DNA from: a virus
Taxonomy: Duplodnaviria; Heunggongvirae; Uroviricota; Caudoviricetes
Virus record (IMG/VR): IMGVR_UViG_2574180275_000003
Strand: one strand, 5' to 3'
Length of the DNA: 28,980 nt
Shown here: positions 1 to 28,980 of the stretch, piece after piece
How the letters are laid out: the number at the start of each line of letters is the position of its first letter
Position numbering within the stretch: position 1 is the first letter of the stretch
Translations under genes and position numbers: made by a program
Notes under the pieces: generated by a model
What the model saw: the letters and a program-made list of their open reading frames with translations, nothing else
Told to the model about the DNA's origin: nothing
Database searches by the model: none

Positions 1-123
1 ACCAGCCCCCGACTGGCAGACACCGCTGAACGGGATTATTTCACCCTCAGAGAGCGGCTGATGACGATGCAGATGCAACTGGAAGGGGCACAGGAGTATA
101 TCCGCACTCAGTGCATTAAGTAG
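1..123 (+). CDS. hypothetical protein, C-terminal end only (5' part lies outside the window)
   Basis: Frame 1 is open from position 1 to TAG at 121-123 (41 codons, ...DYFTLRERLMTMQMQLEGAQEYIRTQCIK*); the other two plus frames hit stops early. No family recognised. Confidence 0.3.
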   Translation, partial: TSPRLADTAERDYFTLRERLMTMQMQLEGAQEYIRTQCIK

Positions 124-165
124 CCTTTTTATCGTGGTAAACATTTCGCAGGGTATGAGGTATTT

Positions 166-516
166 ATGCCATCACGAATCCCACGCGCCTGCCGTAAGCG
201 TGGATGTGCAGGTACAACCACAGACAGTTCTGGTTACTGCGATAAACATCGTGGCGAAGGATGGGTACAGCATCAACGCGGACTGAGCCGCCACCAGCGT
301 GGCTATGGCTCGAAATGGGATGCCATACGTGCGCGCATACTGAAGCGTGATAATCATCTGTGTCAGAACTGCCTGCGCAATGGGAGAGCCGTTGAAGCCA
401 GAACTGTGGACCACATCATTCCGAAAGCTCATGGTGGCACGGATGCAGACAGTAACCTGCAGAGTCTGTGCTGGCCCTGTCATAAAGCAAAAACAGCGCG
501 CGAACGCATCAATTGA
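166..516 (+). CDS. HNH endonuclease, phage packaging-associated
   Basis: 116 aa with Cys pairs and the motif DHIIPKAHGG...LCWPCH; GAGGT RBS 6 nt upstream of ATG; sits directly upstream of terS/terL as in HK97-like cos phages. Confidence 0.85.
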   Translation: MPSRIPRACRKRGCAGTTTDSSGYCDKHRGEGWVQHQRGLSRHQRGYGSKWDAIRARILKRDNHLCQNCLRNGRAVEARTVDHIIPKAHGGTDADSNLQSLCWPCHKAKTARERIN

Positions 517-664
517 TAACAGTTCCCATCTGTAGGGGAGGGGCGGGTCAAATCTCTGCAACCCTGGCTGCTCAGTACCGCCGCCTGACCCTTCCTCACA
601 TCGCCGCAGGTTCGAAAACTTTTTTTTGGAAATGTGAACAAACGATTGATAGGTAAGACCGATT
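517..664. promoter_or_regulatory. candidate cos / terminase recognition region of the prophage (HNH-terS spacer)
   Basis: Non-coding 148 bp between HNH and terS with a G-rich block (ggggaggggcgggtca), accgccgcctgaccc and a T8 run; same architecture as the HNH-terS spacer of the inserted element (14750-15037). Assignment by position only. Confidence 0.3.
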
Positions 665-1147
665 ATGTCAGGACCTCCGAAAACCCCGCCACGCCTGCAT
701 TTGATTCGAGGCAACCCCTCAAAGCGCCCCGTTAAAGACCACAAAAAAACCGCTAAAAAGGATGAAAAAGGTCTTCCTAAAATTCCGCAGCATTTAGGGG
801 CTCAGGGGAAGTACTGGTTCAGGCGAATGGCGGAAGAGCTGAATGCGGAAGGGATCATTTCTCAGCTTGATGCGCGTGCGCTCGAGTTGCTGGTGGAAGC
901 CTACACCGAATATCGGCATCACTGCGAAACACTCGATGTTGAGGGGTATACCTACCGCACGGAAACGCAGAGCGGTGATGTACTGATTAAGGCGCACCCC
1001 GCGGCGGCAATGAAAGCGGATGCCTGGAAGCGGATCCGGGCAATGCTTGCAGAGTTTGGTATGTCACCGGCAAGCCGGGCTAAAGTAAATATCGCCGGAC
1101 CGGATGATGTTGATCCGCTGGCGGAGCTTTTAAAAGCGAGAGACTGA
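665..1147 (+). CDS. terminase small subunit (P27-like family)
   Basis: 160 aa starting MSGPPKTPPRLHLIRGNPSKRP; stop overlaps the terL start (TGATG); paralogous to the second terS at 15038-15394. Confidence 0.8.
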   Translation: MSGPPKTPPRLHLIRGNPSKRPVKDHKKTAKKDEKGLPKIPQHLGAQGKYWFRRMAEELNAEGIISQLDARALELLVEAYTEYRHHCETLDVEGYTYRTETQSGDVLIKAHPAAAMKADAWKRIRAMLAEFGMSPASRAKVNIAGPDDVDPLAELLKARD

Positions 1148-2340
1148 TGGCAAAAGTGGCTGACGGGATCCGCTACGCCGAACGTGTTGTTGCAGGAGAA
1201 ATTGTTGCTGGCGAATTTGTCCGCCTGGCCTGCCAGCGTTTTCTTGATGATCTGAAGTACGGCGAAGAGCGGGGGATTTATTTCAGTGAACCCCGTGCGC
1301 AGCACATCCTGAATTTCTACAAATTTGTGCCTCATGTAAAAGGGGCGCTGGCAGGCCAGCCCATTGAGTTGATGGACTGGCATGTATTTATCCTCATTAA
1401 TATTTTTGGTTTTGTCATTCCGCTGGTCAATGAAGAGACCGGGGAAGTTGTCATGCGCAGCGATGGCAGCGGACGTCCGGTGATGGTGCGCCGGTTCCGG
1501 ACGGCGTACAACGAAGTCGCCCGTAAAAACGCAAAATCAACTCTGTCATCGGGTATCGGCCTGTATATGACGGGGGCAGATGGTGAAGGCGGAGCTGAGG
1601 TGTATTCAGCCGCAACCACGCGTGACCAGGCCAGAATCGTGTTTGAAGACGCCAAAAATATGGTCAGAAAAGCCCGGTCGACACTCGGGCGGTTGTTTGA
1701 TTTCAACAAGCTGGCGATTTACCAGGAGCAGAGCGCATCAAAATTTGAACCGCTTTCTTCGGATGCAAACAACCTGGATGGTCTGAACATCCACTGCGCC
1801 ATTATTGATGAGCTGCATGCACATAAAACTCGTGACGTGTGGGACGTTCTGGAAACGGCAACCGGTGCCCGTCTGCAGTCCCTTTTATTTGGTATCACCA
1901 CGGCAGGGTTTAACAAGGAAGGGATTTGTTACGAGCAGCGTGATTACGCCATCAAGGTATTGCGTGGCTATAACAGCGACGTGGAGGGCGCGGTAAAAGA
2001 CGACTCCTACTTTGCGATTATTTACACCCTCGATGAGGGAGATGATCCGTTTGATGAAACGGTCTGGCAGAAAGCGAATCCCGGCCTGGGCATCTGTAAA
2101 CGCTGGGATGATCTGCGTCGCCTGGCGAAAAAAGCGAAAGAACAGGTCTCTGCGCGGGTGAATTTTTTTACCAAGAAAGTAACATCACGCCGTAACAACA
2201 GTGCGACCTGTCCTGATTTTTTTAGTAACCAAATGAAAGAAAAAGATTTTTTCTTGTTCGTCGTTTTTGTTTTTTCTGGATGGTTCTGGCTGTTTTCATC
2301 ATTTGTGTATTGCACTGTGTATTGCAAAAACGGGTTATAA
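1147..2340 (+). CDS. terminase large subunit, N-terminal portion; ORF interrupted near 2172-2175 by the integrated element, last ~55 codons are read-through into element DNA
   Basis: Residues 1-342 align with the N-terminal half of the intact TerL at 15378-17039 (PHVKGALAGQPIEL / PHVKGAMRGSPIEL, ARKNAKST / PRKNAKST, RDQARIVFEDAK / RDQARIVFDDAR). After ...ARVNFFTK the translation becomes low-complexity (FLFVVFVFSGWFWLF) and the matching C-terminal half is found at 17561-18292. Confidence 0.8.
   Translation: MAKVADGIRYAERVVAGEIVAGEFVRLACQRFLDDLKYGEERGIYFSEPRAQHILNFYKFVPHVKGALAGQPIELMDWHVFILINIFGFVIPLVNEETGEVVMRSDGSGRPVMVRRFRTAYNEVARKNAKSTLSSGIGLYMTGADGEGGAEVYSAATTRDQARIVFEDAKNMVRKARSTLGRLFDFNKLAIYQEQSASKFEPLSSDANNLDGLNIHCAIIDELHAHKTRDVWDVLETATGARLQSLLFGITTAGFNKEGICYEQRDYAIKVLRGYNSDVEGAVKDDSYFAIIYTLDEGDDPFDETVWQKANPGLGICKRWDDLRRLAKKAKEQVSARVNFFTKKVTSRRNNSATCPDFFSNQMKEKDFFLFVVFVFSGWFWLFSSFVYCTVYCKNGL
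2168..2174. repeat. attL core (TTACCAA), left junction of the element
   Basis: Same 7-mer recurs at 17556-17562; in both copies ACC falls in the same terL codon phase (2170-2172 and 17558-17560). Confidence 0.6.
2305..2325 (+). promoter_or_regulatory. integrase arm-type binding repeats (left end)
   Basis: Tandem GTGTATTGCACTGTGTATTGC about 130 bp inside the left core and 20 bp upstream of int; near-identical copy at 17460-17480. Confidence 0.5.
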
Positions 2341-2345
2341 ATCAC

Positions 2346-3554
2346 ATGGCGCTAAACAAACTGAGCGATAAAAAACTTCGTTCCCTGCTTGGGCGCAGGA
2401 GTGAGAGGCAGGAAACCATCGCTGATGGTAACGGGCTTTCGGTACGGGTCAGTAAATACGGATGTGTTAGTTTTGTTTTCTTTTACAGACTGGCGGGAAG
2501 GGGAACCGCGCCCATCTGGCTGACACTTGGAAAATATCCTGATCTGAGTCTCAAATCAGCGAGAGAGATGCGCGATCAGTGTCGAACCTGGCTTGCGGAG
2601 GGCAGAGATCCACGGATTCAGATAAAAATTGAACGGGAAGCCACCTTGCAACCTGTTACCGTTCGTGAGGCACTTGAATACTGGCTTGATAATTATGCAA
2701 TGGATAAGCGTAGGGGAGCAGAACATATCAGGCAGTGCTTTGGTAAACATATTTATCCGGTGATTGGTCATGTACCACTTAGTGATTGCTCTATATCTAT
2801 GTGGATCAAGTGTTTTGACAAAATAAAAAAAGTAGCACCTGTACAGGCCGGAGCTTTGTTGCGTATATCAAAACAGGCGCTTAAATTTTGTAGGGTAAGA
2901 AAATACGCGATTAGTCATGAAATTGATGATCTTGAGGTCTGTGATGTGGGAAAAAAGTCTGCGCGAAGAAGCAGGGTTTTAACAGATGATGAAATCAGAG
3001 ATTTATGGCGAAGTATTAATACTGATTATGACAATCACGAATTATCATATGAAAACCGAATTATTTTACGTTTCCTGGTAGTTTTTGGTTGTCGACTGTC
3101 AGAAGTATTACTGTCGTCCTGGGTAGAGTGGGATTTTGATAAGAAATTATGGCGCGTTCCCGCTGATCATAGCAAAAATGGCAGGGAAATAATCAGACCG
3201 ATTCCTGATGGCATGTTTAACTGGTTAGTTACGTTAAAAAAAATAACAGGTAACAAAGAAAATGTGATTGGGTTTGATATGCGTCAGTGTACGGCAAGCG
3301 TAACTATCGGTAAGACATGGAAAAGGATGAAACACTCGGAAAAATGGACGGCGCATGATATGCGAAGAGTGTTTGCCACAAAGCTAAGTGATCATGGTTT
3401 TGAACATAATGTGGTTGAACAGTTGCTTGGGCACACATTAGGCGGTGTTGCCGGGGTTTATAACAGAAGTCAGTATATGGACAGAAAAAAAGAAGCTATG
3501 AACTGGTGGTACGACTATCTGAATAAGCTAATTAGTGGTGACGGTAATGATTGA
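2346..3554 (+). CDS. int: tyrosine site-specific integrase, P4-like with N-terminal arm-binding domain
   Basis: Start taken at internal ATG 2346 (MALNKLSDKKLRSLLG...), the usual integrase N-terminus; C-terminus has HDMRR...LLGHTLGGVAGVYNRSQY (catalytic His/Arg/Tyr). The track ORF starts at 2280 inside the att region. Confidence 0.9.
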   Translation: MALNKLSDKKLRSLLGRRSERQETIADGNGLSVRVSKYGCVSFVFFYRLAGRGTAPIWLTLGKYPDLSLKSAREMRDQCRTWLAEGRDPRIQIKIEREATLQPVTVREALEYWLDNYAMDKRRGAEHIRQCFGKHIYPVIGHVPLSDCSISMWIKCFDKIKKVAPVQAGALLRISKQALKFCRVRKYAISHEIDDLEVCDVGKKSARRSRVLTDDEIRDLWRSINTDYDNHELSYENRIILRFLVVFGCRLSEVLLSSWVEWDFDKKLWRVPADHSKNGREIIRPIPDGMFNWLVTLKKITGNKENVIGFDMRQCTASVTIGKTWKRMKHSEKWTAHDMRRVFATKLSDHGFEHNVVEQLLGHTLGGVAGVYNRSQYMDRKKEAMNWWYDYLNKLISGDGND

Positions 3555-3768
3555 AATAGTTACGCGTGAAGAACTTGAAAATGATAAAACAATCGACAGG
3601 ATGATTAAGGAAGATGAATGTGCATGGTTAACAGCTCTTGGCAGGAGACACAGAGCATTACTTGAAAAGGAAGGAAAATTTCCACGGAAAATATGTATTG
3701 GCCCACAAACAAAAGTCTGGCGCTTATCTGAGGTGCTGGAATGGGTAAAGGGTGAATGGAAACCCTGA
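3547..3768 (+). CDS. alpA: AlpA-family transcriptional regulator / excisionase-like protein
   Basis: About 73 aa with ...LLEKEGKFPRKICIGPQTKVWRLSEVLEWV, the AlpA/Xis HTH pattern; start overlaps the int stop; followed by a terminator. Confidence 0.65.
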   Translation: MIEIVTREELENDKTIDRMIKEDECAWLTALGRRHRALLEKEGKFPRKICIGPQTKVWRLSEVLEWVKGEWKP

Positions 3769-3791
3769 ACTAAATTAAATGAGATATAATC

Positions 3792-3817
3792 AACCCGTCT
3801 TTTGGCGGGTTTTTTTA
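3792..3817 (+). terminator. Rho-independent terminator-like hairpin after alpA
   Basis: AACCCG-(8 nt loop)-CGGGTT followed by a T7 run. Confidence 0.5.
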
Positions 3818-3831
3818 TAGGTGATATTTTT

Positions 3832-4110
3832 ATGCAAAAATTTATTTATCCTACACCCGAAGAACGCATTCAGATTCTGAAAGATCATGGCGAACCGTAT
3901 GATCGCCGTATACGCGAACATGAGTGTGCCAATCGTACCGGGCTTTCAAGAAGCAGACGTTGGGTACTTGAACAGGAGGGAGCATTTCCTGCTCGTGCTC
4001 ATTTAGGGAAAGTGTCTGTTTCCTGGTTGCTCTCTGATGTGCTCTGGTGGGTTATGCATCCGCCAGGAGTAAAGGAAGTAAACAGCCCATACAAAAACGC
4101 CAATAAGTAA
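3832..4110 (+). CDS. second AlpA-like HTH regulator
   Basis: 92 aa from ATG 3832 (GGTGA RBS 7 nt upstream); contains TGLSRSRRWVLEQEGAFPARAHLGKVSVSWLLSDVLWWV, resembling the AlpA HTH region. Confidence 0.5.
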   Translation: MQKFIYPTPEERIQILKDHGEPYDRRIREHECANRTGLSRSRRWVLEQEGAFPARAHLGKVSVSWLLSDVLWWVMHPPGVKEVNSPYKNANK

Positions 4111-4118
4111 TTACCGAC

Positions 4119-4148
4119 AACCCCGCACCACGCAATGCGGGGTTTTTT
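4119..4148 (+). terminator. Rho-independent terminator-like hairpin
   Basis: AACCCCGCA-(7 nt)-TGCGGGGTT followed by TTTTTTG. Confidence 0.55.
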
Positions 4149-4167
4149 GTATGTGAGGTAGAAAGTG

Positions 4168-4746
4168 ATGAATAAAAATATTGCCGTGACGGGCAAGGGT
4201 GACGCACGTCATGTGAAAAAATTCTGTGATATTCGTGATCTGGTCGTTCTGCGCTTTGATGGCGTGGATGTTCGTGTGGTGTATCTAAACGGCGATCCGT
4301 GGTTTGTTGCAAAGGATGTTTGTGCTGCGCTGGAACTGACCAATTCGCGTACGGCGTTGCAGATGCTTGATGATGACGAAAAGGGAGTAAATTTAACTTA
4401 CACCCCCGGAGGAAATCAGAATATGAGCATTATCTCCGAGTCAGGTTTCTACAAACTAATAGCCCGCAGCCGCAAAGCAACGACGCCTGGCACATTTGCT
4501 CATCGTTTCAGTAACTGGGTATTCAGAAATGTGATACCGGGTATCAGAAAAACGGGGGCTTATGGTATCCCGTGGGGCGCATTACAGGATTTTTCCCGCC
4601 GCAAAGAGCAATACCAGATAAGTGCCAGTGAGAAGGGGAGGGAGCTACAGGCATGTAAGCGCAAAAAGCGTGAGCTGGAGGAAGAAGAAAAAAGGCTGAT
4701 ACGTGAATACCAGCCTGAGTTTTACTTTGGTGAGCGTATTCAGTAA
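4168..4746 (+). CDS. Bro-N domain protein (antirepressor-like)
   Basis: 192 aa; N-terminal RFDGVDVRVVYLNGDPWFVAKDVCAALEL...ISESGFYKLIARSRK matches the Bro-N pattern; GAGGTAG RBS 6 nt upstream of ATG 4168. Confidence 0.7.
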   Translation: MNKNIAVTGKGDARHVKKFCDIRDLVVLRFDGVDVRVVYLNGDPWFVAKDVCAALELTNSRTALQMLDDDEKGVNLTYTPGGNQNMSIISESGFYKLIARSRKATTPGTFAHRFSNWVFRNVIPGIRKTGAYGIPWGALQDFSRRKEQYQISASEKGRELQACKRKKRELEEEEKRLIREYQPEFYFGERIQ

Positions 4747-5032
4747 CCACACGCGGTGTTGATTATACGGTACATCGTGTTGACCGGGAAGCTACCCACC
4801 AGCAAGGCAAAATCTTCTGCTAAAAAATGACATATGGCCAGTCGTCCGGAAAGCATGAAATTTTACAAAAATGGAAAATGAAGATTTTTATTGTGCTGGT
4901 GGGTAAAAACAAAAAGCGCCCCGTTGCCGGAGCGCCCTTGCGAACAATTAACCTACTGCGCAAAAAATGAATCTGTGCGGGGGAATTATATCAACCGCGT
5001 GGAGAAGCGCCACAATTGCCGAATAACAGGCA

Positions 5033-5061
5033 AAACAAAGGCCACCCGCTACGGTGGCCCT
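5033..5061 (-). terminator. terminator-like hairpin for leftward transcription
   Basis: Perfect inverted repeat GGCCACC-cgctac-GGTGGCC at 5042-5061; on the minus strand it is followed by TTTGTTTTG. Confidence 0.4.
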
Positions 5062-5098
5062 TCAACACAAGCTACACGTTATCCCCAACGCATGAGCA

Positions 5099-5311
5099 TT
5101 ACCGACAATGCCACATTTGCGGCTGGTGGGCAATGTGATCAGTCAGATTTGGTTCGTTCCAAGGTTTGCAACGAGAGCTTTTCCTGTGCTCTTTAAGGAA
5201 TTGCTCAAGGGCAAAAGCACATGGCGCGAATCTTTCTGATTCATGCTCTATCTTTCTGCGCCGTCTTTTCCGTGTCGGTGATAATGTTTTGGTCAATTCT
5301 TTATCGGTCAT
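5099..5311 (-). CDS. hypothetical small basic protein (start at MTDKE...)
   Basis: 70 codons with AGGA 7 nt upstream of the ATG at 5311-5309; lies between the Arc-like gene and the minus-strand hairpin. No family recognised. Confidence 0.3.
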   Translation of the reverse strand: MTDKELTKTLSPTRKRRRRKIEHESERFAPCAFALEQFLKEHRKSSRCKPWNEPNLTDHIAHQPQMWHCR

Positions 5312-5368
5312 TGTGTTGTCCTGCATAGCAATGCGCCGTAATACCTTACACCACGGCGCTGGTGATGG

Positions 5369-5674
5369 TTATTCCTGCTCTTTGGCCTTGCGACGCTGGA
5401 GTTCTTCACGTGCGACGGTGACGAGCTGCCCGATCTCCTCGACAGCTTTGACTCCGATTTTTTCCACCTGCGCCAGCGCATCGAGCGAAGAAACCAGGGG
5501 ATTTTCTCCGCTTCCTTCTGCCTGGCGGCGGGCGATCTCACCGCGTACAGCCGTAACTATAAAATTCGCTTTAGTTTCCCCTGGCTGTAGGGATGCCTCA
5601 ATGCCACTCACTACTTCATGTGGAAATCTGGCATTCAGTTGCTGTGATTTATTGTTAACAGAACTCGTGGACAT
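5369..5674 (-). CDS. Arc/MetJ-type ribbon-helix-helix DNA-binding protein (candidate repressor of the element)
   Basis: Start at internal ATG 5674-5672 with GGAGGTG RBS; N-terminus ...QQLNARFPHEVVSGIEASL resembles the Arc beta-strand motif (FNLRWPREV); divergent from the rightward replication operon. Confidence 0.55.
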   Translation of the reverse strand: MSTSSVNNKSQQLNARFPHEVVSGIEASLQPGETKANFIVTAVRGEIARRQAEGSGENPLVSSLDALAQVEKIGVKAVEEIGQLVTVAREELQRRKAKEQE

Positions 5675-5717
5675 GTTTGCACCTCCGATTAATAACGGGA
5701 TGCAGTGTAATACAAAA

Positions 5718-5772
5718 GTGAATACCAAAAAAGACTTGAAATGGTATTCACCAAAATGTAATCTGAATACCA
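5718..5772. promoter_or_regulatory. operator-like inverted repeats in the divergent promoter region
   Basis: GTGAATACCA (5718-5727) and its reverse complement TGGTATTCAC (5742-5751), plus a third half-site TGAATACCA (5764-5772), 45-100 bp upstream of the Arc-like start. Confidence 0.45.
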
Positions 5773-5873
5773 CAAGGGCTGATACATGCAATTCAGCAAT
5801 TGAAACGACGAAGCCCCGCACTGTTGGAGCAGTAACGGGGCTTCTAACCAAACCGTTAACTGGAGTAACGATT

Positions 5874-6074
5874 ATGGCTGTAAGACAGCATACCCCACGA
5901 CTTGCGCACACACAAACGGTCTTTGTGTGGCGTTTTCTGGCACTAAGTGCCGGAGAATCTCAAATCGTCCACGTAACCGCCTGGACGGAACGCGAAGCGC
6001 GTAACCGTTGCCCGTCCGGTTGTGTCGCTGTATTCGCCGCCCGTATTCGTCAGGGGGTGCGCCATGTGCAATAA
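5874..6074 (+). CDS. Icd-like small protein (host cell division inhibitor-like family of P4-type elements)
   Basis: 66 aa from ATG 5874 (GGAG about 8 nt upstream): MAVRQHTPRLAHTQTVFVWRFLAL...TAWTEREARNRCPSGCVAVFAARI, matching my memory of Icd-like proteins. It is the 3' end of the long track ORF 5166-6074, whose 5' part is antisense to the Arc-like gene. Confidence 0.45.
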   Translation: MAVRQHTPRLAHTQTVFVWRFLALSAGESQIVHVTAWTEREARNRCPSGCVAVFAARIRQGVRHVQ

Positions 6075-6303
6075 AAACACGCCGGACGCAGCCGCCGAAG
6101 CCATCAAAACGCTAATGCACGCGCTGATTGATATTTCATGCACGGCAGCAACCGCAGAAAAACACATTACCAGAGAGCCGGAATATACAGGGGCGATAAT
6201 CCCGCATTCACTGGCATACGCACAGCTTACCGCTGATATGGCACTGAATGAGGCCAGGGCTATCCTGATTGCTGATTGTGAAAATGGGGGGGGTTATGCG
6301 TGA
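6064..6303 (+). CDS. hypothetical protein
   Basis: 79 aa from ATG 6064 (AGGGGGTG upstream); overlaps neighbours on both sides, suggesting operon coupling. Confidence 0.4.
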   Translation: MCNKNTPDAAAEAIKTLMHALIDISCTAATAEKHITREPEYTGAIIPHSLAYAQLTADMALNEARAILIADCENGGGYA

Positions 6304-6529
6304 TGATCGTTTTAATGCCCTGAAACAGGAATTTGATGGCGCACCGGAACATACAGGCGATGCGTTGTTATGCGTTGCCGACATGATGAAAGCCGCATTT
6401 TTTCTTATCAGTACCAGTGGCTACAGGTCAGAGGGTGTGGAGATTCTCAATATTGCGTCGGACTATGCGGAATATGTTGCAGAGGCGCGTTACAGAAGAA
6501 AATTCCCGGAGGATGTAAGCCATGGATAA
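6296..6529 (+). CDS. hypothetical protein
   Basis: 77 aa from ATG 6296 preceded by a G7 run; overlaps the previous stop. Confidence 0.4.
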   Translation: MRDDRFNALKQEFDGAPEHTGDALLCVADMMKAAFFLISTSGYRSEGVEILNIASDYAEYVAEARYRRKFPEDVSHG

Positions 6530-6665
6530 AATCCCTTTCGATGTTCTTATTCATTCTGAGAATGCATTAATCAGGGCGCTTGAATTAAAAACGGTACTGG
6601 ATGAATTAACCGAAAATAACACCGAGCGGGGGGGTATTTACTTTCTGCTTTCAGCACTCTGTTAA
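6522..6665 (+). CDS. hypothetical small protein (47 aa)
   Basis: ATG 6522 with GGAGGA 9 nt upstream, overlapping the previous stop; MDKIPFDVLIHSENALIRALELKTVLDELTENNTERGGIYFLLSALC. Below the ORF track size cutoff. Confidence 0.25.
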   Translation: MDKIPFDVLIHSENALIRALELKTVLDELTENNTERGGIYFLLSALC

Positions 6666-6735
6666 CCCCGGTTATTGATGAATTAAACGCGGTTATGGAA
6701 ATGCACGACAAGACCCGCGCAGAGGAATAAAAACC

Positions 6736-7050
6736 ATGAAAAAGAAAAATTCTGGCTTTACTGCCAGCGGCCTCCCTCGGCCTGAAATCCGCCCCGACGA
6801 TATTTTCAAAGATAAATACGGCGGACGAATAACGATAAAAACCGTTGACGATTTTCGCGTGACTTATATCCGCGAAGGTTATGCGCATCCCTGCGTGTCG
6901 TCTCATATGCGTTTTGAGAGTGAATTCACCCTGGTAAGCAAAGCACCACCAGCGAACTTAAGCGACATCGACAGAATCATGCGCGTTACAGGTATGGAAC
7001 GCATTAAGGCAGTACGTGAAATTATTCGTGAACGGGGAAAGGCAAAATGA
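6736..7050 (+). CDS. hypothetical protein (possibly DUF4222-like), coupled to the primase gene
   Basis: 104 aa; GAGGAA RBS 8 nt upstream; stop overlaps the primase start (ATGA). Family call is a tentative recollection. Confidence 0.45.
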   Translation: MKKKNSGFTASGLPRPEIRPDDIFKDKYGGRITIKTVDDFRVTYIREGYAHPCVSSHMRFESEFTLVSKAPPANLSDIDRIMRVTGMERIKAVREIIRERGKAK

Positions 7051-15394: not shown

Positions 15395-17039
15395 GTACGC
15401 AGAAGGCGTAAAAAACGGCAAAATTACGGCCTGTAAACGACTGAAACAGGCCGTTAAACGGTATTTTTCTGACCTTGAAAACCCCCTTTACACGTTCGAT
15501 CCGGAGGTCGTGGAGCGGTTTATTGCCTTTTCCAGGGTGTGTCCGCACGTAAAAGGCGCAATGCGCGGTAGCCCCATTGAGCTGGAGCCGTGGCAGCAGT
15601 TCGCCTTTGCGTGCATCCTGGGCTTTAAGGTTAAGGCCACCGGACGGCGCAAATACACCAGCGCATTCATTGAAGTGCCGCGAAAAAATGCCAAATCCAC
15701 GGTCGCCGCTATCCTGGCTAACTGGTTTCTGGTTATGGAAAACGGGCAGCAGGATATTTACACCGCCGCCGTGAGTCGTGATCAGGCGCGGATCGTGTTT
15801 GATGATGCGCGTCAGATGTGCCTTTTATCCCGACCGTTGCGAAAGCGGGTAAATATTCAGGCACACAAGGTGATACACCCGAAAACCAACAGCCTGTTAA
15901 AGCCACTGGCAGCAAAAGCGGCAACCATTGAAGGTACAAACCCGAGTCTTGCCATTGTGGATGAATATCACCTGCACCCTGACAACGGGGTTTATTCCGC
16001 GCTTGAACTGGGAATGGGGGCGCGTCCGGAGGGGTTATTATTTGCCATCACCACATCGGGGAGCAACGTTGTTTCAGCCTGTAAACAACACTACGACTAT
16101 TGCTGCCAGATACTGGATGGTGAAGAGGTGAACGAATCCATGTTCGTGCTGATTTACGAGCTGGATGATGAAAGCGAGGTTGACGATCCGGCGATGTGGA
16201 TAAAGGCGAATCCCAATATCGATGTTTCCGTCGATCGTGAAAAACTGGCCTCAACCATCCAGAAAGCGCGGGGTATTCCGTCGCAGTGGGTGGAAATGCT
16301 CACCAAGCGATTCAATATCTGGTGTCAGGGGGCCACGCCGTGGATGGGTAACGGTGCATGGGCGGAGTGCGCCGGAACGTTCGCGGAGGCGGATTTATAC
16401 GGGCAGGAGTGCTACGCGGGGCTGGACTTATCATCAACCAGCGATATTTCCAGCGTGTGCTATGCCTTTCCGGTCGGTAAAAAGATTATGCTGGTTTCCC
16501 GTCACTATCTGCCGGAATTTCAGCTACAGAACCCCGCCAATAAAAACCGCGCCATCTATCGCCAGTGGGTAAAGGCGGGCTGGATACGCACAACACCGGG
16601 TGACTGCATTGATTATGACCGTATCCGTGATGACATCATGGCGGATGCAGAGAATTTCAATATCAGGCTGGTGGGTTTCGATACATGGAACGCCACGCAC
16701 CTGAGGACGCAGCTACAGGGCGCAGGATTTGAGGTGGAGCCGTTCCCGCAAACATACCTTCGTTTCAGTCCGGCGGCGAAATCGTTCGAAGTTTTTGTTA
16801 ACCGGAAGGTGATTGTGCATCGTGGTGATCCGGTGCTGGCCTGGTCAATGAGTAATGTTGTGATGCAGAGTGACGCGAACGCCAATATCAAGCCGAACAA
16901 GAAAAAATCATCCAACAAGATAGACCCGAGCGTTGCGGCGCTGATGGCGTTTGGCACATTCCAGGCAGAACATGAGGAATTTGCATTCGATATGAGCGAC
17001 AGCCACAAAGAGCGGCTTGCGACGTTTGATGGTGTGTAA
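15378..17039 (+). CDS. terminase large subunit (intact)
   Basis: 553 aa; apparent TTG start at 15378 with GAGGAAGAGGA upstream, overlapping the terS 3' end; aligns across its whole length with the two prophage terL fragments. Confidence 0.9.
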   Translation: MTAWHEYAEGVKNGKITACKRLKQAVKRYFSDLENPLYTFDPEVVERFIAFSRVCPHVKGAMRGSPIELEPWQQFAFACILGFKVKATGRRKYTSAFIEVPRKNAKSTVAAILANWFLVMENGQQDIYTAAVSRDQARIVFDDARQMCLLSRPLRKRVNIQAHKVIHPKTNSLLKPLAAKAATIEGTNPSLAIVDEYHLHPDNGVYSALELGMGARPEGLLFAITTSGSNVVSACKQHYDYCCQILDGEEVNESMFVLIYELDDESEVDDPAMWIKANPNIDVSVDREKLASTIQKARGIPSQWVEMLTKRFNIWCQGATPWMGNGAWAECAGTFAEADLYGQECYAGLDLSSTSDISSVCYAFPVGKKIMLVSRHYLPEFQLQNPANKNRAIYRQWVKAGWIRTTPGDCIDYDRIRDDIMADAENFNIRLVGFDTWNATHLRTQLQGAGFEVEPFPQTYLRFSPAAKSFEVFVNRKVIVHRGDPVLAWSMSNVVMQSDANANIKPNKKKSSNKIDPSVAALMAFGTFQAEHEEFAFDMSDSHKERLATFDGV

Positions 17040-17120
17040 CGGAATGGATGAGAGAGGACAATGCTCATTTAATGGAATAAATTTTCAGTATTATCGGCAC
17101 CCACTTTCAGGGATGTTTTT

Positions 17121-17272
17121 GCGGGTTATTTGAGGACGGGGGCGGGTTATTTTGAATGTCTTGCGGGTTATATTCTGGCTGATATCTAGATACGTTGTTT
17201 TTTAACGCATTGATATTAAAGAGTAAAAAATACTTAGCACGCGAAGATAACCCGCTAACCCGCATAACCCGC
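17121..17272. repeat. iteron cluster 2 (same 9-mer as cluster 1), candidate second cis-acting replication site
   Basis: GCGGGTTAT at 17121, 17142 and 17163 (21-bp spacing), AT-rich spacer, then ATAACCCGC / TAACCCGC / ATAACCCGC contiguous at 17247-17272. Confidence 0.6.
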
Positions 17273-17459
17273 ACTGTTTTGTATATATATACGAAAAATT
17301 GCATTCAGGGGGGGGATCGAAATTTCTACTGCCTCTTATCTCTTTGAGTGCTCACCTCGTCAGATTGTTACACACAAGAAATAAAAAATGCTTCGCGATG
17401 GTAGGTCGAATCACTGTATCAAAAAACGGTGTGTATCAGCATTAAAACAATACAGATAC

Positions 17460-17480
17460 GTGTATTGCGCTGTGTATTGC
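17460..17480 (+). promoter_or_regulatory. integrase arm-type binding repeats (right end)
   Basis: GTGTATTGCGCTGTGTATTGC, same motif and orientation as 2305-2325, about 75 bp inside the right core. Confidence 0.5.
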
Positions 17481-17555
17481 TTGATGATTTATAAAGACTG
17501 TTTTTTCATGTTAAACGATTGATATACAGGTGATTTTAAAAAACTTGAAATATTC

Positions 17556-17562
17556 TTACCAA
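17556..17562. repeat. attR core (TTACCAA), right junction of the element
   Basis: Identical to 2168-2174; the downstream codons AAA CAC ATG AAT GTG continue the terL frame. Confidence 0.6.
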
Positions 17563-17566
17563 ACAC

Positions 17567-18292
17567 ATGAATGTGTGGGTAACAGCAGAGTCTGCCTGGA
17601 TGGACATGATTAAGTGGGATAAGTGCGAATACATTGCCCCACGACATGAGCTGAAAACGTATCCCATGTGGGTCGGCGTTGACCTTGCTCATAAGATTGA
17701 TATCTGTGCGGCGGCAAAACTCTGGCGAACGGATAACGGGCATGTTCATGCCGATTTTAAATTCTGGCTTCCGGAAGGACGGCTGGAACGATGCTCGCGG
17801 CAGCAGGCAGAACTTTACCGGAAGTGGGCGGAGATGGATAAGCTGATTCTGACGGATGGTGATGTTATCGATCATGCTCAGATAAAAAGTGACTTACTGG
17901 AATGGATTGGTGGTGAAAACCTCAGGGAACTGGGATTTGACCCGTGGAGCGCGATGCAGTTCAGCCTGGCACTGGCTGAAGAAGGGATACCGCTGGTGGA
18001 GGTTCCGCAGACGGTTCGCAATCTGTCAGAGGCCATGAAGGAAACGGAATCACTGGTCTATGCCGGGCGTTTCCATCACAGCAATCATCCGGTCATGAAC
18101 TGGATGATGTCTAACGTTACGGTAAAACCGGACAAAAACGACAATATCTTCCCGAATAAATCCACGCTGGAAGCCAAAATCGACGGCCCTGTTGCGATGT
18201 TTACAGCAATGAGCCGGATGCTGGTCAATGGTGGTGAACCGGAGCTGGATCTGTCTGAACATCTGGTCAGCGTGGGCATCCGCTCGCTTTAA
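17567..18292 (+). CDS. terminase large subunit, C-terminal portion (nuclease domain); frame is open from the att core at 17558
   Basis: Aligns with the C-terminal half of the satellite TerL ([16 protein letters not shown] / KRFNIWCQGATPWMGN onward); together with 1147-2172 it makes one ORF of about 585 codons. Confidence 0.8.
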
Positions 18293-18303
18293 CCGAGGTC
18301 ATT

Positions 18304-18486
18304 ATGTTTCTGATAATTCTCGCGCCACTGGTGGGCGTGCTGGGGGCGCTTTTGCTGGCGTATGGTGCCTGGCTGATTTATCCCCCGGCGGGTTTTGTTG
18401 TTGCCGGGGTGCTGTGCCTGTTCTGGTCGTGGCTGGTGGCGCGATATCTCGACCGTACACAGCCGTCTGTCGGCGGAGGTAAATAG
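18304..18486 (+). CDS. small membrane protein (two predicted transmembrane helices)
   Basis: 60 aa, [26 protein letters not shown]...[26 protein letters not shown]; wedged between terL and portal. Confidence 0.5.
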
Positions 18487-19727
18487 TGTTCTTTTCGGGA
18501 TTATTTCAACGAAAAAGTGATGCGCCGGTGACCACGCCAGCAGAGCTGGCGGATGCCATCGGGTTGTCTTACGACACCTATACCGGAAAGCAGATCAGCA
18601 GTCAGCGGGCCATGCGACTGACGGCGGTTTTTTCCTGCGTCAGAGTGCTGGCAGAGTCGGTCGGGATGTTGCCCTGCAATCTGTATCACCTGAACGGCAG
18701 CCTGAAACAGAGGGCCACCGGCGAACGTCTGCATAAGCTGATCTCCACGCATCCCAATGGCTATATGACGCCGCAGGAGTTCTGGGAGCTGGTGGTCACC
18801 TGTCTGTGCCTGAGGGGAAACTTTTACGCCTACAAAGTGAAAGCATTTGGCGAAGTGGCTGAACTGCTGCCCGTCGATCCCGGTTGTGTGGTACCGAAGC
18901 TTAACAGTCGCTGGGAGCCGGTCTATCAGGTCACATTCCCGGACGGTTCCACGGATGTACTGAGCCAGGAAGATATCTGGCATGTGCGCACGCTGACGCT
19001 GGACGGTCTGGTGGGACTGAATCCCATCGCCTATGCCCGCGAGGCAATATCGCTGGCAGCAGCGACCGAAGAGCACGGGGCCAGACTGTTCAGCAATGGT
19101 GCGGTGACGTCCGGTGTGTTGCGTACAGAACAGACGCTGTCGGATCAGGCTTATGAGCGCCTGAAGAAAGATTTTGAGGAGCGTCACACCGGGCTTGGCA
19201 ATGCTCACCGCCCGATGATCCTTGAGATGGGGCTGGACTGGAAGTCGATGGCGCTGAACGCCGAGGACAGCCAGTTCCTGGAAACCCGCAAGTTTCAGCT
19301 TGAAGAAATCTGTCGTCTGTTCCGGGTGCCGTTGCACATGGTGCAGAACACCGATCGCGCCACCTTCAACAATATCGAAGAGCTGGGGCTCGGATTTATC
19401 AACTATTCACTGGTGCCGTATCTGACCCGCATCGAACAGCGGATCAACACCGGACTGGTACGAAAAAGTAAGCAGGGCGTTTATTACGCCAAATTTAACG
19501 CCGGGGCGTTACTGCGCGGGGATATGAAGTCCCGTTTTGAAGCCTACGCCACCGGGATTAACTGGGGAATTTACTCTCCCAATGACTGCCGCGACCTGGA
19601 AGATATGAATCCGCGTCCCGGTGGTGATGTCTATCTCACACCGATGAACATGACCACGAAACCCTCCGATGGCAGTAAAGCCGGTAAGCAGAAGGATAAC
19701 GCCAATGCAGACGAAACAACGTCTTGA
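18486..19727 (+). CDS. portal protein
   Basis: 413 aa, GTG start with GGAGGT RBS, overlapping the preceding stop by 1 nt; homologous to the satellite portal. Confidence 0.85.
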   Translation: MFFSGLFQRKSDAPVTTPAELADAIGLSYDTYTGKQISSQRAMRLTAVFSCVRVLAESVGMLPCNLYHLNGSLKQRATGERLHKLISTHPNGYMTPQEFWELVVTCLCLRGNFYAYKVKAFGEVAELLPVDPGCVVPKLNSRWEPVYQVTFPDGSTDVLSQEDIWHVRTLTLDGLVGLNPIAYAREAISLAAATEEHGARLFSNGAVTSGVLRTEQTLSDQAYERLKKDFEERHTGLGNAHRPMILEMGLDWKSMALNAEDSQFLETRKFQLEEICRLFRVPLHMVQNTDRATFNNIEELGLGFINYSLVPYLTRIEQRINTGLVRKSKQGVYYAKFNAGALLRGDMKSRFEAYATGINWGIYSPNDCRDLEDMNPRPGGDVYLTPMNMTTKPSDGSKAGKQKDNANADETTS

Positions 19728-20355
19728 TGTACCGCTGAGTCTGAAATCTGTCAGTGACTCCGGTGAGTTTGAAGGGTATGGCTCCGTCTTTGGTGTAAAG
19801 GACAGCCACGATGATGTGGTGATGTCCGGGGCATTTGCTGCTTCCCTGCGGGCGTGGAGTGACAGAAAAGCGTTACCTGCGCTGCTCTGGCAGCACCGCA
19901 TGGATGAACCCATCGGTGTTTACACCGAAATGAAGGAAGACGATGTCGGGCTTTACGTCAGGGGACGGTTGCTTATTGATGATGATCCCCTCGCAAAACG
20001 CGCACATGCACACATGAAGGCCGGTTCGTTAACCGGCCTTTCTATTGGGTACGTCCTGAAAGACTGGGAATACGACCGGAGCAAAGAAGCCTTTCTGCTG
20101 AAAGAAATCGACCTCTGGGAAGTCAGCCTGGTGACGTTCCCGTCTAACGACGAGGCGCGGATCAGCGACGTCAAGAACGCACTGGCCCGCGGGGAAATCC
20201 CCGAACAGAAAAAAATCGAAAGAGTCCTGCGTGATGTCGGACTCTCCCGTACCCAGGCCAAAGCATTCATGGCCGGGGGCTATGGCGCACTGTCCCTGCG
20301 CGACGCTGAGGATGTGGGCTCTGCACTGAATGCACTGAAAAATCTGAACTTCTAA
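19705..20355 (+). CDS. prohead protease, HK97 family
   Basis: Start at internal ATG 19705 (MQTKQRLDVPL...) with AAGGA RBS; overlaps the portal 3' end; homologous to the satellite protease. Confidence 0.8.
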   Translation: MQTKQRLDVPLSLKSVSDSGEFEGYGSVFGVKDSHDDVVMSGAFAASLRAWSDRKALPALLWQHRMDEPIGVYTEMKEDDVGLYVRGRLLIDDDPLAKRAHAHMKAGSLTGLSIGYVLKDWEYDRSKEAFLLKEIDLWEVSLVTFPSNDEARISDVKNALARGEIPEQKKIERVLRDVGLSRTQAKAFMAGGYGALSLRDAEDVGSALNALKNLNF

Positions 20356-20369
20356 TCAGGAGAAATACG

Positions 20370-21575
20370 ATGGCGGTTGATATTAAAGATGTCGAACAGG
20401 TCGCGCAGGAGCTGCAGCAGAAGTTTGACGACTTCAAAGCAAAGAACGACAAGCGCGTGGATGCGATTGAGCAGGAAAAAGGCAAACTTGCCGGACAGGT
20501 GGAAACCCTGAACGGGAAACTCAGCGAGCTGGAAAACCTCAAAAGCGATCTTGAAAAAGAGCTGCTTGAGCTGAAACGTCCGGCAGGTGGTGCGCAAAAT
20601 AAACTGGCCACCGAGCATAAAGAAGCGTTTGTGGGCTTCCTGCGTAAAGGCCGTGAAGATGGTCTGCGCGATCTGGAGCGCAAGGCATTACAGGTGGGCA
20701 CCGATGAAGACGGCGGCTATGCCGTGCCGGAAGCACTGGATCGCAACATTCTCACCCTGCTGAAAGATGAAGTGGTGATGCGCCAGGAAGCCACGGTGAT
20801 CACCGTTGGTGGTTCCGACTACAAAAAACTGGTGAATCTGGGCGGCACGGCTTCCGGATGGGTTGGCGAGACTGACGCGCGCTCCCAGACTGCCACCTCA
20901 AAACTGGGCCTGATTGAACCTTTCATGGGGGAAATCTACGGTAACCCGCAGGCCACCCAGAAAATGCTGGATGATGCCTTTTTCAACGTGGAAGCATGGA
21001 TCAACAGCGAGCTGGCAACCGAATTTGCCGAACAGGAAGAAATTGCCTTTACCACCGGCGATGGTACCAAGAAGCCGAAAGGGTTCCTGGCGTATGAATC
21101 CACGGATGAAACCGATAAGGTCCGGGCGTTCGGCAAACTTCAGCATATTGTATCCGGCGACGCGACGGCGGTGACCGCAGACGCCATTATCAAACTGATT
21201 TACACGCTGCGTAAGGCACACCGCACCGGCGCGAAGTTCATGATGAACAACAACAGCCTGTTTGCCATCCGTCTGCTGAAAGACAGCGAGGGTAACTATC
21301 TGTGGCGTCCGGGGCTGGAGCTGGGGCAGCCGTCCTCTCTGGCGGGTTACGGTATCGCTGAAAACGAACAGATGCCGGATATCGCCGCTGATGCGAAAGC
21401 CATTGCATTTGGTAACTTCAAACGGGGTTACACCATCGTTGACCGTATCGGCACCCGCATTCTGCGTGACCCGTACACCAATAAACCGTTTGTCGGTTTT
21501 TATACCACCAAACGCACCGGCGGCATGCTGGTCGATTCGCAGGCCATCAAACTGCTGAAGATTGCAGCGGCGTAA
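20370..21575 (+). CDS. major capsid protein, HK97-fold, with N-terminal coiled-coil delta domain
   Basis: 401 aa; AGGAGA RBS; paralogous to 10672-11841. Confidence 0.85.
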   Translation: MAVDIKDVEQVAQELQQKFDDFKAKNDKRVDAIEQEKGKLAGQVETLNGKLSELENLKSDLEKELLELKRPAGGAQNKLATEHKEAFVGFLRKGREDGLRDLERKALQVGTDEDGGYAVPEALDRNILTLLKDEVVMRQEATVITVGGSDYKKLVNLGGTASGWVGETDARSQTATSKLGLIEPFMGEIYGNPQATQKMLDDAFFNVEAWINSELATEFAEQEEIAFTTGDGTKKPKGFLAYESTDETDKVRAFGKLQHIVSGDATAVTADAIIKLIYTLRKAHRTGAKFMMNNNSLFAIRLLKDSEGNYLWRPGLELGQPSSLAGYGIAENEQMPDIAADAKAIAFGNFKRGYTIVDRIGTRILRDPYTNKPFVGFYTTKRTGGMLVDSQAIKLLKIAAA

Positions 21576-21583
21576 TCATTCAG

Positions 21584-21603
21584 GGGGCGCAGAAGTGCGC
21601 CCC
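21584..21603 (+). terminator. stable hairpin after the capsid gene
   Basis: GGGGCGCA-gaag-TGCGCCCC starting 9 bp after the stop codon; weak U-tract (tgttctg). Confidence 0.4.
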
Positions 21604-21625
21604 TGTTCTGACAGGTGAAAGAATC

Positions 21626-21814
21626 ATGATCCTGAAACAAGATCTGAAATGGTCACCGGACGGTATGCGTGTTGAGATTATTCGGGCCGGTGAGTATGAA
21701 GATAAAGAATTACCCGAACGGGTACGCGAAATTGCCACTGCAGCTGGGATTGTCTCTGATAAGAGAACACCTGTTGCGCGGGGGGCTGATAAGTCTAAAA
21801 AACAGCATTCATAG
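21626..21814 (+). CDS. hypothetical protein
   Basis: 62 aa; AGGTGA RBS 7 nt upstream. No family recognised. Confidence 0.4.
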   Translation: MILKQDLKWSPDGMRVEIIRAGEYEDKELPERVREIATAAGIVSDKRTPVARGADKSKKQHS

Positions 21815-21825
21815 AGGTTGCCCAA

Positions 21826-22131
21826 ATGATGCCCACTCTGGAAGAGCTTCGTGTTCAGTGCCGGATTGATGATGACAATGAACAGGAGAATTCTCTTCTT
21901 ATGATGTATCTGGCTGCCGCCAGGGAAGAGGCTGAAAAGTTTTTAAACCGGACGCTTTACGATGAAACTGTTTCTGAGCAGGATACGACCGGGCTTGTAA
22001 TAACACCTCTGATAAAACTGCGTCTTATGCAACTGGTTGGCTACTGGTACGAGAACAGGGAAATGCAGGATGCAGTGCCTGATTTTTTCTATACCGGACT
22101 GCGGATGTATCGGTTTCATCCCGGGACATAG
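21826..22131 (+). CDS. head-tail connector protein (gp6-like)
   Basis: 101 aa; position after the capsid gene; N-terminus resembles the satellite connector. Confidence 0.6.
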   Translation: MMPTLEELRVQCRIDDDNEQENSLLMMYLAAAREEAEKFLNRTLYDETVSEQDTTGLVITPLIKLRLMQLVGYWYENREMQDAVPDFFYTGLRMYRFHPGT

Positions 22132-22139
22132 GAGGATTC

Positions 22140-22478
22140 ATGCAGGCAGGAAGATTACGTGATCGTGTGGTTATTCTGAATGCCACCACCGTTCGGTCTC
22201 CATCAGGGCACCCTGTGGAAACAATGACGGAAGGGGCAACCATATGGGCAGAAGTTAAGGGGATCAGTGGCAGGGAGAGAATATCCGGAGGCGCAGAAAC
22301 TGCTCAGGCTACAGTGAGGGTCTGGATGAGATTCCGGCGAGATGTGACAGCAACTTCATGTCTGAAAGTGCTGACTGGCGCATTCAAAGGCGCGATTCTG
22401 AGTATAGACGGTCCGCCGATACCGGATGCCCGTGCCACCCGGCTTGAGATACTCTGTTCTCAGAAGGGGAATGTGTGA
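22140..22478 (+). CDS. head-tail adaptor / head closure protein
   Basis: 112 aa; GGAGGA RBS; close paralog of the satellite protein at 13678-14016. Confidence 0.7.
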   Translation: MQAGRLRDRVVILNATTVRSPSGHPVETMTEGATIWAEVKGISGRERISGGAETAQATVRVWMRFRRDVTATSCLKVLTGAFKGAILSIDGPPIPDARATRLEILCSQKGNV

Positions 22479-22924
22479 TGGATTTCAGTCTTGATTTTTC
22501 AGGTCTGGCGGATATTGCACGGGATCTGGAGACGCTCAGCAGGGCAGAAAACAATAAGGTGCTGCGCGATGCCACCCGTGCCGGTGCTGAAGTTATGCGG
22601 GATGCAGTTGTTGAACGTGCGCCGGAGCGAACCGGGAAACTGAAGAAAAATGTGGTTGTTCTCACTCAGCGTTCAAAGCGTCGGGGGGAAATTATCTCGG
22701 GTGTCCACATTCGTGGACGGAACCTGCGAACCGGAAACAGTGATAACAGCATGAAAGCCAGCGATCCCCGAAATGCGTTTTACTGGCGCTTTGTGGAGCT
22801 GGGAACGATAAACATGCCCGCGCATCCGTTCATTCGCCCGGCTTTCGATACGACAGAGGAACTGGCAGCACAGATTGCCATACAGCGAATGAATCAGGCT
22901 ATTGATGAGGTCTTAAGTAAATGA
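22478..22924 (+). CDS. HK97 gp10-like tail component
   Basis: About 148 aa, start coupled to the adaptor stop (GTG 22475 or ATG 22478); sequence MDFSLDFSGLADIARDLETL...KLKKN matches my memory of the gp10 family. Confidence 0.6.
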   Translation: MDFSLDFSGLADIARDLETLSRAENNKVLRDATRAGAEVMRDAVVERAPERTGKLKKNVVVLTQRSKRRGEIISGVHIRGRNLRTGNSDNSMKASDPRNAFYWRFVELGTINMPAHPFIRPAFDTTEELAAQIAIQRMNQAIDEVLSK

Positions 22925-23265
22925 GAGAGACCACACTGTATTCCCTGCTGTCTCAACTGGCCGGAGGACAGGTTTATCCTTATGTGGTCCCGCTGACGGA
23001 GGGAAAGCCTGCGGTATCTCCGCCATGGCTGGTGTTTTCTGTGGTGTCTGACACGGCATCTGATGTGCTTGATGGTCAGGCTGAATCAAGAATTACCGTG
23101 CAGATCGATGTCTGGGCGACAGTACCTGATGACGCAGATGATATCCGTGAGCAGGCGCTTGATGCGGTAAGGCAACTGGCACCCTCCGTTATTTCTAAAA
23201 CGCAGGGTTATGATCCTGATTCCCGTCTGAGCAGAGCCACGCTTGAATTTCAGGTAATAGCCTGA
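22921..23265 (+). CDS. tail completion / tail terminator-like protein (DUF3168-like)
   Basis: 114 aa; ATGA overlap with the previous gene; motifs GGQVYPYVVP and ITVQIDVWA; immediately upstream of the major tail gene. Confidence 0.5.
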   Translation: MRETTLYSLLSQLAGGQVYPYVVPLTEGKPAVSPPWLVFSVVSDTASDVLDGQAESRITVQIDVWATVPDDADDIREQALDAVRQLAPSVISKTQGYDPDSRLSRATLEFQVIA

Positions 23266-23288
23266 GATCGTTAATGATTTTCCCCCCC

Positions 23289-23315
23289 CGCCGCTGGCGG
23301 GTTTTTTTATTTTCA
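23289..23315 (+). terminator. terminator-like hairpin upstream of the major tail protein gene
   Basis: CCCGCC-gct-GGCGGG followed by TTTTTTTATTTT. Confidence 0.45.
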
Positions 23316-23325
23316 GGAGACGAGT

Positions 23326-24030
23326 ATGTCCTCTAATTTTGAACGTTCTCAGCAGACCAAAGTCATGATCTCGTCTGCACCGGTAACGGCAGAAACGCTG
23401 AGTTCTGCCAGTTTTCTTGAACTGAGCTGTACGATTAAAGAGGTTCAGTTTACCGCCGGGCAGAAACAGGATATTGATGTCACCACGCTGTGTTCTGTTG
23501 AGCAGGAAAATATTAACGGTCTTGGTGCCGCGTCAGAGATTTCCATGTCAGGCAACTTTTATCTGAATGCTGCCCAGAACGCGTTGCGCAGTGCCTATGA
23601 CAATGACACCACGTATGGCTTTAAAGTTATTTTTCCGTCAGGCAACGGATTTACCTTTATGGCAGAGGTGCGTCAGCATACCTGGTCTGCAGGAACCAAT
23701 GGAGTTGTGGCTGCAACGTTTTCCCTGCGCCTGAAAGGTAAACCTGTACTGACGACAGAGCCACTGAAAGTGAAGGTCGATTTAAACAGCACGCTGCAGG
23801 TTTCTGCCGGAGCGAAACTCGAAATGGTGGTTGAGGCTGCCGGTGGTGTGCCGCCTTATTCTTATGTCTGGAAGAAAGGTGGTTCTCCTGTTTCCGGACA
23901 GACGGCGGCAACGTTCAGTAAGGCATCAGCAGCATCCGGTGATGCCGGTGCGTATACCTGCGAGATTTCTGATTCAGCAAGCCCGGTTAGCAAGGTGACC
24001 TCCACTTCCTGCACTGTTACCGTCAGTTAA
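23326..24030 (+). CDS. major tail protein with C-terminal Ig-like domain
   Basis: 234 aa; GGAG RBS; position before the chaperone/tape-measure genes; C-terminal about 90 aa has an Ig-like signature (...YSYVWKKGGSPVSGQTAATF...GAYTCEISD). Confidence 0.7.
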   Translation: MSSNFERSQQTKVMISSAPVTAETLSSASFLELSCTIKEVQFTAGQKQDIDVTTLCSVEQENINGLGAASEISMSGNFYLNAAQNALRSAYDNDTTYGFKVIFPSGNGFTFMAEVRQHTWSAGTNGVVAATFSLRLKGKPVLTTEPLKVKVDLNSTLQVSAGAKLEMVVEAAGGVPPYSYVWKKGGSPVSGQTAATFSKASAASGDAGAYTCEISDSASPVSKVTSTSCTVTVS

Positions 24031-24044
24031 TGAGGATAGATGTG

Positions 24045-24416
24045 ATGACTAAAAATATCCGTAATCTGGCACTGGCAACGATGTCGGGGTTTCGCCATAA
24101 AACTGTTGATGTGCCTGAATGGGAAGGGGCAACGGTTGTATTACGGGAACCTTCTGCAGAAGCCTGGTTGCGCTGGCAGGAGATCGTTAAAGCAAAAGAT
24201 GATGAGACACCGTTATCCGTTGCGGAGCGCGCCCGCCGAAATCTGGAGGCAGATGTTGAACTGTTCATTGATGTTCTGTGTGATACCGGACTGCAACCTG
24301 TATTTTCAGAGGATGATCGTGAACAGGTGATTGCCGTGTATGGCCCGGTGCATGCGCGGCTTCTTCGGCAGTCTCTGGAACTGATCAGTGATGCCGGTGA
24401 GGTTAAAAAAAAGTAG
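24045..24416 (+). CDS. tail assembly chaperone (lambda gpG analogue)
   Basis: Position between major tail and tape measure genes; ends with the slippery heptamer A AAA AAG. Start at ATG 24045 (GAGGA RBS) or at 24030 (TAATG overlap). Confidence 0.6.
   Translation: MTKNIRNLALATMSGFRHKTVDVPEWEGATVVLREPSAEAWLRWQEIVKAKDDETPLSVAERARRNLEADVELFIDVLCDTGLQPVFSEDDREQVIAVYGPVHARLLRQSLELISDAGEVKKK
24407..24413 (+). other. programmed -1 ribosomal frameshift site (A AAA AAG) for the chaperone G-T fusion
   Basis: Slippery heptamer is in frame with the upstream ORF and lies directly before its stop; the -1 frame continues ...KK-VALPG-MRFLMM... into ORF 24428-24718. Confidence 0.55.
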
Positions 24417-24427
24417 CGCTTCCGGGG

Positions 24428-24718
24428 ATGCGTTTTCTGATGATGCTGGCGCTCAGGATGGGGCGCACATTGTCAGAGTTACGCCGGGAAATGTCCGCAT
24501 CAGAAATCATGATGTGGGCAGAATTTGACAGGTTCAGCCCGCTGGGTGACGAGCGGGCTGATATCCGGGCTGCCCAGATAGTTTCTGCGGTTTACGGTGC
24601 GCAGGGTGTCAAAGTCCCACTGAATGATGCGCTTCTTCAGTGGGAGAAGGAGCAGACAGAAGGCGTATCAGATCCATTTGCCGGACTGGAAAACGCGCTT
24701 TTAATAGTGTCTCAGTGA
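24428..24718 (+). CDS. tail assembly chaperone T-domain ORF (expressed as G-T frameshift fusion)
   Basis: 96-codon ORF in the -1 frame relative to the upstream chaperone; MRFLMMLALRMGRTLSELRREMSASEIMMWAEF... resembles the conserved T-domain of lambda-type gpGT. Confidence 0.55.
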   Translation: MRFLMMLALRMGRTLSELRREMSASEIMMWAEFDRFSPLGDERADIRAAQIVSAVYGAQGVKVPLNDALLQWEKEQTEGVSDPFAGLENALLIVSQ

Positions 24719-24728
24719 GTCAACATAA

Positions 24729-24749
24729 CCGCTTCGGCGGTTTTTTTTT
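24729..24749 (+). terminator. intrinsic terminator-like hairpin between chaperone and tape-measure genes
   Basis: ACCGC-ttcg-GCGGT (UUCG tetraloop) followed by a T9 run. Confidence 0.5.
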
Positions 24750-24765
24750 CGTCCGGAGAATGAGT

Positions 24766-27700
24766 GTGGCGACATTACGTGAACTGATTATTAAAATCTC
24801 GGCAAATTCCCGGTCATTCCAGTCAGAGATCTCCCGGGCTTCGCGTATGGGGCAGGATTACTACCGTACCATGCAGAACGGAGGCCGGCAGTCCGCTGCT
24901 GCATCCCGTGAAATGCGGCGTGCACTGGCAGAAGTGACGGATCAGATAAATACAGCTAAATCTTCGGCACTGAATATGGCGGGGGCATTTGCCGGAGCTT
25001 TTGCTACCGGTCATCTTATTTCTCTCGCCGATGAGTGGAATTCAGTAAATGCCCGTCTGAAGCAGGCTTCACAGTCCAGTGATGATTTTCAGGTATCACA
25101 ACGTGAATTAATGGCAATCAGCCAGAGAACGGGAACGGCGTTTTCTGATAACGCCAGCCTTTTTGCCCGCTCTGCAGCTTCCATGCGGGAGTATGGCTAC
25201 AGTTCTGAGGAGGTACTGAAAGTCACCGAGGCGATCTCCACGGGCCTGAAATTATCCGGTGCCAGTACAGCAGAAGCCAGTTCGGTGATCACGCAGTTCA
25301 GTCAGGCACTGGCGCAGGGAGTGCTGCGCGGTGAAGAATTTAACTCTGTGAATGAGAACGGCGATCGTGTTATTCGTGCGCTGGCTGCGGGAATGGGTGT
25401 TACCCGTAAGGATCTGAAGGCCATGGCGGATAACGGAAAACTGACCGCCGATAAGGTTGTTCCTGCACTGATTAGTCAGCTTGGGGCGTTGCGTGATGAA
25501 TATGCAGCAATGCCTGATACTGTTTCATCCTCTGCAACCAAAGTTGAAAACGCCTTTATGGCCTGGGTTGGTGGTGCGAACGAGGCAAGCGGAGTGACAA
25601 AGACACTCACCGGGGTGTTGAATGGTGTTGCAGACAATATTGATACCGTGGCTGCTGCAGCTGGCGCACTGGTTGCCGTCGGGGTAGCCCGATATTTTGG
25701 CAATATGGCGTCGTCTGCTGGATCTGCAACTGCCGGATTAATTACTGCAGCCAGAAACGAAGTGGCTCTTGCTGAAGCGCAACTTCGGGGGACTCAGATA
25801 GCAACCGCCAGGGCGCGTGCGGCGGTTTATCGTGCGCAACAGGCGGTTGTTGCTGCTCGCGGTACCGAAAGGCAGGCCGCAGCAGAAGCGAAGCTGACAG
25901 CTGCCCAGGCGTCACTTACCCGTAATATTGCGGCCAGAACAGCGGCACAGACAACGCTGAATACTGTCACGTCAGTGGGGAGTCGTCTGTTAAGTGGTGC
26001 GCTGGGGTTGGTTGGTGGTGTGCCGGGACTCGTCATGCTGGGGGCGACGGCCTGGTACACGATGTATCAGAATCAGGAGCAGGCCAGAGAATCTGCACGC
26101 CAGTATGCCGCAACAATCGACGAAATTCGCCAGAAAACGTCGGCAATGTCGCTTCCTGAAGCGTCAGATAATGAGGAAAAGACGCGGCAGGCACTTGATG
26201 AGCAAAACAGGTTAATTGACGAGCAGAAAAGTAAGATTAAATCCTTACAGGAAAAAATTGCTGGCTATCAGTATGTGCTGGCAAACCCGGGCTGGACAAC
26301 CGATAACGGTTTTATGATTAACCACATGACGTCGGTAAAAACTGTCACAGAAGGGCTTGCAGAAGCAACAAATCAACTGGCAGTTGAACAGTCCCGTCTC
26401 ACACAAATGCAGGGCAAAGCGCAATCCATTCAGGATGTGCTTGCCGGGTTGGAGGAGCGACGGGTGGCGTTGATCCGTCAACAGGCCGCTGAACAAAACA
26501 AAGCGTATCAGTCCCTGTTGATCATGAATGGGCAGCATACCGAGTTTAATCGCCTTCTCGGGCTCGGTAATGAATTACTTCAGCAGCGACAGGGGCTGGT
26601 GAATGTACCGTTACGGCTACCACAGGCAACCCTGGATGATAAACAGCAGACTGCACTGAATAACAGCGAGCGCGAACTGGCTCTGTCCCGCCTGAAGGGG
26701 GAGGCCCGTGAGCGTGCCCGCCTGGGTTATGCTGCGGATGATCTCGGCTTTGTGGGAGAGGCGTATCAGACAGCCAGACAGAATTATATCAATAACTCAC
26801 TGGATGCCTGGCGAAATAACCAGGCAAATAAACCCAAAGCGCATAAAAAGACCGAAGCGGAAAAAACAGAAGATATTTATAAACGGCTGATTAAACAGCA
26901 AAAAGAACAAATAGCACTGGCAGGGCAGAATACTGAACTGGCTAAGATGAAATATCAGGTCAGTCAGGGCGAATTATCAACCCTGTCAGAAGCGCAGAAA
27001 AAAACGCTTTTGCAGAATGCAGCACTCATCGACCAGAAAAAGATTCGTGAGCAGCTTGCTGCGTATGAGAGCAGTCTGGCGGACAGTAATGCCAGTGCCC
27101 GGGCATCTGACGAAGCGCAGTTGTTGGGATATGGTGAAGGCTCACGGATGCGTGAACGACTCCAGGAAATGTGGAGTATCCGGCAGGCGTTTGAGCAGAA
27201 AAATAACGAGCTGCTGAGACAGTATCAGGCCGGAGAAATTGAAGAAGCCCTGTGGAAACAGGAGAAAGAACTGAATAAAAAATATCTGGAAGAGCGTCTC
27301 AGCGATCAGCAGGATTATTATGCAAAGGCCGATGCTTTACGTAATAACTGGAATGCCGGACTCCAGGAGGGACTGACCAACTGGGCAGACAGTGCCACCG
27401 ATTATGCTTCACAGGCGGCAGATGCTGTCGTTTCTACGATGGACGGGCTGGTATCAAATATTTCCGATGCACTGGCCGGGAATGTTGTGGACTGGAGGAA
27501 CTGGGGGAGTTCAGTTCTCCGGGAAGTTTCAAAAATTCTGATGAATGCAGCCATTGTTAACGGACTGAAATCACTCTCCGGTGCCGGAGGGTGGCTTGGT
27601 ACGGTCGGCGGATGGATTTTGGGGGCAGTGGCAAACGCAAAAGGTGGTGTTTACACATCGGCAAATCTGAGTGCTTACAGTAACACTATTGTGGATACAC

Positions 27701-27993
27701 CGACGTATTTTGCTTTTGCGAAAGGTGCCGGGTTGATGGGCGAGGCCGGGCCTGAAGCAATCATGCCACTGACACGGGCAGCGGACGGCTCTCTTGGGGT
27801 CAGGGCCATTGGAAATGTGAATGGTGGCGGTGGATTTGTTTATTCTCCCGTGTATCACATCAGCATTCAGAATCAAGGGAGCAATGGCGAGATAGATGCG
27901 CGCTCAGCCAGGGGACTGGTGGATCTGATCGACAGCAGGGTTGTGTCAATTATGCAGTCATCGCGTCGGGATGGAGGATTGTACAGTGCCTGA
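24766..27993 (+). CDS. tail tape measure protein
   Basis: About 1075 aa, Ala/Gln-rich and coiled-coil-like, in the canonical position; start taken at GTG 24766 (GGAG 7 nt upstream) rather than the track ATG at 24640, which overlaps the chaperone ORF. Confidence 0.85.
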   Translation: MATLRELIIKISANSRSFQSEISRASRMGQDYYRTMQNGGRQSAAASREMRRALAEVTDQINTAKSSALNMAGAFAGAFATGHLISLADEWNSVNARLKQASQSSDDFQVSQRELMAISQRTGTAFSDNASLFARSAASMREYGYSSEEVLKVTEAISTGLKLSGASTAEASSVITQFSQALAQGVLRGEEFNSVNENGDRVIRALAAGMGVTRKDLKAMADNGKLTADKVVPALISQLGALRDEYAAMPDTVSSSATKVENAFMAWVGGANEASGVTKTLTGVLNGVADNIDTVAAAAGALVAVGVARYFGNMASSAGSATAGLITAARNEVALAEAQLRGTQIATARARAAVYRAQQAVVAARGTERQAAAEAKLTAAQASLTRNIAARTAAQTTLNTVTSVGSRLLSGALGLVGGVPGLVMLGATAWYTMYQNQEQARESARQYAATIDEIRQKTSAMSLPEASDNEEKTRQALDEQNRLIDEQKSKIKSLQEKIAGYQYVLANPGWTTDNGFMINHMTSVKTVTEGLAEATNQLAVEQSRLTQMQGKAQSIQDVLAGLEERRVALIRQQAAEQNKAYQSLLIMNGQHTEFNRLLGLGNELLQQRQGLVNVPLRLPQATLDDKQQTALNNSERELALSRLKGEARERARLGYAADDLGFVGEAYQTARQNYINNSLDAWRNNQANKPKAHKKTEAEKTEDIYKRLIKQQKEQIALAGQNTELAKMKYQVSQGELSTLSEAQKKTLLQNAALIDQKKIREQLAAYESSLADSNASARASDEAQLLGYGEGSRMRERLQEMWSIRQAFEQKNNELLRQYQAGEIEEALWKQEKELNKKYLEERLSDQQDYYAKADALRNNWNAGLQEGLTNWADSATDYASQAADAVVSTMDGLVSNISDALAGNVVDWRNWGSSVLREVSKILMNAAIVNGLKSLSGAGGWLGTVGGWILGAVANAKGGVYTSANLSAYSNTIVDTPTYFAFAKGAGLMGEAGPEAIMPLTRAADGSLGVRAIGNVNGGGGFVYSPVYHISIQNQGSNGEIDARSARGLVDLIDSRVVSIMQSSRRDGGLYSA

Positions 27994-28327
27994 GCCTGAA
28001 GTTTTTAACTGGATCCCCCGAGAGGGGATGGAGACGACACGAAAGCCATCAGTTATTACGGTAAAGTTTGGTGACGGATATGAACAGCGACGGGCTGGTG
28101 GTCTGAATGCGGATCTGAAAACGTTTAAACCGGTATTTCGTGTCACAGATGAATATTCCCGTGCCGCGCTGGACAGTTTTTTATCCCGTCATGCCGGGAT
28201 TCGTGCTTTTTTGTGGCGTCCGCCAAAACACAACAGGACTGTCCGGGTTGTCTGCAGGGAGTGGAGCATTTCGGATAATGCCATGTATACCGATTTTAAC
28301 TGTACCTTTGAAGAGGTCACTCACTGA
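27986..28327 (+). CDS. minor tail protein, lambda gpM-like
   Basis: Contains VKFGDGYEQRRAGGLNADLKTF...FLWRPP, closely matching lambda M (VRFGDGYSQRAPAGLNANLKTY...FLWTPP); GTG 27986 with GGAGG RBS preferred over ATG 27941/27971. Confidence 0.85.
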   Translation: MPEPEVFNWIPREGMETTRKPSVITVKFGDGYEQRRAGGLNADLKTFKPVFRVTDEYSRAALDSFLSRHAGIRAFLWRPPKHNRTVRVVCREWSISDNAMYTDFNCTFEEVTH

Positions 28328-28980
28328 TGCAGGATATACAGCAGGAAACACTCAATGAGTGCACTAAAACGGAGCAATCCGCGCTGGTCGTGCTCTGGGA
28401 AATTGATCTGACAGAGGTCGGCGGAGATCGTTATTTCTTCTGTAATGAGCAGAACGAAAAAGGTGAACCAGTCACCTGGCAGGGGCGGCAGTATCAGGCT
28501 TATCCCATTCAGGGAAGCGGATTTGAGATGAACGGCAAAGGAGCCAGTGCAAGGCCAACGCTTAAAGTCTCTAATCTGTACGGCATGGTCACCGGGATGG
28601 CGGAAGACCTGCAGAGTCTGGTCGGCGGAACGGTGGTCAGGCGTAAGGTTTACGCCCGTTTTCTGGATACGGTGAACTTCGTCAACGGAAACAGCGACGC
28701 CGATCCGGAGCAGGAGGTGATCAGCCGCTGGCGCATCGAGCAGTGCAGCGAACTGAGTGCGGTCAGTGCCTCCTTTGTGCTCTCCACACCGACGGAAACG
28801 GATGGTGCTGTTTTTCCGGGGCGCATCATGCTGGCCAACACCTGCACCTGGACCTATCGCGGTGATGAGTGCGGTTATCATGGTCCGGCGGTCGCGGATG
28901 AATATGACCAGCCGACGTCCGATATCACGAAGGATAAATGCAGCAAATGCCTGAGCGGCTGTAAGTTTCGCAATAACGTC
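28327..28980 (+). CDS. minor tail protein, lambda gpL-like (3' end outside the window)
   Basis: ATG 28327 overlaps the M stop (TGATG); frame is open to the window end (218 codons) and reads MQDIQQETLNECTKTEQSALVVLWEIDLTEVGGDRYFFCNEQNEKGEPVTWQGRQYQAYPIQGSGFEMNGKG..., near-identical to lambda L as I remember it. Not in the ORF track because no stop falls in the window. Confidence 0.9.
   Translation, partial: MQDIQQETLNECTKTEQSALVVLWEIDLTEVGGDRYFFCNEQNEKGEPVTWQGRQYQAYPIQGSGFEMNGKGASARPTLKVSNLYGMVTGMAEDLQSLVGGTVVRRKVYARFLDTVNFVNGNSDADPEQEVISRWRIEQCSELSAVSASFVLSTPTETDGAVFPGRIMLANTCTWTYRGDECGYHGPAVADEYDQPTSDITKDKCSKCLSGCKFRNNV

Follow-up and report, generated by a model that had tools for sequence, protein, structure and literature searches.

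How a prophage comes to carry a large terminase gene (terL) that is interrupted by a 15.4-kb element, and what the interruption implies for both partners, is the question raised by this locus. The window, by which we mean the entire 28,980-nucleotide stretch of DNA analyzed, is best explained by a cf-PICI-type satellite residing in the terL gene of its helper phage. We are rather confident that excision of this satellite would rebuild terL and gate helper packaging, and that the satellite would form its own capsids and use helper tails. The following features define the interruption.

1147..2174, + strand: N-terminal fragment of helper terL, codons 1-343; ATPase domain complete, nuclease domain cut
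2168..2174, + strand: attL core TTACCAA, the same as the 'ttaccaa' att identity published for group A_Terminase_1_246
2175..17562, + strand: 15,388-bp helper-embedded satellite of the cf-PICI type, reading in the direction of the helper late operon
17556..17562, + strand: attR core TTACCAA, with agreement between the window and the published attR strings
17563..18292, + strand: C-terminal fragment of helper terL, codons 344-585; remainder of the nuclease domain

As the first-pass annotation had proposed, the ORF at 1147..2340 is TerL-like as far as ...ARVNFFTK (codon 343, end at 2174/2175) and then loses homology, adding 54 junk codons before a stop at 2338-2340 in AT-rich DNA (36% GC over 2175-2345). 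The C-terminal half was expected to resume at the right junction, and the frame of 17567..18292 is indeed open from 17555, with the C-terminal part of terL following. The shared core forms a 7-bp direct repeat in the same codon phase at both ends of the element, also as anticipated, and the predicted attB falls within terL codons 341-343 (F-T-K). Joining 1147-2174 to 17563-18292 yields a stop-free ORF of 1758 nt and 585 aa, in which Pfam identifies TerL_ATPase (residues 112-268) and TerL_nuclease (residues 283-563). The joined protein aligns with the satellite TerL (15378-17039) at 31% identity over 567 aa (residues 10-575). The alignment is gapless at the junction, as had been claimed for the joined flanks, indicating that the two helper fragments are adjacent, non-overlapping parts of one full-length TerL. 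Two details require correction. The packaging ATPase had been described as split; the gene is split, but it is the nuclease domain that is interrupted, and the N-terminal fragment retains the whole ATPase domain. Likewise, a 15.4-kb element had been placed at 2168-17562; the size stands, but the element proper spans 2175-17562 (15,388 bp, or 15,395 bp with both cores).

The uninterrupted gene predicted for related genomes was readily found. At least 24 complete E. coli genomes carry the 600-nt reconstructed junction without interruption and at 100% identity, and 11 sequenced phages carry it at 95-99% identity; the terL junction is uninterrupted in 905 of 5426 genomes, and the exact 27-mer from the first-pass annotation is present in 115 IMG/VR contigs. 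Judged from sequence, the agreement between the reconstructed junction and uninterrupted terL is far beyond chance. The occupied site recurs as well, the same terL-integrase junction (attL) being shared by 36 complete genomes, E. coli 042 and UMNF18 among them. Insertions in complete genomes sit within full lambdoid late operons; a late-operon context is seen in loci L001, L002, and L006. The best match among complete E. coli genomes is 98.1% identical over 90% of the element. A scaffolding artefact, in which assembly across a short repeat placed a satellite contig inside a prophage contig, would suit junctions that are marked by a 7-bp repeat only. Identical junctions recur in three metagenome contigs and in dozens of genomes that were closed independently, which renders this explanation scarcely credible, and we rejected it.

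The predicted excision products are attB AATTTTTTTACCAAACACATGAATGTG and attP ATATTCTTACCAAGAAAGTAACATC, and the reconstructed attP contains two copies of a doubled motif.

2304..2326, + strand: doubled arm-type motif TGTGTATTGCACTGTGTATTGCA, +133 to +155 from the attP center
17459..17481, + strand: doubled arm-type motif CGTGTATTGCGCTGTGTATTGCT, -100 to -78 from the attP center

This arrangement corresponds to the one reported for helper-embedded PICIs (HE-PICIs) by Tommasini, Mageeney & Williams (2023, NAR Genom Bioinform 5:lqad036, PMC10111431), who describe a doubled tgTGTATTGCantgTGTATTGCa motif in two co-oriented copies, 81 ± 2 bp upstream and 132 ± 2 bp downstream of the attP center; how closely our -100 to -78 agrees with the upstream distance depends on the reference point that the authors used for it. 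The doubled motif is present in eight of eight terL-embedded loci fetched and absent from three chromosomal relatives. The same publication already sets out the terL insertion site and its logic. Its catalogue places 61 elements with the core 'ttaccaa' in site group A:Terminase_1:245/246 (A_Terminase_1_246), among them those of E. coli 042 (Eco33.15) and SZTY01000058.1 (Eco15611.15). The latter (locus L006) is the closest sequence found, being 99.84% identical to window positions 1-19164, integrase gene included (19.2 kb with 24 mismatches and 5 gaps). This near-identity gives strong, though indirect, support for a probable place of the window integrase in the HE-PICI integrase clade. The window element shares with this group the target gene and codon, the catalogued 'ttaccaa' block at both ends, the attL and attR flanks, and the spacing of the doubled TGTATTGC. 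It lies inside a prophage late gene, disrupts terL, has an uninterrupted attB in reference genomes, and carries int, alpA, and primase genes (+ strand) co-oriented with the late operon. Its four zones follow the HE-PICI order of integration (Int, AlpA), Bro, replication (primase, SSB), and late genes, and we find no structural difference from the published group.

The element might instead be an ordinary chromosomal cf-PICI that integrated off target, with terL serving as a chance attB look-alike and not as a dedicated site. Elements L005, L008, and L012 encode an identical primase protein at chromosomal sites next to other integrases, with 94.7-99.8% DNA identity over shared replication, head, and packaging segments, and HE-PICI integrases do insert off target, for example off-A_246 in yeaN. 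Yet the chromosomal relatives have different integrases and lack the doubled motif, whereas the terL site is used in the 36 complete genomes and by the 61 published elements, the integrases of the latter forming a site-specific subclade. The core also co-varies with synonymous terL variants (TTACCAA vs TCACGAA). Off-target insertion is therefore very improbable, and we discarded it on the strength of site recurrence, the integrase subclade, and core co-variation.

The gene content of the satellite, assigned from Pfam and PHROG results, is as follows.

2346..3554, + strand: tyrosine integrase, 402 aa (Pfam Arm-DNA-bind_3 E = 1e-17, Phage_integrase E = 1.4e-18)
3535-3768 and 3802-4110, + strand: two AlpA-family genes, putative excisionase/activator (Pfam Phage_AlpA E = 2.5e-9 and 7.2e-10)
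4165..6530, + strand: Bro zone, Bro-N anti-repressor-like gene (4165-4746) and small ORFs (Pfam)
6736..9803, + strand: replication zone, with DUF4222 (6736-7050), DUF927 primase/helicase (7047-9167), and SSB (9378-9803)
9807..10097, + strand: PerC-family transcriptional activator gene (Pfam PerC E = 2.9e-35)
10672..14309, + strand: head module, with major capsid (10672-11841), prohead protease (11896-12456), portal (12368-13681), head closure (13678-14016), and head-tail connector (14013-14309)
14309..17039, + strand: packaging module, with HNH (14309-14749), TerS (14897-15394), and TerL (15378-17039)

The integrase is intact, including its arm-binding domain, and the motifs RLSE, HDMRR, GH, and VY were assigned by eye to the catalytic residues R, H-x-x-R, H, and Y. 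Together with the two AlpA genes, the identical cores, the arm-type motifs, the exact empty sites, and recurrence in 36 genomes, it supports the original proposal of an integrative satellite inside a prophage terL. Within the Bro zone, the ORF at 5166-6074 has a repressor-like C-terminus, and two strong terminator-like hairpins are located on the minus strand (4912-4939 and 5037-5062). P4-like C4/isrK immunity RNAs, which are reported in some HE-PICIs, were sought with Rfam over the whole window, yielding no matches at gathering thresholds. No tail or lysis genes were detected among the coding-strand satellite ORFs of at least 60 aa that were scanned.

These features closely resemble those of cf-PICIs (Alqurainy et al., bioRxiv 10.1101/2022.09.08.507074), whose prototype EcCIEDL933 is 15.4 kb. 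The likeness comprises the int-alpA-rep backbone, the Proteobacteria order of capsid-protease-portal-connectors followed by hnh-terS-terL, the lack of tail and lysis genes, a length of 15.4 kb (criterion ~10-15 kb), an HNH-dependent cos phage as helper, and the primase shared with chromosomally integrated cf-PICI-like elements. Unlike cf-PICIs, for which the search demanded chromosomal att sites never occupied by prophages, the present element has its attB inside a prophage gene; the original paper applied the chromosomal site as a filter in its search, not as a mechanistic feature. The cf-PICI chimeric-particle preprint makes no mention of prophage-embedded sites, and the HE-PICI paper works without the cf-PICI concept (PMC10111431). 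From the gene content, we infer that the satellite would build its own small capsids and take only tails from the helper.

The helper is an HK97-like, HNH-dependent lambdoid E. coli prophage, of which the window holds neither the early region nor the ends.

166..516, + strand: helper HNH endonuclease, upstream of terS in the late operon (Pfam HNH E = 1.9e-16)
665..1147, + strand: helper TerS, P27-family small terminase (Pfam Terminase_4 E = 2.3e-25)
18486..28980, + strand: remaining helper late operon, with portal, protease, capsid, connectors, tail tube, chaperones, and tape measure, all open

Upstream of the helper HNH, locus L006 (99.84% identical) has the Q antiterminator along with holin, lysozyme, and lysis genes. 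Satellite and helper head-closure proteins are 63% identical, whereas the other head and packaging proteins with a match reach 27-42% (portal, capsid, and connector 32-37%, HNH 42%, TerS 27%, TerL 31%; no match was reported for the protease). The high head-closure value fits a satellite head that would dock on helper tails. When helper and satellite DNA were compared for a shared cos site or recombination tract, the only homology found was a single 78-bp stretch, 81% identical, within the head-closure genes.

Another explanation is that the satellite made a dead-end insertion in a decaying prophage, leaving a remnant composite that can no longer be induced and a split terL that is a pseudogene without regulatory role. 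RefSeq does annotate both terL pieces as pseudogenes: in E. coli 042 and APEC17, the counterpart of the N-terminal piece is labeled 'terminase large subunit, missing C-terminus', and that of the C-terminal piece 'terminase TerL endonuclease subunit, missing N-terminus'. In the APEC17 helper, a cro/cI-family gene is frameshifted. In addition, many HE-PICI helpers look truncated according to the authors, who recovered no virions for their induced element (PMC10111431). The excised attP junction (exact 28-mer or 25-mer) gave 0 matches in IMG/VR, JGI metagenomes, and GTDB representative genomes, in exact-match scans that would miss sequence variants. A satellite-arm 29-mer gave 0 matches in GTDB representative genomes and matched three metagenome contigs, each of which shows the integrated attL form; these scans thus give no sign, in silico, that the satellite occurs free or packaged. 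Decay is nevertheless hard to reconcile with the state of the locus, in which every satellite ORF and every helper late ORF in the window is open, the two cores match exactly, and neither arm motif is damaged. Moreover, the int-att module is 97-99% conserved over the 36 complete genomes, which are of diverse origin, while the satellite backbones vary, a pattern that indicates repeated active integration rather than one inherited relic. The sister element 11capE, located in the capsid gene (E), excises precisely: excision, attB restoration, and composite replication were demonstrated by qPCR and deep sequencing, for this element alone (PMC10111431). On balance, we consider the remnant explanation unlikely.

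The preferred reading, that of a satellite whose precise excision would regenerate terL and to which helper packaging would be tied, is supported by the anatomy of the locus and suggests the following course of events. The satellite tyrosine integrase would have recombined attP (TTACCAA core, doubled TGTATTGC arms at approximately -80/-100 and +133) with attB in terL. In the lysogen, helper TerL is broken inside its nuclease domain, such that the helper would be unable to make a functional terminase. After prophage induction, Q-dependent late transcription would run through the lysis genes, HNH, terS, and the N-terminal part of terL into the co-oriented int and alpA genes. Int and AlpA would then excise the satellite and rebuild terL precisely, and the satellite may replicate with its own primase and SSB. 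Small capsids would be assembled from the satellite capsid, protease, portal, and connectors and filled with satellite DNA by its own HNH/TerS/TerL, only the tails being taken from the helper. Helper packaging would be held back until the satellite has left. Concerning read-through, no + strand terminator-like sites were detected at 2174-2346 or 17039-17562. Inside the satellite, + strand terminator-like hairpins occur at 3792, 4119, and 10402, and these could block read-through unless antiterminated.

The spacer between attL and int contains one further feature.

2246..2251, + strand: T6 homopolymer, whose length variants (effective +1 nt) fuse the N-terminal terL frame to int

In the window and four other loci, the N-terminal terL frame stops 5 nt upstream of the int ATG; the remaining four of nine loci have a T tract that is one base longer (T6 vs T7/T8), producing an in-frame TerL(1-343)-Int ORF of 802 aa. 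We note that this terL-int fusion has otherwise been flagged as an annotation nuisance ('reannotate terminase/int fusion'). The 5-nt gap has the geometry of termination-reinitiation, and it is conceivable, if rather doubtful, that satellite int expression is hard-wired to translation of the broken terL and that terL disruption is a dedicated anti-helper weapon. Were the T tract a functional switch, excision might be timed or tuned to helper late translation; with a full packaging module of its own, the satellite would pay nothing for disrupting terL.

Self-splicing introns, inteins, and homing endonucleases in terL are selfish insertions of 0.3-1.5 kb that are removed at the RNA or protein level. 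The satellite resembles them in lying inside terL while preserving the eventual function of the gene, but its 15.4 kb form a replicon that a tyrosine recombinase would cut out of the DNA itself. We considered an intron- or intein-like element as an explanation and rejected it. Regulated gene integrity, or 'active lysogeny', is exemplified by the skin element in sigK and phi10403S in comK. There too, an integrative element splits a gene that precise excision restores at a defined stage, although the gene interrupted here belongs to another mobile element, the helper phage. HE-PICI regulation is thought to serve the satellite and not the host cell, and the active lysogeny concept is cited in that context (PMC10111431). 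Because the site, core, attP motif, regulatory idea, and a near-identical element were all published in 2023, the window adds no new kind of biology. Equipped with a terminase and a capsid of its own, the satellite loses nothing when it breaks the packaging motor of its helper. Helper-embedded satellites would represent a virus parasite lodged inside an essential viral gene, with viral reproduction gated on the excision of the parasite.

The helper prophage terL is interrupted in frame. Its N-terminal portion lies in an ORF (1147..2340) that encodes a large terminase up to ...ARVNFFTK and then runs through 54 codons of AT-rich DNA (2175-2345 has 36% GC) before stopping at 2338-2340. The C-terminal reading is open from 17555, in the frame of the ORF 17567..18292, and the heptamer TTACCAA occurs at 2168-2174 and 17556-17562 in identical codon phase. 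The first-pass annotation had described an element with a common core at both junctions, and the ORFs, core positions and phase bear this out. It had also proposed that the flanks rejoin to a full terL. Joining 1147-2174 to 17563-18292 indeed yields a stop-free ORF of 1758 nt (585 aa) with the Pfam domains TerL_ATPase (residues 112-268) and TerL_nuclease (residues 283-563). The break at codon 343 therefore falls within the nuclease domain and leaves the ATPase domain whole in the N-terminal fragment, a slight correction to the earlier description of a split packaging ATPase. The rebuilt protein aligns to the satellite TerL (15378-17039) with 31% identity over residues 10-575, ungapped at the junction. 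Both fragments are therefore adjacent parts of a single gene. The satellite terL reads CTCACCAAG at the attB-homologous position (16299-16320, codons M-L-T-K-R-F). This TCACCAA matches six of seven core bases, and its flanks, which are unlike those of attB, presumably keep the satellite from integrating into its own terL.

A 7-bp repeat by itself is weak evidence; the empty site is decisive. The predicted junctions are AATTTTTTTACCAAACACATGAATGTG for attB, the empty terL site, and ATATTCTTACCAAGAAAGTAACATC for attP, the joined satellite ends. At least 24 complete E. coli genomes contain the in silico repaired junction (600 nt) without interruption and at 100% identity, and 905 of 5426 genomes have it uninterrupted. 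Eleven sequenced Escherichia phages, phi467 and vB_EcoM-606R7 among them, match it at 95-99% identity. A search for uninterrupted terL with the exact 27-mer of the first-pass annotation, AATTTTTTTACCAAACACATGAATGTG, returns 115 IMG/VR contigs. Among complete genomes, 36 have the terL-N/integrase junction of an occupied site, E. coli 042 and UMNF18 being two of them; this amounts to about 4% of genomes with this terL type. The terL pieces of E. coli 042 and APEC17, both annotated by RefSeq as pseudogenes, stand in a lambdoid late operon with the order antiterminator, lysis genes, HNH, TerS, TerL-N, satellite, TerL-C, portal, protease, capsid, tail.

Helper-embedded PICIs (HE-PICIs) were defined in 2023 by Tommasini, Mageeney and Williams, who report 491 such satellites; these use 14 sites within nine late genes of prophages, and their integrases form one clade (PMC10111431). 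In site group A_Terminase_1_246 (A:Terminase_1:245 in the paper's text) the att identity block is "ttaccaa", and we count 61 members in its published listing, from E. coli, E. albertii, Escherichia sp. and Arsenophonus (PMC10111431).

Published members of A_Terminase_1_246 recovered here, with the matching hits (H) or fetched loci (L)
Eco33.15: FN554766, E. coli 042; H60 / H129
Eco4041.15: CP016546; H54
Eco146.15: AGTD01000001, UMNF18; H79
Eco4004.15: CP015229; H91
Eco8512.15: CP027447; H89
Eco15611.15: SZTY01000058.1; L006

Helper Eco33.57, located at zinT|mtfA in E. coli 042, carries Eco33.15. The published attL and attR strings match the window at about 2110-2275 and 17508-17640 at nearly every base, and window 1-19164 is collinear with Eco15611.15 at 99.84% identity. 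The diagnostic HE-PICI attP feature is tgTGTATTGCantgTGTATTGCa, a doubled motif placed 81+/-2 bp upstream of the attP centre and again 132+/-2 bp downstream of it (PMC10111431). Our reconstructed attP carries it at -100..-78 and +133..+155; it is present in eight of eight fetched terL-embedded loci and none of three chromosomal relatives. Site group, att strings, identity to Eco15611.15 and doubled motif therefore make the satellite a member of the published family at its published site. Whether the insertion site had been described, as the earlier reading asked, is thus settled. Its inference of an excision-restorable terL is sound, and site, core, motif and model were already published in 2023, with a near-identical element catalogued (PMC10111431). 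The core varies between TTACCAA and TCACGAA (in a contig of ERZ791603 and in the published table); published variants also include TCACAAA. F-T-K in terL is encoded by either of the first two (TTT ACC AAA versus TTC ACG AAA), so the att cores track synonymous drift of the terL target.

The satellite spans 2175-17562 (15,388 bp), and its principal genes all lie on the + strand.

Features of the satellite
2346-3554, +: tyrosine integrase with arm-binding domain (integration zone)
+: two AlpA genes (integration zone)
+: Bro-N anti-repressor-like gene and small ORFs (Bro zone)
+: DUF4222, DUF927 primase/helicase and SSB (replication zone)
9807-10097, +: PerC-family transcriptional activator
+: head module of major capsid (10672-11841), prohead protease, portal, head closure and head-tail connector
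+: packaging module of HNH, TerS and TerL (15378-17039)

The satellite has no tail or lysis genes, and it agrees with the capsid-forming PICIs (cf-PICIs) of Proteobacteria in gene content, gene order and size (15.4 kb). Satellite and helper share 27-42% identity in those head and packaging proteins that match, apart from head closure at 63% (13678-14016 versus 22140-22478); no match is reported between the prohead proteases. The only DNA homology between the two is a 78-bp stretch of 81% identity in the head-closure gene, which is absent from the E. coli 042 satellite variant. The 63% identity fits a satellite head that would have to dock on helper tails, and the pattern suggests that the head-tail interface recently underwent gene capture or exchange.

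Several smaller features accompany this architecture. The PerC-family gene is kept in all related satellites, terL-embedded or chromosomal. In pathogenic E. coli the LEE virulence island is under the control of PerC/Pch homologues, so satellites carrying this gene could influence virulence gene expression. The minus strand of the Bro zone has two strong terminator-like hairpins (4912-4939 and 5037-5062; 12 and 10 pairs) in a region with no Rfam match. Neither Pfam nor PHROG gives an assignment for the overlapping + strand ORF (4891-5196), and related loci have a called minus-strand ORF of 101 aa nearby; the region may specify an immunity or antisense transcript. In the interval that separates the satellite terL from the right attP arm is a 65-aa minus-strand ORF (17107-17304), also called in Eco15611.15, with no Pfam or PHROG match. 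Four loci (L004, L005, L008, L010) have a 94-aa + strand ORF in its place, so this slot is a small variable cargo site.

At the sequence level, the element is integrated site-specifically at terL codons 341-343 and disrupts the nuclease domain. Its Int/AlpA/att apparatus is intact, the element is co-oriented with the late operon, and its head and packaging module is self-sufficient. Q-antiterminated late transcription would pass from terL-N into int/alpA; no terminator-like sites are found between 2174 and 2346. Int and AlpA would then excise the satellite and restore terL. By analogy with the prototype cf-PICI EcCIEDL933 (Alqurainy et al., bioRxiv 10.1101/2022.09.08.507074), the satellite would replicate, make its own small capsids, self-package with its own HNH/TerS/TerL and take tails from the helper. 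Because it would need no helper TerL, breaking terL should cost it nothing and delay the helper. [quoted passage not shown] The locus could instead be a dead-end remnant. Virions were not recovered even for 11capE, and many HE-PICI helpers look truncated to the authors (PMC10111431). Exact-match searches of IMG/VR, JGI metagenomes and GTDB representatives find no excised attP junction, all three metagenome contigs with a satellite arm are in the integrated form, and the helper is seen in the window without prophage early region or ends. A dead end therefore stays a minor rival, and we consider it improbable.

The T-tract in the attL-int spacer (2246-2251) differs in length between loci: the window has T6, E. 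coli 042 has T7 and APEC17 has T8. In the T6 form, terL-N is read to the TAA at 2338-2340, 5 nt ahead of the int ATG (2346). In +1 variants of the tract, the TerL(1-343) frame reads on into Int as a fusion, called in L011 as an ORF of 802 aa. Four of the nine loci examined (E. coli 042, APEC17, L007 and L011) carry such a fusion; these cases are marked merely 'reannotate terminase/int fusion' in the 2023 paper (PMC10111431).

The element at locus L010 (DBIUHK010000003.1, GCA_050597555.1; locus coordinates 5937-22121) is a hybrid. On the left a different integrase (413 aa) lies beside chromosomal yejM; on the right are the terL-type doubled motif, a TTACCAA attR, terL-C and a phage portal. The hybrid appears to have arisen by homologous recombination of a chromosomal cf-PICI with a terL-embedded one, an event that would entail a large deletion or inversion; misassembly is also possible.

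Our two small additions to the published account are the geometry coupling terL-N to int and an explicit tie of terL-site HE-PICIs to cf-PICI architecture, a term not used in the HE-PICI paper (PMC10111431). An identical primase protein occurs in chromosomal elements of the same backbone with other integrases, two adjoining the ilvG leader (L005, L008) and one near rcnB (L012). The terL-targeting int/att module is thus a replaceable front part, joined to a cf-PICI backbone that these elements share.

Follow-up and report, generated by a model that had tools for sequence, protein, structure and literature searches.

Genes and junctions at the locus

The window analysed here, the whole 28,980-nt stretch of viral DNA, carries the terL gene of a helper prophage split into two fragments by an insert of ~15.4 kb (Table 1). 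The insert encodes, in order, int, two alpA genes, Bro-N, DUF4222, a DUF927 primase, SSB, PerC, major capsid, prohead protease, portal, head completion, HNH, terS and terL; no Pfam tail or lysis family was found among the 17 insert ORFs scanned, some small ORFs lying outside that scan. Pfam scans and ORF strands give the PICI zone order (integration with AlpA, then Bro, replication and late genes), co-oriented with the interrupted late operon. By gene content, the insert is a capsid-forming PICI-type satellite, with the gene set of the cf-PICIs: int, a regulator, a replication module and its own capsid, protease, portal, connector, HNH, terS and terL within 10–18 kb.

Table 1. Features of the split terL locus, with positions in the window.
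Feature	Position	Strand	Basis
Helper prophage terL, 5' fragment, ending in the attL core	1147..2174	+	Pfam TerL_ATPase and TerL_nuclease profile positions 2-64; in-frame join to 17563-18292
attL core TTACCAA; identity block, presumed 7-bp overlap region	2168..2174	+	'ttaccaa' listed for A_Terminase_1_246
Satellite body, helper-embedded capsid-forming PICI-type, ~15.4 kb	2175..17555	+	Pfam scans
P' arm doubled motif GTGTATTGCACTGTGTATTGC, two half-sites 12 bp apart	2305..2325	+	Exact match, shuffle test; published motif
Tyrosine integrase, 402 aa, N-terminal arm DNA-binding domain	2346..3554	+	PF13356 E 1e-17; PF00589 Phage_integrase E 1.4e-18
AlpA-family protein 1, candidate excisionase/regulator	3535..3768	+	Pfam Phage_AlpA E 2.5e-9
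AlpA-family protein 2	3802..4110	+	Pfam Phage_AlpA E 7e-10
Satellite terL codons at the position aligned to the target, CTC ACC AAG	16299..16307	+	Pairwise TerL alignment, 33% identity
TGTGTATCAGC, proposed third site	17430..17440	+	5/8 positions of TGTATTGC core, ungapped
P arm doubled motif GTGTATTGCGCTGTGTATTGC, co-oriented with P' copy	17460..17480	+	Exact match; invariant across P arms examined
attR core TTACCAA	17556..17562	+	'ttaccaa' listed for A_Terminase_1_246
Helper prophage terL, 3' fragment	17563..18292	+	Pfam TerL_nuclease profile positions 64-283

The junctions and the intact target allele are observed directly. The helper gene is interrupted at position 64 of the Pfam TerL_nuclease profile, and removal of the insert joins the two fragments into an uninterrupted TerL of 586 aa. 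An 800-nt sequence across the rejoined junction is 100% identical to intact genes annotated as 'terminase large subunit' in 24 or more complete E. coli genomes, and matches over 80% or more of its length were found in 905 genomes. By comparison, the right end of the element adjoins the terL 3' pseudogene (annotated 'terminase TerL endonuclease subunit') in 34 complete genomes, and the left end with int is present in 36, so that the empty target is ~25 times commoner than the occupied one. A 100% match was obtained to strain GF31.

A sequence-only reading of this DNA had placed a TTACCAA core at both borders, within the F-T-K codons of TerL, and both points are borne out, the host codons being TTT ACC AAA. 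The 7-mer by itself is no rarity, with 5 copies in the window where 3.2 are expected; what matters is its position. The same reading had noted that the satellite's own terL differs from the core at the equivalent codons, which is correct: TCACCAA there matches the core at 6/7 positions, with unrelated flanks. Because it differs at one base and at all flanking bases, insertion of the satellite into its own terL is unlikely. In strain KFu019, the core reads TCACGAA at both attL and attR, while the element-side flanks of the junctions are unchanged; this two-sided variant fits an overlap region that needs to match between the recombining partners.

Satellites in terL, this crossover sequence and the doubled repeats described below have been known since 2023, when Tommasini, Mageeney & Williams (NAR Genom Bioinform; PMC10111431) defined the HE-PICIs. 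Their group A_Terminase_1_246, inserted at about position 246 of the Terminase_1 profile, has the att identity 'ttaccaa' and includes an element of E. coli 042 whose architecture and layout are as in the window. The group and the window element have in common the terL codon region, the core, a doubled motif on both arms, a length of ~15 kb and the integration/Bro/replication/late zone order, and the attL and attR sequences in the published supplement match the window junctions on the satellite side (PMC10111431). With no difference of substance between them, the insert is, by sequence, a member of A_Terminase_1_246 and another instance of it, in a genome whose sequencing probably postdates the survey. 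Since the biology, the exact site and the repeats were already in print, the present finding serves mainly to confirm the sequence-only reading as sound.

The cf-PICI prototype EcCIEDL933 (Alqurainy et al. 2023, bioRxiv 10.1101/2022.09.08.507074) occupies a chromosomal site beside roxA/pepT, unlike the window element in its prophage terL; that preprint describes six chromosomal attB sites and makes no mention of a prophage late gene. The window region downstream of terL, with its GCGGGTTA iterons, is common to chromosomal PICIs that carry other int modules. Prophages integrated into prophages have been described in E. coli (PMC8112680); these are likewise nested phage-derived elements, but the cases given there are full prophages within prophages.

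Doubled motifs on the attachment-site arms

The 21-mer GTGTATTGC(A/G)CTGTGTATTGC proposed from the sequence is present near both borders, on the same strand. It occurs exactly twice in the window and had no match in 100 shuffled sequences, even with 3 mismatches allowed; the exact 9-mer GTGTATTGC occurs four times in the window, each time as a half-site of one of the two 21-mers. The P' copy starts 133–134 bp from the core centre and ends 20 bp before the int ATG, and the P copy ends 78–79 bp before the core centre. The published description of the doubled motif, tgTGTATTGCantgTGTATTGCa, likewise places one copy in each attP arm, both in the same orientation and each at a set distance from the attP centre (PMC10111431). 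Its distances of 81 ± 2 and 132 ± 2 bp compare with 78–79 (P end) and 133–134 (P' start) here, the upstream value falling just outside the published range, for which the reference points are undefined in the paper. In the reconstructed attP, the P and P' motifs are spaced 233 bp start to start, and the predicted junction in the excised circle would read …GAAATATTC-TTACCAA-GAAAGTAAC….

A further related site had been proposed near 17429. The sequence TGTGTATCAGC is indeed there, one base from the position given, but its role as a binding site did not find comparative support: the P arms of other site groups hold no equivalent, and its invariance among E. coli copies is uninformative because the surrounding ~200 bp are also nearly invariant. 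An inverted 7/8 half-site, ACAATACA at 17448–17455, is at about chance level, and neither sequence was accepted as evidence for a further site.

The doubled motif and its conservation are matters of direct observation. Most Int homologues at 45–100% identity to the window Int have it 12–53 nt upstream, and it keeps its offsets from differing cores in elements whose Ints are only 45–53% identical. Across site groups the motif is invariant though the arm flanks cannot be aligned. At other loci with two copies, the offsets predict att identity blocks such as AACCCAAGCA, TAAAGGCGAT and a weaker 6-bp CTGGTG; in 4/7 such loci the block fell within 5 bp of the predicted place, and in 3/7 it was weak or absent. 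Sister Int clades carry a different doubled motif with the same 12-bp phasing in the same position upstream of int. The fis PICIs have TGTATAAACA, also ~140 bp from the core, and the EDL933 cf-PICI has GGTGTAGTTAAT rather than TGTATTGC, together with an Int arm domain only 52% identical to that of the window; further sister clades have GTGGGGTAA, GGGGTACAT and GGTGTATCA.

From these comparisons, each clade within this family of PICI integrases appears to carry its own 12-bp-phased doubled motif that changes with the arm domain, a swappable 'arm code'; we consider this likelier than the coupling between terL and int discussed below. The 2023 paper does not report such a code, because there the motif is presented as exclusive to HE-PICIs. 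New here are the doubled motifs of the sister clades upstream of int, those of the abundant fis PICIs included, and comparative support for the Int arm domain as the reader of the motif. The sister-clade motifs could help to predict or re-engineer attP sites for integrases of this family.

The integrase arm domain as probable reader of the motif

The N-terminal arm-binding domain attributed to the integrase on first reading is recognized by Pfam as Arm-DNA-bind_3. Six residues, R250, K277, H337, R340, H363 and Y372 (R, K, H-x-x-R, H, Y), do not vary across the alignment and, by our own reading, correspond to the tyrosine-recombinase catalytic set. The window Int is 99–100% identical in all three domains to the HE-PICI Int of E. 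coli 042 (Eco33.15, L001). Compared with Ints of other motif-bearing groups, it is 45–53% identical overall and 60–76% identical in the arm domain, and pairwise identity places it in the HE-PICI clade.

Among motif-bearing elements, the arm domain is 60–78% identical, whereas AlpA is 38–67% identical and, outside the subclade of the window element, the core-binding and catalytic part of Int is 40–51% identical. Two further comparisons separate the domains. Two clades with a common fis core and different arm motifs have arm domains 40% identical and remainders of Int 55% identical; conversely, two elements with a common motif and different cores have arm domains 72% identical and remainders 44% identical. 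One exception was found, element L154, whose arm domain is 65% identical to that of the window Int and which carries TTGAACCGAC repeats. With that exception, motif class in these alignments follows the Int arm domain rather than AlpA or the remainder of Int, and the four half-sites most likely bind the N-terminal arm domains of Int. The published group, the motif offsets and this tracking of motif class by the arm domain all support the earlier proposal that the repeats are probable arm-type Int sites and the cores the attL and attR of a terL insertion.

The same comparisons bear on an improbable alternative, in which the doubled TGTATTGC motifs are bound by the AlpA-family excisionase/regulator or another DNA-bending accessory protein that controls directionality or int transcription. 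AlpA was itself named as an alternative binder by the HE-PICI authors (PMC10111431), two alpA genes directly follow int, and the P' motif ends close to the int start. Moreover, excisionase (RDF) sites, too, typically consist of direct repeats in tandem, spaced by about one helical turn; winged-helix RDFs often bind such phased repeats within att arms and beside int promoters, as TorI does on KplE1 attL. AlpA identity is, however, unrelated to motif class, being 38–67% within the TGTATTGC class and 45–51% to the AlpA of EDL933, whose motif differs; the Int arm domain does track it, at 72–78% within the class against 45–64% outside. Two co-oriented half-sites on each arm, at fixed distances from the core, also fit an RDF, which in the familiar cases acts on one arm, less well than they fit the four arm domains of an Int tetramer.

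The element also resembles known heterobivalent integrase systems. Lambda Int, KplE1 IntS and P4 Int, like the window Int, have an N-terminal arm-binding and a C-terminal catalytic domain, and lambda-type systems share with the window element a short overlap (presumed in the latter) of ~7 bp that must be identical in both partners, and repeated arm sites flanking the attP core; P' sites beside the int start are found in KplE1 as well. The window element differs in having exactly two adjacent half-sites per arm, all co-oriented and putatively arm-binding, and in that its target gene belongs to another mobile element instead of the host.

We conclude that the two borders are very probably the attL and attR junctions of a ~15.4-kb HE-PICI inserted in terL by its own Int. 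In the mechanism we propose, this P4-type tyrosine integrase would insert the satellite at codons 341–343 (F-T-K) of the terL gene of an HK97-like prophage, with strand exchange inside the TTACCAA common to attP and attB. The excised attP would hold two co-oriented pairs of TGTATTGC half-sites, 12 bp apart within each pair, the P pair ~80–100 bp upstream and the P' pair ~133–155 bp downstream of the core. The arm domains of four Int protomers on the four half-sites would then connect the arms with the core in an assembled intasome, by analogy with lambda-type heterobivalent integrases, and AlpA, we infer, probably sets directionality. While integrated, the satellite would leave the helper without TerL, and precise excision would restore the gene. 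Its position inside the helper's packaging gene would force an order of events, since the satellite must leave before the helper packages its DNA, and makes the terL-embedded satellite an example of cis-regulatory parasitism between mobile elements.

Present activity and expression of int

Several observations suggest that the element may still recombine. Its int gene is intact with invariant catalytic-type residues, and attL, attR and the four half-sites are each perfect. Prophages that are nearly identical but have an empty target, itself 100% identical, outnumber occupied ones, as given above, and the core variant of KFu019 is present at both junctions. The published table places helpers at differing chromosomal loci (potB, zinT|mtfA), an off-target insertion (off-A_246, at DUF333_yeaN) appears in the published attR alignment, and the capE group (Eco567.11capE, 11capE), sister to this site group and the only one for which excision has been shown experimentally, excises on induction (PMC10111431). 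These findings argue against a fixed, immobile remnant of an ancient, vertically inherited insertion, whose repeats and cores would be relics silent on present activity. We regard such a remnant as quite improbable, even if the E. coli copies, at 95–100% identity, could reflect common descent and the attP junction was seen in none of the public contig collections scanned: no exact match was found to a 32-mer in viral and metagenome contigs or to a 23-mer in genome contigs. A scan of viral contigs for two doubled motifs 200–226 bp apart gave a sole match, to an unrelated 12-bp tandem array in a 218-kb contig. That the repeats and the 7-mer are chance likenesses and the insert ends elsewhere is already refuted: TTACCAA by itself is no commoner than chance, but no match to the 21-mer pair is expected, the boundaries yield an intact gene at 100% identity, and the motif recurs with its offsets in many unrelated site groups.

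In this site group, the truncated helper terL frame is open through the entire P' arm, both half-sites included, and ends 5 nt short of the int ATG; the E. coli 042 copy has a T run longer by one base, which fuses terL in frame to int. As the frame runs so close to int and is fused to it in 042, Int synthesis driven by the truncated terL might occur. In the fullest form of this idea, translation of the helper late genes would drive Int synthesis by coupling or fusion, and excision and terL repair would follow only once the helper late operon fires, as a self-timed cis switch; we think this unlikely. Autoregulation of int through a promoter overlapping the P' motif is unsupported, because no sigma-70-like promoter was detected nearby (a search of 2100–2450 returned no such promoter and no terminator). 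Coupling of late genes to int was rejected as a general HE-PICI trait: in most other site groups examined, the late-gene frame stops 130–150 nt (range 40–231) before int. Given that the other site groups differ, the 5-nt layout is specific to this group and may be due to chance. At a few loci of other groups, the late-gene frame passes the int ATG in another frame.

Boundaries and identity of the insert

The sequence-only reading placed the 7-bp core TTACCAA at both ends of the insert, and both copies are present (coordinates in the table). The 7-mer alone is not rare, with 5 occurrences observed in the window and 3.2 expected. Fusion of 1147-2174 to 17563-18292, however, yields a 586-amino-acid TerL without interruption, and at least 24 complete E. 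coli genomes carry an uninterrupted gene annotated 'terminase large subunit' with 100% identity to the reconstructed empty site (800 nt); the insert boundaries are therefore exact. At least 80% of this empty site is covered in 905 genomes, versus 34-36 genomes in which the site is occupied. The remark that the satellite's own terL differs from the core at the equivalent codons was correct: CTC ACC AAG, a 6/7 match to the core, aligns to TTT ACC AAA of the host gene, and the two TerL proteins share only 33% identity. Self-insertion of the satellite into its own terL appears unlikely, and an argument against self-insertion has been made for the element at the capE site, Eco567.11capE (PMC10111431).

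The insert measures 15.4 kb and is oriented like the helper late operon. Pfam scans of the insert found no tail or lysis families, and its gene set, as annotated, is that of a capsid-forming PICI. Detection of Arm-DNA-bind_3 bears out the N-terminal arm-binding type domain proposed for the integrase. PerC proteins, one of which is encoded here, belong to a family with ties to the control of virulence in pathogenic E. coli.

Features of the insert and its flanks (window coordinates)
Feature	Position	Description
Helper terL 5' ORF	1147-2340	Pfam TerL_ATPase + TerL_nuclease profile positions up to 64
attL core	2168-2174	TTACCAA
P' arm doubled motif	2305-2325	+ strand
terL' stop codon	2338-2340	5 nt before int ATG
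Integrase	2346-3554	Arm-DNA-bind_3 + Phage_integrase (Pfam)
Genes after integrase		two AlpA-family proteins, Bro-N protein
Next genes		DUF4222, DUF927 primase, SSB, PerC
GCGGGTTA cluster 1	9191-9313	directly 3' of DUF927 primase gene
PerC-family transcriptional activator gene	9807-10097	PF06069, E 3e-35
Head genes		HK97-type major capsid protein, prohead protease, portal, head completion protein
Last insert genes		HNH, TerS, satellite's own TerL
Satellite terL codons CTC ACC AAG	16299-16307	aligned to the core codons of host terL
GCGGGTTA cluster 2	17121-17272	directly 3' of satellite terL
TGTGTATCAGC	17430-17440	
ACAATACA	17448-17455	inverted
P arm doubled motif	17460-17480	+ strand
attR core	17556-17562	TTACCAA
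Helper terL 3' ORF	17567-18292	Pfam TerL_nuclease positions 64-283

The work by Tommasini, Mageeney and Williams that is referenced in Moura de Sousa et al. has been published as PMC10111431. It describes 491 helper-embedded PICIs (HE-PICIs), which occupy 14 sites within late genes of prophages, and excision was shown experimentally for one of the set, Eco567.11capE. Supplementary File 1 of that paper lists group A_Terminase_1_246 from E. coli, with att identity 'ttaccaa' and a length of ~15 kb, whose members include strain 042 (FN554766.1/2250958-2235714). On the satellite side, the window's junctions agree with the attL and attR sequences printed for this group, and the E. coli 042 locus has the same architecture with a 99-100% identical integrase. 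The window element is thus a helper-embedded, capsid-forming PICI and a further instance of this group; its site, repeats and element group are already known from PMC10111431.

The integrase is intact, with R, K, H-x-x-R, H and Y residues invariant in the alignment, and the two junctions and four half-sites are all perfect. Together with the distribution of empty and occupied sites, these features argue that the element may have been mobile recently. The published table, in which helpers occupy various chromosomal loci, and one off-target insertion in the attR alignment point the same way (PMC10111431). Searches for the exact attP junction in contig collections from viruses, metagenomes and genomes gave no match.

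In strain KFu019 the core reads TCACGAA rather than TTACCAA at attL as well as attR (loci L206 ~694-700 and L210 2524-2530), in an element that is otherwise near-identical and whose element-side junction flanks are unchanged; Z1324 (L208) likewise carries TCACGAA at attR. Both substitutions are silent with respect to terL, which still encodes F-T-K. For tyrosine recombinases the overlap must match in both partners but is not itself the recognition element, and the core variants would fit a 7-bp overlap of this kind. Variant identity blocks also appear in the Supplementary File 1 table (PMC10111431).

The doubled arm motif and its replication at other sites

A 21-bp motif had been claimed near both ends in the same orientation. 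The 21-mer GTGTATTGC(A/G)CTGTGTATTGC indeed occurs exactly twice, whereas shuffled sequences gave 0 matches with up to three mismatches tolerated, and every exact GTGTATTGC 9-mer in the window, four in all, is a half-site of these two copies. The observation as such holds, and the main points of its interpretation are supported. In HE-PICIs the attP centre is reported to be flanked by two co-oriented copies, at 81 +/- 2 bp on the upstream side and 132 +/- 2 bp on the downstream side (PMC10111431). In the window, 133 bp separate the core centre from the start of the P' 23-mer, in agreement with the downstream value; the distance to the end of the P 23-mer is 78 bp, 1 bp below the upstream range, for which the paper leaves the reference points undefined. 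No promoter-like site was found overlapping the P' motif. The 'related' site TGTGTATCAGC is present, but comparisons gave it no support as a third arm site, and it was rejected as such. Adjoining the P-arm motif upstream, ACAATACA is the reverse complement of TGTATTGT, 7/8 of a half-site; by estimate, one match this good is roughly what would be expected by chance across the att region.

An IMG/VR scan for TGTATTGC-N4-TGTATTGC returned >120 loci, 46 of which encode an integrase homologue (45-100% identical) in the same locus. In nearly all loci with a callable full-length int ORF, the motif ends 12-53 nt ahead of the int start codon. For loci with two co-oriented copies, the crossover was predicted from the offsets in the window, where it precedes the P' motif by 135 nt and follows the P motif by 98 nt. 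In 4/7 such loci an att identity block lay within 5 bp of the predicted position. The cores differ: AACCCAAGCA, whose 10 bp equal the block length published for the capE site, TAAAGGCGAT, and CTGGTG, a weaker block of 6 bp. The remaining 3/7 had a weak identity block or none at the predicted crossover. The arms of different site groups are unalignable, yet the doubled motif is invariant. One match to the two-motif pattern was accidental and was rejected: on an unrelated large viral contig (IMGVR_UViG_3300031344_000002, 218 kb), L002 5290-5860 is a long tandem array of the 12-bp unit TAGTGTATTGNN.

Motif clades and candidate readers

Int arm domains, AlpA or an unknown protein have been suggested to bind the motif (PMC10111431). 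In motif-bearing elements of other site groups, AlpA is 41-52% identical to that of the window. AlpA identity within the TGTATTGC class is 38-67%, versus 45-51% to the AlpA of the chromosomal capsid-forming PICI EcCIEDL933, which has a different motif; AlpA relatedness thus does not follow motif class. In the same elements, identity to the window Int is 60-76% over residues 1-92 and 40-51% over residues 93-402. Between the window and a capE element, which share the motif but not the core, the arm is 72% and the rest of Int 44% identical; between two clades with a common fis core and different arm motifs, these values are 40% and 55%. Four correlative observations, these three and the clade motifs described next, favour the Int arm domain as the probable reader. 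The exception is L154, with an arm 65% identical to that of the window Int, yet TTGAACCGAC repeats.

Nearly all of 80 integrase relatives from other genera (L126-L205) have a doubled, 12-bp-phased motif on the upstream side of int, no more than 110 nt away (locus position ~9900-10000); from the end of the motif to the start codon the distance is typically 15-50 nt. Its sequence varies by clade: TGTATTGC, GGTGTATCA, TGTATAAACA, GGTGTAGTC, GTGGGGTAA or GGGGTACAT. EcCIEDL933 carries GGTGTAGTTAAT twice. The TGTATAAACA elements are fis PICIs, with the fis terminus TTAGTTCATGCCGTA ~140 nt upstream of the motif. The doubled motif has been called unique to HE-PICIs (PMC10111431); given these other clades, that is true only of its sequence, not of the arrangement upstream of int. 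Clade-specific doubled motifs that appear to covary with the integrase arm domain are a modest addition.

L123 and L124 also have a doubled motif upstream of int (~2270-2300); GGTGTAGTC and GGTGTAGTTAAT are listed as a pair. GGGGTACAT occurs in Shewanella, Vibrio and Photobacterium, in up to 6 copies. In Shewanella loci L194, L195 and L202 (~9706, 9939), doubled GGGTACAT flanks a fis-terminus core on both sides, 232-234 bp apart, essentially the 233 bp of the window's reconstructed attP; L198, from an unclassified bacterium, has the same layout (9716 and 9948). Such an attP-like arrangement in a chromosome suggests tandem or remnant elements.

The terL' frame and iteron-like clusters

The frame of terL', the truncated 5' fragment of helper terL, is open across the entire P' arm. 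In E. coli 042 (L001 4212-5549) a T run one base longer puts terL' in frame with int, and RefSeq annotates a 445-aa integrase there; a 'terminase/int fusion' has been flagged (PMC10111431). Elsewhere among the HE-PICIs, the frame of the late gene stops 130-150 nt before int in most site groups examined, and at a few loci it extends beyond the int ATG in another frame. An open terL' frame was accordingly rejected as a general HE-PICI trait, the 5-nt stop-to-ATG layout being specific to this site group.

The window contains 14 exact GCGGGTTA units (0.8 expected by chance), 12 of them in two clusters, each with units in both orientations. They may represent iterons of a replication origin together with a second site, ori-like or related to packaging, a layout reminiscent of P4 ori/crr. 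The stretch 17163-17405 shows 82-86% identity to elements without this att/int module (similarity-search matches H76-H80).

What the first reader, a model, noticed from the sequence alone, without database searches (positions are those of the whole stretch)
5033..6074. Divergent regulatory switch: Arc-like repressor against the Icd-like/replication operon
A leftward Arc/MetJ-type RHH gene (5674-5369, good RBS) diverges from a rightward operon that starts with an Icd-like ORF (5874) and runs through overlapping small ORFs into the primase. The intervening region holds a 10-bp inverted repeat GTGAATACCA / TGGTATTCAC (5718-5751) with a third half-site (5764-5772), and a 9-bp-stem inverted repeat GAAGCCCCG ... 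CGGGGCTTC (5808-5842). This looks like the immunity/decision region of the satellite. The leftward unit may include a second small basic ORF (5311-5099) and ends at the hairpin at 5042-5061.
Basis: partly seen in the sequence, partly recalled or inferred. Interest (0 to 1): 0.6.

Follow-up and report, generated by a model that had tools for sequence, protein, structure and literature searches.

The report
Satellite repressor switch with antisense RNA
This is the on/off control region of a phage-parasitic island in E. coli: a small swappable DNA-binding repressor sits on the promoter of the island's replication genes, and a previously unlisted antisense RNA probably blocks the first gene's ribosome site, which points to a repressor in a group of islands where none was known.

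Summary
The perfect 10-bp inverted repeat (5718-5727/5742-5751), the third site (5763-5772), the leftward small gene (5674-5369), the Icd-like operon start (5874) and the leftward terminator (5037-5062) are all present. The 9-bp-stem hairpin lies at 5810-5844, 2 nt right of the stated position.

It closely resembles the P22 sar terminator. Its non-Watson-Crick positions are G·U only on the minus strand (42 of 48 distinct variants are more stable on that strand). With a second stem-loop that carries an anti-Shine-Dalgarno loop and a conserved TAnnnT hexamer, it predicts an ~80-nt antisense RNA (5880 to ~5800). No Rfam family matches it.

The small basic ORF is frameshifted in the window and is not conserved.

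Nothing has been shown experimentally.

The parts
5369..5674 (-). Ribbon-helix-helix repressor gene (101 aa). It has an N-terminal DNA-binding domain (residues ~9-52) and a conserved C-terminal helical domain (residues ~57-100).
5682..5686 (-). Shine-Dalgarno sequence GGAGG of the repressor gene
   Evidence: Read directly from the sequence.
5704..5709 (-). Inferred -10 hexamer (TACACT) of the leftward repressor promoter. It corresponds to the conserved TATACT of relatives.
   Evidence: Comparison of intergenic regions. This is an inference: the consensus scan found no promoter here.
5706..5715 (+). Degenerate extra copy of the site (GTGTAATACA). It takes the place of the O1 site that relatives carry on the leftward promoter.
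   Evidence: Weak evidence: 9/10 match only if one indel is allowed.
5718..5727 (+). Operator site O2, GTGAATACCA
   Evidence: It occupies the same position as O2 in relatives.
5736..5741 (+). Inferred -35 hexamer (TTGAAA) of the rightward Icd/replication promoter
   Evidence: The TTGnnn-17-TAnnnT arrangement is conserved in 15 of 18 variant types.
5742..5751 (-). Operator site O3, TGGTATTCAC. It fills the promoter spacer.
5759..5764 (+). Inferred -10 hexamer (TAATCT) of the rightward promoter. The transcript start is expected near 5771.
   Evidence: 17-nt spacing from TTGAAA; inferred.
5763..5772 (+). Operator site O4, CTGAATACCA. It covers the end of the -10 hexamer and the expected transcript start.
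5797..5880 (-). Predicted ~80-nt cis-antisense RNA. It covers the start codon and Shine-Dalgarno sequence of the Icd-like gene.
   Evidence: MFE -35 kcal/mol, z = -6.8. Consensus structure with 12 covarying pairs and 95.6% of cells paired; 0 of 500 shuffles reach it. The covariance model gives 91 bits here and finds no second copy in the window. Expression has not been shown.
5810..5844 (-). Terminator hairpin of the antisense RNA.
   Evidence: It closely resembles the P22 arc-ant intercistronic (sar terminator) hairpin. The minus strand is more stable in 19 of 21 and 42 of 48 variants, with 114 G·U pairs against 24. The tail is U-rich on the minus strand only.
5854..5870 (-). Stem-loop 1: CGUUA-[CUCCAGU]-UAACG. 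The anti-Shine-Dalgarno sequence sits in the loop. On the mRNA, the same stem presents GGAG (5862-5865) in a loop.
   Evidence: The closing pair is CG in 6, UA in 6 and UG in 5 sequences.
5887..5892 (-). Candidate -10 hexamer (TATGCT) of the antisense promoter, inside Icd codons 5-7
   Evidence: In 62 distinct relatives the hexamer at this fixed position is always TAnnnT: TATGCT 55, TAGACT 3, TATCAT 2, TAAGCT 1, TAGTAT 1. Third codon positions here are near-invariant. No good -35 element is present.
5874..6074 (+). Icd-like ORF (66 aa), the first gene of the rightward operon
   Evidence: NCBIfam NF033153, 2.3e-17.
6064..7050 (+). Chain of small ORFs with overlapping or abutting stops and starts: 6064-6303, 6296-6529, 6522-6665 and DUF4222 at 6736-7050. 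The 6064 ATG overlaps the Icd stop.
7047..9167 (+). DUF927 primase/helicase, the replication gene at the end of the regulated operon
   Evidence: Pfam DUF927, 2e-46. PHROG 1139 'DNA primase', 1.4e-176.
5037..5062 (-). Intrinsic terminator that ends the leftward unit
   Evidence: Relatives L018 and L022 keep it with compensatory stem changes and the same GCCTTTGTTTT tail.
5099..5311 (-). Small basic ORF; doubtful and not a conserved part of the module
   Evidence: The window is frameshifted by a 1-nt deletion in an A-run relative to L001, L018 and L022. The ORF is absent in most relatives. Against L022 there are 2 synonymous and 3 non-synonymous differences. It matches PHROG 21027, of unknown function.

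Best explanation
The region is the regulatory switch of a capsid-forming, phage-inducible chromosomal island. The island is integrated in a prophage terminase gene.

Protein lock (inferred). The leftward gene encodes a ribbon-helix-helix repressor. Its dimers bind 10-11-bp units of the form GTGnnnnnCA(C). In this island they are GTGAATACCA at 5718, 5742 (inverted) and 5763. Their centres are 21-24 bp apart, and they cover the -35/-10 spacer and the start site of the rightward promoter (TTGAAA-17-TAATCT). That promoter drives the Icd-like gene, several translationally coupled small ORFs and the primase/helicase. The sites also abut the repressor's own promoter, so the protein should both silence replication and autoregulate. 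The conserved C-terminal helical domain probably joins dimers bound at neighbouring sites. It may also be the part that receives the inducing signal.

RNA lock (inferred). An ~80-nt antisense RNA starts near 5880 inside the Icd-like gene and ends at the 5810-5844 hairpin. It carries an anti-Shine-Dalgarno loop. It should pair with the mRNA leader and block translation of the Icd-like ORF. Because the ORFs overlap, this should also reduce expression of the genes downstream. The rightward promoter and the antisense promoter face each other about 110 bp apart, so strong rightward transcription should silence the antisense promoter, as in phage P22.

What is shown: the sequence features, their conservation and covariation, and the protein fold. 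What is inferred: binding, repression, the transcript ends, and the existence and action of the RNA.

For: Specificity. Among 27 aligned homologues, strand residues 11-17 are hypervariable while residues 44-95 are nearly invariant. In 18 variant types, elements with the same residues at strand positions 2/4/6 have near-identical sites. Mean Hamming distance is 2.2 against 6.3 for different residues; permutation p = 7e-5. Pairs that differ only at position 3, or at 3 and 7, keep the same site: QSLTARI/QSVTARI, QTIAARV/QTLAARV and QQLNARF/QQINARV.

Natural swaps. L018 is 100% identical to the window in AlpA, Bro-N, the repressor C-terminal half and the helicase, but has a different N-domain and different sites. 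L020 and L022 have 91-96% identical Icd-like genes, but again a different N-domain and different sites.

Placement. The sites occur only in the divergent promoter region of each locus and overlap a conserved TTGnnn-17-TAnnnT arrangement.

Antisense RNA. The hairpin closely resembles the P22 sar terminator at the same distance from the start codon. Non-canonical positions are G·U on the minus strand and A·C on the plus strand: 58 against 5 cells in the 19-sequence alignment. The minus strand is more stable in 42 of 48 distinct hairpins, with mean ddG -4.2 kcal/mol. There are 12 covarying pairs, and 0 of 500 shuffles reach the observed values. An anti-SD loop is conserved. A TAnnnT hexamer sits at a fixed position in 62 of 62 distinct relatives, with constrained third codon positions. 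The tail is U-rich on the minus strand only.
Against: - No experiment or transcriptome was available. Binding, repression and the RNA itself are all predictions.
- The consensus promoter scan found no sigma-70 promoter on either strand in 4700-6400. The proposed antisense promoter has no convincing -35 and no extended -10, and its hexamer lies in coding sequence.
- The U-tract after the window's hairpin is weak (GUCGUUUC).
- The window lacks a good O1 site on the repressor promoter, so autoregulation here is uncertain.
- Elements that share strand residues may also share ancestry, which inflates the permutation test.
- Published work shows that induction of such islands needs the activator AlpA and reports no repressor (PMC6092414; 10.1101/2022.09.08.507074).
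Confidence: 0.6

Rival explanations
1. The hairpin acts in the sense mRNA leader and no antisense RNA exists. It could be a 5' stabiliser, an RNase III site, a protein-binding structure, or a structure that modulates access to the ribosome site.
For: The hairpin lies 40-74 nt into the predicted 5' UTR, and in the window it folds perfectly on the plus strand as well (-23.0 against -24.3 kcal/mol). No strong promoter was found on the minus strand.
Against: In relatives the plus-strand version carries A·C mismatches where the minus strand has G·U (58 against 5 cells; 42 of 48 hairpins favour the minus strand). The closely similar P22 hairpin is the terminator of a known minus-sense RNA. The U-rich tail is on the minus strand only.
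Confidence: 0.17
2. The repeats are bound by a different factor, from the island, the helper phage or the host. The RHH protein then has another role, for example as an antitoxin-like or accessory regulator.
For: No binding data exist. The weak Pfam similarity is to an antitoxin-type RHH family. AlpA is the only proven regulator in these islands (PMC6092414).
Against: In three mosaic comparisons, AlpA, Bro-N, the helicase or the Icd-like gene stay (near-)identical while the sites change. Only the RHH N-domain changes with them. DNA-facing residues predict the site. No toxin-like partner is conserved next to the gene.
Confidence: 0.1
3. The RHH protein binds the sites but mainly activates or fine-tunes transcription, or only autoregulates. 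It is not a master repressor that keeps the island silent.
For: The window lacks a clear O1. Some RHH proteins, such as AmrZ, both activate and repress. Island induction is known to depend on AlpA.
Against: The sites fill the -35/-10 spacer and cover the start site of the rightward promoter in nearly all variants. That is the classic geometry of repression.
Confidence: 0.1
4. The minus-strand hairpin functions as single-stranded DNA, for example as a priming or replication signal, rather than as RNA.
For: G·T pairs are also tolerated in DNA hairpins, so strand asymmetry alone does not separate RNA from ssDNA. The hairpin sits next to replication genes.
Against: It has the position and near-sequence of a known RNA terminator in P22. 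It is followed by a U/T-rich tail. It is joined to a conserved stem-loop that is complementary to the ribosome site.
Confidence: 0.03

Closest known systems
Phage P22 immI region (Mnt and Arc ribbon-helix-helix repressors, Pant/Pmnt divergent promoters, sar antisense RNA, ant)
   Same: - An RHH repressor is transcribed divergently from the operon it controls, as mnt is.
- Operators overlap back-to-back promoters.
- A GC-rich hairpin about 30 nt upstream of the first regulated start codon closely resembles the sar terminator: GAAGCCC..ACTG..CAGT..GGGCTTC.
- The predicted antisense RNA covers the ribosome site and faces the sense promoter.
- The strand motif Q-x-N-x-R-[FW]-P-x-E-V resembles Arc QFNLRWPREV.
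   Different: - The regulated genes are an Icd-like ORF and replication genes, not an antirepressor.
- There is one repressor gene, with no arc equivalent inside the operon.
- The 5' half of the RNA is unrelated to sar. Rfam sar scores 16.8 bits against a threshold of 43, and my model finds only the P22 hairpin, at E = 0.2.
- Operator units are 10-11 bp, spaced 21-24 bp apart, in mixed orientations.
- The protein does not match the Pfam Arc model.
Phage P1/P7 immI (c4 antisense RNA - icd - ant) and satellite P4 CI RNA immunity
   Same: An Icd-family ORF is the first, translationally coupled gene of an operon placed under RNA control at its ribosome site. The Icd stop overlaps the next start, as I recall for icd-ant in P1. 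Published work reports related C4/isrK-type RNAs in some Gram-negative PICIs (PMC10111431).
   Different: C4 and CI are processed from the sense transcript and act on repeated target sites. Here the RNA is encoded on the opposite strand. No C4 or isrK match was found in the window or in 14 relatives.
Stl/Rpr master repressors of Gram-positive PICIs (SaPIs)
   Same: A repressor gene is transcribed divergently from the replication module at the centre of a phage satellite. Variants differ in specificity between islands.
   Different: From my own knowledge, Stl proteins are larger helix-turn-helix proteins; derepression by helper-phage proteins is described in PMC6092414. Here the protein is a 101-aa RHH, and no inducer or derepression mechanism is known. 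In Gram-negative PICIs the literature describes only the activator AlpA and calls the existence of a repressor unclear (PMC6092414).
Omega repressor of plasmid pSM19035 (inc18 family)
   Different: Omega has heptad repeats in contiguous arrays and sits in a plasmid copy-number and partition context. There is no detectable sequence relation.
YlcI/YnfO family (NCBIfam NF041551; E. coli prophage proteins YlcI and YnfO)
   Same: The protein is a family member by HMM: 60.3 bits against a cut-off of 30, and all 27 homologues tested match.
   Different: The family has no assigned function: PHROGs 6522 and 949 are 'unknown function', and I found no paper on it. The fold, the operators and the genomic role proposed here are new annotations for it.

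Membership tests
Ribbon-helix-helix (Arc/MetJ/CopG) superfamily | A strand-helix-helix fold of about 45 residues | tested here: met
Ribbon-helix-helix (Arc/MetJ/CopG) superfamily | DNA is read by alternate residues of the N-terminal strand | tested here: met
   Strand positions 2/4/6 co-vary with the repeat sequence, and changes at positions 3 and 7 do not alter it (p = 7e-5). This is correlative, not biochemical, evidence.
Ribbon-helix-helix (Arc/MetJ/CopG) superfamily | Obligate dimer formed by pairing of the two strands | not testable with these tools
   Only monomer prediction was available.
Pfam Arc (PF03869) or other Pfam RHH models | HMM score above the gathering threshold | tested here: not met
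   None of the 27 members hits Arc. The only recurrent weak hit is PSK_trans_fac, in 19 of 27 members, with best E = 0.0015 and below its cut-off. hhalign against Arc gives 9.5% probability.
NCBIfam YlcI_YnfO_N (NF041551) | HMM score above the curated cut-off of 30 bits | tested here: met
   60.3 bits, E = 1.3e-16, residues 9-50. All 27 homologues match.
P22 immI-type module | An RHH repressor gene divergent from the regulated operon, with operators over the promoters | tested here: met
   This is the gene order and site placement in the window and in more than 30 relatives. The promoters are inferred from sequence only.
P22 immI-type module | A small antisense RNA that covers the ribosome site and ends at a hairpin upstream of it | tested here: inconclusive
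   Strand-specific G·U pattern, covariation, an anti-SD loop and a TAnnnT hexamer all support it. No expression data exist, and the promoter and U-tract are weak.
P22 immI-type module | The regulated gene is an antirepressor | tested here: not met
   The first gene is Icd-like. The operon ends in a primase/helicase.
Rfam sar RNA (RF00262) | Covariance-model score above the gathering score of 43 bits | tested here: not met
   16.8 bits, E = 3.2, hairpin half only. The reciprocal search finds the P22 hairpin at 14.5 bits, E = 0.2.
Rfam C4 (RF01695) / isrK (RF01394), the P1 c4 and P4 CI type immunity RNA | A covariance-model match near the Icd-like gene | tested here: not met
   No match in the window at the gathering score, or at E up to 10 in 5000-6200. 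No match in 14 related loci.
Icd-like protein (NCBIfam NF033153) | HMM score above the cut-off of 25 bits | tested here: met
   62.8 bits, E = 2.3e-17.
PICI master repressor (Stl/Rpr type) | Keeps the island silent and is inactivated by a helper-phage protein | not testable with these tools
   This needs genetics and biochemistry. Only the gene position (divergent from the replication module) matches.
Type II toxin-antitoxin antitoxin | A conserved adjacent toxin gene in the same operon | tested here: not met
   The downstream small ORF is frameshifted in the window and absent from most relatives. Other neighbours vary.

The most novel reading that the evidence does not exclude
Many Gram-negative phage-inducible islands and related satellites do have a master repressor: a modular RHH protein of the YlcI/YnfO family. 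Its N-domain and operators are exchanged as an immunity-like cassette. Its invariant C-terminal domain is the receiver for a helper-phage inducer. It acts together with a widespread, uncatalogued antisense RNA family that locks the Icd-like/replication operon. That would give these islands a two-layer P22-immI-like decision circuit operating alongside AlpA.
Probability: 0.35. Interest if true: 0.75.

Novelty: new variant of a known kind. Interest (0 to 1): 0.6.

Why it matters
For Gram-negative phage-inducible islands, the field knows an activator (AlpA). [quoted passage not shown]

This region offers a concrete, testable candidate repressor with defined operators. It also shows a natural recognition code: about 18 strand/operator pairs. 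It assigns a first function to the uncharacterised YlcI/YnfO family.

It also predicts a conserved antisense RNA that matches no Rfam family. The RNA is present in at least 100 viral contigs and in several Enterobacterales genera. It sits at the head of the replication operon and shares its terminator with P22 sar. That links the control logic of satellites with the classic immI regions of P22 and P1.

The interchangeable repressor/operator sets could also serve as orthogonal parts for synthetic circuits.

Tried and rejected
- **Rfam.** I scanned the whole window at gathering scores, 5000-6200 at E up to 10, and 14 relatives. Nothing relevant appeared: only a weak partial sar match, and no C4 or isrK.
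- **Consensus promoter scan.** It found no promoter in 4700-6400. Promoters had to be inferred by comparison with relatives.
- **Profile search of PDB sequences.** No RHH hit. It gave a weak Hef helix-hairpin-helix match in the C-terminal domain.
- **Icd-like protein against phage genomes.** Only one hit at E up to 0.01, not to P1.
- **Fourth GTGAATACCA at 4703.** I considered it as a distal operator and rejected it. It is coding sequence of a Bro-N allele that is also present in an island with a different repressor type.
- **Toxin-antitoxin reading of RHH plus small ORF.** Rejected, because the ORF is not conserved.
- **IS or transposon reading.** The 60-nt matches in phage mEp460 and a Yersinia P2-like phage suggested a mobile element. 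They are remnants of the same leader and truncated Icd-like start next to a 449-aa gene, not an IS end.
- **Literature.** Searches for YlcI/YnfO, for an RHH repressor in PICIs and for an antisense RNA with Icd-like genes found nothing relevant.
Full report
**Context**

The window carries an E. coli island with the following genes, in order:
- an integrase (2280-3554);
- two AlpA-type genes;
- a Bro-N gene (4165-4746);
- one leftward small gene (5674-5369);
- a rightward block: an Icd-like ORF (5874-6074), several small ORFs with overlapping or abutting ends, a DUF4222 protein and a DUF927 primase/helicase (7047-9167).

SSB, PerC and a full capsid/portal/terminase module follow.

A chromosome that is 99.9% identical over 5033-6074 (E. 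coli strain 361) shows the island sitting right after a truncated prophage terminase-large gene. This is the 'helper-embedded', capsid-forming type of phage-inducible chromosomal island described in PMC10111431 and 10.1101/2022.09.08.507074.

**Checking the observation**

- The inverted repeat GTGAATACCA/TGGTATTCAC is perfect (5718-5727 and 5742-5751).
- A third copy with one mismatch lies at 5763-5772.
- For the 10-mer with up to one mismatch, 1.6 matches are expected in 29 kb. Three occur within 55 bp.
- The second inverted repeat lies at 5810-5818/5836-5844, 2 nt right of the stated coordinates.
- The leftward terminator-like hairpin is at 5062-5037.
- The small basic ORF exists in the window. 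However, the window has a 1-nt deletion in an A-run relative to three relatives, the ORF is absent from most relatives, and its few substitutions show no sign of purifying selection. I do not count it as part of the module.
- The terminator is conserved, with compensatory stem changes.

**The protein**

No Pfam model reaches threshold. NCBIfam places the protein in the uncharacterised YlcI/YnfO family (60 bits), and PHROGs lists it as 'unknown function'.

So 'Arc-like' is a fair description of the fold, but not of family membership. Residues 57-100 are predicted as a long helix. They show a weak helix-hairpin-helix-like match with invariant Ile73-Gly74.

**Do the repeats belong to the protein?**

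I collected relatives from five sources:
- 12 genomes of other genera;
- 11 contigs that encode chosen homologues;
- a Klebsiella phage;
- an E. coli chromosome;
- about 100 IMG/VR contigs.

All share one layout. In order: the repressor start codon; a site (O1); a leftward -10 (TATACT); an A-run; a site (O2); TTGAC-type -35; a site (O3) filling the 17-nt spacer; a TAnnnT -10; a site (O4); then the hairpin, a conserved leader, and the Icd-like start.

The sites are 10-11-bp units of the form GTGnnnnnCA(C), and their inner bases differ between elements. In the protein alignment, the strand (residues 11-17) is hypervariable while the C-terminal half is almost invariant.

Across 18 strand types, elements with the same residues at strand positions 2, 4 and 6 have nearly the same O3 site. 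Mean Hamming distance is 2.2 against 6.3 for different residues (permutation p = 7e-5). Differences confined to position 3, or to positions 3 and 7, leave the site unchanged. That is what an RHH strand predicts, because alternate residues face the DNA.

Natural mosaics act as swap experiments:
- L018 is 100% identical to the window in AlpA, Bro-N, the C-terminal half of the repressor and the helicase. It differs in the N-domain and the sites.
- L020 and L022 keep a 91-96% identical Icd-like gene. They again differ in the N-domain and the sites.

Only the RHH N-domain tracks the sites in every comparison. The units occur nowhere else in the 3-kb loci. The extra GTGAATACCA at 4703 is Bro-N coding sequence shared with an island of another repressor type.

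In the window, the inferred rightward promoter is TTGAAA (5736-5741), a 17-nt spacer and TAATCT (5759-5764). O3 lies in the spacer and O4 on the start site. O2 abuts the weak leftward promoter (-10 TACACT, reverse complement of 5704-5709). The window has only a degenerate O1 (5706-5715).

This geometry argues for repression of the replication operon, and probably for autoregulation. Site centres are 21-24 bp apart, which suggests that dimers are bridged through the C-terminal domain. That last step is inference.

**The hairpin**

Rfam gave only a weak partial match (16.8 bits), but it was to the terminator half of P22 sar RNA.

Reading the P22 immI record shows the resemblance directly. The arc-ant intercistronic hairpin is GAAGCCCCAACTGCGGTAACAGTCAGGGCTTC, 32 nt before the ant start codon. 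The window has GAAGCCCCGCACTGTTGGAGCAGTAACGGGGCTTC, 29 nt before the Icd-like start codon. In P22 this hairpin terminates sar, which is antisense to the ant ribosome site (PMC13397905).

In relatives the stems differ, with many compensatory changes. Nearly all non-Watson-Crick positions are A·C on the plus strand, which means G·U on the minus strand.
- In a 19-sequence alignment there are 58 G·U cells against 5 A·C cells.
- 95.6% of cells are paired, 12 pairs change on both sides, 0 of 500 shuffles reach the observed values, and slid controls give 36-45% pairing.
- The minus-strand RNA is more stable in 19 of 21 sequences, including P22 itself.
- It is also more stable in 42 of 48 distinct IMG/VR hairpins, with mean ddG -4.2 kcal/mol and 114 G·U pairs against 24.

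The consensus minus-strand fold has three parts: a 5-bp stem-loop whose loop is the anti-Shine-Dalgarno CUCC (window 5870-5854), an outer helix, and the terminator. The window RNA folds at -35 kcal/mol (z = -6.8).

Downstream of the stem, the minus strand averages 4.9 U in 12 nt, against 1.0 on the plus strand.

Upstream, at a fixed distance from the anti-start codon, all 62 distinct relatives carry a TAnnnT hexamer (TATGCT in 55). Third codon positions of the overlapping Icd codons 5-7 are nearly invariant, while codons 2-4 vary freely.

I therefore predict an ~80-nt cis-antisense RNA from about 5880 to about 5800.

There are weaknesses. There is no convincing -35, the U-tract is weak in the window, and there are no expression data. 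A single-stranded DNA role cannot be excluded on asymmetry alone.

The family is not in Rfam. A covariance model built here finds one copy in the window, and in P22 only the hairpin, at E = 0.2. The relation to sar is therefore a shared terminator plus an analogous design, not membership.

**Mechanism proposed**

The circuit has two locks on one operon.
- **Protein lock.** RHH dimers on O2-O4 shut the rightward promoter.
- **RNA lock.** The antisense RNA pairs loop-to-loop with the leader and blocks the Icd-like ribosome site. On the mRNA, GGAG sits in the loop of the same small stem.

The Icd stop (6072-6074) overlaps the next ATG (6064), and the following ORFs overlap or abut. Blocking the first ORF should therefore reduce expression down to the primase/helicase.

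The two promoters converge about 110 bp apart, so strong rightward transcription should occlude the antisense promoter, as I recall is described for P22. This would make the switch sharp.

How the lock is opened is unknown. The invariant C-terminal domain is a candidate receiver for a helper signal. Alternatively, AlpA-driven transcription reading through from Bro-N may cross the repressor gene and the operators. The scan flagged only two weak 5-bp-stem plus-strand candidates (5349-5364, 5497-5509) between 4746 and 5874, and no strong terminator. Both ideas are speculation.

**Comparison and novelty**

The closest system is P22 immI (Mnt/Arc, sar, ant). P1 immI (c4-icd-ant) shares the Icd-first, translationally coupled design but uses a sense-encoded RNA. 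Gram-positive islands use Stl-type repressors in the same genomic position.

For Gram-negative islands the literature reports AlpA as an activator and states that a global repressor is unclear (PMC6092414). The cf-PICI and helper-embedded-PICI papers mention neither this gene nor an antisense RNA. Searches for YlcI/YnfO or RHH in this context found nothing.

The leader/RNA module also occurs with two other small RHH classes or with unrelated neighbours. Parts of the 1-kb region occur in 1678 of 5426 complete E. coli genomes. The RNA segment itself occurs at high identity in 129 of them.

I rate this a new variant of a known kind of switch. It is well supported in silico for the repressor/operator part and moderately supported for the RNA.

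Noticed in passing
window 1-2280 and L001 5115-7522: The island's integrase gene directly follows a truncated prophage terminase-large gene. The island carries its own capsid, protease, portal and terminase genes. This is the helper-embedded, capsid-forming PICI configuration.
   Followed up: partly
window ~5178-5182 (A-run inside ORF 5311-5099): The window has 5 A where three relatives (L001, L018, L022) have 6. This shifts the frame of the small ORF. It could be a real mutation or a homopolymer sequencing error.
   Followed up: yes
window 4703-4712 and 4731-4740: There is an exact extra copy of GTGAATACCA, with a partial inverted partner GCGTATTCAG, inside the 3' end of the Bro-N gene. The same sequence is present in L018, which has a different repressor type, so it looks incidental.
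   Followed up: yes
L003 2460-2581 and L004 2460-2581 (phage mEp460 and Yersinia P2-like phage vB_YpM_46); also L113: A remnant of the same antisense-RNA/leader module and a truncated Icd-like start (14 codons) sits next to a leftward 449-aa gene of unknown function. The same layout occurs in two unrelated phages, which suggests a mobile cargo cassette that travels with this regulatory piece.
   Followed up: partly
window 5909-5929 (+), inside the Icd-like ORF: A terminator-like hairpin, CACACAAACGGTCTTTGTGTG followed by GCGTTTTCTG, lies on the sense strand within the Icd-like coding sequence. Relatives with the same Icd type conserve it, with loop changes only. It could couple Icd translation to downstream transcription.
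   Followed up: no
repressor residues 57-100 (window 5374-5506): The C-terminal domain is almost invariant across variants with different DNA specificity. It shows a weak helix-hairpin-helix-like match to Hef (E = 0.009), with invariant Ile73-Gly74. AlphaFold models it as one long helix.
   Followed up: partly
window 5845-5853 and Icd codons 6-9 in relatives (e.g. L018): The motif TAACCAAAC in the leader recurs as TACCCAAAC just after the start codon in many relatives. These are two similar sites flanking the ribosome site, reminiscent of the repeated RNA target sites of P1 and P4 immunity. The window's own Icd type has CATACCCCACGAC instead.
   Followed up: no
window 4912-4939 (-): A second strong leftward terminator-like hairpin (12 pairs followed by a T-run) lies about 100 nt beyond the first. 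It sits in the 290-nt gap between Bro-N and the leftward unit. Which transcript it ends is unclear.
   Followed up: no
L034, L045, L054, L061, L063, L079, L111 (IMG/VR) and L002: In other satellites and a Klebsiella phage, the same leader/RNA/Icd module is paired with two other small RHH-like classes. Their strands read PTFQIRINP and KQIAFRVDP or HVVQLRLDK, and the gene starts only about 58 nt after the hairpin. L002 has its own inverted repeat, GTGCGTACCTATT/AATAGGTACACAC; a GTACGTAC palindrome was noticed in some of the IMG/VR loci.
   Followed up: partly
window 5874-6074: PHROGs labels two families that match the Icd-like protein as 'transcriptional repressor' (phrog_1743, phrog_6196). NCBIfam calls it a cell-division-inhibitor-like protein. 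Its real role in satellites is unknown.
   Followed up: no

Follow-up and report, generated by a model that had tools for sequence, protein, structure and literature searches.

The replication origins of SaPIs and PICIs are defined by at least two iterons on each side of an A+T-rich centre, with the two sets running in opposite directions (PMC9371898, PMC6092414), and they are described as one iteron/A+T-rich unit immediately 3' of rep (PMC6092414, PMC9371898). SaPI Rep initiators, among them the SaPIbov1 Rep to which DUF927 has been linked (PMC7581432), read these iterons with a C-terminal winged helix (PMC9371898, PMC7581432) and are thought to load as two hexamers that flank the A+T-rich centre (PMC9371898). 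In the cf-PICI papers that we searched there is no mention of iterons or of an origin, and the cf-PICI, PICI and helper-embedded-PICI literature searched describes either no origin or just one, situated 3' of the replication gene, with no second or displaced module. A different arrangement is found in phage P4, for which we used the annotated GenBank record (NC_001609). There, crr (4291-4590), annotated as 'cis required region for replication', lies beside the alpha gene (4636-6969) and near attP, and ori (9086-9809), which carries the same type-1 repeats, lies 4.7 kb away. Here we describe an E. coli satellite that carries two iteron modules, one of them in the position expected of a PICI origin and the other at the far end of the element.

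The window, by which we mean the whole 28,980-nt stretch of DNA that was analysed and whose numbering is used throughout, is an E. coli lambdoid prophage in which terL is split by a 15.4-kb capsid-forming PICI (cf-PICI; Table 1). After int and its neighbouring regulators the island encodes a BRO-N protein, an Icd-like protein, a DUF4222 protein and a DUF927-type rep, which is followed directly by the first iteron module, M1. Beyond M1 come ssb, perC, an HK97-type head module (capsid, protease, portal, head-closure and connector genes), HNH, terS, terL and the second module, M2, which starts 82 bp past the stop codon of the island terL and 7,953 bp past that of rep, and lies approximately 8 kb from M1. 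These boundaries bear out the initial annotation, which had located the second array between terL and attR. When the prophage flanks (2100-2174 and 17563-17640) are joined, they are 100% identical to the uninterrupted terL of many E. coli genomes; the reconstructed empty site is present in 309 records with at least 80% coverage, and 34 of the 5,426 complete E. coli genomes carry the identical island-prophage junction. A tRNA search of the window returned no tRNA genes, which indicates that the island is not tRNA-targeted. The gene content is that reported for cf-PICIs (10.1101/2022.09.08.507074), and satellites embedded in prophage late genes are an already described class, the helper-embedded PICIs (PMC10111431), so the context of the island is notable but known.

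Table 1. Positions of island, prophage and origin features within the 28,980-nt window.
Feature	Position	Strand	Remarks
Prophage HNH	166-516		
Prophage terS	665-1147		
Prophage terL, ATPase part	from 1147		
attL core	2168-2174		TTACCAA
Island	2175-17562		Co-oriented with prophage terL; delimited by att cores
Island int	2280-3554		ORF; next to excisionase-like regulators
rep	7047-9167	+	706 aa; DUF927 helicase-type initiator; Pfam DUF927 E 2e-46
M1	9191-9313		24 bp past rep stop codon
Island HNH-terS intergenic region	14916-15036	+	Canonical HK97-like cos position; intact
Island terL	15378-17039	+	Pfam TerL_ATPase and TerL_nuclease; RefSeq annotation of near-identical locus L001
M2 left arm	17121-17171	+	Three GCGGGTTAT iterons, at 17121, 17142 and 17163
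M2 spacer	17172-17246		A+T-rich; 75 bp; 32% G+C
M2 right arm	17247-17272	-	Three abutting inverted iterons: ATAACCCGC (17247-17255), CTAACCCGC (17255-17263; 8/9 match), ATAACCCGC (17264-17272)
TA box	17277-17298		Near-palindromic, TTTTGTATATATATACGAAAAA; 4 nt past last M2 iteron
cos-like sequence	17299-17405	+	M2-linked in split-type islands; from alignment; degenerate core block in window copy
Integrase arm-type sites (probable)	17460-17480	+	GTGTATTGC, two copies; repeat family D16
attR core	17556-17562		TTACCAA
Prophage terL, nuclease part	17567-18292		Followed by portal, protease, capsid and tail genes

Several further features of the island were observed outside the two modules. The repeat GTGTATTGCrCTGTGTATTGC occurs upstream of int (2305-2325) and again at 17460-17480, approximately 130 bp and 100 bp from the att core, respectively; from their position flanking the core, these repeats are probably integrase arm-type binding sites. 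Three copies of (A/G)(T/G)TTGTTC with 10-bp spacing (10450-10477) lie past a terminator-like hairpin and upstream of the island capsid gene, where they may form the operator of a late, perhaps PerC-type, promoter. In the head-closure genes, island positions 13764-13863 and prophage positions 22226-22325 are 76% identical over 100 nt, consistent with head modules that are homologous but diverged.

The 9-bp iteron GCGGGTTAT has exactly ten exact copies in the 29 kb, all of them within M1 or M2, against approximately 0.2 expected by arithmetic. With up to one mismatch allowed, the window holds 30 matches compared to 5.4 +/- 2.4 expected, and none of 100 shuffles reached 30. M2 is built from three forward iterons at 21-bp spacing, which places them on one face of the helix, followed by an A+T-rich spacer and three reverse iterons. 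This is the organization given in the initial annotation, save that the reverse set, said there to be three contiguous copies of the 9-mer, does run back to back but has a middle copy that matches at only eight of nine positions. M1 comprises two abutting forward iterons, a 43-bp spacer (30% G+C) and four reverse iterons spaced by 11, 21 and 21 bp. The order abutting-spacer-phased in M1 is thus reversed to phased-spacer-abutting in M2, making the latter a mirror-like counterpart of the former, as had been proposed. A comparison of the two modules outside their iterons revealed no homology, and the matches found were of iteron length alone.

M2 has further features of an origin. The TA box found three to four nt past the last M2 iteron has the consensus TTTTGyWTATATATA(C/G)rAAAA and is recognisable in nearly all of the 23 related loci displayed, regardless of their iteron sequence, with L020 giving a poor match; it could serve in unwinding, bind a host factor or belong to a promoter. 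Duplex stability calculations rank 17212-17231, within the M2 spacer, as the second least stable 20-mer in the 29 kb and the TA box as the fourth, and the M1 spacer ranks sixth at 40 bp, making the M2 spacer a candidate unwinding region. The spacer additionally contains a minus-strand match to the IHF consensus, TATCAATGCGTTA, at 17203-17215. To describe conservation we used eight E. coli copies of M2 and scored their identity to the copy in the window. The iterons are 92-100% conserved (right arm, 92%) and the 15 nt past the last iteron 96%, compared to 45% for the first inter-iteron gap and approximately 50% for the flanks; within the spacer, the left half is 51% and the right half, which includes the IHF match, 86% conserved.

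In the window as a whole, the IHF consensus WATCAANNNNTTR has just three matches, with approximately one expected by chance: one in the HNH-terS/cos spacer of the prophage (639-651), the one in the M2 spacer and one in the presumed attP arm (17512-17524). Two other candidate features at M2 were considered and set aside. Repeat D17 (10482-10503 and 17172-17193), taken up as a possible recombination scar, amounts to just a 12-nt exact match (E 0.73) that we attribute to chance, and a minus-strand ORF of 65 aa (17107-17304) has no Pfam match and corresponds to no RefSeq gene in the near-identical locus L001.

The initiator encoded by the island is, as judged from its sequence, a DUF927 helicase of the SaPI-Rep/Cch type. 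In addition to the Pfam assignment, it matches the structures of a 'Pathogenicity island protein' (PDB 8tch, E 6.5e-14) and of Cch (5dgk, E 2e-3). Natural variation among related islands points to the part of Rep that would recognise the iterons. In L025 and L005, Rep is 90-100% identical to that of the window over residues 121-560 but only approximately 40% identical over the last approximately 110 residues, and in both loci M1 and M2 alike carry CTTGTCCCA instead of GCGGGTTAT, with the spacing rules unchanged and with the 130 bp past M2 still 74-80% identical to the window. The window and the EDL933 island share the same iteron and have Rep C-termini that are 89% identical, compared to 37% identity for the DUF4222 protein, 44% for the Rep N-terminus, 55% for PerC and 72% for SSB; the window and L025 have different iterons and Rep C-termini that are 34% identical, compared to 88% for SSB. 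Iteron type thus tracks the last approximately 110 residues of Rep alone, and not the DUF4222 protein, SSB, PerC or the Rep N-terminus. We therefore infer that these residues (approximately nt 8835-9164) form the iteron-reading domain, for which a single-sequence AlphaFold model of residues 560-706, built to look for a winged helix, had a pLDDT of 38, too low to be of use. The initial annotation predicted that one initiator serves both arrays, and this is well supported by the finding that the iteron changes in both together and in step with the Rep C-terminus. On the strength of this co-variation, it is highly likely that Rep binds M2.

The same alignments (rep 7047-9167 against L025 4424-6559 and L002 14662-16794) show Rep to be mosaic. 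Its N-terminal approximately 120 residues (39-44% identical) and its C-terminal approximately 110 residues vary independently around a core, residues approximately 121-560, that is 90-100% identical, which suggests that modules are exchanged by recombination.

To place the two modules in a wider context, we collected 20 loci of other Enterobacterales by means of the Rep protein together with further E. coli loci, and mapped iterons in all of them. The resulting 25 related islands come from E. coli, E. albertii, Serratia, Rahnella, Pantoea, Citrobacter, Yersinia and others. M1 lies directly after rep in every locus, and the architectures of M1 and M2 are kept although the iterons themselves are lineage-specific, with seven types across the 25 loci (GCGGGTTA, GTGGGTTA, CGTGGTTC, GTTGGTTC, TGGGATAA, TGGGACAA and CCGGTTCA); the M2 iteron is always that of its own M1. 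What varies is the distance between the modules, which ranges from 0.05 to 10.6 kb. Fifteen loci (L002, L006-L011, L014-L016, L018, L020, L021, L024 and L030) carry M1 and M2 in tandem after rep, with M2 within approximately 0.4 kb of rep. A further 11, which include the window, its near-twin L001, L003, L004, L005, L017, L019, L022, L025 and L027-L029, are split. M2 is then 2.2-10.6 kb downstream, as measured in loci other than L027-L029, which are short stretches that show M2 apart from rep and M1 and adjoining the right-hand junction of the island. In split loci M2 is the last recognisable island feature before that junction (attR), and it keeps a constant orientation across at least six different integration sites, which include prophage terL, yifB, dinD, yejO/tRNA-Pro and the tRNA-Ile/mug region. 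The split state, in which the cargo from ssb to terL lies between M1 and M2, is consequently not the basic design, since in most relatives, EcCIEDL933 included, the two modules abut as a composite origin of approximately 300 bp.

Two loci depart from this scheme. In L013, the 10 kb on either side contained M1 alone, so that M2 may be dispensable or not universally needed, and in L012, a short contig, only M1 was seen. Separately, L015 (Yersinia pekkanenii) has three origin-like iteron clusters (7152-7419, 11734-12001 and 12915-13212), two of which have an identical pattern 4.6 kb apart, and its Rep match is stretched over 2.9 kb; the replication region of this locus could have undergone a duplication or an insertion.

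How, then, does M2 compare with the described systems? Its iteron layout, three forward copies, a 75-bp spacer and three reverse copies, is that of a SaPI/PICI origin, and the initiator is likewise shared: by DUF927 and the 8tch and 5dgk matches, Rep is a self-loading helicase of the same SaPI-Rep/Cch kind that acts at the Rep-ori of SaPIbov1- and SaPI1-type SaPIs and of the Gram-negative PICIs (Fillol-Salom et al. 2018; PMC7581432), and the C-terminal mode of iteron reading, deduced here from co-variation of the iteron with the island's own Rep, is also the same. Opposed iteron sets flank an A+T-rich region in both, and M1 sits immediately 3' of rep, where M2 does not. The differences are that SaPIs and PICIs have one module, whereas here there are two, the second of which can be 2-10 kb away from rep, at the element's far end; that beyond its iteron-flanked spacer M2 has a TA box, near-palindromic and conserved; and that its 9-bp iterons are phased at 21 bp on one arm and abutting on the other. 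Among cf-PICIs, EcCIEDL933 (Alqurainy et al., 10.1101/2022.09.08.507074) matches the island in its gene order between rep and terL, in the family of its Rep and in its GCGGGTTAT iteron, and its M2 is 78% identical to 17142-17291 of the window. In that island, however, M1 and M2 are adjacent after rep (L002 16818-17131), other content follows terL, and the element is chromosomal, beside roxA with phoQ beyond the far end, whereas the island in the window occupies a prophage gene. The helper-embedded PICIs (Mageeney et al. 2023, PMC10111431) have their own replication gene and origin, and the target gene here is terL; that work deals with integration sites and integrases and describes no second iteron module.

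The initial annotation likened the two arrays to ori and crr of P4. With respect to layout the comparison is apt: both elements are E. coli phage satellites in which the same short repeat, in both orientations, forms two separate clusters. One of these directly follows the 3' end of the initiator gene and the other is kilobases away, and one of the two is close to attP. It does not extend to the initiator. P4 alpha belongs to another helicase family, the best BLASTP match between Rep and alpha has an E value of 0.02 over 54 residues, with no domain-level match, and because the initiators are unrelated the island is not a member of the P4 system. The separated state also alternates with an abutting state in the family studied here, unlike in P4. 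The likeness therefore holds as analogy and not as homology.

Taken together, these findings make it very probable that M2 is bound by Rep as a module of a bipartite SaPI-type origin, with a presumptive role in initiation. More specifically, the reading that we favour, with moderate confidence, is that M2 (17121-17272, or to 17298 with the TA box) is one of the two modules of a bipartite cf-PICI origin that is here split. What we observe directly is the repeat structure of M2, how it is conserved, how it co-varies with M1 and the Rep C-terminus, and that the modules occur in tandem and split arrangements; Rep binding, melting and a requirement for M2 in replication are what we infer from them, and a positive role for M2 in initiation is, on these grounds, probable. 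In the mechanism that we envisage, the C-terminal domain of Rep would read the iterons of M1 and M2, and after induction the inverted iteron sets of M2 would be where Rep hexamers assemble, possibly assisted by IHF bending of the spacer. The hexamers would then open the M2 spacer, the adjoining TA box or both, and load as helicase, with M2 either providing another site of initiation or pairing in cis with M1 via Rep-Rep contacts. Besides the lack of M2 in L013, several considerations weigh against this reading. M2 is not immediately 3' of rep, the place defined for PICI origins. The TA box lies outside the iteron-flanked spacer and is followed 15-30 nt later by a gene start in 9 of the 15 tandem loci, so that selection on M2 could be partly transcriptional. 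Another consideration comes from iteron plasmids, in which a second iteron cluster can be a negative control element.

A bolder version of the bipartite-origin reading can be formulated, in which the origin is obligately two-part and its halves work across 2-10 kb by Rep pairing, convergent with P4 ori/crr. The split halves would then bracket an exchangeable cargo (ssb to terL), and M2, the TA box and cos together would form a portable replication-packaging cassette. We put this version forward tentatively and consider it doubtful; if true, it could explain the shuffling of cargoes and Rep specificities among islands.

Of the alternatives that deny M2 a positive role in initiation, the one that best withstands the evidence is a negative control locus, either a sink that titrates Rep or a site for 'handcuffing' M1 to limit initiation, in the manner of the extra iteron clusters that serve as control loci in iteron plasmids such as P1 (incA) and R6K. 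A regulatory sink was also raised in the initial annotation, and it would accommodate the identity of the M2 and origin iterons, the location of M2 outside the canonical origin position and the variable distance to M1 (0.05-10.6 kb). The anatomy of M2 speaks against it. An incA-like locus is a plain array served by a RepA-type initiator, whereas M2 has the full set of origin features, namely inverted iteron sets, an unstable spacer, the TA box and an IHF consensus match, and Rep is a self-loading helicase and not a dimer/monomer initiator of the RepA type. Moreover, satellites replicate in a post-induction burst, in which a limit on copy number would presumably be of no obvious use. Nothing in our analysis favours a sink, and we regard a negative control function as unlikely.

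M2 could instead be chiefly a Rep-dependent operator or promoter for rightward transcription, in which its three abutting iterons and the TA box would act as the control elements, driving the orf-ssb operon in tandem islands and reading through cos/attP toward int in the circular form of split islands. The TA box lends this idea some substance, in that its spacing from the last iteron is constant in nearly all loci and it is followed within approximately 15-30 nt by a ribosome-binding site and ATG in those nine tandem loci; in the circularised split island, the next rightward gene is int, approximately 460 bp on. Yet a sigma-70 and terminator scan of 16900-17650 detected neither a plus-strand promoter nor a terminator, its one find being a promoter-like site on the minus strand near attR. 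Within a (TA)n run, a -10 hexamer that has A at position 2 cannot also have T at position 6. The TA box is, furthermore, near-palindromic, and conservation extends to the phased left-arm iterons and to the spacer, neither of which would be required in a simple operator. Rfam gave no family match around M2 or elsewhere in the window, its sole match being a chance snoRNA (E 0.91). An operator or promoter in place of an origin module thus also seems improbable.

A third possibility, a role of the array in packaging, was suggested in the initial annotation and takes the form that the iterons are accessory sites of a cos packaging signal. PICIs are known with cos near this end, sometimes with two (PMC6092414, PMC10111431), and a cos-like sequence does follow M2 directly. 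In split islands the post-M2 sequence is homologous to the HNH-terS intergenic region of the island (14916-15036) and can be aligned with the corresponding spacers in cf-PICIs and in the prophage (CAGrGGGGG ... CGCCTCsTCAAATTTTT). In HK97, TerS binds next to terS, 15 bp downstream of the cos cut (10.1101/2023.07.17.549218). An nhmmer profile built from the post-M2 regions of six other islands matched the window at 17275-17405 (E 8.5e-27), the HNH-terS region of the island at 14972-15016 (E 1.9e-4) and, weakly, the prophage spacer (E 0.22); the reverse profile gave no match to the post-M2 copy of the window. That copy lacks the best-conserved block and may be decaying, with the island having its own site, so that of the two cos-like sites in the island one may be functional and the other in decay. 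There is a precedent for a PICI with two cos sites (PMC6092414). None of this extends to the iterons. The array has no similarity to the cos regions of the group, its iterons co-vary with the Rep C-terminus and not with terminase, M2 adjoins rep in tandem islands, far from any cos-like sequence, and the same M2 is present in split islands without annotated head or terminase genes (L004 and L025). Since, in addition, the copy that follows M2 in the window is degenerate and the island retains an intact site at the canonical HNH-terS position, we conclude that the iterons are not a packaging signal and that an accessory function in packaging is very unlikely. Post-M2 cos-like sequence is present also in L003 (12190-12330), L004 and L025 (9005-9140). 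At the right end of EcCIEDL933 (L002 25390-25800), several repeats of approximately 100 bp that contain GGCGCGGTAACTKGYTGATATT lie between the last island gene and the chromosomal junction, the place where split-type islands carry M2 and the cos-like sequence.

Finally, that M2 is an inert relic of recombination or of a lost tandem island, as the rearrangement implied by the split and tandem states and the lack of M2 in the relative L013 might suggest, is highly improbable given iterons that remain intact while the flanks diverge to approximately 50%, an iteron that fits the resident Rep across three specificity groups and at least six integration sites, no remnant of rep or M1 beside M2, and a junction kept in 34 complete E. 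coli genomes.

Under the bipartite-origin reading, this PICI family possesses a conserved second origin unit that can be located at the opposite end of the element. Should M2 prove necessary for initiation, the minimal-replicon constructs and the annotation rules for these satellites would be incomplete, and the replication specificity of co-resident islands would be set by two loci plus the Rep C-terminus. The family would then also provide a natural series, from modules that abut to modules 10 kb apart, for the use of distant sites by a self-loading helicase, in a group of elements, the cf-PICIs, that is of wide current interest as agents of cross-species gene transfer.

Follow-up and report, generated by a model that had tools for sequence, protein, structure and literature searches.

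A YmfR-family membrane hairpin gene between terL and portal: probably a standing part of the HK97-type head module in one phage clade rather than an inserted moron

Introduction

Does the small gene found between the large terminase gene (terL) and the portal gene of the prophage studied here belong to the head module in which it lies, or was it inserted there as cargo? The question is raised by a 28,980-nucleotide stretch of DNA (IMG/VR record IMGVR_UViG_2574180275_000003, Caudoviricetes), which is referred to at its full length as the window. In a preliminary description, made from the letters of the DNA and its open reading frames, it was reasoned that packaging modules of the HK97/lambda type normally go straight from terminase to portal, and that a short ORF encoding two hydrophobic helices at this place looked like a moron, for example a superinfection exclusion factor. 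Small inner-membrane proteins of phages with such a role are known, as in the case of HK97 gp15 and T4 Imm. Small hairpins are also found among the class II holins and pinholins (e.g., S68 of phage 21), which are about 60-70 amino acids long and have two transmembrane helices with both ends inside, stripes of small residues and a charged, variable C-terminal tail.

Results

The ORF, its neighbours and its family

A 60-codon ORF with its own ribosome binding site was found between the prophage terL and the portal gene, just as had been described, and the two flanking genes were each recognized by a Pfam match (Table 1). The terL part is a 3' fragment that RefSeq labels 'terminase TerL endonuclease subunit, missing N-terminus'; its homology begins at about position 17550, and its first in-frame ATG lies at 17567. 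The gap from the terL stop to the start of the ORF is 11 nt in the window, and in the Halomonadaceae the two genes overlap by 7 nt. TGAGG or CGAGG is kept at the Shine-Dalgarno place of the ORF in enterobacterial homologues. At the other end, the TAG stop of the ORF shares its G with the GTG start of portal, and GGAGG, GGGGG or GAGG is found at the portal Shine-Dalgarno place in the homologues. By this arrangement the ORF is translationally coupled both to terL upstream and to portal downstream. A frameshift fusion of the small protein with portal was considered and found to be impossible, because a TAA (18480-18482) closes the portal frame immediately ahead of the GTG, a situation shared by the homologues. 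The ORF was also ruled out as a split-off N-terminus of portal, since the portals of phages lacking the ORF have hydrophilic N-terminal extensions. The MFxPxMF-type start of the portal protein has a similar form in phages without the ORF as well.

Table 1. Features of the ymfR locus and of the island ends, in window positions
Feature	Position	Strand	Remarks
Left imperfect 14-nt repeat AATTTTTTTACCAA	2161-2174	.	Island end
Right imperfect 14-nt direct repeat AATATTCTTACCAA	17549-17562	.	Island end
Prophage terL 3' fragment, nuclease domain	17567-18292	+	Pfam TerL_nuclease E=5e-37; stop TAA 18290-18292
Shine-Dalgarno GAGG of ymfR	18294-18297	+	6 nt before ATG; read from sequence
ymfR CDS	18304-18486	+	ATG at 18304, TAG 18484-18486; 60 codons plus TAG
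YmfR helix 1, residues 2-25	18307-18378	+	Hydropathy, AlphaFold2, column conservation
YmfR tight turn Y26-P-P-A-G30	18379-18393	+	AlphaFold2, alignments, conservation
YmfR helix 2, residues 31-47	18394-18444	+	AlphaFold2, column conservation
YmfR variable hydrophilic tail, residues 48-60	18445-18483	+	Alignments; pooled pN/pS 0.90
Portal Shine-Dalgarno GGAGG	18475-18479	+	Within ymfR Gly58-Gly59 codons; read from sequence
Portal gene, GTG start	18486-19727	+	Pfam Phage_portal E=5e-108; HK97-family

The product of the ORF matched the PHROG 502 'membrane protein' profile with an E-value of 1.6e-27, residues 1-55 aligning with positions 3-57 of the 58 in the profile, and close copies are named 'protein YmfR' in RefSeq, after a gene of the e14 prophage of E. 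coli K-12. YmfR of e14 and other members of PHROG 502, namely SfII_03, Sb3 of ST64B and the 'putative integral membrane protein' of phiP27, likewise have 60 residues and are encoded between terL and portal. The window protein is 92-98% identical to the common E. coli versions, from which it differs at F2, L3, I4, V36 and P54. The ORF is hence an already annotated and very common prophage gene of a known family, and we regard it as close to certain that it is YmfR (PHROG 502) and not a moron.

The family proved to be large. Matches to YmfR at E<=1e-3 were found in 163 clusters, with identities of 58-98%, and a profile search returned 301 clusters at E<=1e-5, nearly all of them 50-70 aa long and none with a functional name or a Pfam domain. 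Across the classes of Proteobacteria the length of the protein stays between 54 and 67 aa. One metagenome representative of 122 aa (P0141) looks like a tandem duplicate in which a single protein holds two hairpin units. In E. coli, ymfR is present in 1385 of 5426 complete genomes (at least 80% nucleotide identity), with up to four copies per genome, and it is carried by phages SfI, SfII, SfIV, ST64B, phiP27, 118970_sal3 and phi467, where it is labelled as a membrane or hypothetical protein. Scans of YmfR with Pfam, NCBIfam and PADLOC gave no family, and sequence and fold searches of the PDB gave nothing meaningful, the best fold being the hairpin of V-ATPase subunit e (E=1.4). A literature search on ymfR, on small membrane proteins between terminase and portal, on SfII, SfIV and ST64B, and on phrog_502 returned gene lists only and no functional work.

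For the analysis of selection, 62 distinct nucleotide versions of ymfR out of 111 loci were compared. In the annotated frame the helix region (residues 2-47) had a median pairwise dN/dS of 0.27 (pooled, 0.36), as against medians of 1.1 and 2.2 in the two shifted frames, and this difference between frames argues that ymfR is a real protein-coding gene and more than a chance ORF. The entropies at codon positions 1, 2 and 3 were 0.58, 0.33 and 1.04, the third position being the most variable. Among about 190 loci a lone disrupted copy was seen, in Shigella flexneri CP182557 (L097, 4001-4216). This copy is frameshifted, encodes 71 aa and is out of frame after residue 27, and the terL (585 aa) and portal (413 aa) frames around it are full length.

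Relation to the satellite island

The prophage terL of the window is split by an island of about 15.4 kb (2161-17562). The ends of the island were placed by means of the intact terL of vB_EcoM-606R7, which maps to window positions 1-2174 and 17549-19048 with a 14-nt overlap. The right-end repeat lies 742-755 nt upstream of the ymfR ATG, in good agreement with the distance of about 740 bp to the satellite junction that had been given before. The island holds genes for an integrase, regulators, a DUF927 primase-like protein, an SSB, a major capsid protein, a protease, a portal, head closure and connector proteins, an HNH protein, terS and a 553-aa terL; since it has a capsid, protease, portal, connector, HNH, terS and terL of its own, it was taken to be a capsid-forming satellite. 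Excision of the island would be expected to restore terL. A RefSeq-annotated E. coli locus with 98.9% identity is a lambdoid prophage (HNH, P27-type terS, terL) whose terL is likewise interrupted by the island, and a stretch spanning the right junction (window 17000-19800) is matched over 80% or more of its length in 261 complete E. coli genomes. Phages that lack the island carry ymfR at the same position. The gene is thus not tied to the satellite, and for the window this means that it is an ordinary prophage gene rather than satellite-linked cargo. A 61-aa ORF of the satellite, located between HNH and terS, was examined as a possible relative of YmfR and rejected, as its product is hydrophilic and unrelated.

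Two minor observations concern the surroundings of terL. The segment between the stop codon of the island terL and the right junction (17040-17566) is AT-rich (GC 0.37) and holds no annotated gene in the near-identical RefSeq locus, although in another strain the terL is closely followed by a hypothetical ORF of 94 aa; the segment may hold attachment or regulatory sequences of the island. In addition, four 'phage' records of 11-21 kb, ON470586, ON470600, ON470607 and ON470621 (vB_EcoS-611R1, -569R6, -733R4 and -716R1), match the terL 3' fragment only (window 17549-18235, about 95%) and not ymfR or portal, and the portal of one of them is just 29% identical to that of the window. These records may represent satellites or partial prophages using this type of terL.

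Linkage to the portal gene

In all 31 informative loci of a set drawn from one-genome-per-species contigs, the order was TerL, the small ORF and portal, with portal proteins 35-99% identical to that of the window. The hosts of these loci included Escherichia, Shigella, Edwardsiella, Mangrovibacter, Scandinavium, Erwinia, Serratia, Lonsdalea and Citrobacter, as well as several Halomonadaceae, Martelella and an Alcaligenaceae MAG. The ymfR stop and the portal start overlapped by 1 or 4 nt in 28 of the 31. The order was also seen in Vibrio phage K265, Yersinia phage P840/PY54 and Ralstonia phage YO102_2, in contigs from soil and other metagenomes, and in contigs from the ocean and the bee gut, so that homologues of YmfR with this arrangement are found in phages of gamma-, beta- and alphaproteobacteria. 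In the ocean and bee-gut contigs (L213-L216) the distant hairpin-portal pairs adjoin a prohead protease of the S49 (SppA/ClpP-like) type and not of the HK97 type. This S49 protease has a weak NfeD-like match at its N-terminus, and the HNH, the Terminase_4 terS and TerL are unchanged in these contigs.

A comparison with phage SfII was informative. Between the window and SfII, nucleotide identity sets in about 15 nt ahead of the terL stop, the remainder of terL showing no relation; with the joint placed just before the terL stop, ymfR therefore stays with portal when the terminase genes are swapped. Portal identity above 70% was combined with terL identity below 45% in 33 pairs of loci. Correlations of identity did not discriminate between the two neighbours (YmfR vs portal, r=0.76; YmfR vs terL, r=0.74) and were less informative than the SfII mosaic joint. 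The tail of SfII is contractile and that of the window prophage is lambda-like, and ymfR therefore belongs to the head module. Taken together, these arrangements indicate that ymfR travels with portal through exchange of terL, protease or tail modules, and that it has a fixed place in the head modules of one HK97-type clade instead of being an insertion.

An ORF resembling ymfR is absent, and terL abuts portal, in HK022, Pseudomonas phi2, Providencia PSTRCR_117lys, Klebsiella KpF5, Clostridium phi3626, Bacillus z1a and NatCom_3357, and Moraxella Mcat29 has a short gap between terL and portal with no ymfR-like ORF in it. All the absences fell in lineages whose portal had an identity of about 35% or lower. 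The portal of strain CPE35, which at first appeared to lack ymfR, was dismissed as an exception, the locus being a deletion remnant. Thus, the view that terminase is followed directly by portal holds for phages of the HK97/HK022 type and fails for the portal clade studied here.

A set of 80 IMG/VR loci was chosen only by portal (at least 99% identity) and contained two different terL 3' ends. A comparison of related prophages had been proposed in the preliminary description as a check in which the ORF might turn out to be missing; in 80 of the 80 loci it was intact, with 60 codons and with its TAG overlapping the portal start. A consensus scan of the + strand for a promoter driving ymfR gave a single site, at 18289-18317, which ends past the ATG, although weak or atypical promoters could escape such a scan. 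No flanking terminator was found; the sole terminator-like hairpin lies within the ORF, is not conserved and has a z of about -1 against shuffled sequences. In SfII a 'putative rho-independent terminator' (L115 2370-2419, corresponding to window positions of about 18312-18361) is annotated inside ymfR. It was ruled out as a conserved element, since it is absent from distant homologues and no more stable than shuffles, and the hairpin derives from the GC-rich Gly, Ala and Leu codons of the gene. The GC3 of ymfR (0.656) is close to that of portal (0.669) and of the major capsid protein gene (0.637). Judged by its layout, ymfR appears to be a late-operon gene without signals of its own. One published observation bears on expression: ymfR of e14 was reported to rise along with other genes of that prophage under stress that induces the SOS response (PMC10012262). 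A lytic gene behaves in this way.

The claim that the gene had been inserted as a moron was consequently abandoned, as the ORF is intact in every one of these relatives, showed no such signals in the scan, has a GC3 like that of portal and is coupled to it. A moron is not supported by any of the testable features, and the 'moron' category in which PHROGs places family 502 is a label that the present analysis corrects.

The predicted protein

Two hydrophobic segments were found in YmfR, at residues 2-25 (mean Kyte-Doolittle hydropathy, 2.39) and 31-46 (2.31). An AlphaFold2 model built with a 35-sequence alignment had helices at residues 2-25 and 27-52, broken at YPPAG, with a mean pLDDT of 75.6. 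The earlier description of a membrane protein with two hydrophobic helices was thereby upheld, and from hydropathy and the model YmfR should be a 60-aa helical hairpin that sits in the inner membrane. The YPPAG turn is predicted to be periplasmic and both ends of the protein cytoplasmic by the positive-inside rule, because the sole conserved basic residues come after helix 2.

Helix 1 is conserved at G11, G14, S/A19, G21, A22 and W23, and helix 2 carries a small-residue stripe of A34/G35, C38, S42 and A46, with R/K47 at its end. Among homologues as distant as about 35% identity, G14 and G35 never vary and G11, G21, W23 and G30 hardly do; positions 19, 22, 29, 34, 42 and 46 retain small residues, and helix 2 is followed by a basic one. 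The stripes of small residues suggest tight packing of the helices, with each other in copies of YmfR itself or with a host membrane protein. The hydrophilic tail evolves in an almost neutral manner except for its final Gly codons. Since these codons coincide with the GGAGG of portal, the invariant C-terminal Gly-Gly is probably conserved at the nucleotide level. What is conserved in the protein itself lies almost entirely in its membrane part.

Discussion

A pairing with portal as strict and as old as this one is what morphogenetic genes typically show, and for this reason a role in the assembly of the portal was considered. It is proposed, tentatively and as a reading that is more probably wrong than right, that YmfR is a late, portal-coupled inner-membrane hairpin that aids portal or prohead assembly at the membrane. 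After induction, ribosomes finishing terL would go on to translate YmfR, and the hairpin would insert with both its ends in the cytoplasm. It might then pack, either with itself or with a host membrane protein, through the faces formed by G11/G14/S19/G21/A22 and A34/G35/C38/S42/A46, before the same ribosomes resume translation at the portal start. New portal protein could be placed at the inner membrane either by the hairpin itself or by the mRNA and ribosome tethered there, and portal or prohead assembly might thereby be started at the membrane. As one statement, comprising the identity of the gene, its being a fixed head gene and this mechanism of assembly, the account is plausible but still doubtful.

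In phage T4 the portal initiator gp20 is bound to the membrane and depends on gp40 (PMC9958956; PMC3185693), but T4 is so far the only phage in which proheads have been shown to assemble in association with the membrane (PMC3185693), which weighs against the proposal for YmfR. The likeness of YmfR to gp40, an inner-membrane phage protein helping to start the portal vertex (PMC9958956), is one of functional analogy only; there is no sequence relation between the two (hhalign probability, 0.3%), and gp40 differs in having 114 residues, in being acidic with a basic C-terminus and no transmembrane helix, and in being encoded far from gene 20. Further points stand against a role of YmfR in assembly. 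Because every strongly conserved residue lies within the membrane and the 13-residue cytoplasmic tail is almost neutral (pN/pS 0.90), the protein has no obvious conserved surface for binding portal, and many phages of the HK97 type, including HK022, phi2 and phi3626, build their heads without ymfR. The tight linkage of ymfR to portal could alternatively reflect an old insertion at a module border that has since become fixed. That the YmfR family serves a large HK97-type clade specifically as membrane factors that initiate the portal or prohead is an extension that we consider unlikely. If it were true, membrane-started head assembly, shown so far only in T4, would be extended to common temperate phages of Proteobacteria, and a gene carried by a quarter of E. 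coli genomes would gain a function. The point of wider interest is that a membrane hairpin and portal remain paired and coupled in translation, which offers a concrete clue.

Exclusion, the role suggested by the preliminary description, would have YmfR acting in a moron-like manner in the inner membrane, where it would block the entry of superinfecting phage DNA or alter a host membrane protein. Small phage membrane proteins are, as is generally known, often exclusion factors, and the PHROGs category of family 502 ('moron, auxiliary metabolic gene and host takeover') points the same way. Conservation limited to the membrane part would fit binding to a host membrane protein, and ymfR is intact in the e14-like remnants L084 and L086, in which terL and portal are truncated. 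A 183-nt ORF is, however, expected to survive by chance in a remnant, and the converse case is seen in the Shigella copy, which is frameshifted beside intact terL and portal. The absence of a driving promoter from the scan and of a conserved terminator, the composition equal to that of portal, the constant presence of the ORF in the 80 portal-selected relatives and the behaviour of the e14 gene as an induced lytic gene (PMC10012262) all argue against a moron-like factor. Furthermore, exclusion of entry should match the tail or entry route, whereas ymfR keeps to the head module however much the tails differ. There was no PADLOC match at E<=1 and no Imm_superinfect or other Pfam match above threshold. 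T4 Imm has hydrophobic helices, as does YmfR, but no similarity in sequence, the hhalign probability being 0.2%. From morons of the HK97 gp15 type, going by how gp15 is generally described, YmfR is set apart by its linkage to the head and by the lack of testable moron features. An exclusion role is accordingly judged to be quite improbable.

Little more favour can be given to a holin or viroporin-like role, which we take to be improbable and in which the hairpin would oligomerise late in the inner membrane and tune the membrane potential or the timing of lysis, as an auxiliary holin or antiholin. The size of YmfR, its two helices with both ends predicted to be inside, its charged and variable C-terminal tail and its small-residue stripes are all in keeping with such a protein, and membrane-confined conservation would fit the packing of a homo-oligomer. 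Class II holins are encoded in lysis cassettes, however, whereas ymfR is flanked by terL and portal, and no family match links the two. The gene does not adjoin an endolysin gene; SfII has a full set of holin, endolysin and spanin genes (S-R-Rz-Rz1) elsewhere, at 37.5-38.8 kb, and the lysozyme and Rz genes of the prophage relative L001 lie upstream of HNH-terS. No holin family was matched in Pfam, PHROGs or NCBIfam at E-values up to 10, and a role in lysis would leave the strict linkage and coupling to portal without a reason.

YmfR might also be a minor virion or ejection protein, present in a few copies at the portal and released at infection to aid the passage of DNA across the inner membrane; its gene lies in the structural operon beside portal, and coupling would have it made at portal-like low levels. 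An almost wholly hydrophobic protein has no soluble form in which it could be loaded into the prohead, however, and YmfR is combined with both sipho and myo tails, which have membrane-crossing proteins of their own. No report of virion proteomics was found in the searched literature, and this role is considered very improbable. Hardly credible is the proposal that the ORF is a spacer with no protein function, serving only to couple portal to terL translation and to carry the portal Shine-Dalgarno motif. The conserved stop/start overlap and internal Shine-Dalgarno motif, the explanation of the invariant Gly-Gly by GGAGG and the nearly neutral tail would be expected of a spacer. Purifying selection on the helices in the ymfR frame only, the invariance or near invariance of G11, G14, G21, W23, G30 and G35 down to about 35% identity and a length kept at 54-67 aa across Proteobacteria classes would not.

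YmfR was also compared with gpW of phage lambda, which is similar in size and encoded in the same slot, lambda gene W sitting between the large terminase and portal genes. The lambda protein, which functions in head-tail joining, is soluble, unlike the hydrophobic hairpin of YmfR, and no match of YmfR to the gpW family was found in Pfam at E-values up to 10. The label 'head-tail joining protein W' is nonetheless attached to ymfR in ON470580, ON470584, ON470603 and PQ793804, and looks like an annotation made by position. In the first of these records, that of vB_EcoM-606R7 (L208), the ymfR labelled W extends from 3256 to 3438 and portal from 3618 to 4679, the latter having been given an internal start that lies 180 nt beyond the overlapping GTG used in RefSeq and in SfII.

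Follow-up and report, generated by a model that had tools for sequence, protein, structure and literature searches.

Sequence analysis of a 28,980-bp stretch of phage DNA (IMG/VR record IMGVR_UViG_2574180275_000003; the whole stretch is referred to below as the window) indicated that its two tail assembly chaperone genes are very probably expressed through a programmed -1 frameshift on the slippery heptamer A_AAA_AAG, which would yield the G protein and a rarer G-T fusion protein. The gene pair lies in an HK97-like E. coli prophage, and the frameshift is a routine member of a well-described and already known system, the homologue in HK97 being annotated in this way already. It adds nothing new to recoding biology. 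Its value lies mainly in annotation, as the joined product of 224 aa corrects the proteome of a very common E. coli prophage. A conserved -1 frameshift in the G/GT tail assembly chaperone genes of long-tailed phages was reportedly described by Xu and colleagues in 2004.

Tail assembly chaperone genes and neighboring genes

The G-like tail assembly chaperone gene (HK97 gp13 family) was located at 24045..24416 on the + strand, as were all the features described below, and encoded 123 aa. The ATG at 24045 was preceded by GAGGA and is also the start used by RefSeq in an E. coli locus of 99.3% identity; it was considered the most likely start of the gene. An alternative in-frame ATG at 24030 would give a protein of 128 aa.

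The G protein matched Pfam family PF06222 (Phage_TAC_1) over positions 1–123 of 124 (E-value 2.4e-58), with a score of 195.9 bits and a curated cut-off of 25, and it matched phrog_344 (tail assembly chaperone) at 1.2e-44. Its sole relative of solved structure was PDB 2OB9, entitled 'Tail assembly chaperone' (4.6e-49), which is gp13 of phage HK97 (PMC9603447). By homology, the G protein is a putative tail assembly chaperone of the HK97 gp13 type. No match to the lambda gpG family was obtained in the Pfam scan (E ≤ 0.01), in which PF06222 alone was returned. By this search the G protein falls outside the lambda gpG sequence family, though by analogy it would be gpG-like in its working.

The T ORF (24428–24718) matched PF06223 (Phage_tail_T, 'Minor tail protein T') over residues 23–91 at 3.5e-19, with a score of 69.4 bits and a curated cut-off of 25.9, and the downstream part of the gene pair is predicted to be a lambda-T-type domain. 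A virtual G-T fusion matched phrog_14766, a profile of 224 positions, over positions 1–220 at 3.4e-92; this end-to-end match indicated that a family of full-length fusions is already present in phage annotation. Among the NCBIfam models, none matched G, T, or the G-T fusion.

The G gene (24045–24416) and the T ORF (24428–24718) were flanked by the major tail protein gene upstream and the tape measure protein gene downstream. The major tail protein gene (23326..24030; phrog_158, 2.5e-108) encoded a C-terminal Ig-like domain (Ig_2, Ig_3). The tape measure protein gene (24760..27993; 1077 aa) carried both HK97-type and lambda-type tape measure domains (PF06120, PF20155, PF09718, phrog_339), and its match to PF06120 (Phage_HK97_TLTM) reached 1e-93. 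The spacer from the T stop to the tape measure gene was 41 nt in the window and contained a terminator-like hairpin, AACCGCTTCGGCGGTT, with a T run after it (24727..24751). A small ORF (27941–28327) was found 3' of the tape measure gene, and the open frame beyond it extended past the end of the window. As far as the window shows, the tail module was intact. The sequence-only reading had taken the frameshift signal as support for a functional tail module; the integrity of the ORFs was borne out, and together with the common A8 allele at the slip site it points weakly toward function.

Slippery site and reading frames

The sequence at 24396–24430 was GGT GAG GTT AAA AAA AAG TAG CGCTTCCGGGG ATG, and the C-terminus encoded by the G-frame ORF was ...DAGEVKKK. 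The slippery heptamer A_AAA_AAG (24407..24413) was in phase with the G frame (X_XXY_YYZ), and its A residues belonged to a run of eight A (24405..24412) that was variable in length among database copies (A7, A8, and A9) and may be a minor site of transcriptional slippage. A TAA immediately 5' of the heptamer (24404..24406) shut the -1 frame at that point. Directly 3' of the heptamer, the G frame ended at a TAG (24414..24416), as seen from the sequence and the frame.

The -1 frame was open from 24407 to the TGA at 24716–24718, and the overlap of the G frame and the -1 frame was exactly 7 nt, the heptamer's own bases. Since the frames overlap by the heptamer only, a -1 shift can join them nowhere else. 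The post-shift segment (24413..24718) encoded 101 aa, made up of the linker VALPG and the T domain, and ended at the same TGA. The predicted fusion, join(24045..24413, 24413..24718), consisted of 224 aa and contained ...GEVKKK-VALPGMRFLMM.... The sequence-only reading had described the ORF end as GTT AAA AAA AAG TAG with the slippery site at 24407–24413 and a -1 frame open from that site into the ORF at 24428–24718, and in sequence, phase, and frame this was found to be correct. Its junction (...GEVKK-VALPG), however, was one residue short: because a shift on the heptamer incorporates three Lys before GTA (24413–24415) is read, the junction is KKK-V, and the product reads ...GEVKKK-VALPGMRF. 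The ATG at 24428..24430, at which public annotation begins a distinct 'protein T' CDS, was not conserved as a start codon.

On the two strands of the window together, 15 copies of AAAAAAG were counted, with 7.65 expected, and four of the copies were in phase (A_AAA_AAG) with a long ORF on the + strand. After the in-phase heptamer at 24407, the -1 frame ran for 101 codons. The copies at 2951, 10085, and 15028 were rejected as further frameshift sites, since their -1 extensions were only 10, 7, and 13 codons long. The frameshift arrangement at 24407 was thus confirmed to exceed chance.

Conservation of the junction among relatives

The comparison set consisted of 50 loci from different bacterial species, with a G identity of 46–70%, together with 80 viral contigs and the phages HK97, HK75, Bcep176, and phi1026b. 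Both G and T parts were present at 137 loci, which gave 59 distinct junction sequences. T was in the -1 frame of G at 131 of the 137 loci and in 54 of the 59 distinct junctions. This frame relation and the site itself held in relatives with as little as approximately 46% protein identity, and Burkholderia phages kept them at approximately 30%. The exceptions were changes in run length at the slip site, with A7 in loci L100, L105, and L122, one A fewer in L026, and A9 in L049, and an upstream indel in L017.

The distance between the slip site and the T domain was constant in 55 of the 59 distinct junctions, with K followed by V-x-x-P-G-x-x-F-L-M; the remaining four had small indels, and A_AAG or AAAAAAG was found one to three codons away. 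At the aligned position, the heptamer was AAAAAAG in 38 of the 59 distinct junctions, GGAAAAG (the HK97 type) in 6, AGCAAAG in 5, and GGCAAAG in 4, and the rarest were AGAAAAG and AAAAAAA (1 each). A_AAG was kept at the aligned position or within three codons of it in all 59 distinct junctions, one of them having A_AAA. Among the 54 distinct -1 junctions, the overlap was exactly 7 nt in 15, the G stop directly followed the slip site in 39, and the G stop lay 4–9 codons past an unmoved slip site in 15.

For the analysis of the linker, 48 distinct junctions free of indels were translated in the T frame. The T-frame codon within the heptamer was AAA in all 48, and the codon after it encoded Val in 45. 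The linker Pro, three codons past this Val position, was present in 47 of the 48 junctions, the codons being CCG, CCC, CCT, and CCA in 15, 15, 9, and 8 of them, respectively. Within 11 codons after the site, stops were found in the T frame of none of the 48 junctions and in the G frame of all 48. The codon aligned with ATG 24428 was a start codon (ATG or GTG) in 19 junctions and ACN, GTA, ATA, or ATT in the other 29; a non-start codon stood there even in relatives with 78–99% identity (L104, L123, and L132). Met at T residue 5 (24440) was invariant (48/48). The linker past the G stop carries the signature of protein-level selection in the -1 frame. Since the linker is conserved and a start codon is mostly absent in the relatives, the linker must be reached from G.

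Search for stimulatory elements

The search for downstream structure in four folding windows around 24380–24500 gave results no better than shuffled sequences (z from -0.07 to -1.57), and RNAalifold analysis of 23 diverse junctions gave 0 consensus pairs. The Rfam search of 24200–24800 at permissive E-values returned chance-level matches only and no frameshift element; the best match, at 15.7 bits, fell well below its gathering score of 58, as did an isrK match (14.4 bits; gathering score 50). A GCGCUC/GGGCGC hairpin at about 24449–24466 was rejected as a stimulator, being 36 nt from the site and broken in several relatives (L028 and L020). The Shine-Dalgarno-like GGTGAGG (24396–24402) was also rejected, being too close to the heptamer (4 nt) and not conserved. 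A dnaX-type cassette, with a stem-loop 5–9 nt downstream and a Shine-Dalgarno-like element about 10 nt upstream, was not found at the site. The missing conserved stimulator fits a low-level shift driven by the heptamer, and lends it no positive support.

Proposed mechanism of the frameshift

In the proposed mechanism, the majority of ribosomes would translate 24045–24416 and stop at the TAG to give the 123-aa chaperone, while a minority would slip backward by one base on A_AAA_AAG (24407–24413). The single tRNA-Lys of E. coli would re-pair from AAA-AAG to AAA-AAA, and the slipped ribosomes would read GTA GCG CTT CCG GGG ATG... to the TGA at 24716–24718, giving the 224-aa fusion. On the model of lambda gpG/gpGT, binding of the tape measure protein would fall to the G part and recruitment of the major tail protein to the T part, and the slip frequency would set the fixed low G-T ratio required for tail assembly. 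The heptamer would be the whole signal, possibly aided by the adjacent stop codon. We infer that the shift occurs, from the sequence features above, that it is mainly ribosomal and of low level, and, from the lambda analogy, that it would serve in assembly. Some separate initiation or reinitiation of free T at Met 24440 may take place as well, but would leave the conservation of the linker unaccounted for. Across long-tailed dsDNA phages, G-T frameshifting is broadly conserved, and of the heptamers tried in E. coli, A_AAA_AAG was by far the most shift-prone (PMC5009743).

Alternative explanations

It is very unlikely that no fusion is made and that T is only translated separately, from ATG 24428 or Met 24440, with the heptamer being incidental. 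Separate T would be made by weak initiation, or by reinitiation after the TAG at 24414–24416, which lies eleven bases upstream of ATG 24428, and this stop-to-start distance is short enough for coupling. ATG 24428 does exist, public annotation has a separate CDS of 96 or 92 aa, and the Met at T residue 5 is invariant. However, only GGGG precedes ATG 24428, abutting it without a spacer, and the codon at this position is not a start in 29 of the 48 distinct junctions. The residues upstream of the invariant Met are conserved in the -1 frame, with Val in 45 and Pro (all four codons) in 47 of the 48, which implies that this segment is translated. The -1 relation at 131 of the 137 loci also argues against separate T, as does the distance from A_AAG to T, which is fixed even where the G stop is 12–27 nt further downstream; frameshifting is also what the annotation of the HK97 homologue states.

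Other routes would reach the same fusion. Transcriptional slippage, with one extra A added on the A8 run, is unlikely to be the main one. Slippage of this kind on A/T runs has been documented in bacteria (PMC5009743), and the run at 24405–24412 has eight A; an A9 message, GTT AAA AAA AAA GTA GCG..., would encode the identical 224-aa fusion, and A9 DNA alleles encode exactly this protein. The bacterial slippage, however, was described for runs of 9 A or T (PMC5009743), and the A8 run is shorter than the homopolymer of about 9 or more associated with programmed transcriptional slippage. Many relatives have GCA AAG, GAA AAG, or GGA AAA G at the site, and on these 3–4 A polymerase slippage is implausible. 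As such relatives keep the arrangement, the conserved element is the ribosomal A_AAG and not a long homopolymer. The ribosomal and transcriptional routes give the same protein, and therefore mass spectrometry of the junction peptide cannot separate them. Slippage in the P site only (a 'shifty stop'), with AAG in the P site and a slow TAG in an empty A site, has little probability, less than that of the transcriptional route. The TAG directly follows the heptamer, and the stop is adjacent in 39 of the 54 distinct -1 junctions; some relatives have only A_AAG and TAA (GCA AAG TAA) without a tandem site, and A_AAG is a minimal -1 shift site in E. coli (PMC5009743). Yet the G stop comes 4 to 9 codons later in 15 of the 54 junctions with the site unchanged, and so an adjacent stop is not required in the family. 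Shifty-stop and tandem slippage give the same product, differ in the kinetic step, and are not separable by sequence. Tandem ribosomal slippage on A_AAA_AAG is the reading preferred here.

Comparison with known frameshift systems

In phage HK97, gp13 and gp13-14 (NC_002167; HK97p12 and HK97p11) belonged to the same families as the window proteins for both parts, and HK97-type relatives were approximately 61–69% identical to the window proteins. The HK97 pair agrees with the window in lying between the major tail and tape measure genes, in the -1 relation, and in the spacing of slip site and T domain, and the RefSeq record lists gp13 together with a joined CDS that it describes as 'translated due to a -1 frameshift'. 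However, HK97 has G_GAA_AAG at the aligned position, whereas the window has the canonical A_AAA_AAG; the HK97 G frame runs for five more codons (SQPPA) to a TAA, whereas the window stop adjoins the site. A further difference is the moron gene gp15, which in HK97 separates T from the tape measure gene; at that place the window has only the 41-nt spacer with the hairpin. In the records of HK97 and HK75, a putative terminator stands directly before the tape measure gene.

Lambda gpG/gpGT resembled the window in the gene order, in the -1 shift near the end of G that gives a rare fusion, and in the assignment of T to PF06223. The lambda slip site is G_GGA_AAG, unlike the A_AAA_AAG of the window, and the lambda frameshift level is roughly 3–4%; the window G protein, moreover, had no detectable gpG-family match. 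In lambda, a lack of GT and a surplus of it alike prevent tail assembly. Low-level -1 frameshifting in lambda gives a gpG:gpGT ratio of about 30:1, with G binding the tape measure protein and T binding the major tail subunit (PMC5009743, citing Levin, Hendrix and Casjens, 1993; Xu, Hendrix and Duda, 2004, 2013, 2014).

The heptamer of E. coli dnaX, A_AAA_AAG, is identical to that of the window and is read by the same single tRNA-Lys (PMC5009743). With a Shine-Dalgarno-like element upstream and a stem-loop downstream, the dnaX shift attains about 50% (PMC5009743), whereas no conserved downstream structure was found in the window. A distant homologue was gp69/gp69' of Burkholderia phage Bcep176, with approximately 36% identity to the fusion. 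The Bcep176 record gives gp69' as a joined CDS with the note 'alternative C-terminus for gp69; lambda T equivalent', and its junction has AAAAAAG as in the window, but the Bcep176 G protein is longer (154 aa) and its stop is further from the slip site. The match to the conserved gpG/gpGT frameshift that had been proposed from the sequence alone is supported by the agreement in position, frame, phase, protein families, conservation, and the annotation of HK97 and Bcep176.

Alleles of the A run

The A8 run might be at once a ribosomal slip site, a minor site of transcriptional slippage, and a mutable DNA homopolymer whose A7 and A9 forms are real switch alleles, but we attach very little probability to this combination. 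If it were true, A8 would give G and rare GT, A9 would give GT only, and A7 would give a dead-end extension of G; tail production in a widespread E. coli prophage would then be turned on and off in a manner resembling phase variation. Sequencing errors in the homopolymer, or the decay of cryptic prophages, would account for the A7 and A9 forms just as well. A8, as opposed to A7 or A9, can be used as a simple marker of an intact chaperone pair.

Distribution and annotation of the locus

A 731-bp stretch of the locus was 97–99% identical to 11 E. coli phage records, including phi467, Evi, and vB_EcoS-689R5. Among 5,426 complete E. coli genomes, 901 carried the locus, and every copy was chromosomal. 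The three records examined in detail had separate CDSs and no join: the RefSeq genome listed 'phage tail assembly chaperone' and 'phage tail assembly protein T', phage Evi had two CDSs named 'Phage tail assembly chaperone', and vB_EcoM-606R7 had three fragments. The feature names in the other phage and genome matches likewise denoted separate products, and some database copies of T were named 'DUF4035 domain-containing protein'.

The exact 224-aa fusion was found among database proteins as CDK90654.1, KZP42445.1, and STQ49536.1. This protein was encoded on 19 contigs, and all eight of those fetched carried A9, which makes an in-frame G-T gene. In IMG/VR, the same sequence context had an A8 run in 107 stretches and an A7 run in 6, and A9 did not occur.

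Slip motif in related phages and elsewhere in the window

[quoted passage not shown] In some other relatives GCA AAG TAA alone was present at this position. These two variants were represented by L137 (HK97), L004, L006, L009, L013, and L018, and the only slip element that was invariant across the family was the A_AAG tetramer.

The sequence AAAAAAG occurred 15 times in the window against 7.65 expected, an excess of about twofold, and none of 100 shuffles reached 15 copies. The + strand of the first 15 kb (1–15100) held most of the copies. At 2951, 10085, and 15028, where copies were in phase, the -1 frame was just 7–13 codons long; the copy at 10085 was located one codon ahead of the stop of the ORF at 9807–10097.

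Length of the A run and annotation of T

The run of A at the slip site (24405–24412) differed in length among database copies. A run of eight A was usual (107 IMG/VR stretches), and a run of seven A was found in 6 IMG/VR stretches. In the copies with seven A (L100, L105, L122, and L146–L151), the downstream gene T fell in the +1 frame and G was lengthened to 160 aa. The exact 224-aa G-T fusion was encoded in frame by 19 contigs in all, and the eight contigs fetched (L138–L145) all had nine A. The variants with seven and nine A could be either real alleles or homopolymer sequencing errors.

Public annotations of the T locus (24428–24718) also disagreed. The start was placed at ATG 24428 (96 aa) or at Met 5 (92 aa), the product was named "tail assembly protein T," "DUF4035 domain-containing protein," or "tail assembly chaperone," and one phage record divided the region into three CDS. 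A ribosomal-slippage join was absent from all three records examined in detail (L001–L003).

Flanking regions of the chaperone genes

Hairpins followed by a T run, resembling intrinsic terminators, were located at 23287–23311, just 5' of the major tail gene, and at 24727–24751, in the gap separating the T stop codon from the start of the tape measure gene. Because the HK97 and HK75 records have putative terminators annotated at places corresponding to both, these hairpins are suggested to be conserved attenuation points inside the tail operon. In HK97 and HK75, the moron gene gp15 (HK97, L137, 1704–1892) separates T from the tape measure gene, while the corresponding interval of the window (24719–24759) was a gene-free 41-nt spacer with the terminator-like hairpin only.

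The major tail protein (23326–24030) had a C-terminal Ig-like domain, according to Ig_2, Ig_3, and Hoc-like PHROG matches at residues ~145–234. Its relatives had two alternative annotated starts, giving proteins of 234 or 251 aa.
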